Assembly (NCBI GenBank): GCA_016748015.1
Contig: JAAOMT010000128.1
Span: 2,487,538-2,551,537, forward strand
Reading direction: 5' to 3'
Origin: Geosiphon pyriformis uo1
Lineage: Eukaryota > Fungi > Glomeromycota
Length of the DNA: 64,000 nucleotides
The first letter of the stretch is position 1, and each line of letters starts with the position of its first letter. The notes beneath the pieces are model-generated. The model saw only the letters and a list, made by a program, of their open reading frames with translations. It was not told the origin of the DNA and searched no databases. This document shows, in pieces, positions 1 through 64,000 of this stretch. Made by a program: the position numbers and the translations under genes.

Positions 1-3000
1 AGTTTAAAGAGGATATAATGGCAAATACTACTATGTTTTATGATGAGTTTTTTGCATTTGAGAAGCATTTGAACTTGAATGCAATGTGAAATACACTTTG
101 CAGAGTGGTGTGTCTATTAACTGATACAGTTTTTAAGAGAAAATAGTCCAAGGGCTATGACAGTGTTTTTACAAAGGAGTTGTCTAAGTTTCACAAGCTG
201 AAGCTTTTGGTGTTTAAAATTGTTAAGGCCTCTTATTTGGTTTTTAGTAAGAAGTTTGCATTTTTGCTTGTTAAGTGGCACAGTTTGAATGTAGTCAATG
301 TTTTTGTGGTGAAGTCTCTCTTTTTTTCAGGTTCTTATTTTAACACTATTTGTTCAGTTTTGGCTAAGATTAGAAGTTTTATCATTCTTCTAAGATATTA
401 AAATTAGAGTATGCTAGAGTTTTTTAAATCAGATTGTCAATCAATAAGAGGATGGAAAACTTTGAATTAAACAAGGGTCATATTATTAGGAGTATATTAA
501 AGCACTCTTTTTGCAAGATTATTTTGGATTATCTGATTGTTAATGGCAAATTGGTTCTAGATTCTGATCTGGTTAAGGCCAAGGTGAATGTAATTATAAA
601 GGGGTAGATTAGAAAGCATGTAGTGGTAACTGATGTATTTGATGACTGGTGTTACTAATATTAACCTTTGGAGTACATTTTTGATAATGCTTTTTCTGGT
701 GTGATGTGTCTGATTGGTTTTGATGAGATTCTTGGTGTGATTTTGAATCTGCTTGATGAAAAAACAGCTGGTCTCTTTGGCATCTCAAATGAATTATGAA
801 AACATTGTGACAAGTCAGTTTTGGATATGTTTTTGGTGCTTCTGAATTTTTGTTTATGTTGTGAGTCTGTTCCTAAGTCTTAGAGGGAAACTTGGGTGTT
901 AATAATCCTCAAACTATATGAGTGAAAAAGAGTTCTTACAAATATCTGTCTGATTGCTTTGATTGAAACAGTTTGCAAGATTTTTTCTAAAATACTTTCA
1001 GACAGAATTTTTTCAGCATGCAGTGTTTTTGATGTTTTTAAGAGGGATAATTTTTCTGTTTTAAAAGACACAATGATGTAATTTCCTATTTTTGCAATTG
1101 GTTTGGTTATTAAAGATGCCTTAAAGAAGGACCATAAACTATAACTTGTCTTACAGAACATGCGGAAGGCTTATAACTATGTTGGATGGAAGCATCTTAG
1201 AAAGAGCTTGGTTAGGATAAAGATATGTGATAAATTTATTCAATTTTTTGGCAGTATTTACAACAATTAGGTTAACAGAGTTATGACTAATTTTGGATTG
1301 ACAAGTGATTACCAGGTGCATAATGGTTTGAACCAAGGGAAGATATTCTCATCTTTTCTTTGGCACATATTTTATGATCCTCTGTTGTGTAAAGTCAAGA
1401 AACAGAAAAGTGTGTGTGGATACAGGTTGAATTTGCACTTTATTGCCAGAACTGATCACTCAAAATTTTAAGCTGGTTTGACATCTTTTCTTGCTGCTGG
1501 TGTATTTGTCGATAATACAATTTGGGTTGGTAGTAACCAAACTGCTACTCAACATATTCTCAACATTGCTTGTAAATTTTTTTGGCTCAATAATATTTCA
1601 ATCAACAATAACAAGACTGTGGCCATTTTCATTAATTGTAAAGTTATACACTCTTCCTTATTAATTAGTGGCCTGCCTATTTCTATTGCTAAAAAAGGGG
1701 AGTCTCATTAGTACTTGGATATCTTTCTGTTTACTAAAGGCTTGTCAAAGCCCAGCTTGGTTAAAACTTATATGAATGTTTGTTTTTTTGCCAATTTTGT
1801 GTTGAAAAAAACTATCTTTAATAAACAGTTCTCATATTTGGTGTCAATAGTTTTTTTCTCAATTGTCAGCTATAGATCTCAATTCAGTTTTGTTTCTGTT
1901 AGTGTGTTGAATAAGTGAGACATTTTGATTCACAAGGGCTTAAAGTCTAAATCTGGTTTTTTGTGTGACTTTTCCAATAATGCACTTCATTATCTCTTAT
2001 TGTATAATTTAAAGACTTTTGAACAGATTCAAGTTGAGAGCAAGTTTGTTTCTATTATTTGGTTTTCGAATTTGGTTGGCATTCTGGGTTGCCTGTTTGT
2101 GCATAGATTATATAATCTGCAAGTGCTTAACTGGAATCCTTGTCATCCTTTGCTTTTTCTATCTTGTGTCAATGTTGACTCATTGAATAATTTTTTGGCT
2201 GGTGTAGTCTGCATCTTTTTGGAATGTAATCTGTCTCTGAGTGATCTTGTAACTAATGCTTTTTGTTTTCAGAGTGGTATTCTTTTGTTTCTTGTTTTCA
2301 GTAGTCTTAAGTTTTTCAAATATGTCTTTTTGCTTTAGCAGTATAAAATTGCTTTTGCTGAGCAGCTTTGCAATTGTGCTGGTGCAGTTTTTGATTAGAG
2401 AATGTTTAAGCAGTAAAAGAGATTAGACTTGTATGGCCCAATCCTTGATTGGTTCGAGCTTTCTGTTCATTTTCTTAATGGTGCTCCTTCTTCTTTTATT
2501 TGTTCACTTCTTTTAGTAAGCATTAATTTGTCAGATATTCTTAAGTCCCATAAATTTGGAGTTATTTGTGACTATTTGTTGAGTGTTAATGCTGGTTGTC
2601 TTTTTGTTTATATAGATAGTTCTCTTAGCAGTTTGGAAACTTCAGACATGAAGACTGGTGTGGCAGTTTTTTTTGAGGATATTGGTTTGGGTTTAGATGT
2701 TGAAATTTCTGGGTTGGTGTTTTTCACTATGGCCAAGCTACAAGCTGTTACTTTGATACTTAAGTGTGTTCTTTTTTCTGATTCAGTTCAAATTTTCTCA
2801 GACAGTTAGTCTGCTCTGGATGCATGTAAATCGGAGTTGGGCTTGTTGTGTCCTAATTTCTAGAATTAATGTTGGATTAAGCATTGTCATATTATGGGTG
2901 TCATTTGTGAAAAAAATTTGAAGGTTAGTTGGCATAAAATTAAGAGTTATTTGGGAATCTTGGGCAATAAGTGTGCTGATGCTTTCATAAAAACTGCTTG

Positions 3001-4025
3001 CTTTTCTAATTGGTATCTTCCTTATCATATTGCCAATTGTTATACCAGGACTGGTAGTGGTATTGTTTCTGCTAATTCTAGACATTTTGTTTGAGATATA
3101 TTTTGGTTTGTCCATCAAACATGCTAGGAGGTTGGCTCTGGTTCTCGAGTTTTGGTGAACACTCTATATGTTGACATTAATTGGTTTAAGTTGTTCTTAG
3201 TGTGGCATCCTGATTTGTATTTGGTCTCTGGTTTTACTAGTAAGAGTACTGCTAAAGCTTGTACTTACTTTATAAAGGCTTTGTATTACTAGCTTCCTGT
3301 TGCTGTTTGTAAGTGTTTGTATGCCAAGACTTATCTAAGTATGATATGTTTGTTTTGTGGAAATATTAAGATCTCAGACCACACTTTCTTCTGCTCATTT
3401 AATTCTAATGTTTGTGTTCAGTTGCTAGACACCTATGCAGCTAATTGGAAGGTGATTTTTGGTCTGTCTTACTCAGTTTTGTGTGTGTCACAGTGTTTGA
3501 GTTCCTGTTTTTCCAATGTTGCCATGTGTGTGACTTTGAGCAATGGGTTTATCTTTAATAATTAGTATCAGAAGTTCTTTTCTATTTTTAAAGATTTTAA
3601 AATTGCAGATCAGATGGTTTTAGACTTTATGTGCAGATTTAGCCTTGTATTTAGAAAGGAGGTTTGGTTGGCTTGTGCTAAACACTGAGCATTTATGAAG
3701 AAGAATGGACTAATTCTATATAATAGATCTGTTTTAGTCTTGGTGTTTGGGCTTTTTTCAGTGTTTTCTATTGATGTAGTTAAATTGTTGGATATTGCTA
3801 ATGCCATTAATGTTAGTTTTGGTTTTTGTAATTCTTGTCAGTTTTTTTTGGATTTAGATAGTATAGTTTCAGTTTGTATAGATACATAGTATTGTCTTGA
3901 TTAGTTTGAATGGCTGGTTATATGTGAAAAATACATAATTCATATCTAGTTTAGATTACTGAGTTGATGTATTGTACTAGGTAATGTTTAAACCTTACTT
4001 GTTAAATAAAAAATAAAAAAAAAAT
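1..4025 (+). mobile_element. Decayed non-LTR retrotransposon (LINE-a), 3' part of ORF2 (RT, RNase H, C-terminal Cys/His motif) plus 3' UTR and A-rich tail; 5' part lies outside the window
   Basis: Fragmented ORFs give LQNMRKAYNYVGW (RT domain 3, ~1150), GLNQGKIFS, AGVFVDNTIW (catalytic motif decayed from FVDD), VYIDSS...AKLQAV...FSDS...WHKIKSYLGILGNKCAD (RNase H) and CLFCGNIKISDHTFFC. Ends in an A-tract at ~4004-4025. Colinear with the LINE at 10699-26720. Confidence 0.9.
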
Positions 4026-4130
4026 AATTATATTTTAATTATAAAAAAAATTAATAAAATAAATAAATTATGTAATATAGTTAATAAATATTTATTTATT
4101 TAAATCATAANNNNNNNNNNNNNNNNNNNN

Positions 4131-6096
4131 ATCCTTTGCTTTTTCTATCTTGTGTCAATGTTGACTCATTGAATAATTTTTTGGCTGGTGTAGTCTGCAT
4201 CTTTTTGGAATGTAATCTGTCTCTGAGTGATCTTGTAACTAATGCTTTTTGTTTTCAGAGTGGTATTCTTTTGTTTCTTGTTTTCAGTAGTCTTAAGTTT
4301 TTCAAATATGTCTTTTTGCTTTAGCAGTATAAAATTGCTTTTGCTGAGCAGCTTTGCAATTGTGCTGGTGCAGTTTTTGATTAGAGAATGTTTAAGCAGT
4401 AAAAGAGATTAGACTTGTATGGCCCAATCCTTGATTGGTTCGAGCTTTCTGTTCATTTTCTTAATGGTGCTCCTTCTTCTTTTATTTGTTCACTTCTTTT
4501 AGTAAGCATTAATTTGTCAGATATTCTTAAGTCCCATAAATTTGGAGTTATTTGTGACTATTTGTTGAGTGTTAATGCTGGTTGTCTTTTTGTTTATATA
4601 GATAGTTCTCTTAGCAGTTTGGAAACTTCAGACATGAAGACTGGTGTGGCAGTTTTTTTTGAGGATATTGGTTTGGGTTTAGATGTTGAAATTTCTGGGT
4701 TGGTGTTTTTCACTATGGCCAAGCTACAAGCTGTTACTTTGATACTTAAGTGTGTTCTTTTTTCTGATTCAGTTCAAATTTTCTCAGACAGTTAGTCTGC
4801 TCTGGATGCATGTAAATCGGAGTTGGGCTTGTTGTGTCCTAATTTCTAGAATTAATGTTGGATTAAGCATTGTCATATTATGGGTGTCATTTGTGAAAAA
4901 AATTTGAAGGTTAGTTGGCATAAAATTAAGAGTTATTTGGGAATCTTGGGCAATAAGTGTGCTGATGCTTTCATAAAAACTGCTTGCTTTTCTAATTGGT
5001 ATCTTCCTTATCATATTGCCAATTGTTATACCAGGACTGGTAGTGGTATTGTTTCTGCTAATTCTAGACATTTTGTTTGAGATATATTTTGGTTTGTCCA
5101 TCAAACATGCTAGGAGGTTGGCTCTGGTTCTCGAGTTTTGGTGAACACTCTATATGTTGACATTAATTGGTTTAAGTTGTTCTTAGTGTGGCATCCTGAT
5201 TTGTATTTGGTCTCTGGTTTTACTAGTAAGAGTACTGCTAAAGCTTGTACTTACTTTATAAAGGCTTTGTATTACTAGCTTCCTGTTGCTGTTTGTAAGT
5301 GTTTGTATGCCAAGACTTATCTAAGTATGATATGTTTGTTTTGTGGAAATATTAAGATCTCAGACCACACTTTCTTCTGCTCATTTAATTCTAATGTTTG
5401 TGTTCAGTTGCTAGACACCTATGCAGCTAATTGGAAGGTGATTTTTGGTCTGTCTTACTCAGTTTTGTGTGTGTCACAGTGTTTGAGTTCCTGTTTTTCC
5501 AATGTTGCCATGTGTGTGACTTTGAGCAATGGGTTTATCTTTAATAATTAGTATCAGAAGTTCTTTTCTATTTTTAAAGATTTTAAAATTGCAGATCAGA
5601 TGGTTTTAGACTTTATGTGCAGATTTAGCCTTGTATTTAGAAAGGAGGTTTGGTTGGCTTGTGCTAAACACTGAGCATTTATGAAGAAGAATGGACTAAT
5701 TCTATATAATAGATCTGTTTTAGTCTTGGTGTTTGGGCTTTTTTCAGTGTTTTCTATTGATGTAGTTAAATTGTTGGATATTGCTAATGCCATTAATGTT
5801 AGTTTTGGTTTTTGTAATTCTTGTCAGTTTTTTTTGGATTTAGATAGTATAGTTTCAGTTTGTATAGATACATAGTATTGTCTTGATTAGTTTGAATGGC
5901 TGGTTATATGTGAAAAATACATAATTCATATCTAGTTTAGATTACTGAGTTGATGTATTGTACTAGGTAATGTTTAAACCTTACTTGTTAAATAAAAAAT
6001 AAAAAAAAAATAATTATATTTTAATTATAAAAAAAATTAATAAAATAAATAAATTATGTAATATAGTTAATAAATATTTATTTATTTAAATCATAA
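4131..6096 (+). other. Apparently exact copy of 2145-4110 across an N gap (probable scaffolding overlap artefact)
   Basis: Offset 1986 bp. ORF translations are identical (2429/4415, 3317/5303, 3695/5681). The first copy ends exactly at the 20-N gap (4111-4130). Confidence 0.85.
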
Positions 6097-7066
6097 CTTT
6101 TTAAAAATTTTAAACTTTTATTATTAAGTTTAATATAAATAATAATAAATAAATAAGTAAAATAATTAAAAATAATTGTATTTTAATTGTTTTTATGTAT
6201 TAAATATTTTTAAAATAAGTTTTTTTTATTAAATTTAATATAATTTAATTTTAACTAGATTTATATATTTAATATAAAAATACACAAATTATATCACATA
6301 TATAATAATTATTTTTTTATATTTAAATACATAAAAAGCTTTTAAATACTATTTATAAAATACAAAGCTTTTAACAAAGACTATATATAAATAATTATTA
6401 TAAGACATTTTTTTTAAATAATTGTTAAATACCAAAAAATACAAGTTTTATAAAATTTTAACTTGCTTAACAACAAATTTATTCATTTTGTTTAAGTAAA
6501 TTTCAAGTTTATTAAATGCCAATTCTATTTTTAATATTAGTAATATACATAAAAACATAGTTTAAATATTTTATAAAATTATATTTAAAACAAACTATAT
6601 TAAAATAACTAATATTATAATTTTTTTTATATAGCTACAGATAATCTATTATATAAAGTTTTTATTATACAAGATTTTAAACTAGTTAATTTAATGCTAA
6701 TAAAATCAGTTTTAAAATAAAAGTTTAAATATTATATTAGAATAATACAATCTTAATTAATATTATACAGCAAATTTTTAATTAAAAGTTAATAAATATA
6801 TTTAACTTTTTACTTAATATAAGTAGTAATATTATACACATAATAAAAATTGTCAAGCCAAATTTATTTTTTAAAAAAGTTTTTAAAAAAGTTTTTAAAA
6901 TTATTATAAATGCCTGATTATATATATATATTACATATTTATTATAAATAAATATACAATTTAATATCAAATTTATAATTATTATTTCAACAAAAATTAA
7001 AACTATAGCTTTTTAAACTTTAATATTAGTTTTAAAAATTTAAGTTAATAAAATATATTGCTATAT

Positions 7067-9790
7067 TGTTATAAGTTAAAATAACAAATTAGCAGATAAC
7101 AAAATAGAACAGAATTATATAGTAATAAAAATAAAAATAAAAATTAACTTTAAAAAATGAATTAAATTAGTATAGATTTAATATATTAGATTAATTTTAT
7201 AAATATCTTAGTTATCATTCTTTTTAAAAGATAACAAAAAATTTAAAAATAAAAAAATAGTCTATATTGTCAATAAAAAATAATATATTAGTATAATTTT
7301 ATGTTTTATATTAGCACTTTTAGAATTTAATATCAAGTATTAATTGTATTCTTTAGTAATATTTATTCAATAATCTTCAAAATTAACAATTATAAGTAAA
7401 TACCAATAAATAATTTTTTATCACAAAAATATTTAGATACTTGAAAAAAATTATGAAAAAAAAATAAATAAATTGAAAAAAATTAAATATTTAGAAATAA
7501 TTTTTATTATTTTAATTTGTATATGTCTTATATGTTTAAACATATTTTTTTAAAGCTAAAAAACATATTGTTTATATAGCTATTTAAAATGATTAATAAT
7601 TAGATCAATAATCAGATCAATAATTAAATCAATAACCAGATTATTGGTTAAATTAATAATTAGATTATTAATCAAATTATTGATTATTTTCTAAAAATAG
7701 AATGACTAACTATATAATATTAATAGTATTATTTAAGTAAAAAACTAATTAGAAACTGTGATAAAAAATATGATTACTATATAAAAACACAAAATAATAT
7801 AGAATAATGTAAAATAATACAAAATAACATAAAATAACACAAAATAATATAAAAAAGCACAAAATAACTAATAATAGCATATAATAATTAATTATAACAT
7901 AAAAAAATAAAACAATAACTAAAATAATAAGCAATAATTAATAATAATAAAAAAATAAAACAATAACTAAAATAATAAGCAATAATTAATAATAATAAAT
8001 AAATAAAAACAATTTTATAGAATTAAAAAATAGATATAAAAACAAGTAGTTTTAGTAAACAAAAAAAAACAAGATAAAAAAAATCAATTTTTTTCTAATA
8101 TTTTATTTTAATTTGATAAATCTTTATTTTATTTTTCTTTCTATTTTTTAATTAATCTAATAAAATATTATTATTTAATCTATAAATATATAATTTCAAA
8201 ATTCTGATTGTTAAAATCTATTAATTGTTTTTTTATCTTTATTTTAAGCCAAATACTATTAGCATAAATGCTTTTAAAACTTTAATAATTGGACTAATTG
8301 CTATTAATTATAATAATTAATAAAATACTAATTTTTTTTTATTTTTTATTTTTTTTTACTTTTATTTATTGTAAAATAACAATATTAGAAATTTATTATT
8401 TAAAAATAAACTTTATAATAGTTTATATTACTTATATAATAATAGAAAAAATAATAAATAAATAAATAATCAAGTAGAAATAAGTATAATAAAAAAAAAT
8501 TCCAGAATTTTTTTTAATTAAAATTTTAAAATTCTAAAATTCCAATAATCTTCTTAATAGAAATCACAAAATTTAAAATTTCAAAAATCTTATATAATAA
8601 AAATTATGTATATATAACAGAAAAATTACAAAAAAAACAAATAAAAATCAAAGATAAAAAAAATCATTTTTTTTTTACTTTAAAAGTTAATTTGTTATTA
8701 CTTAAAATAGAATTATCTACTTATTAATAAAATCATTAATTACTATTTAATTTAGATTATCTTTATTACTTAATTAAAATACTTATTATTTGTTATATTA
8801 ACAATTCATGTAAATAATATTCAATATTTAAAATTATTAAAATAATAGCTTTTAATCATAATTATTAACAAAATACTAATTTTTAAATTTTTAAATTTTT
8901 ATTTTTTGTATTTACTAATTGAAAAAAAAGATTAAGTATTGAACTTTTAATGTTAAAAATAATCTGATAAAAAACTTATAAAATAAGAGTAAACTTAAAA
9001 AATAACTTATTAAACCAGTTATTATACTAAAAAAATTCACAAAAGACAATATCAATTAAATCTTTGTTTATTATACAAAAAACTTAATTCAAATCTTTAA
9101 ATTATAAAAACCTTTAAAAATTAGCATTATAGCTATTAATCTAATACTAAATTATAAGTTTATTATTTAATTTAACTATTCAAAAAACATTTATAACACC
9201 TAGTAAAAAAAAAAAATTTTCTTAAATATTAAATATTAATTTTATCTTGTTAACTTATCAGAAAAGCAAAAAAACAATACTAAACTTTAACAACTACACT
9301 TAATTAACTTAAAAGAAACATAATTATTATAATATTATTACAAAAACAATATTTTTGTGTCTTATAACAAAAAAACTCAATAAATAAAACTTCAAACCAG
9401 AAAAGATCTTTAGAAACTAATAAATTAATTTGTAATCAAAACCAATTTATTCAAAAACTGCTTAGTTTTTATTATCAAATTACAAGCATTAAATATTATT
9501 ATTATATTATACTAAATTTATCTATAATAGTGGTTAATATATATAATAATTAATAAAAATATGGTTTTTAATCATAATATTATTTTTTTTAAAAAAATTG
9601 AACTTCAGTAAAATTAAACTATTTCTAATTAAAAAGTTTTGTTTAACTTAAAACTAACTAATTTAATAAAGTTTTTTGTTAATAAGATATATAATATCTA
9701 AAACAAAATAAGTTTTGTATTTAAAAAACCAAATTTTTATATAAAAGTTTTAACTTTTTTAGTAATAGTCAAAACTCTTAAAATATTGTT
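7067..9790 (-). mobile_element. Highly decayed relic of a family-C Ty3/Gypsy element: 3' LTR (7067-7726 plus 9530-~9578), PPT remnant and tail of extra ORF (~9600-9790)
   Basis: 7067 tgttataagttaaaataacaaattagcag matches 60361 tgttatagattggagtaacaagctaacag. Decayed 12-mer repeat at ~7590-7690. 9620-9790 aligns by eye to 61150-61315. Confidence 0.7.
7727..9529 (+). mobile_element. Decayed solo LTR of family D inserted in the family-C LTR, itself carrying a family-A-like LTR remnant (~8425-9165)
   Basis: Reverse complement of the LTR at 40391-41053/50833-51107 (e.g. 9170-9330 vs 40530-40690). Flanks ATAG/GTGG fit a decayed 4-bp TSD. 8500-8610 resembles the GAATTCCAGG repeats of 15225-15400. 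Confidence 0.55.
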
Positions 9791-10176
9791 ATTCAATATT
9801 ACAAATAAACTTAATGGGATATTATAATAATATTTGGTGCTTTAAATTTGAGTAAAAAAGCTGTAAAATTTTTTTTGATTGCACAGAAAACATATTGAAA
9901 TTTATTAATCTTTGAAAGTTTCTATTATATGTAAATTTATCTATAGAGTTCTTTAGTTATAAGACACAAAAATATATTTTGGCAATTTGTAATTGTGTAT
10001 TTAAGCTAGCTTCTCTAAATTAATTAAATGCAGTTATTAGGATTTAACATTGTTTTTTTGTTTTTCTAGTAAGTTAACAAGATAAAATAATATTTTAATC
10101 TAAAAAAATCTTCTCTTTTTTACCAGATTATTACAAAATTTATTCTTAGATAGTTAATTTTTAATATTATTTTACA

Positions 10177-10194
10177 AAAAAAAAAAAAATCAAG

Positions 10195-10242
<48 letters not shown>
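10177..10242 (+). repeat. Expanded poly(A) tract inside the family-D LTR
   Basis: About 60 nt, nearly pure A, at the position where the other copy (40705-40750) has a mixed A-rich tract. Confidence 0.85.
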
Positions 10243-10248
<6 letters not shown>

Positions 10249-10829
10249 TTAGTCTTATCAATTATTATAATTAAGAATAATTGGTCTAAGTTATTAAGAT
10301 TTTGAAGCTGTTTATATTAATAGTATCTGGTCTGAAATAAAAGTAAGAAAAACAATTAATTTAATTTCAATAACATGAATTTTAGAATTATATATAAATA
10401 GATTGAACAATATTTTATTAAATAATAAATAAAAAAATATAGAAAAAATAAGATAAAAAAGTTTTATTAAATTAAAGATAAGATATATTAAAGAAAATAG
10501 ATTCTTGTTTTTTGTTTTTATTTATTTATTTATTAAAACTATTTGTTTTTATACATATTTTTTAGTTTCATTTAATTGTTTTTAATTGTTTGTTATTATT
10601 AGTTATTGTTTGCTATTTCTGTTATTATTTTGTTTTTTTATATTATAATTAGTTATCTTATATTATAACTAGTTATTTTGTGCTATTTTATATATATATT
10701 TTTTTTATTGGTTTAACGAGTAAAGCCCAATTACTATCTAATACAATACAATTATTTAAAGTTTTAAATTAAATGTAATTCACACTTTTGCTACATGTGA
10801 CTAACCACTCAGCCAATCAAGACTACACT

Positions 10830-13800
10830 ATGTAACTATATTTATCATAACATTGACAGCAGCACCAGTAAAAAACAAACAGCCAATACTTAGACCAAAA
10901 TTGGTCACATGACCTCTCTTAATCCCTAATAAACAAGCAACACTATCTGAAACCTTAGCAGAAAGACCTCAAATGATATCATATAAAGACCACATAATAA
11001 CCCATGATGTTCCATTTCAGCACAAAGTTTAGAGTTAGGCACCCAAATTTGCTCTCTATGGCCAACAATTATATTCTGAACAAACTCGACTAGATTAAAC
11101 ATTGCAAGCTTAGTATTTACAAAAAATGTTTTGGCATCTGTCAACCAATCTTCAAACATGAGATCCTTGCACAAAGTTGTGTAAAAACTACTATTAGAAA
11201 CAGAAGAATCCAAAAACTACAGAACTGTAGATAATAACAGAGTTGCCCCAGTAAGAGATTTCCAAAAAGAGGAGTGCTTACTTAGCAAGCTCTGATGTAC
11301 CAAAAAGTCCAAGCAACAAACAAAATTATGATCTGAAAACTCCATTTCCCCGCAATGTACACATAATACACTAGAATAACTTCGATCATATAAGTGCTTT
11401 CTGACAGTTATAGGCAGTCTTCTGTGTAAAGCTTTCATTAAATATGTGTGCAAACTGGTGGTGGTTCTGCTTGTATATCCTGCAGACATGTGGGAATCAG
11501 GATGCCAGACCAAGACAATACAAACCCAATTTATGTTTCTGATCTGTAAAAAATCCACAATGCTCAAACCAAGTCCAAATTTTCATTAGAAATGTCTAAC
11601 AGTGTTATTTGTTTTTCTAATAAAGTGGTGTGCATTGTCAGAAATCATCTTACTATCTGCCATTAAGAAACTTTCTTTGATATTTGTTGAAGAACAAGCC
11701 TTGATAATGTGATTAGATCAGCCAAACAATTAGCACACTTGTTGCTCAACACACCAAAATGACCCTTTACCTTTGTTTAGGTGATAGAAATGTTTTTATA
11801 TTTAACCAAATTGTTAATATGATGGTGCTTTATTCAGCACCTGTTGCAAAAATCTGGAGCCACCAACCTCAACTTGGCCTAACAAGCATTCAAAGAAGCC
11901 TGGCTGTCAGAGAAAACTGTAACATTTGAGGAAGCCAGAATGCACTTGAGAGCCAGTGCAACAGTCTGCATTTCAGTTAGGATAGATAATAGCAAATCAT
12001 GGATCTCCACACCTATATGCAAACCTAGATCAGAAAAATAGGCAGCCATCCCTCTGACAGCATCAAAAGTACCAAAGTCTTTAACAGAACTATCAGTATA
12101 AACTGATATCATTGACAAAGAAGCATCTTTTAAACTAGAATAAATAAAATCAAAATGGTCCATATTAAAAACATCAAACTTGGAAGAGGACTCAAAAGTG
12201 GAAGAGAAACTATTAACCAAATCACCACTCTTGACAAAATCTGAAACCAGCATGAACCACAAGAGAACTAGGCCTCTGAGATTCAATTGTTTCCAATGTC
12301 AAAAATCCTTCCAATTAAAACATTCTTCATAACTGTTCAACAACTGATCTGCAAAAATAATTCCAAAACATTTTAGTGATCTGCAAATCCAGAGATACAT
12401 TGTCTGGCCCAAAATATTCAAAATGGAAAAGCCTCACTTGAAACAAAAAGCATTGGGCAAACTATTAGCTAAAAAAATTTTGTTATGCAAAAAAATTTTT
12501 GTAACACCAGCCAGAAAATTGTTTATCAAATTGATCATCAACTTAACAGAAAATTGAAGAGGGTTTTGAGGAACCCAGCCCAAAACCTACAAGTCTATTA
12601 ACCTATGCCCAAATAGTTGACTCATTAATCTGCTATTATTAGCAAACTGCAGCACCGATGAGACTTTTGCTTCTGTCTAAACTTGTTTAAAGGACTTTAA
12701 GTTGTAAAAAGAAAGATGGTGTACTGTCTTATTAGGAAAGTCATTAGGCAAACTGGCCTTAGACTTTAACTCCTTTCTAATTATACAGTCTCATTTCTCA
12801 TATGTGCTTTTACTAACAAAGTTAAATTGAGTTCTATATTCTACTATGGGCTGTAAAACAGCTGATACCAAATAAGAAAATTGCTTGTCTGTAATGGCTT
12901 TGTACAAAACCATGGATAAGAAAAACTTGATATCTGAGTTTATCTTCTTTAAACTTGGACCAGAAAGATCTTTAGTTGACAGAAAGATACCTAGATACTG
13001 ATAAACTTTACCAGCCTTTGTGATAGAAATTGGAGATCTGCTTACTTTTAAAAAGGTATTGCTGGTCCTTGGGTTAATAAGAATAGCAACTGTCTTCTCT
13101 GTATTAATCGATATATCTATTAATTCAAAGAACTTACTAGCAATGTTCAAAATATTTTGTGTTGTTGTACAACAATTGCCAATTCAAATGGTGTCATCCA
13201 CAAAAGCACCAGCAGCCAAATAAAAAGTCAAACCAGCATTTGACTCAATTCTGTCTATTCTGGCCATGAATTTGGAATCAACCCAATATCTGAAAAATGA
13301 CTCATGTTTCTTCACTTTACACAACAGAAGATCATAAAAAATTCTTCACAAAAGAGGAGAAAAAACTTCTTCCTGGTCCAGACCATCGTGGATTTTGTAA
13401 CACTTGGACAAACCAAAATCCATCATAACTCTATTTGTGTGGCCATTGTGAATACCACCAAAAAACCTGACAAACTTCTTACATATTTTGATTCTTCTTA
13501 AACTATTCTTCAAATGCAACCAGCCTACTGAATCATAAGCTTTGCACATATCCTGAAGTACCAACCAGAGTTTTTTGCCCTTTTCCAAAGCATCTTCTAC
13601 TACAGGTCTTACAACAAAAATAGGGGACCAAGTGGAAGTGCCTTTCAACACCAAAAAATTGTTTTCATGCAGAACATTGTGTATACTGCAGGCTTTCAAA
13701 ATGCGATCAGATAGAATCTTTAAAAGAATTTTTCTAGAGGTTTCAATAAGAGCAATAGGTCTAGTGTTTGTTAAGACTTTTTCCCACTCATAAGGTTTCA

Positions 13801-15153
13801 GAATTATGGAAATTCAGGCTTCTCTTCAGGCATCCAGAACAGATTCACATACCAAGCACAAGTTAAGCAGATGCAAAAGAAGGACTAGAACAGACTCATC
13901 ACAGTGCTTCCACATCTTATTAGAGATACCAGACAAATCAGCAGCTTTGCTATCAGAAAGATTCTTGACCACCAATAAAAACTTATCAAAATCAATTTGC
14001 TTCATTATGCTGGAAAATACACCATCATCAACATAATTGAGAGAAGAAAATTGTTTTTGCCAACAGAAGAGTACAGAAGATTTGACTGCACGTTTCCTGG
14101 TTCAATTTTCCATAATTGAATCTACCTTTCTCTTGACCAAATCAGGCTCTAAAACCAAATTTCTATTATTAACCAGATGATCCAATGTAATTTTTTTGAA
14201 AGGTCTCTCCAACACACTTCTAATTATTTGACCTTTGTTGTCCACAAAAGCTTCTATGTGCTTATTAATAGCCATCTGGATCTGTGAGTCTTCAGTAGCC
14301 TTAGAGTCTAAAAACTTATGAGACCTATACAGTTTTCTAAAACACACCAGTGATTGTTCAACCAACACACTGTCATAACTATTGTCTAAGGAACTCTTAA
14401 ACTTTACAGCTTGGTCAAAGTCCAAGTCAACCCATTTATCAACTAAATCCTGAAATTTTTCCAAATTTCTTGATTTATATACATTCAAAATTTTTGCCAC
14501 CAAAAGTTCTAACTTGTAAAACCTAGAAGATGCAGCAGTCTTAACCAACTCACTATTCCTGGACTGTGTTTTTATGAGAATAGTTTCCACTGCAGAGCAC
14601 ATTACCTGACAGAGAAGAGTCCACATTCCATTGATATCACCTTTAGTATTGTGGTATTTAAAATCACCAATGGTCTTTGAAGCAGCAACCAACAAAGCAT
14701 TTCCAAACTTTTTCCAAACCTCACCACTGACATCACTGACTTTGTATCTCCATTTTTTTTTTGTGGCCTGTCTGCATATCAAATTAAGCTGAGAATTGAG
14801 AAAGCCTTTCAAACCAATGTCCACTGACATGACCAAGTGGTCAGAATCAAAAAATTCAACCAGACAATAAACTCTTTGGTTAAAAGAAAAACTGCAAAGC
14901 CCATTACTAACTAATACAAAGTTTATACACTTTTGAACACCCTTTGAATTGAATCATGTGGGAATTTTGTGCAAAGAAAAACTATGTAGAGAATCAAACA
15001 AACCCAAATCCAGACATTTTTTGAAGTTTGTACTGTAACTGAAATTATTTTTGTTAAAGTCACCACCAAGAACAACAAATGTACTGCCATTTAAAGTCTC
15101 AGCCACCATTGAATTAATGACATGGAAGTAAGCCAGTCTCTTCTTCAAGGTGG
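10830..15153 (-). pseudogene. LINE-b ORF2 (endonuclease C-terminal part, RT, RNase H, Zn motif), many stops
   Basis: ORF fragments 14954, 14102, 13346, 12791, 11879, 11217 and 10926 lie in canonical order. Confidence 0.88.
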
Positions 15154-15998
15154 TGTTATTCATAGAAATATAGAAAATATATTAGCATAATTATTAGCCA
15201 ATCAGAAATAGACATAGTAAATATGGAATTCCAGGATTCCTCTTAGAAATTGCAGGATTCCAGGAATTACAGGATTCTCATACAAGAAATTACAGAATTA
15301 CAGAATTCCAGGATTCCTCTTAAAGAAATTACAGAATTCTAAGAATTCCAGGATTTCTGTTGTGAAGAATCAAGAAATTGAGGAATCTCAATTATGTATA
15401 TATAGCAGTAGCATTAAAAGCTAAAAAGACAGACCTCTCAATTTAGATTTGATCTAAACAACCTTTCAAACCACAATAAATAACTATTTGTTATCTCAAA
15501 ACCACTTCTACTATCAACTAGTCATGTTGATAGTAATTGATACTTAACCACACTGGAACAATAGTTCTTGATTATGGCTATTGACAGGATACTAAATTTG
15601 CAAATTGTCTTGGCTTATTTCTTTATATTTCTTTATTTTCTTTATTTTTCTTTGATTTTGTTATTGTGCACTAACCAATTGAGTAAAAGCACTGATTACT
15701 GACATCAAAGATTGCCTGGTAAAAGATCCCTGTGAGTGGGTAGAACATGTACAGAAGATATGGATTACTTACCAGAGAATTGCCGGCCACCAAGCTGAGA
15801 AAAAAATTGACAAACTTGTGAGTCTAAAAAGCTATGAATAAAACAACTATTAAATCTCTGTCCATTATACAAAGAACTCATTTGGAAAATCTTCAGATAC
15901 CAACCACTTAAAGATATTATCAACAACACAAGTAGCTTTTGAGCACCAAGTTACGGGTTTGTTATTTGACCTGAGACCCCAAATAATCAACTATAACA
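15154..15998 (+). repeat. 5' LTR of family-A element, with U3 tandem GAATT(C/A)CAGGATTCC repeats at ~15225-15390
   Basis: Direct repeat of 22495-23314. Confidence 0.95.
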
Positions 15999-16000
15999 TT

Positions 16001-16017
16001 TGGTACTCCCTGTGAGG
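16001..16017 (+). promoter_or_regulatory. Primer binding site TGGTACTCCCTGTGAGG (probably tRNA-Ile(UAU)-like)
   Basis: TGG start 2 nt after the LTR end. Related sites lie on the minus strand at ~49841-49856 (TGGTGCTCTC) and ~59681-59696. tRNA assignment is from memory of eukaryotic tRNA-Ile(UAU) 3' ends. Confidence 0.7.
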
Positions 16018-16060
16018 TATAATTCTACAGAAAACCAGCACCAACAAACACCATCCAAAA

Positions 16061-18101
16061 GTGGCAGAATTAGAAAACATAGGAGCAAACCATTTAGGAT
16101 TTGTGAAATCCTTATTTCAACACTATTGTCAACACTTGGGATTAAACCACAATCATATATCTGCCGAATCAGTCTTTAATTTTTACATCAATAAAAAGAT
16201 TTCTTCTTTGTTAGGAACACCAGTGAATACTGAATCAGCAAGGGAAACTTTTTACAGAGAATTAATTCAAAACACCAATTTATCAACAAATCATAATTTT
16301 GCATCCATTATCACTGAGATCAACAAAAAAATTGAACATCACACCCAACAAAGATATCCAATTACATACATTAGTAAAGGCAAAGGAAAACTACAAACAC
16401 CAGCAGTAACTCCCAGAAAGATACAACTACCTATTTGGAAGAAAACAAGGGTTGAATCACCAACCAATCCATTTTATCACTATACACCTAGAAGTGCCAT
16501 CAACATTTTATTAACAGGCGCATCCACATCAAATGTGACATCAGCATTTGGATGATTCCTATTCCAAAGTAAACAAAGGAAAACAGAATTATTAGGACCA
16601 TACGGCAGAATTTAAATCATGATCACCAATGCCATTAAGAATTTGATTACCACTGCCTCAACTGGACTTTGGAACTGCTATCTCATGAGAACTATCTGAA
16701 GAAAAAGAGAAAGAAGAATTAGAAGATCAAGAATTTACTTACCAGAACCCGATCACTGAAAACCCAGAAGTTGAAACACCAAATCTTCAAACCCAGCAAA
16801 ATTTAAATTTAGAAAACCCAGAAATCAAAACTCCGAATATTCAACCACCACCAAATCAGAACAATCAGAACTCCAATCTAATTAATCAACCAGACTTACC
16901 TTCCATTATTGTTATTAACCCACCACCAGTTAAACCAATTGGCCAGTCACCACAACAACCACACCAGCAGATTCAACAGCCACTACAACCCAACTTAGAT
17001 CCAATAGCATATAAATCAATAGCCAAACTCAAGAAATTTACTGGTAAAGAAAATGATGCTCAAGCCTGGATTAACGATGTCGCCAAAGCAATCACCACCA
17101 ATAACTGGGATAATGCCAGAACCATGCAAGTCATCTCCTATTTTTTCAAAGACATGGCAGACTCTTGGTATCACAGTCTAACCCAGAAACCTCAAAACTT
17201 TAATGTCTTCAAATTAGAATTTTTGAGGTATTTTAGTGATAACAACAGCATTAACTGCTTGGCAAATACTTTTACTACCATCAAACAAGAAGACACAGAA
17301 GCAGTCACTACTTACTTGGGATACTTCCATAGAAATCTGCGCCAAATTCAGGCAATCCAAGCTGACTACTTTACAGCACCACAGATCTTGAACCAATTCA
17401 TCTGAGGATTGTGCAGTAGCATCTTTCAGCAAGTACGTTCAATGCATCCAGTTGATCTCCCAACAGCCATGACTCATGCCAGAGATTTTGAAGCCGCTAA
17501 GTTAGAAGCCAACCATGCCCAAGTTGTGAATTTAGTAATGAATAGATCATCTGACCTGAATTCCAAGCTAAAACAATTCAGTGACAACATCAATCAGAAA
17601 TTAGAGGGATACTTAGCTAACAATCATGCAATTTATCAGCCACTCTAATGACATAATGATTTAGGAAACGCAAATTGTTTGCAGAATCAATTATGTCCAA
17701 GATTGTTCACTAATCAATCACAACAGCCAAAAACACATGTCTGCTACAACTGTGGTAAACAAGGGCATATTAAGACAAACTGCCATACTTATAGCAACCT
17801 ATAATTGGAAAATCATTATCGAAACTCTGATTGCTGGTTTCAGACTCTGAATCATCAATCCAATCAAGAGCAATATCAAAACACTTACCTGCCTATAACA
17901 CAGCAACCAATTTATCAGCCAACAATATATCAACTGCCAATTTATCAGCTGCAGCCACCAACAATTTATCAATCGCAGCCACAAGTTATTTATCAGCCAC
18001 AGCCTCAAGTGATTTATCAACTCCAACAAGTTCAAACGCCACACCAAAACTCAGCTACAATGATATCAGGAAACCTGAGATTCAGAATCATCCAAAACTA
18101 G
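16061..18101 (+). pseudogene. gag: gag with long N-terminal extension, capsid-like region, CCHC knuckle and Q/P-rich tail
   Basis: KFTGKENDAQAWI...ADSWY...TIKQE...QILNQFI (retrotransposon gag). CYNCGKQGHIKTNC at ~17742-17783. Confidence 0.85.
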
Positions 18102-18379
18102 AGATCAGCAATGGTTGTTTATCAGGCCAACAATCAAGATCTCGTCAGCGGAATTCGGGTATCAGTTCCACCCAAAACCCAAATTCCCAGAACTATTTAA
18201 GTCTCCTGATTACCCCAGAAGACGTCACCTCTAACAATCCAAAACTCAATCAACAACCAACAATACTTATCAACAACATCCCACCAGCAATCATCACCAA
18301 TGATGAGTCTTTAGCAGCCATCTTTCCATTTGAACTCAAGGAAGTTACATCAGTTTCTTTATTCAATAGAACAGCTCTG

Positions 18380-18780
18380 GAAAAAAAACCCATCACTGCC
18401 ATGTACACTGATGTGAAAGTTGATGGCCACTCCATTAAGTTAATTCTTGACAATAGTTCAGCAGACAGCATCATCACACGACAACTCATAGATCAATTAG
18501 GTCACCGAGTTGATCGAGCTGCCAGCGCTAAAATTATCATTGCTAATGGTGCCACAAAAATGCCTATTGGTAAAATTGACAACTTCCCAATTGAAGTTAA
18601 TGGCATTATTACTCCCATCAAAGTCTTGGTAATGGAAGCAACCCAATACCAAGCACTAGTGGGCAATGATTGGTTGTCTAAAAACAATGCCGTTCTCGAC
18701 TGGACCACACAGGAGCTCCAGCTTAGCCAAAATGACCAACACATGCAAATATCAGTAATGTGTGGCCATTTCAAACCTAA
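18380..18780 (+). pseudogene. Retropepsin-type aspartic protease
   Basis: IKLILDNSSADSII (decayed DSGS) and YQALVGNDWL in ORF 17831-19018. Confidence 0.85.
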
Positions 18781-20134
18781 CAATGTCACAACATCAGTGC
18801 TGCTTATTGACCTTGAGAAGGAAAAACTAAAACCTACTTGGAAGGTGTACCAAGTATTGTGGGCCGACGTCAACCACAATGAACTGCTGCCAATACTCAC
18901 CTGGAATGACGATAACAATGAAAAGGAGGAACAAGGAAAAGAACCTACCTGGAGAACCACTATTGATGCTTGGACTGATGACAAAGACCACCATGAGCTA
19001 CCACCAATACTATCATAGGACAACAACCCCAAGAGAAAGCAAAGAGAAGAACTTACCTGGGAAACGGACAATCTGACTTGAACTGACAACAATGAAAAAG
19101 AACTGACACCAAGCTGGGAATGGAAAGAAAGCAACAAAGAGAAAGGAAAAGTAAAAGAAGAAGAGCCACTGCCAACAAATATGTATACTTCCTATCAACA
19201 CACAACACCACAACAATTCACCTATCACCAACCCAAACTAGTATGCATTGATTGTAGCAAGAAATTGTCATCAATAGGTGCATGCTGTGGCAACAACAAA
19301 AAATATCAGATGGCAACCAAGTTCTATTGTTGCGCATGCCTCATTAAACATTTTGGAAGACCAAAACAAGTGGAAAAATTGGATAATACACTATGTTTAG
19401 CCTGTGGAGAAACTCTCTTCAATGAAGGAATGTGGAATGACATTCCTGGGAGAGGAGAAATGTGTGATGTGTTCTGCCAATACACAATCTTTATCAATGA
19501 CTGGGTTGAAAAAGAGACACCAATAGAAGCTGCCTGGAGAAGAGCTGTACAGCAATTGGACAGTTGTTCACACAATGACAATAAATTATGGTAAATGGCA
19601 ATTGCCAAAATTGAAGGCACATTGCCAGAAGAAATCAGGACAATTAAAAACAACCCACCAGAACCCATCAAACTTAACTGGAACGCAGAGCCAGTCATAA
19701 ATTTTTTGAAACCAGAAGAGTTCCATGAACACTACCAAAACTTGGCATCCACTAGAGAGGAGCAAAAACAACGGCTAGCACAGTTGAATACAAAACTGTG
19801 TCACCATTGTTTAATTCCCAGTGACTTTAAATATTGTAACAATTATGACCTTATTTACAATCTACCACTATGCATAATCTACACAATCCCTGAAGAGGAA
19901 AAACCAATTAGCAACTGCACATTGGAGTCAGAATTATCATTCGATTCCGATTCAAACTCCGACAATGATAACAACAAGAATAATGGTTTCAGCTCCATTC
20001 AAAATAGCAATGACAATGACAATGATATCAACTCAGATTCAAACTTCGACTCAAACTATGAACAATATATTGTGCTTCTTGACCTCACCAAAGAATAAGA
20101 ACTGAAATGGTTCAGCAATAATAATGAAAGTATT

Positions 20135-20535
20135 ATGCCAGAATGCATACATGATACTAATGTCAGATTTGATTTGAGGTATTCAAGAAAAGATGCCATC
20201 AAATTGGAACCATATTTGTACACTTGTGTTGATCTGAAAATAGCACTGGAAATCCCAGCAACAATAATGATTCAACTATCATCCCAGAGTAGTTTAGCAA
20301 AAAGAAAAATTAATATAAGAGAAGGAATAATTGACGCGGGATATGTAAAAAATATCATCACCATGCTACAAAATGACTCAGAAAAAGCTTATATTATAGA
20401 GCCAAACAAAAAGATAGCACTGGCAATATTCTTACCTTTGGTTAAGATAGCTCAGTTAGTATCAGTGAGAAATAGGGAAGAGTTAGGAATAACAGCAAGA
20501 GGGATACAGGGATTTGGGTCAATGGGTAGAATAGA
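20135..20535 (+). pseudogene. dUTPase domain in Gypsy pol
   Basis: FDLRY, SSQSSLA, GIIDAGY, KIALAI and RGIQGFGSMG are decayed trimeric dUTPase motifs 1-5. Confidence 0.85.
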
Positions 20536-20929
20536 TGTACCAGTTAATATGATGGAGGAAGAAATTGTTGGCCAAGAAGAAATTATCTCAACTGGTCAAG
20601 CTATTTCCATTCTACTATTTAGCCAGTACATACTAGCAATAGAAAGGAAGGAAAAGGAGCAAGAACAGATTTTTGAAGCTAAAACAAATCTTTGTGAATC
20701 AGGAGAGATTAGACTGATCAATCTCTATATACCAGCCAAAATTCCCATATACAACAACACTAACAATGTCATCAACATACCAGAAGGAACCACCATCAGA
20801 TATTTAACCACAGAAATAGAAAACCAACCACCAAACCCCATTCCAGACTTTCCACAACTTTGTGGATATGTTGACATCACATTACAAACAATCTATGGAC
20901 GAAACAAATGTTATTTGCTCTAATCAGAA

Positions 20930-22342
20930 CAATTAGAACAAATGAACATGGGAAATCTAAACCCACTACAACGTATGCAGCTCAAGATGTTACTCAACAA
21001 TTTCAATGACATCTTTGCCAGCGAAAACAAATTTGGCAGAACTGACATTATCCAACATCAAATTAAGACTGGAGATGCAATGTCAATCAAACAGTGAGCA
21101 TACAGGGTACTATCAGCCAGCCATAAAATTATTCATCAAGAGATCAATCAAATGCTTGACAATGGGCTAATCCAGCTATCTATGAGCCCATGGTCATCAC
21201 CAGTGGTACTTGTCCGAAAAAAGAATAGAAAAATCCAATTTTGTGTGGATTACAGAAAACTTAATGGTGTAACTCATGAAGATAGTTATCCAACTCCACA
21301 GATACAAGAATTATTTGATGCTTTCAGTGGAAACAAATGGTTCTCAATGTTAGACTTGGATAGTGGTTACTGGCAAGTAGCCATAGATCCAGCTGACAAA
21401 GAAAAAACAGTGTTTACCACAAGAGAGAGAAATTTTGAATTTGAAGTCATGCCATTTAGCTTGATGAATGCTCCAGCCACATTTCAATGGCTAATGGAAA
21501 TAATATATACTGGCTTATTATGAAAATCAGTAGTAGTTTATCTGGATGATACCAATGTGTTCTCAAAAACTTTTGATGACCATCTACATCATCTTCAACA
21601 AATGTTTGAAAGATTAAGAAGAGCAGAACTAAAGTTGAATGCAACAAAGTGCTTCTTTGGCAAAACAGAACTCAAGTTTTTGGGATATATAGTGAGCAAA
21701 GATGGCATCAAGATAGATCCAGATAAGATAGAGATAGTAAAGAAATTTTCAGTACCAATCAACATAACCGAGTTAAAATTATTTTTGGGATTTGCAGGCT
21801 ACTATCGCTGCTTTATCAAAGACTTTTCTAAGATAGCACAGCCATTCAATCAGCTTCAAACCAAGAATATAAAATATGAATGGACTGAAACCCAGCAAAA
21901 AGCTTTTGACATCTTAAGAAAAAAGCTTATTCAAGCTCTAGTATTGATCTATCCAGATCATAGCAAATCATTCATTATTACTACCAATGCATCAGACCAA
22001 GCATTGGGAGCAGTACTATTTTAGAGAAGACCAGATAGAAGAGAACATCCAGTTGCATATGCCAGCTGAGGTTTAACACCAGCCAAAAAGAACTATAGAA
22101 CACCAGAATTAGAACATTTAACAATCTATTGGGCAGTTATAAAATAGAAAGAATACTTGAGCCAAAAGTTTGAGGTATACACAGATCACAAAAGATTGAC
22201 ATCACTCCAAAAACAAGAATTTGGAGACAGAAGACAGTTAAAATGGAAAATGACACTTTTGCCATATACTTATATCATATATTATAAAAAGGGAAAAAAC
22301 AATGGAAATGTTAACAGTTTGTCACAAATGAGACAAATCTAG
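20930..22342 (+). pseudogene. pol: Gypsy reverse transcriptase and RNase H
   Basis: SPWSSPVVLV, FCVDYRKLN, LDLDSGYWQV, VMPFSLMNAPATFQ, YLDD (~21539-21550), TNASDQALGAVL, YTDHK. Confidence 0.93.
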
Positions 22343-22494
22343 GAACATTTCGACCCAAAAAAATATAACAAAACTGGAACAATACCAACGAAAAATAGAA
22401 CAAAAGATAAACACACAAAAATACCAACAACTTTAAGAGGAGGAATTAAAAGAGTTGGATTTCGATGGAGCTCAATATTAAAAGAAGGGAATAA

Positions 22495-23314
22495 TGTTAC
22501 TCATAGAAATATAGGAAATATATTAGCATGATTATTAGCCAATCAGAAGTAGACATAGTAAATGTGAAATTCCAGGATTCCTCTCAGGAATTGCAGGATT
22601 CCAGAAATTACAAGATTCTCACACAAGGAATTGCAGAATTCCAGAATTTCAGGATTCTTCTCAAAGAAATTGTAGGATTCTAGGAATTCCAGGATTCCTG
22701 TCATGAAGAATCGAGGAATTGAGGAATCTCAATTATGTGAAAAGACAGACCTCTCAGTTTAGATTTGATCTAAACAACCTTTCAAATCACAATAAATAAC
22801 TATTTGTTATCTCAAAACCACTTCTACTATCAACTAGTCATGTTGATAGTAATTGATACTTAACCACACTGAAACAATAGCTCTTGATCATGGCTATTGA
22901 CAAGATACTAAATTTGCAAATTGCTTTGGCTTATTTTTTTATATTTTTTTATTTTTTTTATTTTTCTTTGATTTTGTTATTGTGCACTAACCAATTGAAT
23001 AAAAGCACTGATTACTGACATCAAGGATTGCCTGGTAAAAGATTCTTGCGAGTAGATAGGACACATACAGAAGATACGGATTACTTACCAGAGGATTGCC
23101 AACCACCAAGCCGAGAAAAAAATTGACAGACATGCGAGTCTGGGAAGCTACAGATAAAACAACTATTAAATCTCTGTCCATTATACAAAAGACTCATTTG
23201 GAAAACCTTCAGATACCAACCACTTAAAGATATTATCAACAACACAAGTAGCTTTTGAGCATCAAGTTACGGATTTGTTATTTAACTTGAGACCCCAAAT
23301 AATCAACTATAACA
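22495..23314 (+). repeat. 3' LTR of family-A element
   Basis: Preceded by PPT (22480-22492); lacks ~25 bp around the TATA-like tatatatag present in the 5' LTR. Confidence 0.95.
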
Positions 23315-26300
23315 GTGGCATCTGCATATAAGCCCAAAACAGTCACCAAAAGCTTGTTCTTGAAGAGCAATCTTACAGAGATGAGTCGACTGGGCATCTT
23401 GAAAACTTTGCACACATGCTTTGCTAGAGATGCATCCATAATTATGGCAATGCCTACACCTAAATAACCAGACTTTAAACCAGAAGTAAACACTCAAACA
23501 CCATCAAACTTATTCATAATCCAAAGACAAACTTTGCCTTTCAACTTTGTTTCAGTAACCACAGAAATCATGTTGCCCATATTTCTGTGCCATCGAACAA
23601 TATCTTTCTGTTTGACAGGATTGTTCATGCTTCTGACATTACACGTAGTCACTCTCCACACTAAACTACTTATTGAGATGGAAAGAGAGTTGAAAAACCT
23701 GCACCAAAACACAAACAATCTAACTTTTTCAAAACTGAACTGATTGAGACCTCAAAAGCTACCATTTTTGATTCCAATCTACCCACCTTGGAAGTCAGAA
23801 TCTTGGAAAAACTCAAGCTAAAATCTTGGATCACTTCATTAACAACTAAGAGAGAAGGAACAGAAGCCAACATCGTATTATCTAAAACCATATCCACATC
23901 CAAATGTAGTGTTACTGGAGGTTTTTGGTCTCTTTTTTTAAATGTTGTTACTATTTGTTTGTTGCTAATTTCACGTTTTCTGGAAGCAATTAAACCTCCA
24001 ATAACTGAATTTATCTTTAAATTATCTCCTATAATTTGAACTGCTGGACTTATAAGTGGAATGGCCAATTCCTTGCCAGTTACTTTGTGTAGTTACATTG
24101 TAGTAAATGTCAACTCTTTCCCAAAAATTGCTCATCTAAAAGCTCACTAAAAATGTGTAGTTACTTTGCTGTGAAAGTCAACTCTTTTACAGAAATCTTG
24201 TCTGTAGGCTACTCAATTGATTATAATAAGAAAATAAAAGAAAAATAAAAGAAATGTGAAAAAAATGGAATTCTGTCAAGAGAAACATTTTCTATCTAGG
24301 TCTGAAGTCATTAACAGTTTATTGAAATTGGTAACTAATCAATTTCAAAATGTTAGTTTGTGTTGAGGGAATTTCAAGTGTAATAATCAGAGAATTTGGT
24401 TTTCAAATATTTTAATTTTTATTTGAATGTGTAAAAGGTGATTTATTCTAATTAAGATATCTAAAGTGAAATACTATGTTAAGATACTATGAGAAGATAC
24501 ATTTTCTTGAAGAGAAAAGCTCTTCTTTTATACAACTTGTTGTAGTACTAGTCTTTGAACTTGCACTTTTTTTTTGCTACAATTTGGGTGAACTAAAGAT
24601 ATATTTTGGCAAATATACAAGTTATTTCACTGAACTATTGATTATTTTGGCAAATTTTCATTAATTTCGACAAATTTTGACTATGTTAAAAGGTTCAGGG
24701 TATTGTGTAATTTGATTATCTTAATTTCTAGAGTACAAATTGGATTATTGATTAAGTAATAATATTTGATAATTTGATTAAATAATAAATGATAATCGAA
24801 ATGATAATGATATATGCTAATTAATAATAAGAATTATAAGGATAATTTCATGCTAATTAATAGCTAAAATTCTACTGGTAACAGCAGTACCAAAGAAGAG
24901 GGAGTTGCCAAAGGAAGAACACTAGAAGGGGTCGCTATTAGTATCAGTTTCATGCCACTTAACTTTTTTAATATACTGAATACTTGATCCATTAAGAGCT
25001 CTAAAGAGCATTCCAAAGTATTCAGATGAGCATTCAAAGAAGAGTTGTTAGTTGAAGCTAGAGGAAAACCACTGTTTGAATCTAAGGCACCAAAAAGAGG
25101 AAGGCCAGAACTGAAACCAGAACTTAAATAAAGATCATTAGAAAGACCAATAAGTGCAACCACCTGGGCCCAAAATTTGCCACCAAAGGCAGCAGGGCAA
25201 GATATCAGAACACCTTTTTTTTCATACAACTTTGCCAACTGGAGACAATGTCTATCAGATGCAACTCTTTTAAATGTTCTTAAAAGCATAGATGGAGACA
25301 CAACAGGAGTGTCACATTCCAGAGCAGAATGACCAAACTTCCCACATTTTTCACACCAAACCAGATCCAATCTTGCCCAAGAAAGTTTAATATCACCAAG
25401 AATTGGCTCTGTGTGAAAAACAGATTCCAGATCATTGTTAGTTTCAAAACTGACTATAGCACAATGAATCCTATTTCCAGTTTCTAAAGATCTGTTGATG
25501 ACACAAGTTTTCCCACCAGCCCCCTCTAAAAAAGTCCCAAAATCATGCACTGTTGTTCCCATCAGCAAAATAAACAAAAGCGCTCTGAACCAATCCCTTG
25601 ATGCCCAAGTCTCATGATCTCCCATTGCTTTGGCCATGTGCACAGAATCTTTACCAATTAAAAATGACCACTTAAAGGCTAACAAATCAGCTTGGCTTAA
25701 TTTAGCAAACACCACCACAGCTTTTTGCCACATTTCAAGCAGTTAAATTTTGATCGACTTAATTTCCCCAAATTCAGATACTGCAGCAATGATCATATCT
25801 TTAGGTGTGTTCATGAGAATTTTCTTAATTATCACAGCCCAATCTGACCTCATTTCTTGTCTCTTAAGATCACTGTTTACATCAATCCTTTTTTTTCTGG
25901 CCAATGATGTGGCCATCTTTATGCTTTTTTCTGAAGTAAAAGTAGATCTAATGATTCCCTCAAATTTTGAGAGAGTAGTGGCTCCTCCCAAAACCATTGA
26001 CTGCTGAGAAAATTTTTCTAACCAACTGAGTCTTTGCTGTAGCAGATTTGCCTTCCACTGCTAAAAGGTTAATATCCAATGCAAATGACTTTCTAACAGA
26101 AACTTCTACAGGAGTCTTCACAATCTTAGGGTCAATTCATCTCTTTTCCAAAAATATGCTAAGGGAAGGTGGGAGGAGTTCCATTTCTTTATCCATTTCA
26201 TAATTGGGGGAGCCAAGAAGAGACCCAAAAATTGCACTGGTATTCATTCTTTTCACTTTAAGAATATTAGTAGCTGAGTTTAAGAGAGACCTACTGTTGA

Positions 26301-26510
26301 CACTTTCCATGTGTATATTGTCTTTACCACAACTAGACTTACTATCCATGTCCAAGTACATGCCACCAGAACCAAGTTTGACTAAAGAAATATCCTTTTC
26401 ATTACCAGAATGTTTAACGTTTCTCAGGGCCACCTTTTTCTTTTAGGAGAAAGAACTATTAGCAGAACCATGGAGAGCACTTTTAGGCACCTTTTTCATA
26501 AACATACTAC
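23315..26510 (-). pseudogene. LINE-b ORF1 and start of ORF2 endonuclease, interrupted by solo LTR
   Basis: ORFs 26137, 25743, 24864 (CCHC knuckle), 23670 tail (coiled coil KVGRLESKMVAFE), 23494 and 23278 (APE motifs). Confidence 0.85.
23910..24883 (-). mobile_element. Solo LTR, family B
   Basis: Homologous over its full length to 49859-50828. TGTTAC...GTAACA ends. TSD GTAG/GCAG (one transition). Confidence 0.92.
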
Positions 26511-29500
26511 TACTAGATGCAGCCTTTAAATTCACAACAAAGGAGTTATTAGCTAAAAAAATGATAATATAAACTAACAAAAAAAAAATAAAAACTTATT
26601 TTTTAAAAAATACACTTTTTAAAGATTTTTTTGGAAGTAAGAGAGAAAAAAGTTTTTTTTTTGAATTTTTTTATTAATTAAAAACAAATTATTGTTTTTT
26701 ATTATGTGTTAAAAATCAAGTTTTTATATTATTATGTGTTATCTTGCATTATTTTAAGTTATTATATATTATTTTGTATTATTTTATATTATTATATTTT
26801 TTTATATTATTATATATTAATCACATTTTTTTAATAATTTTGGATTGGTTTTTTTACTTGGATAATATTTTTTTTTAGAATTAAGCTTCTGTAAAATTGT
26901 ATGTATTTATAAAAATTGTTTTTTTAGTATAATATTTAATTATTGTATTAAGTATTGCTTTTTATAAGTCTTTAAACTGTAAATTTGTTATTTATTTTAT
27001 GTTGTTAACTATATTAATTTTTAATAAATTGTCTAATAGTATAATTAAACAACATTTAAATATTGAATACAATTGGTATATTGTCTTGTAATATAGTATC
27101 AAATTGTTTCTTCTGACAAAATTTTCTACTTGTTTAAAAGCTTTTTTATTAAATATTTGTTTGTTAATGTTTAAGTATAGTGTTTGTAAATCTAGTCTTT
27201 TGCCAATTCTAAAAAATTAGTAAACTAGTAAAAGTTTTTCTTTTTAAGCTTTGAAAATTTCCAGTATTTAGTTTTTTATGTTTGGTTTTATGGCTAACTT
27301 GTTCAAAGCTTCTTTTATTTTCTTAAATATACAAGATCATAAATTTTTTTTTTCTCTCTTAATTATTTATAAAAATAAAAATACTCAGTTTTAATTGAAT
27401 TTTTGCTCATATTTCTCTTATTTATATTTCTGTATTATATTTTTTTTTATTAATTGTAATTTCTATTGGTGTTATAAATTGTTGAATTGTTTCAAATAAT
27501 TGTTGTAAAAGTTTTAAGATTTTGTTTAAGAAATTTATATTATAAGTATTATTAACTTTTTTTTTGTCTTCTTAATATTTATATATTTATTTTATGTAAT
27601 TTAAATTGTTATACATAGATTGTATTTAATAATAATAATTGATTTTAGATTTTATAATATATTTTTTAGTCTAATTAATGGAATTTGTGTTCTTAGTTAA
27701 AATATAAATAATGATAATTCTTGTATTATATAATAAATTTTTAACCAATTTTCATATATAGCTTTTTTTAAATTTCTGTTTTTTAATTGTAATTTATAAG
27801 CTTTATTGTTTAGAACTTTGTATATGTAAAATAATCTGTTCTATTTTGGGTCAAACTTTTTATTCCACTATTTTTAGTTTTAATACAATATAATAATACT
27901 TGGTCTTCAATTTTAAATTTAACTGATTGATTTGATAAATGATTATTATGTCTTTTTTTTTGTTATTTTAAGTATTATTAATATTGTTAAATGCTGTTTT
28001 ATGAATGTTTTTCAATATTTCTATAAGTTAATATGTTTTTTGGTACAAGATAACTTCAAAATTTTTTTAGTAATTGTTTTTGTTAAAAAAAAAGATATTT
28101 TTTATTTAATATATAGTGTGGCTTTTCTTTATAAACTAGTTTGAATAATGTAAACTGGATAGTATTTTGTTTTAATATTTAGTATATAAATAATACAAAA
28201 GATATAAATAAGTCCTATTCTTGTGCATTTTCATAACTTATTTTTGCTAATGCTTTACACAGTGTTTAGTTAAATTGTTCTACCAGTCTATTTGTTTGTA
28301 AGTAATAAAATAACAATAAAAATCATTTTATTCCAAATTATTGGCTTAGTTCAGTTAGTATACTATTAACAAAATATGTTTTTTGGTTGAATAACAATTT
28401 TTTTGAACATTTATGATAGCAAATTAGATCTTAATGTACAAATTTGACTACTGTTTTAATATTGGCCACTTAAATTGCTCTGGCTTCTGGCCACTTGATA
28501 AGGTAGTTTATAGCTACGGCTATATAACAATTTCCTTTAGATGTAATTAAAAAAGAACTAATTAAATTGATCTTTATTTTATTAAATAAAATTCTAATTA
28601 AAATAGATCAAAGTGGTTCTATTGTTCTGGTTCCTTTTTTTTGTTGGCATGAGTCATAATTACGAACATATTCAAAAATATCCTTATATATTATTGGCCA
28701 ATAGTATAAATTTATTATTTTTTCTAGAGTAATGTCTTTGTTGAAATATCGTGTGGTTGGATTAAAGTGCATATTATGCAGAACAGTTTCTTTTTTATTG
28801 TTTTTTATAACTTATTATAGAGTAATGCAGTTTTAGTGTTCTTGATAATATAGTTGGTTGTTCTAAATAAAATAATTATAAGCTTGTTTTTGTATACTAC
28901 TTTGTTTTTGTTAAGATAATAACTCTTTGAACTAAAGTATTAATAAATACTAGTGTAATTGCTAATAGATAGTTGTATCCATGAGTTTGAAATTAAATTT
29001 GCATCATCCTTAACAAACTATCAGTATTGGTATTCTTGGATTCTTTTTTATAATAAACTTTGTATGGAAATTGTTGCAGATAAATACTTTATTGTGTATA
29101 TTTTTTTTTAGTTATAGTTTACTAAATAACTAAATAAGCTCTTTATGATTAGTGTATAGATCAAATAGTTGATAAAAATAGTGTTTTCAATTTTGTACTC
29201 TCTAGTAGATAGCAAAGCATTCCAAATCTGTTGTGTTATATATTTTTTTCATTGTACTGATACTGTGACTGGCCTAAATGATTGGATGCTTTCTATTGTC
29301 TGATCTAATTTGTAAGAAAATAGCTTCTAGTGCATTTTTCAAAGCATTTGTAGTAACAATAAAACATTTATTAAAGTCTAAATAAATCAATATTGGTGTT
29401 TTTATTAAGTGTTGTTTGAAATAATCAAATGCCTTTTGCTGTTTTTTTCTCTATAGGTATAGAACATGTTTTGATAGTAAGTAATAAAAAAGTTTTGCAA

Positions 29501-30507
29501 TGTTAGAAAAGTCTTTAACAAACTGGTAATAATATTTTGCCAGTCCTAAAAATTTTTGTAATTCTCACAGATTAATTAGGACTGAGAAATTTTTAACTTT
29601 CTGAATTTTATCTGAATTGAATTTTACTTTATTTTTGCCTATTACATATTGTTATAAGTGATTATTTGGGGTCTCAAAGCAAATAACAAATCCATAACTT
29701 GGTATTTAATTGATATCTTGATGTTAGTAGTTGCTGAAGGTTTTGTTGATCTGAAGGTTTTGTTGTGAAGTTCTTTGTATAATGGACAGAGATTTAATAG
29801 TTGTCTTCTTAGTAGTCTGTTGGAATTACAATTCTGTTGAATTTTTTTCTCAGCATAGTGGTTGGTAATCTGACAGAGATGCTCTTTTGGTAAGCTATCT
29901 TTAAATTCTTAAATTATATACCTTTCTTTTAGAGTTTTTTATCAGGCTATCCTTAACTTCAATAACTTAGCATTTTAATCCTTTAATCAATTAGTCAAAC
30001 AAAAAAAATAACAAAGAAAATAAAAGAAATAAGTCAAAGCAGTTTGCATATTAGTATCTTATCAATAGCCATGATTAAAAACTATTGTTTTAGTGTAGTT
30101 AAGTATCAATTATTATCAACATGAAAGATTGATAATAAAAAATAGATTAAAATAATAAATAATTATTTATTTGATATTTGTGAATGAAAAGATTGCTTAG
30201 ATCAAATCTAAACTAAGAAGTCTGTTTTTTCTGCTTCTAATACTACTGCTATATATACCTAATTTATGTTCTATAAGATCACTCATATTTCCAAGCAATA
30301 TGCTATGATTTTTTGAGCAATGCTCACATTGCTGAACAATGTGTTCTAATTTTCTAATATTACTCTACATTGCTGAGTGATATGCCATAATTTCTGACAT
30401 TACTCTACATTACTGAGCAATGTGTTCACATAATAACTCTTACTTCTTTATTGGTCTACTATTTTTCTATATTTGTTTTCTCTTATGAGTAACATTATCT
30501 CCTCCTT

Positions 30508-30910
30508 TTAATATTGAGCTTCATCAAAATCCTTATTTTGAATTATGTCAAATACTTTTTTTTCAAGTAGTGTCTGTTTCACCCTACTTTTTATTTCTTC
30601 AATTTGTGAGTTGTTTATTCTTCCCCATTGGTTAATGGTTATTGTTTCCATGTCAGAGTGTAACAATACTTCTGGGTAGTTTTGAAATATAGTGTGTAGT
30701 CGATAAATGGTTTTGATGTGTAATGTCAAGTTTGTTTTCTTTCTGATAATGTTTTCAATATTTCAAATTATCTCTTGATTAAAGATTCTCTTGGATTTGT
30801 CAAGATATAACTTCTGAATATCTACTTTTCATCCCAATTAGTAGTAGCAGTATGGTATTGGAAGTTGGTCTAACCATTGGTTCTAATTTTTCTTCATCAG
30901 TTCTTCTGTT
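30508..30910 (-). pseudogene. C-terminal part of the retroelement's extra 3' ORF
   Basis: Ends DFDEAQY*, matching DFDGAQY* just before the PPT of the element at 22458-22481. Confidence 0.7.
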
Positions 30911-32255
30911 AGACCCATGATAGTAAATATGTTTAAGAATGTTGTTTGGAAAAAATAAAATCAAAAACTTGTTGTTTGTGCAATATGACAGTTGAGGTTG
31001 GGTCAGAATTGGATGTGGTACTGAACCTGTCAGTGGTTAAATTGACTGATTTTGTGAATATAGTAGATGAAACTTTGAACAAAATAAATACTGTTGTGGA
31101 TGATTTGGAATTTGAAACAAAACATGGTGTCAGGAAATGTGATATGACACCATATCATCATTGTCTGTTAAATAAGTATAATAAAACTTTAAATAATAAA
31201 AGTTATAAAAGTAGATTGACTCATAAGTTAGGTTATAATTTGAAGCAAGTTAAAATGTTAGAATGTTTGGAAAACACATCAGATGAATATGTTTCAAATT
31301 TACAGCCTATTTATCTTGTTACTAAATCAATGTTTTTGAATTATTTGAAGAAAAATAATTCAGAGACTGATCTGAATTTTGGTGAATTGAATACCAATAT
31401 TAATAATGTTGTTACGGAAATAGTTGAATTAACTAAAATCATGAGAGTTTTGAAAGCAAATATTCTGGTACAAGGACCATTTAGTACTGGTAAGTCAAGA
31501 GTACCTAAAAATCAGATGACAAAAAGAGATTTGATCATAACAGCTACTTGCAAGAATAAAGAAGAATATTGTAAGGATAAAAATTTTAAGAAAAGTGGTG
31601 CTATTTGTTTAACATATGCAAGTGTTTTATTGGAATTAAACAATAATCAAGACAAATATAAAAGAGTCATAATAGATGAGTATTATTTAATCAATCCATT
31701 AATGATCATGTGTTATTTGATCTTGGTGAGAAAAAATGATATATTGGTATGTGCAGTTGGTGACAAAAAACAAATCAAGTTTGTGAATAGATCAAAAATT
31801 AATTGTGATACAAAGAAGATTTTTGAAATGATTAACAAAAGATTTTTTTTCAACTTTGTGACACTATGGATTACTAATAGAACTGAACAAGATGTAACTG
31901 AATACACAAAAGGTAGTCTATTTAATTATGACTTGATTTCAACAAATCTCAAACTGGTTACTATTTTTGTGATAAAAGATTCTGCAAGAAAACAAATTGC
32001 CAAGTCTGTCAATCAAATTATGATGTATAATTAAAGACACAAAGAAGATTTGATCACTGAATTTAAGTAGATTGGAAAGACCAACAGCATTCACAAGTCC
32101 CAAGGTATAATGGTCAAGACTTCATATATTGAATTAAAGACTTCTAATAAACCTGCCATAATAGCAAAACCTGAGTACATAAATGTAGCTATTACCAGAT
32201 TAATAGAAGCCGTTTACATGACTCAGGCTATGTATAATATGGTGTTTTCAGTTTT
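30911..32255 (+). pseudogene. Endogenous viral element: viral superfamily-1 RNA helicase (alphavirus-like supergroup)
   Basis: ILVQGPFSTGKS (I), VIIDEYY (II), AVGDKKQI (III), TNRTEQDV (IV). Past the in-frame stops at 32032 and 32068 come SIHKSQG (V) and YINVAITR (VI). Confidence 0.93.
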
Positions 32256-33772
32256 TTGGGTGTAGACAAGCTCAAGAACATGATGTTTGTTAAGAATTGG
32301 TATAATATTAATGGTGCTCAACATATGTCTAAGATTCTTCAACCAGAAAATCACACTATAAGAAACACTATAAATGTTTTTGATACAAGCCATGAATTTA
32401 TCGATAAGTTATTGGGTGATATAAACAAAGATCATCCAAGTATGATGTCATTTATAGAAAAATTTGAATCTAGTAATTTAGCTGGACTGAAATGTGTTAA
32501 TTCTGTTATCATTCGAAAATCAAAATTACAGGCAAAAATGCAGATGAAACATTGTTATAGAGGTTTATCTCATGCTTTGAACTAATCTAATAAGGCACCA
32601 AAGTTCAAAATTTATACTTTCATTAAGAGATATTGTGATAGAATAAATAAAACTTAATTGGAACAAATGCCATATTCTAGAGCATTATTAATGGCTTTTA
32701 AACAGGCCTATTTATCTGAGAAAAGAATGGCTTATGTTGCTAAAGTGTCTAATGATGAGATGACAGCTCTTTATGAATATTTGTCTGGATTAAATGATAT
32801 TAGATTGGGGCAGATAAAGTATTTAGATCATCATGAATTGTTGAGAACACCTTATCAAGCTTATTGCAAAAATCATATTGCTAGTAAGAATGAGAAATGG
32901 ATTAATATAGCTACTAAAACAGAACAAGGTATTATTTATATGCATAAACATATTAATGTATTTTTCTCATACTATTCTCAAGCAGTTATAATGAGGTTGC
33001 AATACATATTAAAGGATAATATTGTCATTGAGATGGGTATGAATAAGTGGCAACTACAATATTGTTTGAAAAGATGCAATTTTAAAGATGAAAAATATTG
33101 TCAAGTTGAAAATGATTTTTCTGAGTATGATGCTACTTAGGGCAAGGAGTTGAAAGATTTTGAAGCAGATTTGTTAAGACTATTGGGTTAGACTGGATCG
33201 GATGCAGATATACATGAATTATATGATACTCAGTGAACTACAAAAACTAATAATGACATGTTAAGAATGAGTTAATCATACATGACTAAATTGGAATTGG
33301 ATACTACTTTATTTGGTAATACAGTTCGTAATATGGCTATGACTGCTTTGATGATAGATTTTGTTAAATCTGAATTGATGGTTGCAATTTTCAAAGGTGA
33401 TGATTCATCTTTAATTTTTAAAACAGTAAAATATTTAATGCCACCCAAAGTTCTTTCAGTAATATACAGTGTAAAGATGAAATATTTTATTAATAGACCG
33501 ACTTATTTTGCATCAAAATTTTATAATAATGATTGTTTACCATTACCTGATTTAGTTAAGTTTGTGGTGAAATTGACTGGGTGTAAATACGAACCCAAGT
33601 TGTTTGATAAACAATTGGAAGAACATTTTATAGCATATAATGATATTATTGATTTGATAGTAAATTACACACAAATAAAGAGATTAGCATTGGATATGTC
33701 ACTTTATTATCATATTAAATACACAAAAGCTTTGCAATTAGTAAACGTGGTTATGAATTGTATAAAATCTAT
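32256..33772 (+). pseudogene. Endogenous viral element: RNA-dependent RNA polymerase, Hepelivirales-like
   Basis: KTEQGI...KHINVFF, ENDFSEYDAT*G (motif A), TKLELDTTLFGNT (decayed motif B), AIFKGDDS (motif C), LPDLVKFVVKL. One reading frame broken only by TAA/TAG/TGA stops explainable as single transitions. Confidence 0.93.
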
Positions 33773-36700
33773 AGAAAATAAAAAAAATAAGCCAAAGCAG
33801 TTTGCACATTAGTATTCTGTCAATAACCATGATCAAAAGCTATTGTTTTAGTGTGGTTAAGTATTAATTATTATCAACATGAAGGGTTAATAGTGAAAAG
33901 TAAATTGAAATAGCGAATAATTATTTATTTAATATTTGTGAATGGAAAGGTTGCTTAGATCAAATCTAAACTGAGAGATCTGTCTTTTTTGCTTCTAATG
34001 CTACCACTATATATACCTAATTTATGTTCTATGAGATCACTCACATTTCTGAGCAATGTGCTATAATTTCTTGAGCAATACTCATATTGCTGAGCAATAT
34101 GCTCTAATTTTCTAACATTGCTCCATATTGCTGAGCAATGTGCTGTAATTTTTAACATTGCTCTACATTACTGAGCAATATGCTCATGTGCTAACTCCTA
34201 CTTCCTTATTGGTCTACTATTTTTCTAGATCTGTTTTCTTTTATAAGTAACAATGTCTTAAAAATTTAAGTTTAGTTTTTCTAAAGAAATATTTATCAGA
34301 GTTAAGTTTTAGTTCAGCATTCTGAAGGTAGTCAAAGACTTGTTAAAAGTAGAGCAAGTGGTTATTGAATATTTCAGAAAATACATTAGTGTTATTTAGA
34401 TATATTATAACTGATTTCCAAAAAAATTTCTTGTATATAATATTTATAAGACATTGAAAAGTAGTGGAAACATTGTAGAGTCCAAAGAACATTATATTGA
34501 ATTCAAAATTTCTGTTTTGTGTAGTAAATGCTGTTTTTTTTTGTTTTTGAAATTTATTTCAACTTGCCAATATTCACTGGCTAAGTCCAATAATGAAAAT
34601 TATTTTTTCTTTTCTAAATTATCCAAAATTTCTTGAATCAGAAAAGTAAAATAACTATCTTTTTAAATAATGCTGTTTAACTTTCAGTAGTTTATGCAAA
34701 ACCATATTTTTTCATTTTTTTGGTAACTAATATGATTGAGAAAGACCAAGGGCTTAACAATTTTTTGATTAATCTATTATCTAGTATTTGTTGTATTTTC
34801 TGTTTAATCAGGTTATTGCCTACTAAAATTATTTGATAAATTTGTTGTTTAATAAGTTATGTATCTTCTATGTCAATTTGGTATTTCACAATATTAATAC
34901 ATCTGAATTTATTTTCACTGACAAAAACATCAGCATATTGTTTCAAGAAAACTTTGAGTTGTATTTGTTGCAGAATACTCAAGTTTCTTAAATTTAGTTT
35001 AGCAATTTCTTTAAATATAAACAAATAACTTTCTTTTGGCAAATTTTATACTTGTAAAATAATATTGCAGAATAAAAACAGTTGTGCAAAGTCCAAAATA
35101 GGTTGTGGTTTCTTGGAATTCTGAATGTTGAAAGAAATAAAACCAACAAGAGTTTTTTTGGAAATTTTAATAACATTTTTAGTGGAGTTGTGGATGAAGA
35201 TTTTAAAATATTTATAAGTCTTAATAAGAATATATAGATTAATAACATTAGCTAAACAACAGATTTTTAGATCAGCTTTAAATAATAATGTTTGGTCTTG
35301 AATCTTCTAATCCACTTTGAAAATGTACTGTTGATGTGAGAAAATGGAGATAACTGTATTAGTATAAATGAATTCTATTTTGTTATTGTCTTTTTTTACA
35401 AAATTAATTAGTACATTTCCTTTTTTACTTAATTCAAATCCATTAATATCTTTAGCAGTAAAGTCTAGTTTTCACATAATGTGATTGAGATTAATTGTAA
35501 TATTTTTATAAAGAGTAAAAAGATAGCTTAAGCAATTTTTTTTTGTAATTTAATTGTATAAGATTTATTGAAATTGTTTTGTAGCATGACAATGATGTTT
35601 TCTATGTATTCAACATCAATAATTCTTTCTTTTATGTTAATTTCTTTTTTTGCAAGGTTCGACTGTAAGACAACTTAAATTATAGTACTAACAGAAATTT
35701 CTAAAGCTATTTTGAGATCTATTTTTACAAGAGAGTGTAAGACTATAACTACAGAAGATTGTTTGAAATATTTTAAATCAAATTCATTATTGTTTTCATG
35801 TGTTTTTTCAGAGCAGATTTTTTTGTTGTTGTTGTTATACTATTTTAATTTTAATTTTTTGGAAAAATTAAAATAAGCAAAATACTAATCTATTTTAGTA
35901 GCATCACTTGGCTCTTGAAACAACATATCTTTAGCATTAAATTCATATTTTTCTTCTGGTTCTGGTAATTTAATAATAAAATATAGTGTTTTTAAAAGTA
36001 GATTAAATATGAGTTCACACTCATCACAATACTAAAAATGACAAAAAATTAAGCAATAATTACATAGTTTTGTATTGAGATCTGTTAGTTTCTGTTTCTG
36101 TTTTTTTCAGATTGGAGCCAGTTCTTAGTACTAGTTTTGAAATACTTCAGAGTCATTCATAAATATATTATCTATTTCTTTAATTATTATTGGGGCATTT
36201 TTTATAATGCATATTTTTTTAATTGTAATATTTTCTCATTAGGCTGTAGCCATTTTTCAAATTTTCTCTTCATTGTAAAAGTATAAGTCCAATCAATTTA
36301 TTGTTTGACTATAAACTATAACAAATGAAATTTTTTTTCAAACCCAGTTATTAATTAGGATAGTATACTAACAAGATTTGTTATATGTTCTTCCTTTGCC
36401 TAAGACATTATTTTATAATTCTTTATTTGGTAGAATTTTATCACAGATAAGACATAGTATATTGTTTTATTGCCTTGTTATTTAAGTTGTCTATATTATT
36501 TTAATACATAAAGTCAGCAGTAATATTTGGTGGCTGTTGGTCATACTTTATCATCTCTATTACAAGTGTCTATTGAAGACAACTTTTTTTCATAATTGAC
36601 ACAGATTAATTTAAGGGATTGATAGGGTTGTTCTCTTTAATTCAGACTTAGATAGATTGGTGGTAATTTAGAGATTCTTCATTAGCCTTTCTTTTACTAT

Positions 36701-38226
36701 TTTTTTTTTAGATAGAAAGCAGTAATAGTTTTGTCTTGTAATCATCAGTTAACAAAACTTGGTAAGTTTTTAATGTTGGTAGTGGCACTATTTCTTTAAA
36801 TTTGATTAATAATTAATCTAAGTTTTGGGTTCTGAAATGTCTATACATGGCAGGTACTTGAGCATATTGCTTATTAAAAATAATTTGAAATTCTTGTGTG
36901 TTTTAGTCAATAGTGGTATAAGCTTTTAATAGCCAATTGTTTTCTACAAAGACTTAATATTAGATGGCTTTTATAATGAGTATCTTAATAGAGATTTAAA
37001 TTCTATTAATTTTAAAGGGAAAATTATTAATTTCTCTTATTAAAGTTTTGATATTCCCATCTACAGTAATTATTTGAGCAGTGGAAGTATAGTCTACTCA
37101 ATAACCTAGTTGGTCTATAAGTTGTTTTATAATAATACTATCTGTAGATTCACTATTAAGTATTAATTTAATGTTTATTTGTTCTGCTTTAGTATTAGTG
37201 TACATTGTTGTAATTGGCTTATCCTAATTAATAGTGGCTTCTCTAAAAAGGTTAGTAGTGTTCAGATTATCAATATCATATAGAAATATTGTAGTGAGAG
37301 TATTATTCTTGGTGATTGTGGTAAATGAAATTGTATTGGTAAACAAGTTACTGTTTTGAATAGAAGAATTGCTGATTTTAACTATACTTTTTTCTTCTAA
37401 AGATACAATATTACCAAAATTTGGGGTTTCAGTAAGACCCAAATATGAGAGCTGGTTAGAATATCTAGTTTGTATTACTTGTGATAATATGTTGTCTCAA
37501 TTTACTGGTTAAGATGGCTTATTAATAGATTGTATCTGATTTTCACTAGTGTTTTGCCATTTTTAATTGTAGTTAATTGTTTAAAGTCTGAGATAGCTAT
37601 ATATAAGAGCTTGATATTGAGACATTGTTTACACTATTGCTTGTAATAACTGATAGTAATTTTGGGGTGATTAATACAAGTACTATAGTGGCTAATATTG
37701 GGATACAGAATATTGGGGTTCTATGACTTGAGAATATCTTTATTGTTGTAGATATTGGTTTTCTTAGTTTTGGTCTGCTATTTTTTTTTAGCAATTCCAG
37801 GCAATATGTTTGGGTTTCTAATAGTAATAACAATTGTGAAGATCTGATTTCCAAGATTGTTATTGTTAATTTTATTGGTGTTAATATCAATTGTTGTTGT
37901 CTCTACATTGTGATGGTTAATAGGTTTCTGCTGTTTTGGTTAAAAATCTCTCAATTTTTTGAATTAATTTCTTATTTAATTGGATAAGCTTAGTGTTAAT
38001 ATCTAAGATTCCATTTATGGCCAAATTAACAGCTTAAGTATGATTGGCTTTTTGTTCCACTGACTTAAACTTACAAGCCAAAGTAATAGCATCTTATAAT
38101 GTAATTAGATAATAAAATTTTATGGATTATAAAATGCTGCTCTTTAATCTTTTAATGAATTAGTTGAGAATTTGTTTTAGGATATAATATTCTCTTTCAA
38201 TCATCTATATTTGTTAAAGAACTTGA

Positions 38227-39180
38227 TGTTATCAGTAGAATTTTAGCTATTAATTAACATAAAATTACTTTTTTAATTTCTAGTATTAATTAGTATATAT
38301 TATTATTATTTTAATTATTACTTATTAGTTAATCAAATTATTGAATATCACTATTTAATTAATAATCCAATTTGTACTATAGAAATTAAAATGATTAAAT
38401 TACACAATACTTTGAACCATTTAATATTCAAAAATTCGCCAAAATTGGTAAAAATTGGCCAAAATAATTAATAATTTGTAGAAATAACTTGTAGTTTGTC
38501 GAAATATATCTTTAGTTTGCCAAAATTATAGCAAAGAAAAAAGTGCAAATTTAAAAACTAATATTACAACAAGTTGTATAAAAGAAGAACTTTTTTCTTC
38601 AAGAAAATGTATTTTACTTTAGATATCTTAATAAGAACAAATTATCTCTTACATATTTTTACAAAATTAAATAAAAATTAAATATTTAAAAACCAAATCC
38701 TTAATTATTATACTTGAAATTCACAAAAATCCAACTAATATTTTGAAATTAATTAGCTACCAATTTCAATAATCTGTTAATAACTTCAGGCCTGAATAAA
38801 AAATGTTTTCCTTGACAAAATTTTATTTTCTTTTATATTTCTTTTATTTTCTTTTATTTTTTTTATTATAATTATTAAAGTAGCCTACAGATAAAATTTC
38901 TGTAGAAGAGTTGACTTTTACAGCAAAGTAACTATACATTTTAGTTAGCTTTCAGACAAGCAATTCCTGAGGAAGAGTTGATGTTTACTACAATGTAACT
39001 ATATAAAATAATTGGTATAAAATTGATCATTCCATTTATAAGCCCAGTAGTTCAAATTATCTCTTATAATTTGAAGATAAATTCAGTTATTAAAGATTTA
39101 TTAACTTCTAGAAACCATGAATTCACAACAAATAGACATTAACAATATTCAAGAAAAAAGACCAAAAATTTTCAGTAATA
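38227..39180 (+). mobile_element. Solo LTR, family B (older), inserted in gag of the family-D element
   Basis: Reverse complement of 49859-50828. tgttatcagtag...cagtaata ends. TSD TTGA/CTGA. Confidence 0.88.
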
Positions 39181-41943
39181 CTGATTAAACTGTTCAAGAT
39201 AAGTAATTACTGCTTTATAGTCGTTTTGTTTTATTACATTGAATTAATTTTGTAACCAAATGAGTGTATTGAAATCACAGAAATATTGCAAAAAGGCAAG
39301 TTTAAAAGCAGCAAAGTCAGTTGGTTTTTCCTTAAGACTTTGGTATTAGAAGTCTGTAGTTCTTGTTAAAAAGAAAAGCAGTGCTTGAATAGTTCTATTA
39401 TTGTTCCAATTGTTGGCAATAATTGCCTTTTTAGCTTCTGCTATTCAAATGTATATATTGTTTTCTTTCTTGGAAAACTTTTCTAGTCTGACAATATCTT
39501 GATAAGCTATTATCTAAGTAACAGAAAGTAATTTACTTGTTAATAATAAGAGGTTTAATAGTAGTGTACTATATTGTTTTCTGGGCATTAATATTGGTTG
39601 TTTTTCTTTGTTGTTAGAATTAATAGGCAGCAAGATGGCTGTTTTTTCTATAGGAATAGTTGCTAATTCTGTTAGAAGTTGTGCTGGTAGTGGTGTTCAA
39701 GAGAATGTACTTTTGTCAAGTTTATTAACTGTTGAAATAAGATTCCTGAATAATGATTTGTATTCTTTTAGAAATTTTGTCCAAAAATTATTATTATGAT
39801 TTTAAAGGTACAGAGTTTTGGAAGTTTTTAGAGTTTTCATTTGTGTTTTTATAAGTTGATTAAATAAAATTCTACTTTTTGGTATCTAATAATATGAAGA
39901 AGTATTTGGTAAAAGAAATCTTGATTTTTTGTTGATTATAAATTAAATTTGTTTTATGCAGCTTTTGTATTATCAGATTTGAACTCTGATTCTGTAAAGT
40001 CAGACTTTATTAGTTGTTTTTTTATTTGAAGGTACTGTTTTATCATGTATTCTTCAATTTTTTTGTTAATTATATAAAGAGTCTCAGTTATAGTTCAAGT
40101 AGTGGTTTCTGTTAAGTATGTTAATAATTTTTGATAAATTTGTTTTCTGAATTTTCTTGTGTCTATTGCTCAGCCTAATAGACAGTCAATTTTGGTATAC
40201 AAATAATGACAAAAATTACTTTCTGTAATTATGGTTTCTAATAGTATTCTTAAGTCTTCTTTAAAGTATTGAAATAAGGCTTTTTCATACAGTGAGTAAT
40301 TTCTTTCTACTGTTCTAATAGTCACAACTTTTGTGAATTTCTGGAGTGCTCTGTCTTTGTGAATTTTATAACTTTACAGAAAACACTAAATATTACAAAT
40401 AAACTTAATAGTATATTAGTGTTATTAGTTTCTGAAAATTTTTTGATTGATGTGAATTTATTTATAGAGTTTTTTAATTATAAAACACAGAGAGATGATT
40501 TCATAGTATTACAATTTCGTATATGTGAGTTATCTTCTTTGAGTTAGTTAAGTGTAGTTATTAGGATTTAATAATGTTTTTTTACCTTTCTAATAAGCTA
40601 ACAAGATAATATTAATATCTAATTCTAGAAGAAGCTTTTTTTTTTTACCAGGCTATTACAAAATCTATTTTCAGACAGTTAATTTTCTTATGTTGCTACT
40701 CTACAAAAAAAAACAGTAAAAAAAAAAGAACAAAAAAGAAAAATAAAAGAGAAGAAATTAACATTATTAATTGCTGTGATTAAGAGTGATTGGTTTAAGT
40801 TGTAATATTTTGAAGTAGTTTTATGCTAAAAACATCTGGCTAAGAACAAAGATAAGAACAAGATTAATTCAGCTAAAATATGAGAATATGTGAATTATAT
40901 AAACATAAATTTTGGATTTGTTAATATTTTTTTTATTTCAGTAATATAAAATATAGGATATAATAAGGGATATGTAACAGATTTAGTTAGAAGAAAGTTG
41001 ATTTTTGTCTATTTTCTTTTTTTATCTTCTACAACTACTTTTTTTTTATACATTGTTACTGGAGGTTTTTGGTCTCTTTTCTTAAATGTTGTTGATGCCT
41101 GTTTGTTGTAAATTCACGTTTTCTGGATGTAGTTGAACCTCCAATAACTGAATTTATCTTCAAATTATCTCCTATAATTTGAACTGCTGAGCTTATAAGT
41201 AAAATGGCCAATTCTTTGCCAGTTACTTTATGTAGTTACATTGTAGTAAACATCAACTTTTTCCCAGGAATTGCTCATCTGGAAGCTCACTGAAATGTAT
41301 AGTTACTTTGCTGTGAAAGTCAACTTTTCTACAAGAATCTTGTCTGTAGGCTACCCTAATGATTATAATAAGAAAAGAAAAAAATAATAAAAGAAATGTA
41401 AAAGAAATAGAATTTTGTCAAGAAAAACGTTTTCTATCCAGGCCTGGAGTCACTAACAGTTTATTGAAATTGGTAGCTAATTAATTTCAAAACATTAGTT
41501 GGGTTTTGAGGATTTTCCAAGTGCAATAATTTAAAGAATTTGGTTTTTCGATTTATTTGATATTTTTTTCTTTTTGTGTGTGTAGGAATGATTTTAAGTA
41601 ATAAATCTAAAGTAAGATACATTTTCCAGAAGAGAAAAGCTCTTCTTTTATACAACTTGTTGTAGTACTAGTCTATGAACTTGCACTTTTTCTCTTTGCT
41701 CAAATTTTGGCAAATTTCTTATAAATTTCAGCGAATTTCTGTAAATTTCGGCAAATTTTTGAATATTACAAAGTTCAGGGTATTGTGTAATTTGATCATT
41801 CTACTTTCTGTTATACTAATTAGATTATTTTAATTGAATCGTAATATGTGATAATTGATTAAATAATAAATGATAATTTGAAATGATATTAATATACTAA
41901 TAAATTATAGGAATTATAAGGGTAATTTCATGCTAATTAATAG

Positions 41944-42651
41944 CTAAAATTCTACTGGTAACATAATCTCCTCTTTAAGACTGAGCTCCGTCGAAGTCCA
42001 AGCACTATCTGTAATATTGAGATAGTAATCTAAAATAATTGAAGTAATCTGGTCTGAAAATTGTTGAAATTTCAGTTCTGTGAGTTTGCCAATGTATTGG
42101 ACTTTCATTGGTTGCAGTATTAGATTTTGTAGAACATTTTCACAAGTATTAAACAAGTTATAGAGTCTAAGAGCCACTCTAAGTTTGTAGTGAGTGTTTG
42201 TTGATCCAGCTGCTGTTTTGAATTTATTGTGGATTTGTTTTTGTATAACTTCAGAAGTGAGATTTGTTGCTTCAAGTTCCAGTTTTCGTTCATAAAGTGT
42301 TTTTCCAATTTGAAAGTATTTATAGATAGGGGTGTGTTCATTGTTCTGTTCATTAAGAAGTAGTAGAAGTTTTTGTTGTATTGTAGTATTTGGTGGAATG
42401 TTAATAGGGGCAATTAAAAGATTTTCTTCTAGTACCTGCTTCAAAAGTCTTGGTAATCTATTCTCAGAGTGACTTCTTGTTTTTCTTCTATAGAGGTGAT
42501 AGTTCTGTAAATGATTTGCTACTGGGGCTGTGGTTTCTTTCTGAATGTAATTAATTTGACTTCCATTAATCGTTATAGATAAGTCAGGAAGTGTTTTCAA
42601 GATTAACATTAATTTTTGGGATATTTGTTGAATATTTCGAGGAATAATCAT
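41944..42651 (-). CDS. Extra ORF downstream of integrase (235 aa, unknown function), stop inside the 3' LTR
   Basis: Open ATG-initiated frame between integrase and the 3' LTR; no hydrophobic TM stretch visible; pattern shared with 61068-61820. Confidence 0.7.
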   Translation of the reverse strand: MIIPRNIQQISQKLMLILKTLPDLSITINGSQINYIQKETTAPVANHLQNYHLYRRKTRSHSENRLPRLLKQVLEENLLIAPINIPPNTTIQQKLLLLLNEQNNEHTPIYKYFQIGKTLYERKLELEATNLTSEVIQKQIHNKFKTAAGSTNTHYKLRVALRLYNLFNTCENVLQNLILQPMKVQYIGKLTELKFQQFSDQITSIILDYYLNITDSAWTSTELSLKEEIMLPVEF

Positions 42652-42899
42652 GATAAAATTGACTAATGAATAAAGAAAATAATTTTTGGATATGGGGTTT
42701 TTATTTGTTTTTGGTTTTGGGTGTTTGGTAATTATTTACTATTTTTGTCTTTATGTTTTTATTAGAGAATTATTGTAAAATTTAAGTGTTCAAGTTTGGT
42801 TGTTGTTCTATTATAATTATTGGTTCTAAATTTCGGGGAATATCTTCAGAATTAATTAAAGGAGAATGTGTACCAATTTGTGGAATTAATGGTTCAGGA

Positions 42900-44170
42900 T
42901 TGTTTCTGGAATGATAGTGTTTCAATCTGTCTTTATGTGCAACTTTTGCTAATATTTTGTCATCAAGTTTTAACTTATATAATCCATTGCCTAGAATTTC
43001 GTGAATATAAAATGGTCCATCCTATTTGTTTTCAAATTTCCCACTCCATTGTTTTTCAGCCTTAGTTCTGTGTAAGAGAATTTTATTTCCAACTTTAAAT
43101 TTATTGGTAATAGGTGATAATTTGTTATCATGTCTTTCTTTTTGTTGAGCTTGGGAATGTTCAATATGAGTTGCTGCTATTTTTCTTTTTCCTTCTAGTG
43201 TACTAAGAAGAGTGTAGGCTCTTCTTTGGAATGTCTCTTGAAAGTTTTCTTCATTGATTGGTTGCACTGGGTATGTTTCCACTGTGAAATTAATTGGTAA
43301 TATTGCTGTCTTTCCATAAGTAAGATCAAATGGTATGTGTTTCATAGTATCTTGTTTTAGTGTTCTGTATGCTAGTAACACTGATGAAATAAAGATATCC
43401 CATTCCTGCTCAAAGTCTGTTAAGACTTTGGTTAGAGATTCACACAATGTTCTGTTGAAACATTCTACAAGTCCATTTGTTTGAAGGTAATAAGGTAATG
43501 ATAGAGGTCTTTTGACATTGAACTGTTCATAAATTTCTTGTATCAAGTTGTTCACAAAATGTGTTCCTTGATCAAATAAGAGTTTAATTGGGCATCCATG
43601 TCTACAGATAATGTCTTCATAGATGAAATTTGCTACTGATTTTGCATCTACTCTTTGGATGGCTCTAGCTTCAGGCCATTTGGTAAGATAATCCACTGCA
43701 ACTGCAATATAATAATTTCCTTGGGTTGTGATAGGTAATGGTCCGACTAAATCAATTCCAACTCTGTCAAAAAGTTGTCCAACTTTGATTGAATTTAAAG
43801 GTTCTGTGGGGCGAGTTCCTTCTTTTCTTTAACAATTATCACAAGATTCTACATATTGTCGAATGTTTTTTTGCATGTGAGGCCAAAAATAATGTTCAAG
43901 AGTTCTTTGAATTGTTCCCTCTTTTCCCAAGTGTGCTGAAGACGGATCTGTGTGCATGTTGTATAAAATTGTTTTTTTTTCATTCTCTTGTACTAATCTG
44001 AGTGGCTGGTTTGGTTTTCTGTGATTTTTATAATAGATTTTGTTCTAGTGTATGAAATATTGTTTTAATTGGTGTTGTAAGCAGAGTTTTTCACTTGGAG
44101 ACCAGTTTTCTGACATGGTAAGAGTCTCCAAATAATTTTTAAGATTGCTGTAGTTTCTGGGATCCATTCT
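42900..44170 (-). pseudogene. Gypsy integrase
   Basis: HTDPSSAHLG...CDNC (HHCC), VGIDLVGP, DYLTKWPEA, DQGTHF, NGLVECFN, and the GPF motif after WSGKF. Confidence 0.92.
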
Positions 44171-44229
44171 TGTTTGGTTATTTTGTTGATAAGTTGGTAA
44201 GTTGTGATGGAATTGTTGTTGGTATTAAT

Positions 44230-45640
44230 CTTGTCTTATTCTTGAGAGGCTATCAACATTGGTATGTAGTTTTTCTGGTTTGTGGTGTACAATATATCTG
44301 TAGTCTGCTAGGAAGTCATTCCATCAAAACTGTTTGGCATTTTGTTCAGTTTTCTTTTTATTAAGCCATTTGAGGCCAATATTGTCCATTATTATGTCAA
44401 ATTCTTTTTCATTCTTCAGATATTGTTGAAAATGTTTAAGAGCCCAAATAACTGCAGCAGCTTTTAATTCAATTAAGCCATATTTGAGTTCTATTAGCTT
44501 GAGTGTTCTGCTGGCATAGGCAATAATTTGTTCTTGGCCATTTTTATCCAATTGTGATAAGATGGCACCAAATGCTATGTGTGAGACATCAGTGGCTAAT
44601 TGGAATCGTTTGTTGAAGTCTGGATAAGCAAGAACTGGGGCTGTTGTCAATTTTGTTTTGAGAATTTCAAAAGCTTTTTGTTGTTCTTTAGTCCATTTGT
44701 ATGGTATGTTTTTGTTGATAAGATAATTGAGTGGTTTGGCAATTTCTGAGAATCCTTTTATGAATTTTTAATAGTAAGAGACTAATTCCACAAATTCTCT
44801 TAGTTCTGTAGTATTTCTGGGGGTTTGAAGGTTTTTGACAGCACTGATTGTTCCTGGATTTGGTTTGATTCTATCTTTACTAACTATGTGTCCAAGAAAG
44901 ATCAAGCTTGTTTTTCCAAAGTGACATTTCTCAATATTTAACTTTAATCCTGCTTTCTGTAATCGTTGAAAAACTTCTCGCAAGTGAATGAGATGGGCTT
45001 CAAAGCTTGGTGAGTATACATTAGTATTATCAAGATAAACAATTACTGATTGCCATAAGAGCCTTTCATAGACAACATCCATGAGTCGCTGAAATGTTGC
45101 TGGTGTATTGCAGAGTCCAAAAAGCATAACATTAAACTCATAATTTCCTCCTTGAGTGGTGAATGCTGTTTTGGGTCTATCTTTTGGGTCCATTTCGACT
45201 TGTCAGTATCCACTTTCCAGGTCTAAAGTTGAAAAGAACTTGGCTTTTCCTAGAGCATTTAGCATGTCATCAATTCTTAGAAAAGAGTAGGCATCTCCAA
45301 TTGTAACACTATTCAGTTGTCTATAATCAACACAGAATCTGATTTTTCCATTTTTTTTTTTAACTAAAACTACTGGTGAGGCCCAAGAACTTCTTGATGG
45401 TTGAATCAATCCGTTATTGAGCATTTTTTGGACCTTTTCTCTGATAAATTGGTGGCTGGCAGGTGGCACTTGATAAGCTTGTTGACGTTTTGGTAAAGCA
45501 TCTCCTGTATGGATCTGATGTTGAACAATGTCTGTTTTTCCCAAGTCATTGTTGTTTTTTGCAAATATATCTGCAAATTCAGCTATTAATTGTTTCAATT
45601 GTCTTTGTTGTTGAGGTTCTAAGGGACTCATATTGATTCG
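44230..45640 (-). pseudogene. pol: Gypsy RT and RNase H
   Basis: SWASPVVLV, FCVDYRQLN, TLDLESGY, FGLCNTPATFQ, YLDN, LATDVS, IAYASR. Confidence 0.93.
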
Positions 45641-46069
45641 AGAGAGTTTTTCTTCCAACAAGTAGTAGTTTTCAGTGGTGGGAATGATATTTGGATTTGG
45701 GAGTAGAGTATGCTTTACAATTTCGATGAAATTAGAGACAATTTGAGGATTTTCATCTTGAAAAATATTGCTGTGTATGATTCCAATTTCTAATTTGTTT
45801 AATAAAACAATAGGGTAATTATTGGAATTGTAGAATGTAACTCGAAATTTTTTCATTCCTTTGGGAATATAAACGTTTGGAATTGATATTTCATGCTTCA
45901 AACAGATTTGTTTATTGGATTCAAAGATTTGTTGTGTAGTGGTGGGTTTTGAGCAAGTGTAAATTTCGTGATGTTCTCCAAAAGGTGAAATGGTAATTGG
46001 CTGAGGAAGTTGAAGAATCTGGTGAGATTTATTTTGTGTATTAAGAACTATGTTTACTGGGACTGTAAA

Positions 46070-46490
46070 TCGTCCAGTTGAACCAAAACCTTGAGTTTCT
46101 CTTTCACTTTTTCCCAATTGNNNNNNNNNNNNNNNNNNNNTGAAATGTTGATTAAGGGTAAGTAAATTGCTTGAGCAATTTTTTCAGCATGTTCAATTTT
46201 GAATGGTTTGTCTGTCTCATTCTGTAACATGATGGTAATGTCTCCAGTGTATCCTGCATCTATAACTCCTCCTCTAATATTGATTCCTTTGCTTGCCAAT
46301 GATGATCTGGAGGCAATTTGAACCATTGCTCCTGGTGGAATTTCAAGAGCAATTTTGAGATTGATTTTTGTCAAAGACTTTGGTTGGAGAATCAAAGTAT
46401 CTTTTTCTGGGTATCTTAGGTCATATCCAGCATCAATTTCGTGTGCTTTTTCTGGTCTGATTCCTTGGCCATGGTTGTCAAAATATTTAA
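46070..46490 (-). pseudogene. dUTPase domain in Gypsy pol (spans N gap)
   Basis: DAGYDL, ASRSSLA, GGVIDAGYTGDI, EKIAQAI and, after the gap, RETQGFGSTG: all five motifs. Confidence 0.92.
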
Positions 46491-47419
46491 GTTGTAGAGG
46501 TGGTTGTTTTTCAAGAAGATAAATGGAAGTAGTTGGTAGTTCTTCTACTAGTTCAGATACTCTAAATTCGATTTCATTTTCATCATTCTCATTTGACAGA
46601 GGAATGCTAAGAGCATAACATTCTAAACACCATTGGTCATTACAAGGCATAACACATTCTTCACACAATTGAATGTTCATTTGCTCTAATCATTGAATTT
46701 GAGCTTTTTTGGTCGGATATGTGTGGCTTGCAATTTGGTGGTAGGTTTCTACTTCATCTTCATAATCAAATCCAGCTAATTTCATGGTATACTCAATATA
46801 TTCAGCTTCTTTCATTTGGCAGACATCTTCTTGGGTGGCTCCATTGATCAATGCCATTGTTAGATCAAAAATCATTTCAGCATCATGAGGGTAGTGGTAA
46901 AGTTTATTGAGAGCACTGTTGTATACTGCATCAAATGGTGTTCCTCTTCTGACTTTTTCCGAAATTGATAGAGCATATTGACAGGTTTGATCATATACTT
47001 CTCCTCTCATTGCTACATTAATCCAATTGCATTCTTCTGGTAGCATTTCTCCACATGTAAGACAAGATATGTTGTTCTATTTTCCACTTCTTTTTGGAGA
47101 TCCAAATCGTTCTCTATGGCATGCTTTGCAAAAGTAACAGGTATGAGTTTCATATTCCTCTTCTGGAAAAATACATGCTCCCATTGATGAAAGTTTTTTG
47201 TTGCAATCTTTGCATTTGAGTGGAATATAGGGTGGTTGTTTTCATGGTTCTGGTGTAGAATATCTAACTTTTTTCTATTCCCTTGATTCTTCAAAAATCT
47301 CTTGTTCGGTTTTTTCAGCCCAATTGGATGTTGATCCAAAAGCCATGTAGGTTTCAGTAAGTGGCATTTTTTTCTCCTCTTCAAATTCAAATATTGGAGC
47401 TTTTTCTGATCGTTTGTTA

Positions 47420-47800
47420 AAGATATCACAGGTTGCAAGTACTATGGTATATTGTCTTTGGTATGAGATTTTAAGTTCTTGAGTTTCCCAGTTCAGGTTT
47501 GCATTAGCCTTAAGAAGCCAATCATTTCTGACTAGAGCTTGGTATTGGAATGCATCCATAACAAAAACTTTAACTGGAATGGTGATTCCATCAATTAAAA
47601 AAGGGAAATCATCAATTTCTCCTACTGAAGTCTTCTTCATACTATCAGCTGTAACAATAACTGTTTGAGCTGGTCTGTCTACGTTTTGTTTGAGTTGTTG
47701 CATCAGCTGGTAAGTGATGATACTTCCAGCTGATCCACTATCTAAGATTAAGTGAATGGGTTTTCCTTCCACTGTAGCTTCTGTGTACATAGCAGTAATT
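47420..47800 (-). pseudogene. Aspartic protease
   Basis: IHLILDSGSAGSII, YQALVRNDWL. Confidence 0.9.
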
Positions 47801-47899
47801 GCTTTCTGTTCATTGACTGCTGCATTACTAAGCAGAAATGATGATTCATTTGCTTCAAATTCAAATGGAAATATATCTGACAGATTAGCATTTTAGGCA

Positions 47900-49810
47900 A
47901 TTTGAGCTGGTAGAATGGTGTGATTGGAAGGGTTTGATCTTAGCACTGCAACTTCATTTTCAGAAAGTGCAGTTTGTTGAAAATCCGATTTCTCTGGTAT
48001 TGTAAGATAACTGGGTTGAGTGTGATAGTAATTGGGTCTTTGCTGACCCGAATTTTGGGGAACCAACTGGTTATTCTGCAATTAATTTTGGGGTGTAAAT
48101 TGGTTGTGTTGAACCAATTTTCTTGCTGGTACTTGATATTGTTGAGTGGATGGTGTCTGATATGGATGAATTGGTAAAGGTTGCTGATATTGTTGCTGCA
48201 TTGATTATGGAGCTGGTGGATAGTAGTTTTGATTTTGTGGTCTTGGTGAATAATAGGTTGGTGGTGGAGATTGGTAATAGGATTGTTGTGGTGAAGAGTA
48301 ATGTTGATTACTCCTGTTTTGTTGGTCTCTTTGTAATTTTCTACAATCTCGTTTCCAGTGTCTTGAAATTCCACAATAATAACAATTTTTAGATTGGTTG
48401 TTGGATGGTAATCCAAAATTGTTTTGGTTGCGTCATTGTGGTGGTTGATATCTTTGTGGTTGTTGCTGCTATTGTTGTTGGTTTGTAAAATAGCTTTCAA
48501 CTTTCCTTGTGAGTTGGTCTATCTTTTCTTCAGCTGCTGAACTGGTTTCTCCAATTGCAAGGTTTACAAGCTTGGTGTGATTTGCTTCTTCCATTGCCAT
48601 CTCATAGCTTTTTACATGTCTAATAGCAGTTGCTAAGTCTGCTGGAGCATGTGGACGGACTTTCTTAATTAGTTTGTCTTTTAACCCTGCTATAAACTGA
48701 TCCAAAATTTGAGCATCAGAATAGTAGTCATTTGTTTTCAATTGTCAGATTTGTCTGAAAAATTTGTTAAATCTTCTAAGATAGGTCATAACAGATTCAG
48801 ATGTTTCTTGTTTGATATTGCGAAAGCAGTTTCTGAGAGTGATAAAGGTATTGTTGTTGGTGAATTGTTGTAGAAAAGTATCTTTGAATGCTTGCCAGTT
48901 TTCAAATGGTTCTTCTAAATTTTCAAACCATTCTCCTGCTGTTCCTTGGAGAAAGTAGGGAATTGCTTTGAGCATTCTTGCTGCAATCCAACCATTTGCA
49001 TTTCCTGCTTTTTGAACCTTGTCAAGCCATTCTTGAAGACTGGTATCATTGTCTTCACCAGTGAATTCTGGGATTTTTGCAATGTAAGCAGTTGCTATTT
49101 CTTCTTCATTTTCTGTAATTTCTTCTGGTTCTGATTCAGTTCTTCACTTTCCAAGCTTTCTGAGTGATTACTTTCGTTTTCTTGTAAGTAATCAATGATA
49201 TTGACACTTGTTGATATTGGTTCCTGCTGTTGAGTAAGATTTCTAGGTAACTGAAATCTTCTGGTCTGAAAAAACGGCTAAGTGGTGAACTTGGTGTTTG
49301 TGGTTGAACAAGTGAAATTAGAAATGGTGTAATAGAAAGTGGTAATTTGACACTGGTTCCTTGTTCAGGTGTTTGCAAGTGTTTGGCAGTTGTTTTTTGT
49401 AGTGTTGGAGTGTTTGGAATGGTTCTTGAGTATTGCTTCAATCTTTGTTTGCCTTTGTTGCTTGTTTCTGTCTCTGATTCAAAGTCAAAATTGTATTTAG
49501 ACTGTACTGGGTATTTTTCTTCACAATACTCAATAATGTTAAAATTAAGTTCTTGGAAGTAGGTAGCAAGTGTTTCACTGTTCAGGTCTTCTGTTTCCAA
49601 TTGTGAATAGTGTACTAAATTATTGTAGAGGTTGCTTCTAACTTCTGAAATGTTGTAGTTTCCAAAAAGTTAATTGTTGATGCGGTTTTCAATGTATTGG
49701 TATACTGATTTCTTTACAACTTCAATTCCGTCTGGAATGTTGAATTTTTGCTTGCAGTGGGTGTAAATTGACTGATAATACTCTAGAGTTGCTGTGTCTG
49801 GTGTGGTTGC
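47900..49810 (-). pseudogene. gag: gag with N-terminal extension
   Basis: IPEFTGED, FLQGTAGEWF, NIKQE, QILDQFIAGL; CYYCGISRHWKRDC at ~48342-48385. Confidence 0.87.
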
Positions 49811-52800
49811 CACTTTGAATTTGTTGTTGCTGTGTTATTTCTGTAGGAGAGCACCAAATGTTACCAGAGGTTTTTGGTCTCTTTTTTTAAATGTTGTTGA
49901 TGCCTGTTTGTTGTGAATTCACGTTTTCTGGATGTGGTTGAACCTCCAATAACTGAATTTATCTTCAAATTATCTCCTATAATTTGAACTGCTGGGCTTA
50001 TAAGTGGAATGGCCAATTTCTTACCAGTTACTTTATGTAGTTACATTGTAGTAAACATCAACTCTTTCCCAAGAATTGCTCGTCTGGAAGCTTACTGAAA
50101 TGTATAGTTACTTTGCTGTGAAAGTCAACTCTTCTACAAGAATCTTGTCTGTAGGCTACCCTAATGATTGTAATAAGAAAAGAAAAGAAAAATAAAAGAA
50201 ATGTAAAAGAAATAGAATTTTGTCAAGAAAAACGTTTTCTATCCAGGCCTGGAGTCACTAACAGTTTACTGAAATTGGTAGCTAATCAATTTCAAAATGT
50301 TAGTTGGGTTTTGAGGATTTTCCAAGTGCAATAATTTAAAGAATTTGGTTTTTTAATTTATTTGATATTTTTTTCTTTTTGTGTATGTAGGAATGGTTTT
50401 AAGTAATAAATCTAAAGTAAGATACATTTTCCAAAAGAGAAAAGCTCTTCTTTTATACAACTTGTTGTAGTACTAGTCTATGAACTTGCACTTTTTCTCT
50501 TTGCTCAAATTTCGGCGAACTAAAGATATATTTTGATGAACTACAAGTTATTTCACTGAACTATTGATTAATTTGGGTAAATTATTCATAATTTCGGCGA
50601 ATTTCTGTAAATTTCGGCGAATTTTTGAATGTACAAAGTTCAGGGTATTGTGTAATTTGATCATCCTACTTTCTGTTATACTAATTAGATTATTTTAATT
50701 GAATCGTGATATGTGATAATTGATTAAATAATAAATGATAATTTGAAATAATATTAATATACTAATGAATTATAGGAATTATAAGGGTAATTTCATGCTA
50801 ATTAATAGCTAAAATTCTACTGATAACAACATTTCTCTTAGTTCTATAAGACTGCTTTTTATTATTTTATTATTGCTAATTATTGTTTGCTATTTCCATT
50901 ATTGCTTCATTTTTCTATATTATTACTAGTTATTCTAAGTTTAATTAATTTTTTTGTGCTATATTATATTCTTATATTTTGTATTGTGTTATCCTAAATT
51001 ATTACATATTATTTTGTGTTTTTTTATATTATCTTGTATTATTTTATGTTATTATATTTTGATCATATTTTTTTATAACTTGGATTGGTTTTTCTACTCA
51101 AGTAACAGTGCTTAATAGTTGGTAATATTAGTAATTTTTAAAGGTTTTGGTTAAGTTCTTTGTATAATGGACAAAAATTCAATTAATGGTTTTTTTTATG
51201 TATCTTTTTTTTCCAGCATAATAGCCAGTTTATTTTGGTAGTTATGCTCTTTTAGTAAGCTATCCTTAAATTTTTATTTTTATTTCTGGGTTTTTTACCA
51301 GACTATTCTTGACATCAAATACTCAATGCTTAATTCTTTTAATCAATTTAGCAAACGACAAAAAACAAAACAAAAGAAATAAAAAAAATAAAAAAAATAA
51401 AAGAAAATAAGAAAAAAAAATAAAAAATTAGTATTTTGTTAATAGTCATAATCAAGAGCTATTGATTTAGTGTAGTTAAGTATTGAATTCTATTAACATG
51501 AAGTGTTAATAGAATAAAAGTGATTAATTTTTTTAATCAAGTAACAATAACATGAATTGGATAATAATAGAGAATTTTATTAATATAAAAATAATTTCAT
51601 TTTAACTTACTATTTTTTGAAGAAAAAAATATTGTTCTAAATTAATATGAACTCTATTGAATTTTTCTGGAGTTATTTTTTCTGTTTTTAATATTTTTGC
51701 TATATATATATAATTTATGTTATATAAAATCTTGCATTTTCTTGAACAATATGCTCTATTTTTTCTAATAATATGCTTATTGCTAAGTAATATATTATAA
51801 TTTTTTAACAATATGCTTATTGCTAAACAGTATGCTATAATTTACTGACAATGTGCCTATTGCTAAGCAATATATTATAATTTTCTAATATTGTACTTAC
51901 TTGCTAAGTCTTATTCTCCTATTGATTTTATTTTTCTATTTGTTTTTCTTACTTTCTTTCTTATACTTTTCTATGAGTAATATTATTCCTTTCTTTTAAT
52001 ATTGAGTTCTGTCAAGATCTCTTAAATTTTCTAACTCTATACTAATATGTAAATGAGATTTCAATCTGATGGCAGTTTTTTCTGAATATCTAAAATTAAA
52101 CTTTGTGTTGATATTATGTATGCATTTTGGTATAATACACTTATTATTATTATTAAACCATTTAAGTTTCTGCTTCTGTGAAAAATCTGGAAGCATAATA
52201 TATTGTTTAAAGTTTTTATTGGAGTTTAAATTATCATTATTGTTATTGCCATTGTAAATAGAGTTGGAATCATTGTTGTTGTTATTATTAAAATCTGAAT
52301 TAGGATTAAATTTTAATTTTAATTTTGAAACACAGCTGTTAATTGGTTTTTTCTCTTCAAGAATTGAATAAATTGTGTATAGTAGCAGATTGTAAATAAG
52401 ATTACTATTATCACAATATTTTAAGTTATGAAAAATTAAGCAATATTTACAAAGTCTAGTATTTAATTATTCTAAATACTACTCTTGTTTTTCTTAAGTA
52501 GGTGTTAGATCTTAATAATAAGATAATTTTTTTCTTAGTTTTAATAAGTATAAATTATTTGTTATTTGTTTTTTCTATAAAGATAATGACTTGTGGTTTA
52601 TTCTCTTTTTTTTTTTTTTTGTTGTTTTAAAAAAATATTAATAGTAGTGTATTGTACTTGTCTTTAATTTACAAAACTTGATAGGTTTCTCAGATAAGTT
52701 TCTTTTTTTCTTTTTTAAACTTAATTAGTAGTAATTAATTAATAGTATTTGTTTTGAAGTGGCTGCAAGTAGCAAGTATTCAAGTTTGCTAATCATCTTA

Positions 52801-53599
52801 ATTAAATTATAGCTTCTGGATATTCTAGTTCAGCATAGCATTGGTCTTAAACAATCAGTTATTACTAATAAAAGCTTGGTACTGTGTGGTTTTCATCACA
52901 AAAACTTTAATAGTTGCTATAATGCTATTAACTTTGAATAAAAAGTCATCAATTTCATTAATAGGAGTCTTAGTGGTAATAATTCTGGCATTAACAGCAT
53001 AATTAACTCAATAATCTAATTGGTTTATAAGCTGTTGTATAATGATACTGTCTACTGAACTACTATTAAAAATTAATTTGATAAATTGGCCATTGACTTT
53101 GGCATTAGTATACAGTGAACTCTCTTTATAGTCCCTCTGGTTATAGTCACTATCTTCTTATAATCACATTTTTTTAAAAACCAAAACTATTTATATATAA
53201 TATTATCTCCTTATAGTTACTTTTACTATATATATCTTCTTATAGTCCTTATCTCCACAAATATGATAGCAGAATATAAGTAATTTCCACTCTCTATAGT
53301 TATACTATAATCATATGATATTAAATATGAACATCAGATGTCATCTCATATTTAATCAGACATGTACAATTAGGGAGATTTTCCAATTTGTCAATGGAAA
53401 TCATTCTTTTTATGGTAGTAAAAAAAATTAGAGAAGTTTCTAAAAACAATTGTAGAACATTAAACAAAATTTCTCAAATATTACAACATTCAATTACTTT
53501 TCTTCTTTATAAGCTGCTACTACCATCAGAAGACAATGACGGAACTATTATATCTGGCTTGTTGTTTGCAGGTATTATGAAAGTTTTAATAATAGTTGA

Positions 53600-54230
53600 C
53601 ATATGGTACAATACTACTGCTCTTGGTGCTTTGGAAACTGGTGATGCTTCAGAGGCTGGTAGTGCTTTGAAGACTGTTGCTGTGAGTATTGATGAAGTTA
53701 CTCTGGATCAAATTTTGGCTAACAAGATTACTTTTTCTCCATATTGGGAAAAGGAATTAACAGACCTACAAGTGAGAATAATGGTCCAATGGGATCCTCC
53801 AAAAACAAGTTTGTTAATGGGACATTACTTGAGCAAATCAACTGAAAACAGAGTTTGAATTTACCTTTCCTTAGGAAGAGAAATATGACCAGTAATAAAA
53901 TTCAGAACATGAGAATTCTGATATATACCCAATAAATATATTTTCACACCAACTTTGGCATCTGCAATTAAAAAAAGGTTTCATACTAGCAATTATATTC
54001 ATCATTCGACCAATATTTAGTATTAGTGAGTGAAAGTTTGACTGATAGTTTTAAAGATGTATTAAAAATCAACTTTTTGGGACAAATAAATCCATATTGA
54101 ATGCTTTTCATAATCCAAACATAATCACACAAAATGGAGATTCGGATCTAAACTCAACATATCATGTTTTAAAAATGCCAATTATAAATGGTAATGCACC
54201 CAACCCAAGGTAAACAAAACTGTACACAAT
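53600..54230 (-). pseudogene. Captured spliced fragment of an unidentified cellular gene (two exons, intron ~53963-54075)
   Basis: Minus strand reads ...HFV*LCLDYEKHSIWIYLSQK | GT...tttttttaattgcAG | MPKLV*KYIYWGIYQNSHVLNFITGHISLPKER*IQTLFSVDLLK*CPINKLVFGGSHWTII... in frame; the stops are TGA/TAA, consistent with C>T decay. Confidence 0.5.
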
Positions 54231-54369
54231 ACAATATATTTCTAACTTCTTAAAGAATATTTATTAGGCTGTCACATGATTAACTTGATAAGCTTTGAAA
54301 ACATAATTACTTAAAAGAGGTATTAGAGAGTTAATAATAGGTAATAGTTGTGATTTTATTAACAGATTT

Positions 54370-55200
54370 ACATTTTTTGATGATCTGCTTCTTTATTTAT
54401 TACTGGAATTGGTTTCCAAGTACCTAACAATGTTTTTTTAATTTGCCTTGCTTTAAGAAAGTCTATTCTTTTCATCCATGCAATTTTACTGAATTTTTTT
54501 ATTTTTTCGCTTAATATTCATTCATAGCCAATATCACGAAAAACATAATTAGAGACATTTGAATTTACAAACTGTGTTTTTCTTATCTGAACTCGAAATC
54601 GATTTGATTCAGCAATAAAGCTAGGATGTATATGAGACCTGTATATTTCACTTTTAGAATATTCAATAACATTAAAGAGATTAGTATGCAATTTCTCAAA
54701 TTTGATACAGTTATGTACTGCAATTTCTCAATGCTGTTGTGAAGGTATAGAAGGAATCAATGATTTAAGCATTTTGTTAATTTCTTTAAGTATTGCATCA
54801 TGGCCTTGATGTTGATTTGAAAGTTTAAATCGAGAAATTACAATTCTTTCTTGAATCAGCTTGCAAACTTCAGGCTTCAATTGTAGTCATTGTTTTTTAT
54901 CAGCAATTTCAATTAATTGGTAAATAAAATGGCACCAAACAGACTAAATTAGTACAAACATTTGTCTAGCCACAAGTCTTAATGAAGACCTATTAAAACA
55001 AACTCCAGTGCAAAAGTTAATAATTGTTTGTAAATAAAAAAAGACTTGTTCATACTTTAATCTAAACATGGGATCTGTTTCATTTTGGGCCCATTTTAAG
55101 TAATCTTTAACAAATGGATTTTCCTTAGAAACAACATATAACCACATTAATTCAGAAGCCATTACATGCCTATATATATTACATATCGAATTCCATAACT
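54370..55200 (-). pseudogene. Fragment of a second probable transposase (Academ/DUF6589-like C-terminal region)
   Basis: Frame of ORF 54944-55162 continues through stops: HFIYQLIEIAD...HQGHDAILKEINKMLKSLIPSIP. The D-x3-E-x-N-K pattern suggests this family; assignment tentative. Confidence 0.4.
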
Positions 55201-55301
55201 TATAATGATCAAGACATTTTTTAAAAAACTGCAGTTGACTTTTACTTTGATATCTCTGACATTGTGCAAAGTATTTTATATCAATATTCCAATTAATATA
55301 G

Positions 55302-55414
55302 ATGTTGCTGTGTTTGGAGTGCTTGACAACATAACATTGTGCTATCTTCTACACAATTATGCAAGTATGTGGAAGATCAAATTGACAGCCTTCATTATTG
55401 ATCATCAGTTGGGG
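55302..55414 (+). pseudogene. tilS: Captured exon of a PP-loop tRNA(Ile)-lysidine synthetase-like gene
   Basis: VAVFGVLDNITLCYLL...KLTAFIIDHQLG is a decayed VAVSGGxDS...VDHxLR N-terminus; bounded by tatAG and GTAAG. Confidence 0.65.
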
Positions 55415-55678
55415 GTAAGAGACAAAAAGTGTTGCAGATGCATTATTGAAATTAGGTTTCTTTTTACTGAGAATCTGTCATTTGCACTTAGAATCCTACA
55501 GTTGAATTAAAACCTTCATTTTTATAATTTGGCCATTTTTTATAATTTGAGGCACCTCATATGGCATGAGACATCTTACATGTCTGATTAGATATAAAAC
55601 AAAATAATATTTGAGACATAACAGATATATCAACACGTTATAAAAGCAAAATACAATAAAAAGTGTGTTCTTATTAAT

Positions 55679-57246
55679 ATGTTAAAAAATGCAAACCAAA
55701 AGCAAGCAGCAATCTCCTTGGAGACTAAAAAGGCTCTCTGCCAATACAAACTAGAGCATCTTAACTACTCAGCAAATAGACTTATCAAAATATTTAATCT
55801 AAAGATTGACTGCTCCACTGTAACAAAGATACTCGCAAAATCAGACTGATGAATTGAAAAAAATGTATTTGGCAACTCTGGTCAATTGACAAAGGACAAA
55901 AAAGAGATGTTTCCAAAGATAAATGATGCACTGAGAGAATGGATGCTTGGAGCACTAACTACCAACTGCATTCTTACTGGAAAAATTTTACAAACGAAAG
56001 CCCTCAAGTTTGCTGAAAAGTTTCTGGAAGAAAATAACTTTAAAGCATCAGATGGTTGGTTAGAAAAGTTCAAGAAACGTCATAATTTGCACCACATTAA
56101 GATACATGGCAAAGCAAACAGTGCCTCCTTGGAAATTTTACTAGAGAAATGAGAGAAACTGCGTAAGATTATCAGCAAATATGATTTAAATAATATTTAT
56201 AATGCCAATAAGACAGCATTATTCTTTAGAATACCACCAAATGCAACTTTGGCAACAAGATCTACTTCTGGCACCAAGTGTGATAAGAGTCGAATTACCA
56301 TAATTTTTGCTTGTAATACAACAGGCAGCATCAAGTTGCAGTCTTTAATTATCAACAAAGCTGCAAAGCCACAAAGCCATGATGTTTTCACAATATTAAT
56401 ATGAATACACTTTCAATCACTTATCATTACAATACAAAAGCATAGATGCGAACTGATATTTTTAGTGAATAACTTAATTTATTAAATGAAGAAATATGTC
56501 ACAAGAAAAAAAAGATTTTGCTATTGCTTGATAATGCTGGTCCCCATGGTAGAAAATCTTCTGTATTATCTAATATTATGATTAAATATCTACCATTCAA
56601 TACAACATTCCATTTGTAACCATTAGATGTAAGAATTATTGCATTCTTTAAAGCACAATACCAAAAGTTGTTTCTTTTTCATCTTATTAATCAGTATGAT
56701 GGCAAGATTCTAATATTAACAGTAACTTTAAAGGATGTGGTTGACTTTCTAATTAATGCATGGTTAGCAGTAACAACAACTGCAATTTAAAACTGTTAGT
56801 ATTATATGAGAATTCTGAATAATAGTCAAATGTCAGCCCATCCATTAGATATTGAACAAGAATTCCTACAAGAAATACAAGTTCTTATTGAGCACATTGA
56901 TATTGACAAGCTATTGGCAATAAACTTCATTAATATTGACAAGTTTGAACTATTATTCACTTATGCCTCAGAGGATAAAATTGTGGATCTTATTAATAAC
57001 AAGTATAGTGGAAATTCTAATGCAAATAAAGATTTAGAAAGTGAAAATAAAGATGGACCTTTGCCTTTGCTATCTATATATCAAGGTAAAATTGCACTTG
57101 AAGATACATTGCACTATTATAAAGAGCAATATAGTAAAAAAGTTGATTCAGACTTTTTTAAAACTTTGAGAACATTAATTTGTAATACTGTTCTCAAAGT
57201 TCAAGAAGAGAAAAAACAGTTGCAAATAGATAGCTTTTTTAAATAA
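55679..57246 (+). pseudogene. pogo/Tigger transposase (HTH, CENP-B HTH, DDE_1), disrupted
   Basis: GKILQTKALKFA...FKASDGWLEKFKKRHNL, IYNANKTALFF, LLLLDNAGPH, L*PLDV, C-terminal KQLQIDSFFK. Confidence 0.92.
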
Positions 57247-60200
57247 AATATATATAATTGGTTATTATATTATGTATGTGATATATAGATCATATAATAA
57301 GATATTAATCATTTTTTATAGTCCCATCTCTCTATAGTAACCATAAATGTGCTGACCAAAAAATGTGATTATAAAGAAAGTTCACTATACATGGTAATAA
57401 TTGGTTTTGTGTTGAGAACAGTTTCATTAAATAAAGATAACATTGTTGATTTTTCTATTTTAAAAAGAAATATAACTACAAGTAATTTATTTTCAGTAAT
57501 GATTGTTGGTAGAATGTTACTAGTAAATAGTGTTTTTGGGCTTTTCAGATTATTGAATAAGTTGGTTTCTGGAGTAATTAAAAAACTTAAATAGTTCTGG
57601 AAATTCGAATTTTGGGTGTACTTATTTTCCAAACTTTATTAGTATAATCTTAATAGTTGATTTGATAAATTAAAAATTGGTTGGTATATTACTATTGCTA
57701 ATCTTCAATTTTGTTGTGTGTAAGTAATTCTCAGTCTTTGGTTGCTGGTTAATATTTGAACTAGGTTTTGGGACAGTGTTTGAATTGATTATAATTGATA
57801 GATAATTTGTGACTGTGGCTAATAGATAACTGGTACTGAAGTTTAATATACTAAAGATAAATATATTGATTATTACATCATTAAAGTGTAATGAGATTAA
57901 TATTGTTTCTAATTCTGGATATAGTTCAGAGTTTGAAACCAGTAATTAGGGTTTTAATATTGATTTTCCAATCATTGGTTATTTAATCTTGCACAGCAGT
58001 CTATTTTTAAGTATTTTTATTTATTATAATAGTAACAAATATATATCTTTTGCTGCCATAATTGATTGGTTAATAAGAATAATAGACATAATTGATTCTG
58101 GAAATAATTGAATTGTTGTGACATTGTAAAAGTTAATAAATTGCCTGATTGTTAGCTAAGTATCTCTCAATTTTTTAATTAATGGTTTTGCCAAATTGTT
58201 TCAATTTGGTATCTAATTTAGATAATTCATTTATTACTAAATTAACAGCTTAAACATGGTTGGCTTTAAGTTCAGCCAATTCAAAATCTCTAGTATGTAT
58301 AACTGTATTCTAGAAAGTATTTGGATATATCAGACATACTTATTATAAAAAACTACTGGATAATCTATAAATAAACTGATTCAAAATCTATGCTATTATA
58401 AAGTAGTCAACTTAAATTGCTTGAATCTGGTACAGATTTCTATGAAAACATCCCAAGTAAATAGTAACTGCTTCTGTATTATTCTGTTTGATAGTAGTAA
58501 AGCTAGTTAACAGATAATTAATGCTGTTGTGATTACTAAAATATTGTAGAAATATAGCTTTAAATGTGTTAAAAATTTGTGGCTTGTTAACTAAGTTTTG
58601 ATATTATAAGTTGACAGTATTCTATAAGAAATAAAAAATGGTTTGAAAAGCTTTAATATTATCTTAATTATTGGCTGTAATTGCTTTGGCTACATTATTC
58701 AATCATACTTGGGCATTGTTTTCTTTGCCAATAAATTTCTTGAGTTTAATAATAGATATATATATTATTGGTACTAGTTGTTATTATTGTTGAGAATTTT
58801 GTTATAGTGAAACAATTGATACAACTGGTGAATTAATCATAATCACTAGAAGTAGATCTTGTTAAATAATAAAAGTAGAATTTAGATTGTTTAAGTTTTG
58901 TAAAGTTTGAATAATTGGAATTTGTATTTTTGGGTTATTTGAGATCAGATTTTGGTTATTATTTTACTGATTATTGTTTTTTTTTTTTCTTCTTCTTCTG
59001 AATTAATATCTTTCTAACAACTGGTAAATTCGAAATTTGGTTGAAATAGTAATAATCAGAGTTCTAATGGTGTTGTTAGTTATAATTTAAATTCTTTAAA
59101 GAAATTGCCATAAGTTCTTAATAATTTGGCTTTTTTTTGATTATTTTGGAATGGAACTTGAAATAATAGTGTTTTTGCAGTTAATAATAATACGGATTTT
59201 AATAATATATATATAATACTTTTTGATATATAATAGTATAATGAGTAAATGAGTAAAACAACTCTTGCTTTTTTTCAATTAGGCAGTTGTATTTTTTTTG
59301 GTGTTTCTGTTGATGTTTGTAATTTTTTTTTGTTTGCAAAAATAATAAAAAATCTTTGTTGAATGTAATTTTCAATTTTTTTGTTTATTTCTATGATTAG
59401 TGATGTAAACAGATGGTTTGGTAGAAGTGTAGTGCTTTGGAATAATTCACTATAAAAATTATTGAAGGTGGCTTCTAGATTTCTTTGATTTTCCAAGTGG
59501 AATTTAATTTTTTTATTGATATAGAAATTGAAAGCTGATTTTGTTAGCCAATAGTTACTTGTCAATTCAAAATAAATTTAATAGTGTTGAAATAAAGATT
59601 TCACAAATCTTAAATAATTTTTTTTTATAATTTCTTGGTTTGTCATTTTTTTGAATGGTTGTTTTTTTGTTAGATTATATCTTATAGGGAGCACTAAATA
59701 TTATAAGTAATTATTTAGGATATTAGAACAAATAACAAATCTGTAACTTAGTGCTCAATAATTGATAATATTAGTAATTTCTGAAGGTTTTGAAGTCTGA
59801 AAGTTTTGGTTAAGTTTTTTATATAATAGACAAAAATTTAATTAATGATTTCTTCTATGAATTTTTTTTTTTAGTGTAATAGCCAGTTTATTTTGGCAGT
59901 TATGCTTTTTTGGTAAGCTATTCTTAAATTTCTATTCTTATTTTTGGGTCTTTTATCAGATTATTTTTAATATTAAATACTCAATGCTTAATTTTTTTTA
60001 ATTAATTTAGCAAATAACAAAGAAATAAAATAAAAAAAATAAAAATAAAAATAAAAATAAAAAATAAAAAATTAGTATTCTATTAATAACTATAATTAAG
60101 AACTATTGGTCTAATGTAATTAAGTATTGAATTCTATTAACATAGAGTGTTAATAAAATAAAAATAATTAATTTTTTTAATTAAATAACAATAATATAGA

Positions 60201-60879
60201 TTGAATAATAATGAATAATTTTATTAATATAGGAATAATTTTACTTTAAGTTATAGAAAACTATCTTTTAAAGAAAAAAATATTGTTTTAAATTAATATG
60301 AACTCTATTAAATTCTCTTGAAATTATTTTTTCTGCTTTTAATACTTTTGTTATATATATTGTTATAGATTGGAGTAACAAGCTAACAGATAGCAAAGGA
60401 GAACAGTATTGTATGGTGATAGAAATAAACAAAGAAGGAATTACAATAAGGAAGTGAATTGAATAAGTAGAAATTCAATGTGCATGATCAGTCTTATAAA
60501 AATCACAGTTGCTAATCTTTTCTTAAATCTAAAGGTAGAGGAATAGTCCGTGATTGTCAACAAAATAATACTGCTGCTATTATTTTATGCCTCAACTTGG
60601 CAATTCTTAGAATCAATAACAGGTATCATTGTACTTTTCAATTGTTTCTTTATTCAATAAATTACAAGAGCAAGCCAATTGCTTCTCAGGCTAATTCTAA
60701 CAAATACAAATCAAGAAGGGGAAAAGATAAGGTATGTGAATGCCAACAAGTAGATACTTGAAGATAAGGAAAGGGGAATAAGCAATTATGAAAAGAAGTA
60801 ATTAATATTGTTTATTTCATTACTTTGATCATGTCTTTCTATAGCTAAGGGAATCATCACTTATATAGCTATCTAAAGT

Positions 60880-61010
60880 GGTCAATGATCAGGTCAACAA
60901 TCAGGTCAATGATCAGGTCAATGATCAGGTTAATGATCAGGTCATTAATCAGATCAATGATCAGGTCAATGATCAGGTCAATGGTCAGGTTATTGATCAG
61001 GTTAACAATC
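60880..61010 (+). repeat. Tandem 12-mer (GGTCAATGATCA), about 10-11 copies, in U3 of the family-C LTR
   Basis: Directly visible; decayed copy at ~7590-7690. Confidence 0.92.
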
Positions 61011-61067
61011 ACTATCTAAAAATAGGGTGGCTAATTATATGACATCATTGGCTAATACATGTGATAA

Positions 61068-61820
61068 TTAATAAAAACTATGTGTTTCAACTGTAACATC
61101 ATCCTCTTCAAAGAGATTGAGCTCCGGCGAAATCAAACTATTTATGAGATAGTTTATGTGAAGGGTTTTGTCTAACTCAAAACTAACTAGTTTGTTGAAG
61201 TCTTTTGTGGATAGGGTATATAGTACTTGAGGCGAAATAAGCTTTGCATCTAAGAGACCAAATCTTTGTATAAGAGTTTTGGCTCTTCTTGCAATAGTCA
61301 AAACTTTTGGGACATCTAAACGTATAATGCCCAAAATTTCCACTTGTATCTCTGAAGTTGTTTTCTTCATGAATTTCATGTCTTCTATGATTTCACCAAG
61401 ACGACCATAAAGTTCTAGTTGTCTTCCATATGACAAGTTTTTGTCTATGGGCAAGATTTCTTGTATTGTTTTTCCAATTGTGCTGGAAGGTGAAAGTATC
61501 ACTGCTGTTATGCTTTCCAGCAGGTATTTATCCAATTTGCCACCAATTCTTTCTCTTTTGAGAGTTGTTTTCTTTGGTCTAATAACAGTGTGAGTTCCAC
61601 TGTTGTCTGTTATAATGGTTTGTTTTCTGATAGTCAGAGTAGCATTTGGATAGTTTTTGATCCAGTACTCATGGAGAGTATAGAAAGTGTTTTGAATGTT
61701 TTGATCCAGGAAATAATTGTTCATGTCGATTGAAGATACCTCTGTTTTGGGAATAGTGCATTTATTTATCTCTAATTTTTGCTGATCATTTGGGTTGGTA
61801 TTACCACAACAGATAACCAA
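61068..61820 (-). CDS. Extra ORF downstream of integrase (~230-250 aa, unknown function), stop inside the 3' LTR
   Basis: Open frame at the same position as 41944-42651 with a similar helical pattern. Confidence 0.65.
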   Translation of the reverse strand: MVICCGNTNPNDQQKLEINKCTIPKTEVSSIDMNNYFLDQNIQNTFYTLHEYWIKNYPNATLTIRKQTIITDNSGTHTVIRPKKTTLKRERIGGKLDKYLLESITAVILSPSSTIGKTIQEILPIDKNLSYGRQLELYGRLGEIIEDMKFMKKTTSEIQVEILGIIRLDVPKVLTIARRAKTLIQRFGLLDAKLISPQVLYTLSTKDFNKLVSFELDKTLHINYLINSLISPELNLFEEDDVTVETHSFY

Positions 61821-64000
61821 TCAGGTCATTTGTGATATTTCTTGAGTTGCATGCCATGAACAAGGCGATCACTGAATATTGTTCCATATTAATCTTATAA
61901 GATATAAGAACCATTGTTCAAAACTTTGTTGACTATAAAGGGTCCTTTTCACCGGCTAGAGAATTTATCACCATAGACATTGTTTCTGTCTAAACAGTAT
62001 TCCAAAACTAAGTCACCAACACTTAAAGAAAATGTTTTATAGGTCTNNNNNNNNNNNNNNNNNNNNAAGATTCCATCTTTTGTAATAAGATGGCCAAGGA
62101 ACTGGGTGGATTGATGTCCAAAGAATGATTTGATTGGATTGATCTTGAGACCAGCATTTCTAAGGAGGTCAAAAACCTTTTGCAAATGTTCAAAGTGTTC
62201 ATCCCAGGTTTTTGAGTATACCATTATGTTGTCCAAGTAGACTAGAACAAAGTTTTCTTTTACTGATTCAAATACTTTGTCCATTAAGCATTGAAAGGTG
62301 GGAGGAGCATTTGTGAGACCAAAAGGCATGACTGTGAACTCGTAGGTACCATACTTGGTGATGAAGACAGTTTTCTTTCTGCTTTCTGGATCCATCTCTA
62401 CTTGCCAGAATCCAGCAGTTAAGTCAATGGTTGAGAAGAAAGCGGCACTATGGAATTGGTCTAGCATTGCATCAATCTTGAGAAGTGGGTACATGTCTCT
62501 TTCAGTAATGGCATTTAATTGGCGATAGTCAACACAAAAGCATAGAGTTCCTCCTTTCTTGGATACCACTACAACTGAGAATGCCCATTCACTCTTGGTT
62601 TCCTGTATGAATCCAAGGGTTTTCATTCGGGTTATTTCCTTTTTGATAAACTCATCATTGCGCTGGTTGGATTGATAGGGCTTCAAATGGATGGGACAAG
62701 TTTCTCTGGTGATGATGGTGTGTTGTATCACATGTGTACATCCAGGAGGTTCACCTTCTTTTGAGATAACTGGGCTGTTTCTAGCCAGCAGGTTTTCAAT
62801 GTCTACTTTTCTTTCTTCTGAAGAGGGTTCTCTTTGTTCTACAACCAGTGATTGGATTTCAGGTGGTTCATTTTCAAAGGACTTTTGGACTTCTTTTATT
62901 TTCTCTTGGGGTATCAAGCTGATTGGTTCTCAATCTTTGTAATAGATCAGGCAGGACATGCATTCATCGCTAGGAGAGTACAATGGTTTGTTGCACCAGC
63001 ACCAGGCACAAGGACCATGCCACCAATAACTGTATTTGGCTTTCTTGCCTGGCTTTCTGTTAAAAGTTCTTCTGAGCATGTCATAATAAGGCCAGCAGAT
63101 CAGCTTGCCATTGACAATGATTCCTTCTTTATCTGCCTTGACATTATCCAGTGGTTTGCCATTGCTAGTGAAGATGGTATAGGCGAGTTCAGCAGTTTCT
63201 TCTTGTTCTTCTTCTTTCTCACTTTCTTCATCATCTGATTCATCTGATTCATTTTCTTCTGGGCTCTGCTTGGGTACTGGGGGAGTTGTCCAATGGCGAC
63301 ACTTAACCACAATGGGTTTCTCACCACATCTGATGGTTAGTTCACAGAGTTCATAATCAAGCAAAGCCTTTGCTTTCTTGAGCCATTCATTGCCAACAAT
63401 GATGGTGTATTCTTTTGCTTCAGACACTTTCATATCAGTTTCAATGCTGATGCCATTGATGTGAACAGGAATAGCTTTGGCTATGCCAAGCTCTTTCTTC
63501 TTATCACCATGCACATTGGTCATTGGTCATGTGGATGGTTTATCAATTTTTCTGCCAATTGCTTCAAAAAAGTGTTTGGCAATAACACTAACAGATGATC
63601 CACTGTTTAGGATCAAATCGATGAAGTAGCCAGCCACTTGGGCTTTACAAATTAGAGAAGTGACATTGCTATTGTCAGCAAGTCCAGCTTGGCGAGGGCA
63701 TTTGTTGGTTTTGGGTNNNNNNNNNNNNNNNNNNNNAATTCTATCAAATGGTTGACCAACAAAGATTGGATGGATATCTTTCTTGTGATTGGGTTTTCCT
63801 TTTCTTTGGCAAGTATCACAGGTTTTGATGTATTCAGCAATGTCTTTTCCCAAGGTAAGCCAATAATAGCAAGCTAAAGTTTTCTGAATTGTTTTTGTTT
63901 TTCCAAAGTGTCCAGCTAATGGATCAGTGTACATATTGTAGATCACAATTTCTCTTTCTTCAAATCTAATGACTCTCTGGGAGCGGTCAGGATCTTTTTT

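Follow-up and report, generated by a model that had tools for sequence, protein, structure and literature searches.

Capture of RNA viruses by LTR elements is known in animals; no fungal case was found in the literature searched, which held neither a paper on the locus described here nor one on an LTR-bounded RNA-virus insert in a fungus (subscription journals were thinly covered). In Bursaphelenchus xylophilus, eBxnv-1 is a nodavirus RdRp lying inside a Bel/Pao LTR element (PMC5177903), while the IAP-LCMV hybrid cDNA (Geuking et al. 2009; cited in PMC5177903, PMC4964890 and PMC2805616) is mammalian, and the LTR-associated viral DNA of Aedes (PMC6797480) comes from an insect. LTR-mediated retroposition proceeds by template switching at microsimilarities, with short overlaps reported at junctions (25/29; PMC5131818). 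Fungal EVEs of RNA viruses are known, and their route of entry is usually erased. They include totivirus-like genes of yeasts, in whose flanks retroelement signatures are described as not obvious (PMC2805616), a hypovirus-like fragment of Gigaspora in a locus with ~98% antisense small RNAs (PMC7082362), and a durna-like clade of Mortierellaceae (PMC7482067, PMC12548735). In addition, RNA-seq of Geosiphon pyriformis has yielded a basal tymo-like virus, described there as an infection (PMC7482067).

The locus analysed here lies in a 64,000-nt window of G. pyriformis uo1 (contig JAAOMT010000128.1). A prior reading of this DNA (hereafter the sequence-only reading) had laid it out on the minus strand as an LTR, an antisense viral replicase, the tail of the element's extra ORF, a polypurine tract (PPT) and an 845-nt LTR, and each of these parts was recovered. 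The unit, a hybrid of Gypsy element and virus, is decayed and now dead, and it sits within the RT of an older Gypsy element. The features are the following.

34252–29650, minus strand: hybrid unit, read as 5' LTR piece, antisense replicase, extra-ORF tail, PPT and 3' LTR
34253–34256, minus strand: copy of the target-site duplication (TSD) adjoining the 5' LTR piece, 4 bp
33773–34252, minus strand: 5' LTR piece, first 480 of 845 nt, with TG start; no PBS follows
33773–33788, plus strand: likely overlap (microhomology) of the LTR and the viral RdRp C-terminus, ~7–16 nt, length uncertain, predicted through a 46%-identical relative
32238–33772, plus strand: viral RdRp frame (RdRP_2), GDD present, motif B degenerate, six internal stops
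30913–32265, plus strand: viral superfamily-1 helicase frame (Viral_helicase1)
30903–30940, strand not assigned: left junction zone between the viral insert and the element's extra ORF
30496–30909, minus strand: 3' tail of the element's extra ORF, 31% identity (E value 1e-14) to 27240–26869
30495–30510, minus strand: PPT
29650–30494, minus strand: complete 3' LTR, 845 nt, TG..CA
29646–29649, minus strand: second TSD copy, one C/T difference
34253–37307, minus strand: upstream part of the older host Gypsy element (protease, dUTPase, RT as far as the insertion)
26869–29649, minus strand: downstream part of the older host Gypsy element (RT end, RNase H, integrase, extra ORF)

Both ends of the unit are in place on the minus strand, TG at 34252 and CA at 29650. 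The proposed 4-bp TSD, ATAT/ATGT, was found at both flanks (ACAT/ATAT on the minus strand, ATGT/ATAT on the plus strand), with one transition between the copies. A TSD-like 4-bp match taken alone has a p of about 0.035. Exact 4-bp duplications were also present in both (2/2) of the other LTR-bounded elements checked in the window, and removal of the unit does restore the host RT, one frame being obtained when 4 nt, not 0 or 5, are dropped. The TSD is family-typical, of the integrase type, and surrounds the whole unit. The Ty3/Gypsy order protease-RT-RNase H-integrase, together with a Ty3-type gag, is found in the host element and in the element at 41054–50828; the hybrid itself carries no pol. 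A sibling element at 15154–23314, whose LTRs are related to those of the hybrid (68–71% identity), retains frames for protease, dUTPase and RT but has lost the integrase region, which indicates that internal deletions occur in this window. In intact relatives of the element the extra ORF sits after the integrase. The extra ORF at 41944–42735, modelled alone, gave a pLDDT of 39; its match to a closterovirus coat protein (Atlas 0.91, 137/256 features) was set aside as probably due to chance.

The 5' LTR piece (34252–33773) gives a gapless alignment with nt 1–480 of the LTR at 30494–29650, with 411 of 480 positions identical and transitions accounting for 67 of the 69 mismatches. Decay differs between the two copies, which have 24 versus 43 derived sites (p 0.027). 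The piece retains a TATA-like motif at LTR position 238 and AATAAA at position 324, and it stops within the T-richest stretch of the LTR (45 of 825 LTR positions are equally T-rich), so that the hybrid is without the last 365 nt of its 5' LTR. The PPT, at about 30510–30495, is common to the hybrid and the sibling element. In contrast, the PBS is present in both other elements of the window (TGG, 2 nt past the 5' LTR) and absent from the hybrid, in which respect the earlier description of the unit has to be amended. A remobilisable non-autonomous LTR element needs a complete 5' LTR and a PBS, and the hybrid has neither; because the PBS is missing, the secondary mobilisation suggested earlier is unlikely. 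No further copies with the same junctions were found in the window, and none among predicted proteins of 30–281, 300–958 and 959–2735 aa in a weak, word-based search.

The viral insert is ~2.86 kb long and antisense to the element. With X placed at stops, its plus-strand translation matches the Pfam profiles Viral_helicase1 at 31489–32199 (E value 2.4e-9) and RdRP_2 at 32496–33770 (E value 1.4e-33), the two profiles that the sequence-only reading had predicted for the stop-corrected translation. In correction of that description, helicase and RdRp are in different frames, the change falling near 32238–32262, where no canonical slippery heptamer was seen by eye. The helicase frame is open for 365 codons (30937–32034), ~110 codons upstream of the helicase are without a matched homologue, and the RdRp is cut ~10 codons short of the C-terminus of its relative. 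The closest relatives are a JGI RdRp (P0003; 46% identity), which is a stand-alone 514-aa prediction, and a helicase-RdRp in the Ambispora gerdemannii assembly (P0005; CAG8658881.1), a single protein predicted from the genome that may be spliced. The insert, P0003 and P0005 form a clade with a support of 0.96, whereas the next nodes, which bear on placement in an order such as Martellivirales, Tymovirales or Hepelivirales, have 0.12 and 0.45. Identity between P0003 and its named relatives does not exceed about 30%, and the nearest named relative of the insert is from another Archaeosporales genome. The top Atlas matches of the insert's relative are Kitrinoviricota RdRps (0.98), and the order that marks Alsuviricetes, an SF1 helicase followed by an RdRP_2-type polymerase, is found here. 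No Vmethyltransf match was obtained in P0005, and the insert begins downstream of the expected position of an alphavirus-type capping enzyme. From these sequence comparisons, the insert is assigned to a putative, unclassified Alsuviricetes (alphavirus-like) lineage. Metagenome and viral contigs scanned with P0003 and with alignment A1 gave no confirmed relative; a weak search for longer fused relatives gave none among 4111 candidates, a search for shorter pieces returned the window's own gene model alone among 489 candidates, and there was no match in the PDB.

Of the two junctions proposed earlier, the right one (~33773) proved exact at 33772/33773. The left one (~30910) is best placed by composition at 30909–30919, with bounds of 30903 below and, loosely at 90%, 31049 above, and is not placed to the base; at the DNA level the extra-ORF tail aligns too weakly with the host element to settle its position. 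At the right junction the codons just inside the LTR match extend the RdRp of the relative better than nearly all other LTR positions. Positions scoring as well number 0/829 to 19/835 for two to eight codons and 37/841 for one codon, in a test devised after the junction had been seen and with a relative that is 46% identical and has a one-residue gap upstream. Since the viral protein runs on through the first codons that match the LTR, an overlap (microhomology) at 33773 is likely.

The decay of the parts provides an internal clock. In the insert, C-to-T stops occupy 9 of 46 stop targets (0.196; CI 0.09–0.34), while the per-copy rate of the LTRs is 0.20 raw and 0.255 corrected (insert versus LTR, binomial p 0.40). 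Decay reaches 0.25 in the extra-ORF tail and 0.33 (37/111) in the host pol, as measured on tblastn-defined segments; the difference between insert and host is not significant (Fisher p 0.12). Two younger elements of the window have stop fractions of 0.064 (LTR rate 0.127) and 0.047 (LTR rate 0.070). The ratio of stop fraction to LTR rate is 0.77 here and 0.5–0.7 in these two elements, which served for calibration. Insert and LTRs have decayed to a matching degree, as expected for equal age, though the interval is wide. The insert also carries the decay signature of the host genome: its CpG observed/expected ratio is 0.17, at four of eight aligned stops the relative has Gln or Trp (p 2e-4), and 57 GC-rich residues have been lost versus 31 gained.

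Taken together, it is probable that an RNA virus was captured in a retrotransposon particle, by whichever route, and we infer co-packaging of viral RNA and template switches. The sequence-only reading had proposed capture during reverse transcription and insertion as one unit, and this fits every test run; a plain double switch in minus-strand synthesis on a (+) RNA, however, would not account for the orientation. Minus-strand copying of (+) RNA gives a sense insert, and plus-strand copying an antisense one; the antisense orientation therefore needs either plus-strand capture or an antisense template. In such viruses (+) strands are more numerous than (-) strands. We give roughly even chances to a route in which plus-strand LTR DNA was primed on viral (+) RNA, returned to the element's template and was inserted as a hybrid by integrase. 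Minus-strand synthesis would have copied the LTR, the PPT and the extra-ORF tail, if not more of the element. Plus-strand DNA started at the PPT would then have halted at the T-rich nt 480 and annealed to A-rich sequence close to the end of the viral RdRp, and RT would have copied ~2.86 kb of viral (+) RNA toward its 5' end, hence the antisense orientation. Back on the element's minus-strand DNA in the extra ORF, RT would have completed the PPT and 3' LTR, after which integrase would have inserted the hybrid with both TG..CA ends intact and a 4-bp duplication. Without a PBS the hybrid would have been unable to retrotranspose again, and C-to-T decay would have followed.

Only the end product of this process is observed, and an identical sequence would result from an antisense template on the minus strand or from later loss of the LTR end and PBS through a microhomology-mediated deletion. 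The former, in which a viral minus strand, dsRNA or an antisense transcript from a copy already in the genome was captured in the particle, the second strand transfer used the T-rich overlap because the PBS had not been copied, and the whole was inserted by integrase in one piece, is the standard microsimilarity double-switch model (PMC5131818) and fits the TSD, clock and overlap equally well. We consider it unlikely: it requires the scarcer strand or a donor copy, no further copy being found in the window or, by a weak, word-based search, among predicted proteins of 30–281, 300–958 and 959–2735 aa, and it needs a second unusual event for the cut in the 5' LTR. The viral minus strand is both scarcer and membrane-shielded. 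If instead the particle had captured the virus with a full 5' LTR and PBS, and 365 nt of LTR, the PBS and the viral 3' end had been deleted later, truncation and overlap would reflect ordinary genome decay, of which the integrase loss in the sibling at 15154–23314 is an example, and the clock is unable to separate such a deletion from plus-strand capture. This adds one event and leaves the antisense orientation unexplained, plus-strand capture or an antisense template still being required, which makes it quite unlikely.

The TSD dates the insertion of the element alone, and end joining too leaves microhomology, so that a complete Gypsy element might have been inserted first and lost its interior in a later break, the gap being filled with free viral cDNA through microhomology-mediated end joining. 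Sequence added later would be expected to show less decay than the LTR pair, but the insert has decayed to an equal extent (0.77 of the LTR rate versus 0.5–0.7 in the calibration elements); a patch is therefore possible only soon after insertion, and we regard it as improbable. A chimeric contig joining contaminating viral sequence to repeats is very improbable. The assembly does have errors, because the window contains an exact 1966-nt duplication around an N gap, but the nearest N run is >11 kb away, the insert bears the decay signature of the genome (CpG, stops and residue losses), and the ends, duplication and host frame all agree.

As the likely product of capture in a particle, the Geosiphon locus represents an unusually legible record of an RNA virus entering fungal DNA, whose route is readable and testable because the TSD, both LTR ends, the PPT, the likely overlap and an internal clock have been kept. 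From the orientation and the missing PBS comes a concrete prediction by which capture on the plus strand and on the minus strand can be told apart in a range of genomes, and the insert ties an unclassified alphavirus-like lineage to Archaeosporales fungi. More tentatively, and with considerable doubt, we speculate that the locus preserves the primary junction of a plus-strand capture, with LTR DNA priming directly on genomic viral RNA, that would yield PBS-less, immobile, antisense inserts behind an LTR promoter. In Glomeromycotina such capture could recur and supply heritable antisense templates directed at viruses of these fungi, the virus in this instance coming from an unclassified Alsuviricetes lineage of which Ambispora carries another genomic trace.

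The virus reported from the Geosiphon transcriptome may be linked to the insert, or may be the insert. It shares with it the host species, the broad RNA-virus branch and a deep unclassified position (PMC7482067); its sequence did not appear in that paper's text or in three of its supplements, and the supplements of PMC12548735 gave no match for Geosiphon, Ambispora or the accessions of the two relatives. Other fungal EVEs, including those of Glomeromycotina, are likewise RNA-virus genes in nuclear DNA; as far as the available text of the reports goes, no LTR structure is described for those of Gigaspora and Mortierellaceae (PMC7082362, PMC7482067, PMC12548735), and the viruses belong to other classes than the Alsuviricetes-like one here. 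As portrayed in the sources cited for them, the IAP-LCMV and Aedes cases resemble the hybrid in that the RT of an LTR element makes hybrid DNA from non-retroviral RNA, and genomic copies of this kind can give antisense small RNAs. In LTR-mediated retroposition, too, foreign RNA replaces the interior and both LTR ends are kept for integrase, the cargo as described being host mRNA that replaces internal ORFs in products that can remobilise (PMC5131818). In contrast, the cargo of the Geosiphon hybrid is viral and antisense, and the hybrid, having lost its PBS and part of its 5' LTR, is not expected to remobilise. In the published account of eBxnv-1, as at the present locus, a (+)RNA-virus polymerase lies between retroelement LTRs; it is a single copy, as the hybrid also appears to be from the window and the predicted proteins searched, and is ascribed there to in-particle copy-choice by RT (PMC5177903). 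That case is from an animal, retains the PBS and pieces of pol, and is expressed, and the main text of the paper does not contain the words 'target site' or 'orientation' (PMC5177903). The Geosiphon hybrid differs in being a fungal Gypsy element from which the whole gag-pol and the PBS are absent, with its 5' junction within the LTR and its insert antisense, and in having a TSD confirmed by the restored host frame and an insert dated against the LTRs.

The hybrid element occupies 34252-29650 on the minus strand, with TG at 34252 and CA at 29650 as its ends, a layout which agrees with that claimed by the sequence-only reading. Its 5' LTR piece aligns without gaps to the first 480 nt of the 845-nt LTR at 30494-29650 (411/480 identical, 67 of the 69 mismatches being transitions) and is without the last 365 nt. 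No PBS-like TGG motif is present behind this piece. A polypurine tract lies directly before the 3' LTR, and the same tract is found in the sibling element at 15154-23314. The 4-nt flanks of the hybrid have a single C/T difference (p about 0.035 for such a match taken alone). The RT of the older Gypsy host element, which the hybrid interrupts, is brought back into one frame by excising the unit together with one 4-nt copy, and not with 0 or 5 nt, which upholds the 4-bp target duplication and the restored host RT that had been claimed. The other elements in the window are listed below.

Other elements in the window
15154-23314, plus strand, Gypsy sibling whose LTRs are related (the pair is 91.6% identical) and which has a 4-bp duplication and a PBS-like motif
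41054-50828, minus strand, Gypsy element that is younger and close to intact, carrying gag, protease, dUTPase, RT, RNase H, integrase and an extra ORF; its LTRs share 95.7% identity
41944-42735, minus strand, extra ORF after integrase
61068-61820, minus strand, extra ORF after integrase
26869-27240, minus strand, extra ORF after integrase
11217-14953, fragment of a non-LTR-type element with RT (Pfam RT match at 13346-13813)
1919-5149, fragment of a non-LTR-type element with RT

In both other LTR-bounded elements checked (15154-23314 and 41054-50828), the duplication is an exact 4 bp and a TGG motif lies 2 nt behind the 5' LTR. In the sibling, hardly any sequence separates the RNase H region from the end of the extra ORF, and its integrase appears to be deleted. 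The two extra ORFs scanned gave no Pfam match; the nearest Atlas clusters are Mucoromycota hypothetical proteins, along with one weak closterovirus coat match. The non-LTR-type fragments include frames which we take to be RNase H-like. Exactly identical 1966-nt copies (2145-4110 and 4131-6096) flank a 20-N gap, a duplication which is probably a scaffolding artefact.

The viral identity proposed for the interior was borne out by Pfam analysis of the translation with X at stops, which gave matches to Viral_helicase1 on plus-strand 30910-32241 (E value 2.4e-9) and to RdRP_2 on plus-strand 32172-33812 (E value 1.4e-33). Since both domains are read on the plus strand, the insert is antisense to the element; they are in different frames, with a shift near 32238-32262. 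The left junction is most likely at 30909-30919 (90% set 30903-31049, composition change-point), with an open viral frame from 30937 onward. The tail at 30909-30496 represents the terminal part of the extra ORF, which follows the integrase in these Gypsy elements, and has 31% identity (E value 1e-14) to the copy in the host element.

The window's own gene model is listed as Geosiphon pyriformis G9A89_020190 (P0004). The other proteins nearest to the insert are P0003, a JGI RdRp on a 4651-nt contig (46% identity over 481 aa), and P0005, which is a predicted helicase-RdRp of the Ambispora gerdemannii assembly (26% in the helicase and 30% in the RdRp part). Both fungi belong to the Archaeosporales. 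With P0005 (CAG8658881.1, 3984-nt contig), this virus lineage has a further helicase-RdRp predicted in a fungal assembly. In a FastTree phylogeny of 150 polymerase cores (P0002, P0003 and P0005-P0152, omitting P0001 and P0004; 291 columns, rooted at the midpoint), the insert, P0003 and P0005 form a clade at 0.96 which has no supported sister group. The named matches, i.e., closterovirids, a carlavirus and a bastrovirus, are further off (25-35% identity to P0003). The source was thus in all likelihood a virus of these fungi from an unclassified part of the Alsuviricetes, the fungal host resting on two genomic traces. PMC7482067 describes a tymo-like virus of basal position in RNA-seq data of G. 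pyriformis.

The per-copy C-to-T rate from the hybrid's LTR pair is 0.20, or 0.255 when corrected for sites changed in both copies. The insert has 46 single-transition stop targets in its 945 viral codons, and 9 of them are now stops (0.196, CI 0.09-0.34; p 0.40 against 0.255). The insert is thus as decayed as its own LTRs, within a wide interval. The corresponding fraction is 0.25 in the tail and 0.33 in the host pol (37/111; Fisher p 0.12 versus the insert), while the two younger elements have 0.064 and 0.047 versus LTR rates of 0.127 and 0.070. Nothing marks the insert as a later patch, and repair of a pre-existing element by such a patch is unlikely. Moreover, the insert has a CpG observed/expected ratio of 0.17, 4 of its 8 aligned stops face Gln or Trp in P0003 (p 2e-4), and 57 GC-rich residues were lost against 31 gained. 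These characteristics indicate that it is long-standing DNA of this genome and count against an assembly chimera, an explanation which we consider very improbable. Almost pure transitions (67/69 each) typify the LTR pairs 33773-34252/30015-30494 and 15154-15998/22495-23314. Decay in the hybrid's pair affects all C contexts (CpA 0.20, CpC 0.18, CpT 0.16, CpG 0.50), exceeding the expectation from CpG deamination alone, with more decay in the 3' LTR than in the 5' piece (43 vs 24).

A minus-strand switch onto (+) RNA yields a sense insert, and the PBS is kept if the return switch falls within the interior. The hybrid combines an antisense insert with a cut inside the 5' LTR and no PBS. What the sequence itself shows is the two ends, the target duplication, the orientation, the truncation and the matching decay; co-packaging and each template switch we infer. 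A single plus-strand capture route, to which we give about even chances, would account for the antisense insert, the LTR cut and the missing PBS. Plus-strand DNA would begin at the PPT and halt at LTR nt 480, where its T-rich end could pair with viral (+) RNA at an A-rich stretch; 2.86 kb of this RNA would be copied onto the nascent strand, which would go back to the element's minus strand within the extra ORF and complete the 3' LTR before integrase put the hybrid DNA into the genome. The LTR piece breaks off where the LTR is richest in T (45/825 positions are as T-rich). Read on the viral strand, the codons immediately inside the LTR match extend the alignment to P0003, which suggests that LTR and virus overlap by about 7-16 nt. 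Equal scores were obtained at 0/829 to 19/835 other LTR positions for windows of 2 to 8 codons and at 37/841 for one codon, a comparison that is supporting and not decisive because it was set up after the junction was seen and P0003 is a distant relative. Copying of an antisense template during minus-strand synthesis has a small chance, and capture followed by later deletion a slightly smaller one; both retain the core idea of the sequence-only reading, so that capture inside a particle with a single integration is, summed over routes, quite probable.

On the features open to testing, the hybrid fits an LTR-captured non-retroviral EVE; it does not qualify as a remobilisable non-autonomous element. 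As the PBS is absent, the hybrid is not expected to retrotranspose again. Neither the 64-kb window nor the predicted proteins yielded a second copy, which is weak evidence. The hybrid is real, well preserved but dead.

An antisense role is plausible by analogy, since AM fungi are reported to produce small RNAs from transposons (10.1101/2021.03.30.436303) and a Gigaspora viral fragment lies within an antisense small-RNA locus (PMC7082362); an insect precedent appears in PMC6797480. Our literature search found no published report of this locus or of any LTR-bounded RNA-virus insert in a fungus. The worth of the hybrid lies in a readable mechanism, a fungal setting and an unclassified virus lineage. 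Unlike the hybrid, the fungal EVEs in the available portions of PMC2805616, PMC7082362, PMC7482067 and PMC12548735 have no described LTR structure. The hybrid works in like manner to LTR-mediated retroposition and to eBxnv-1 of Bursaphelenchus, as presented in PMC5131818 and PMC5177903, respectively.
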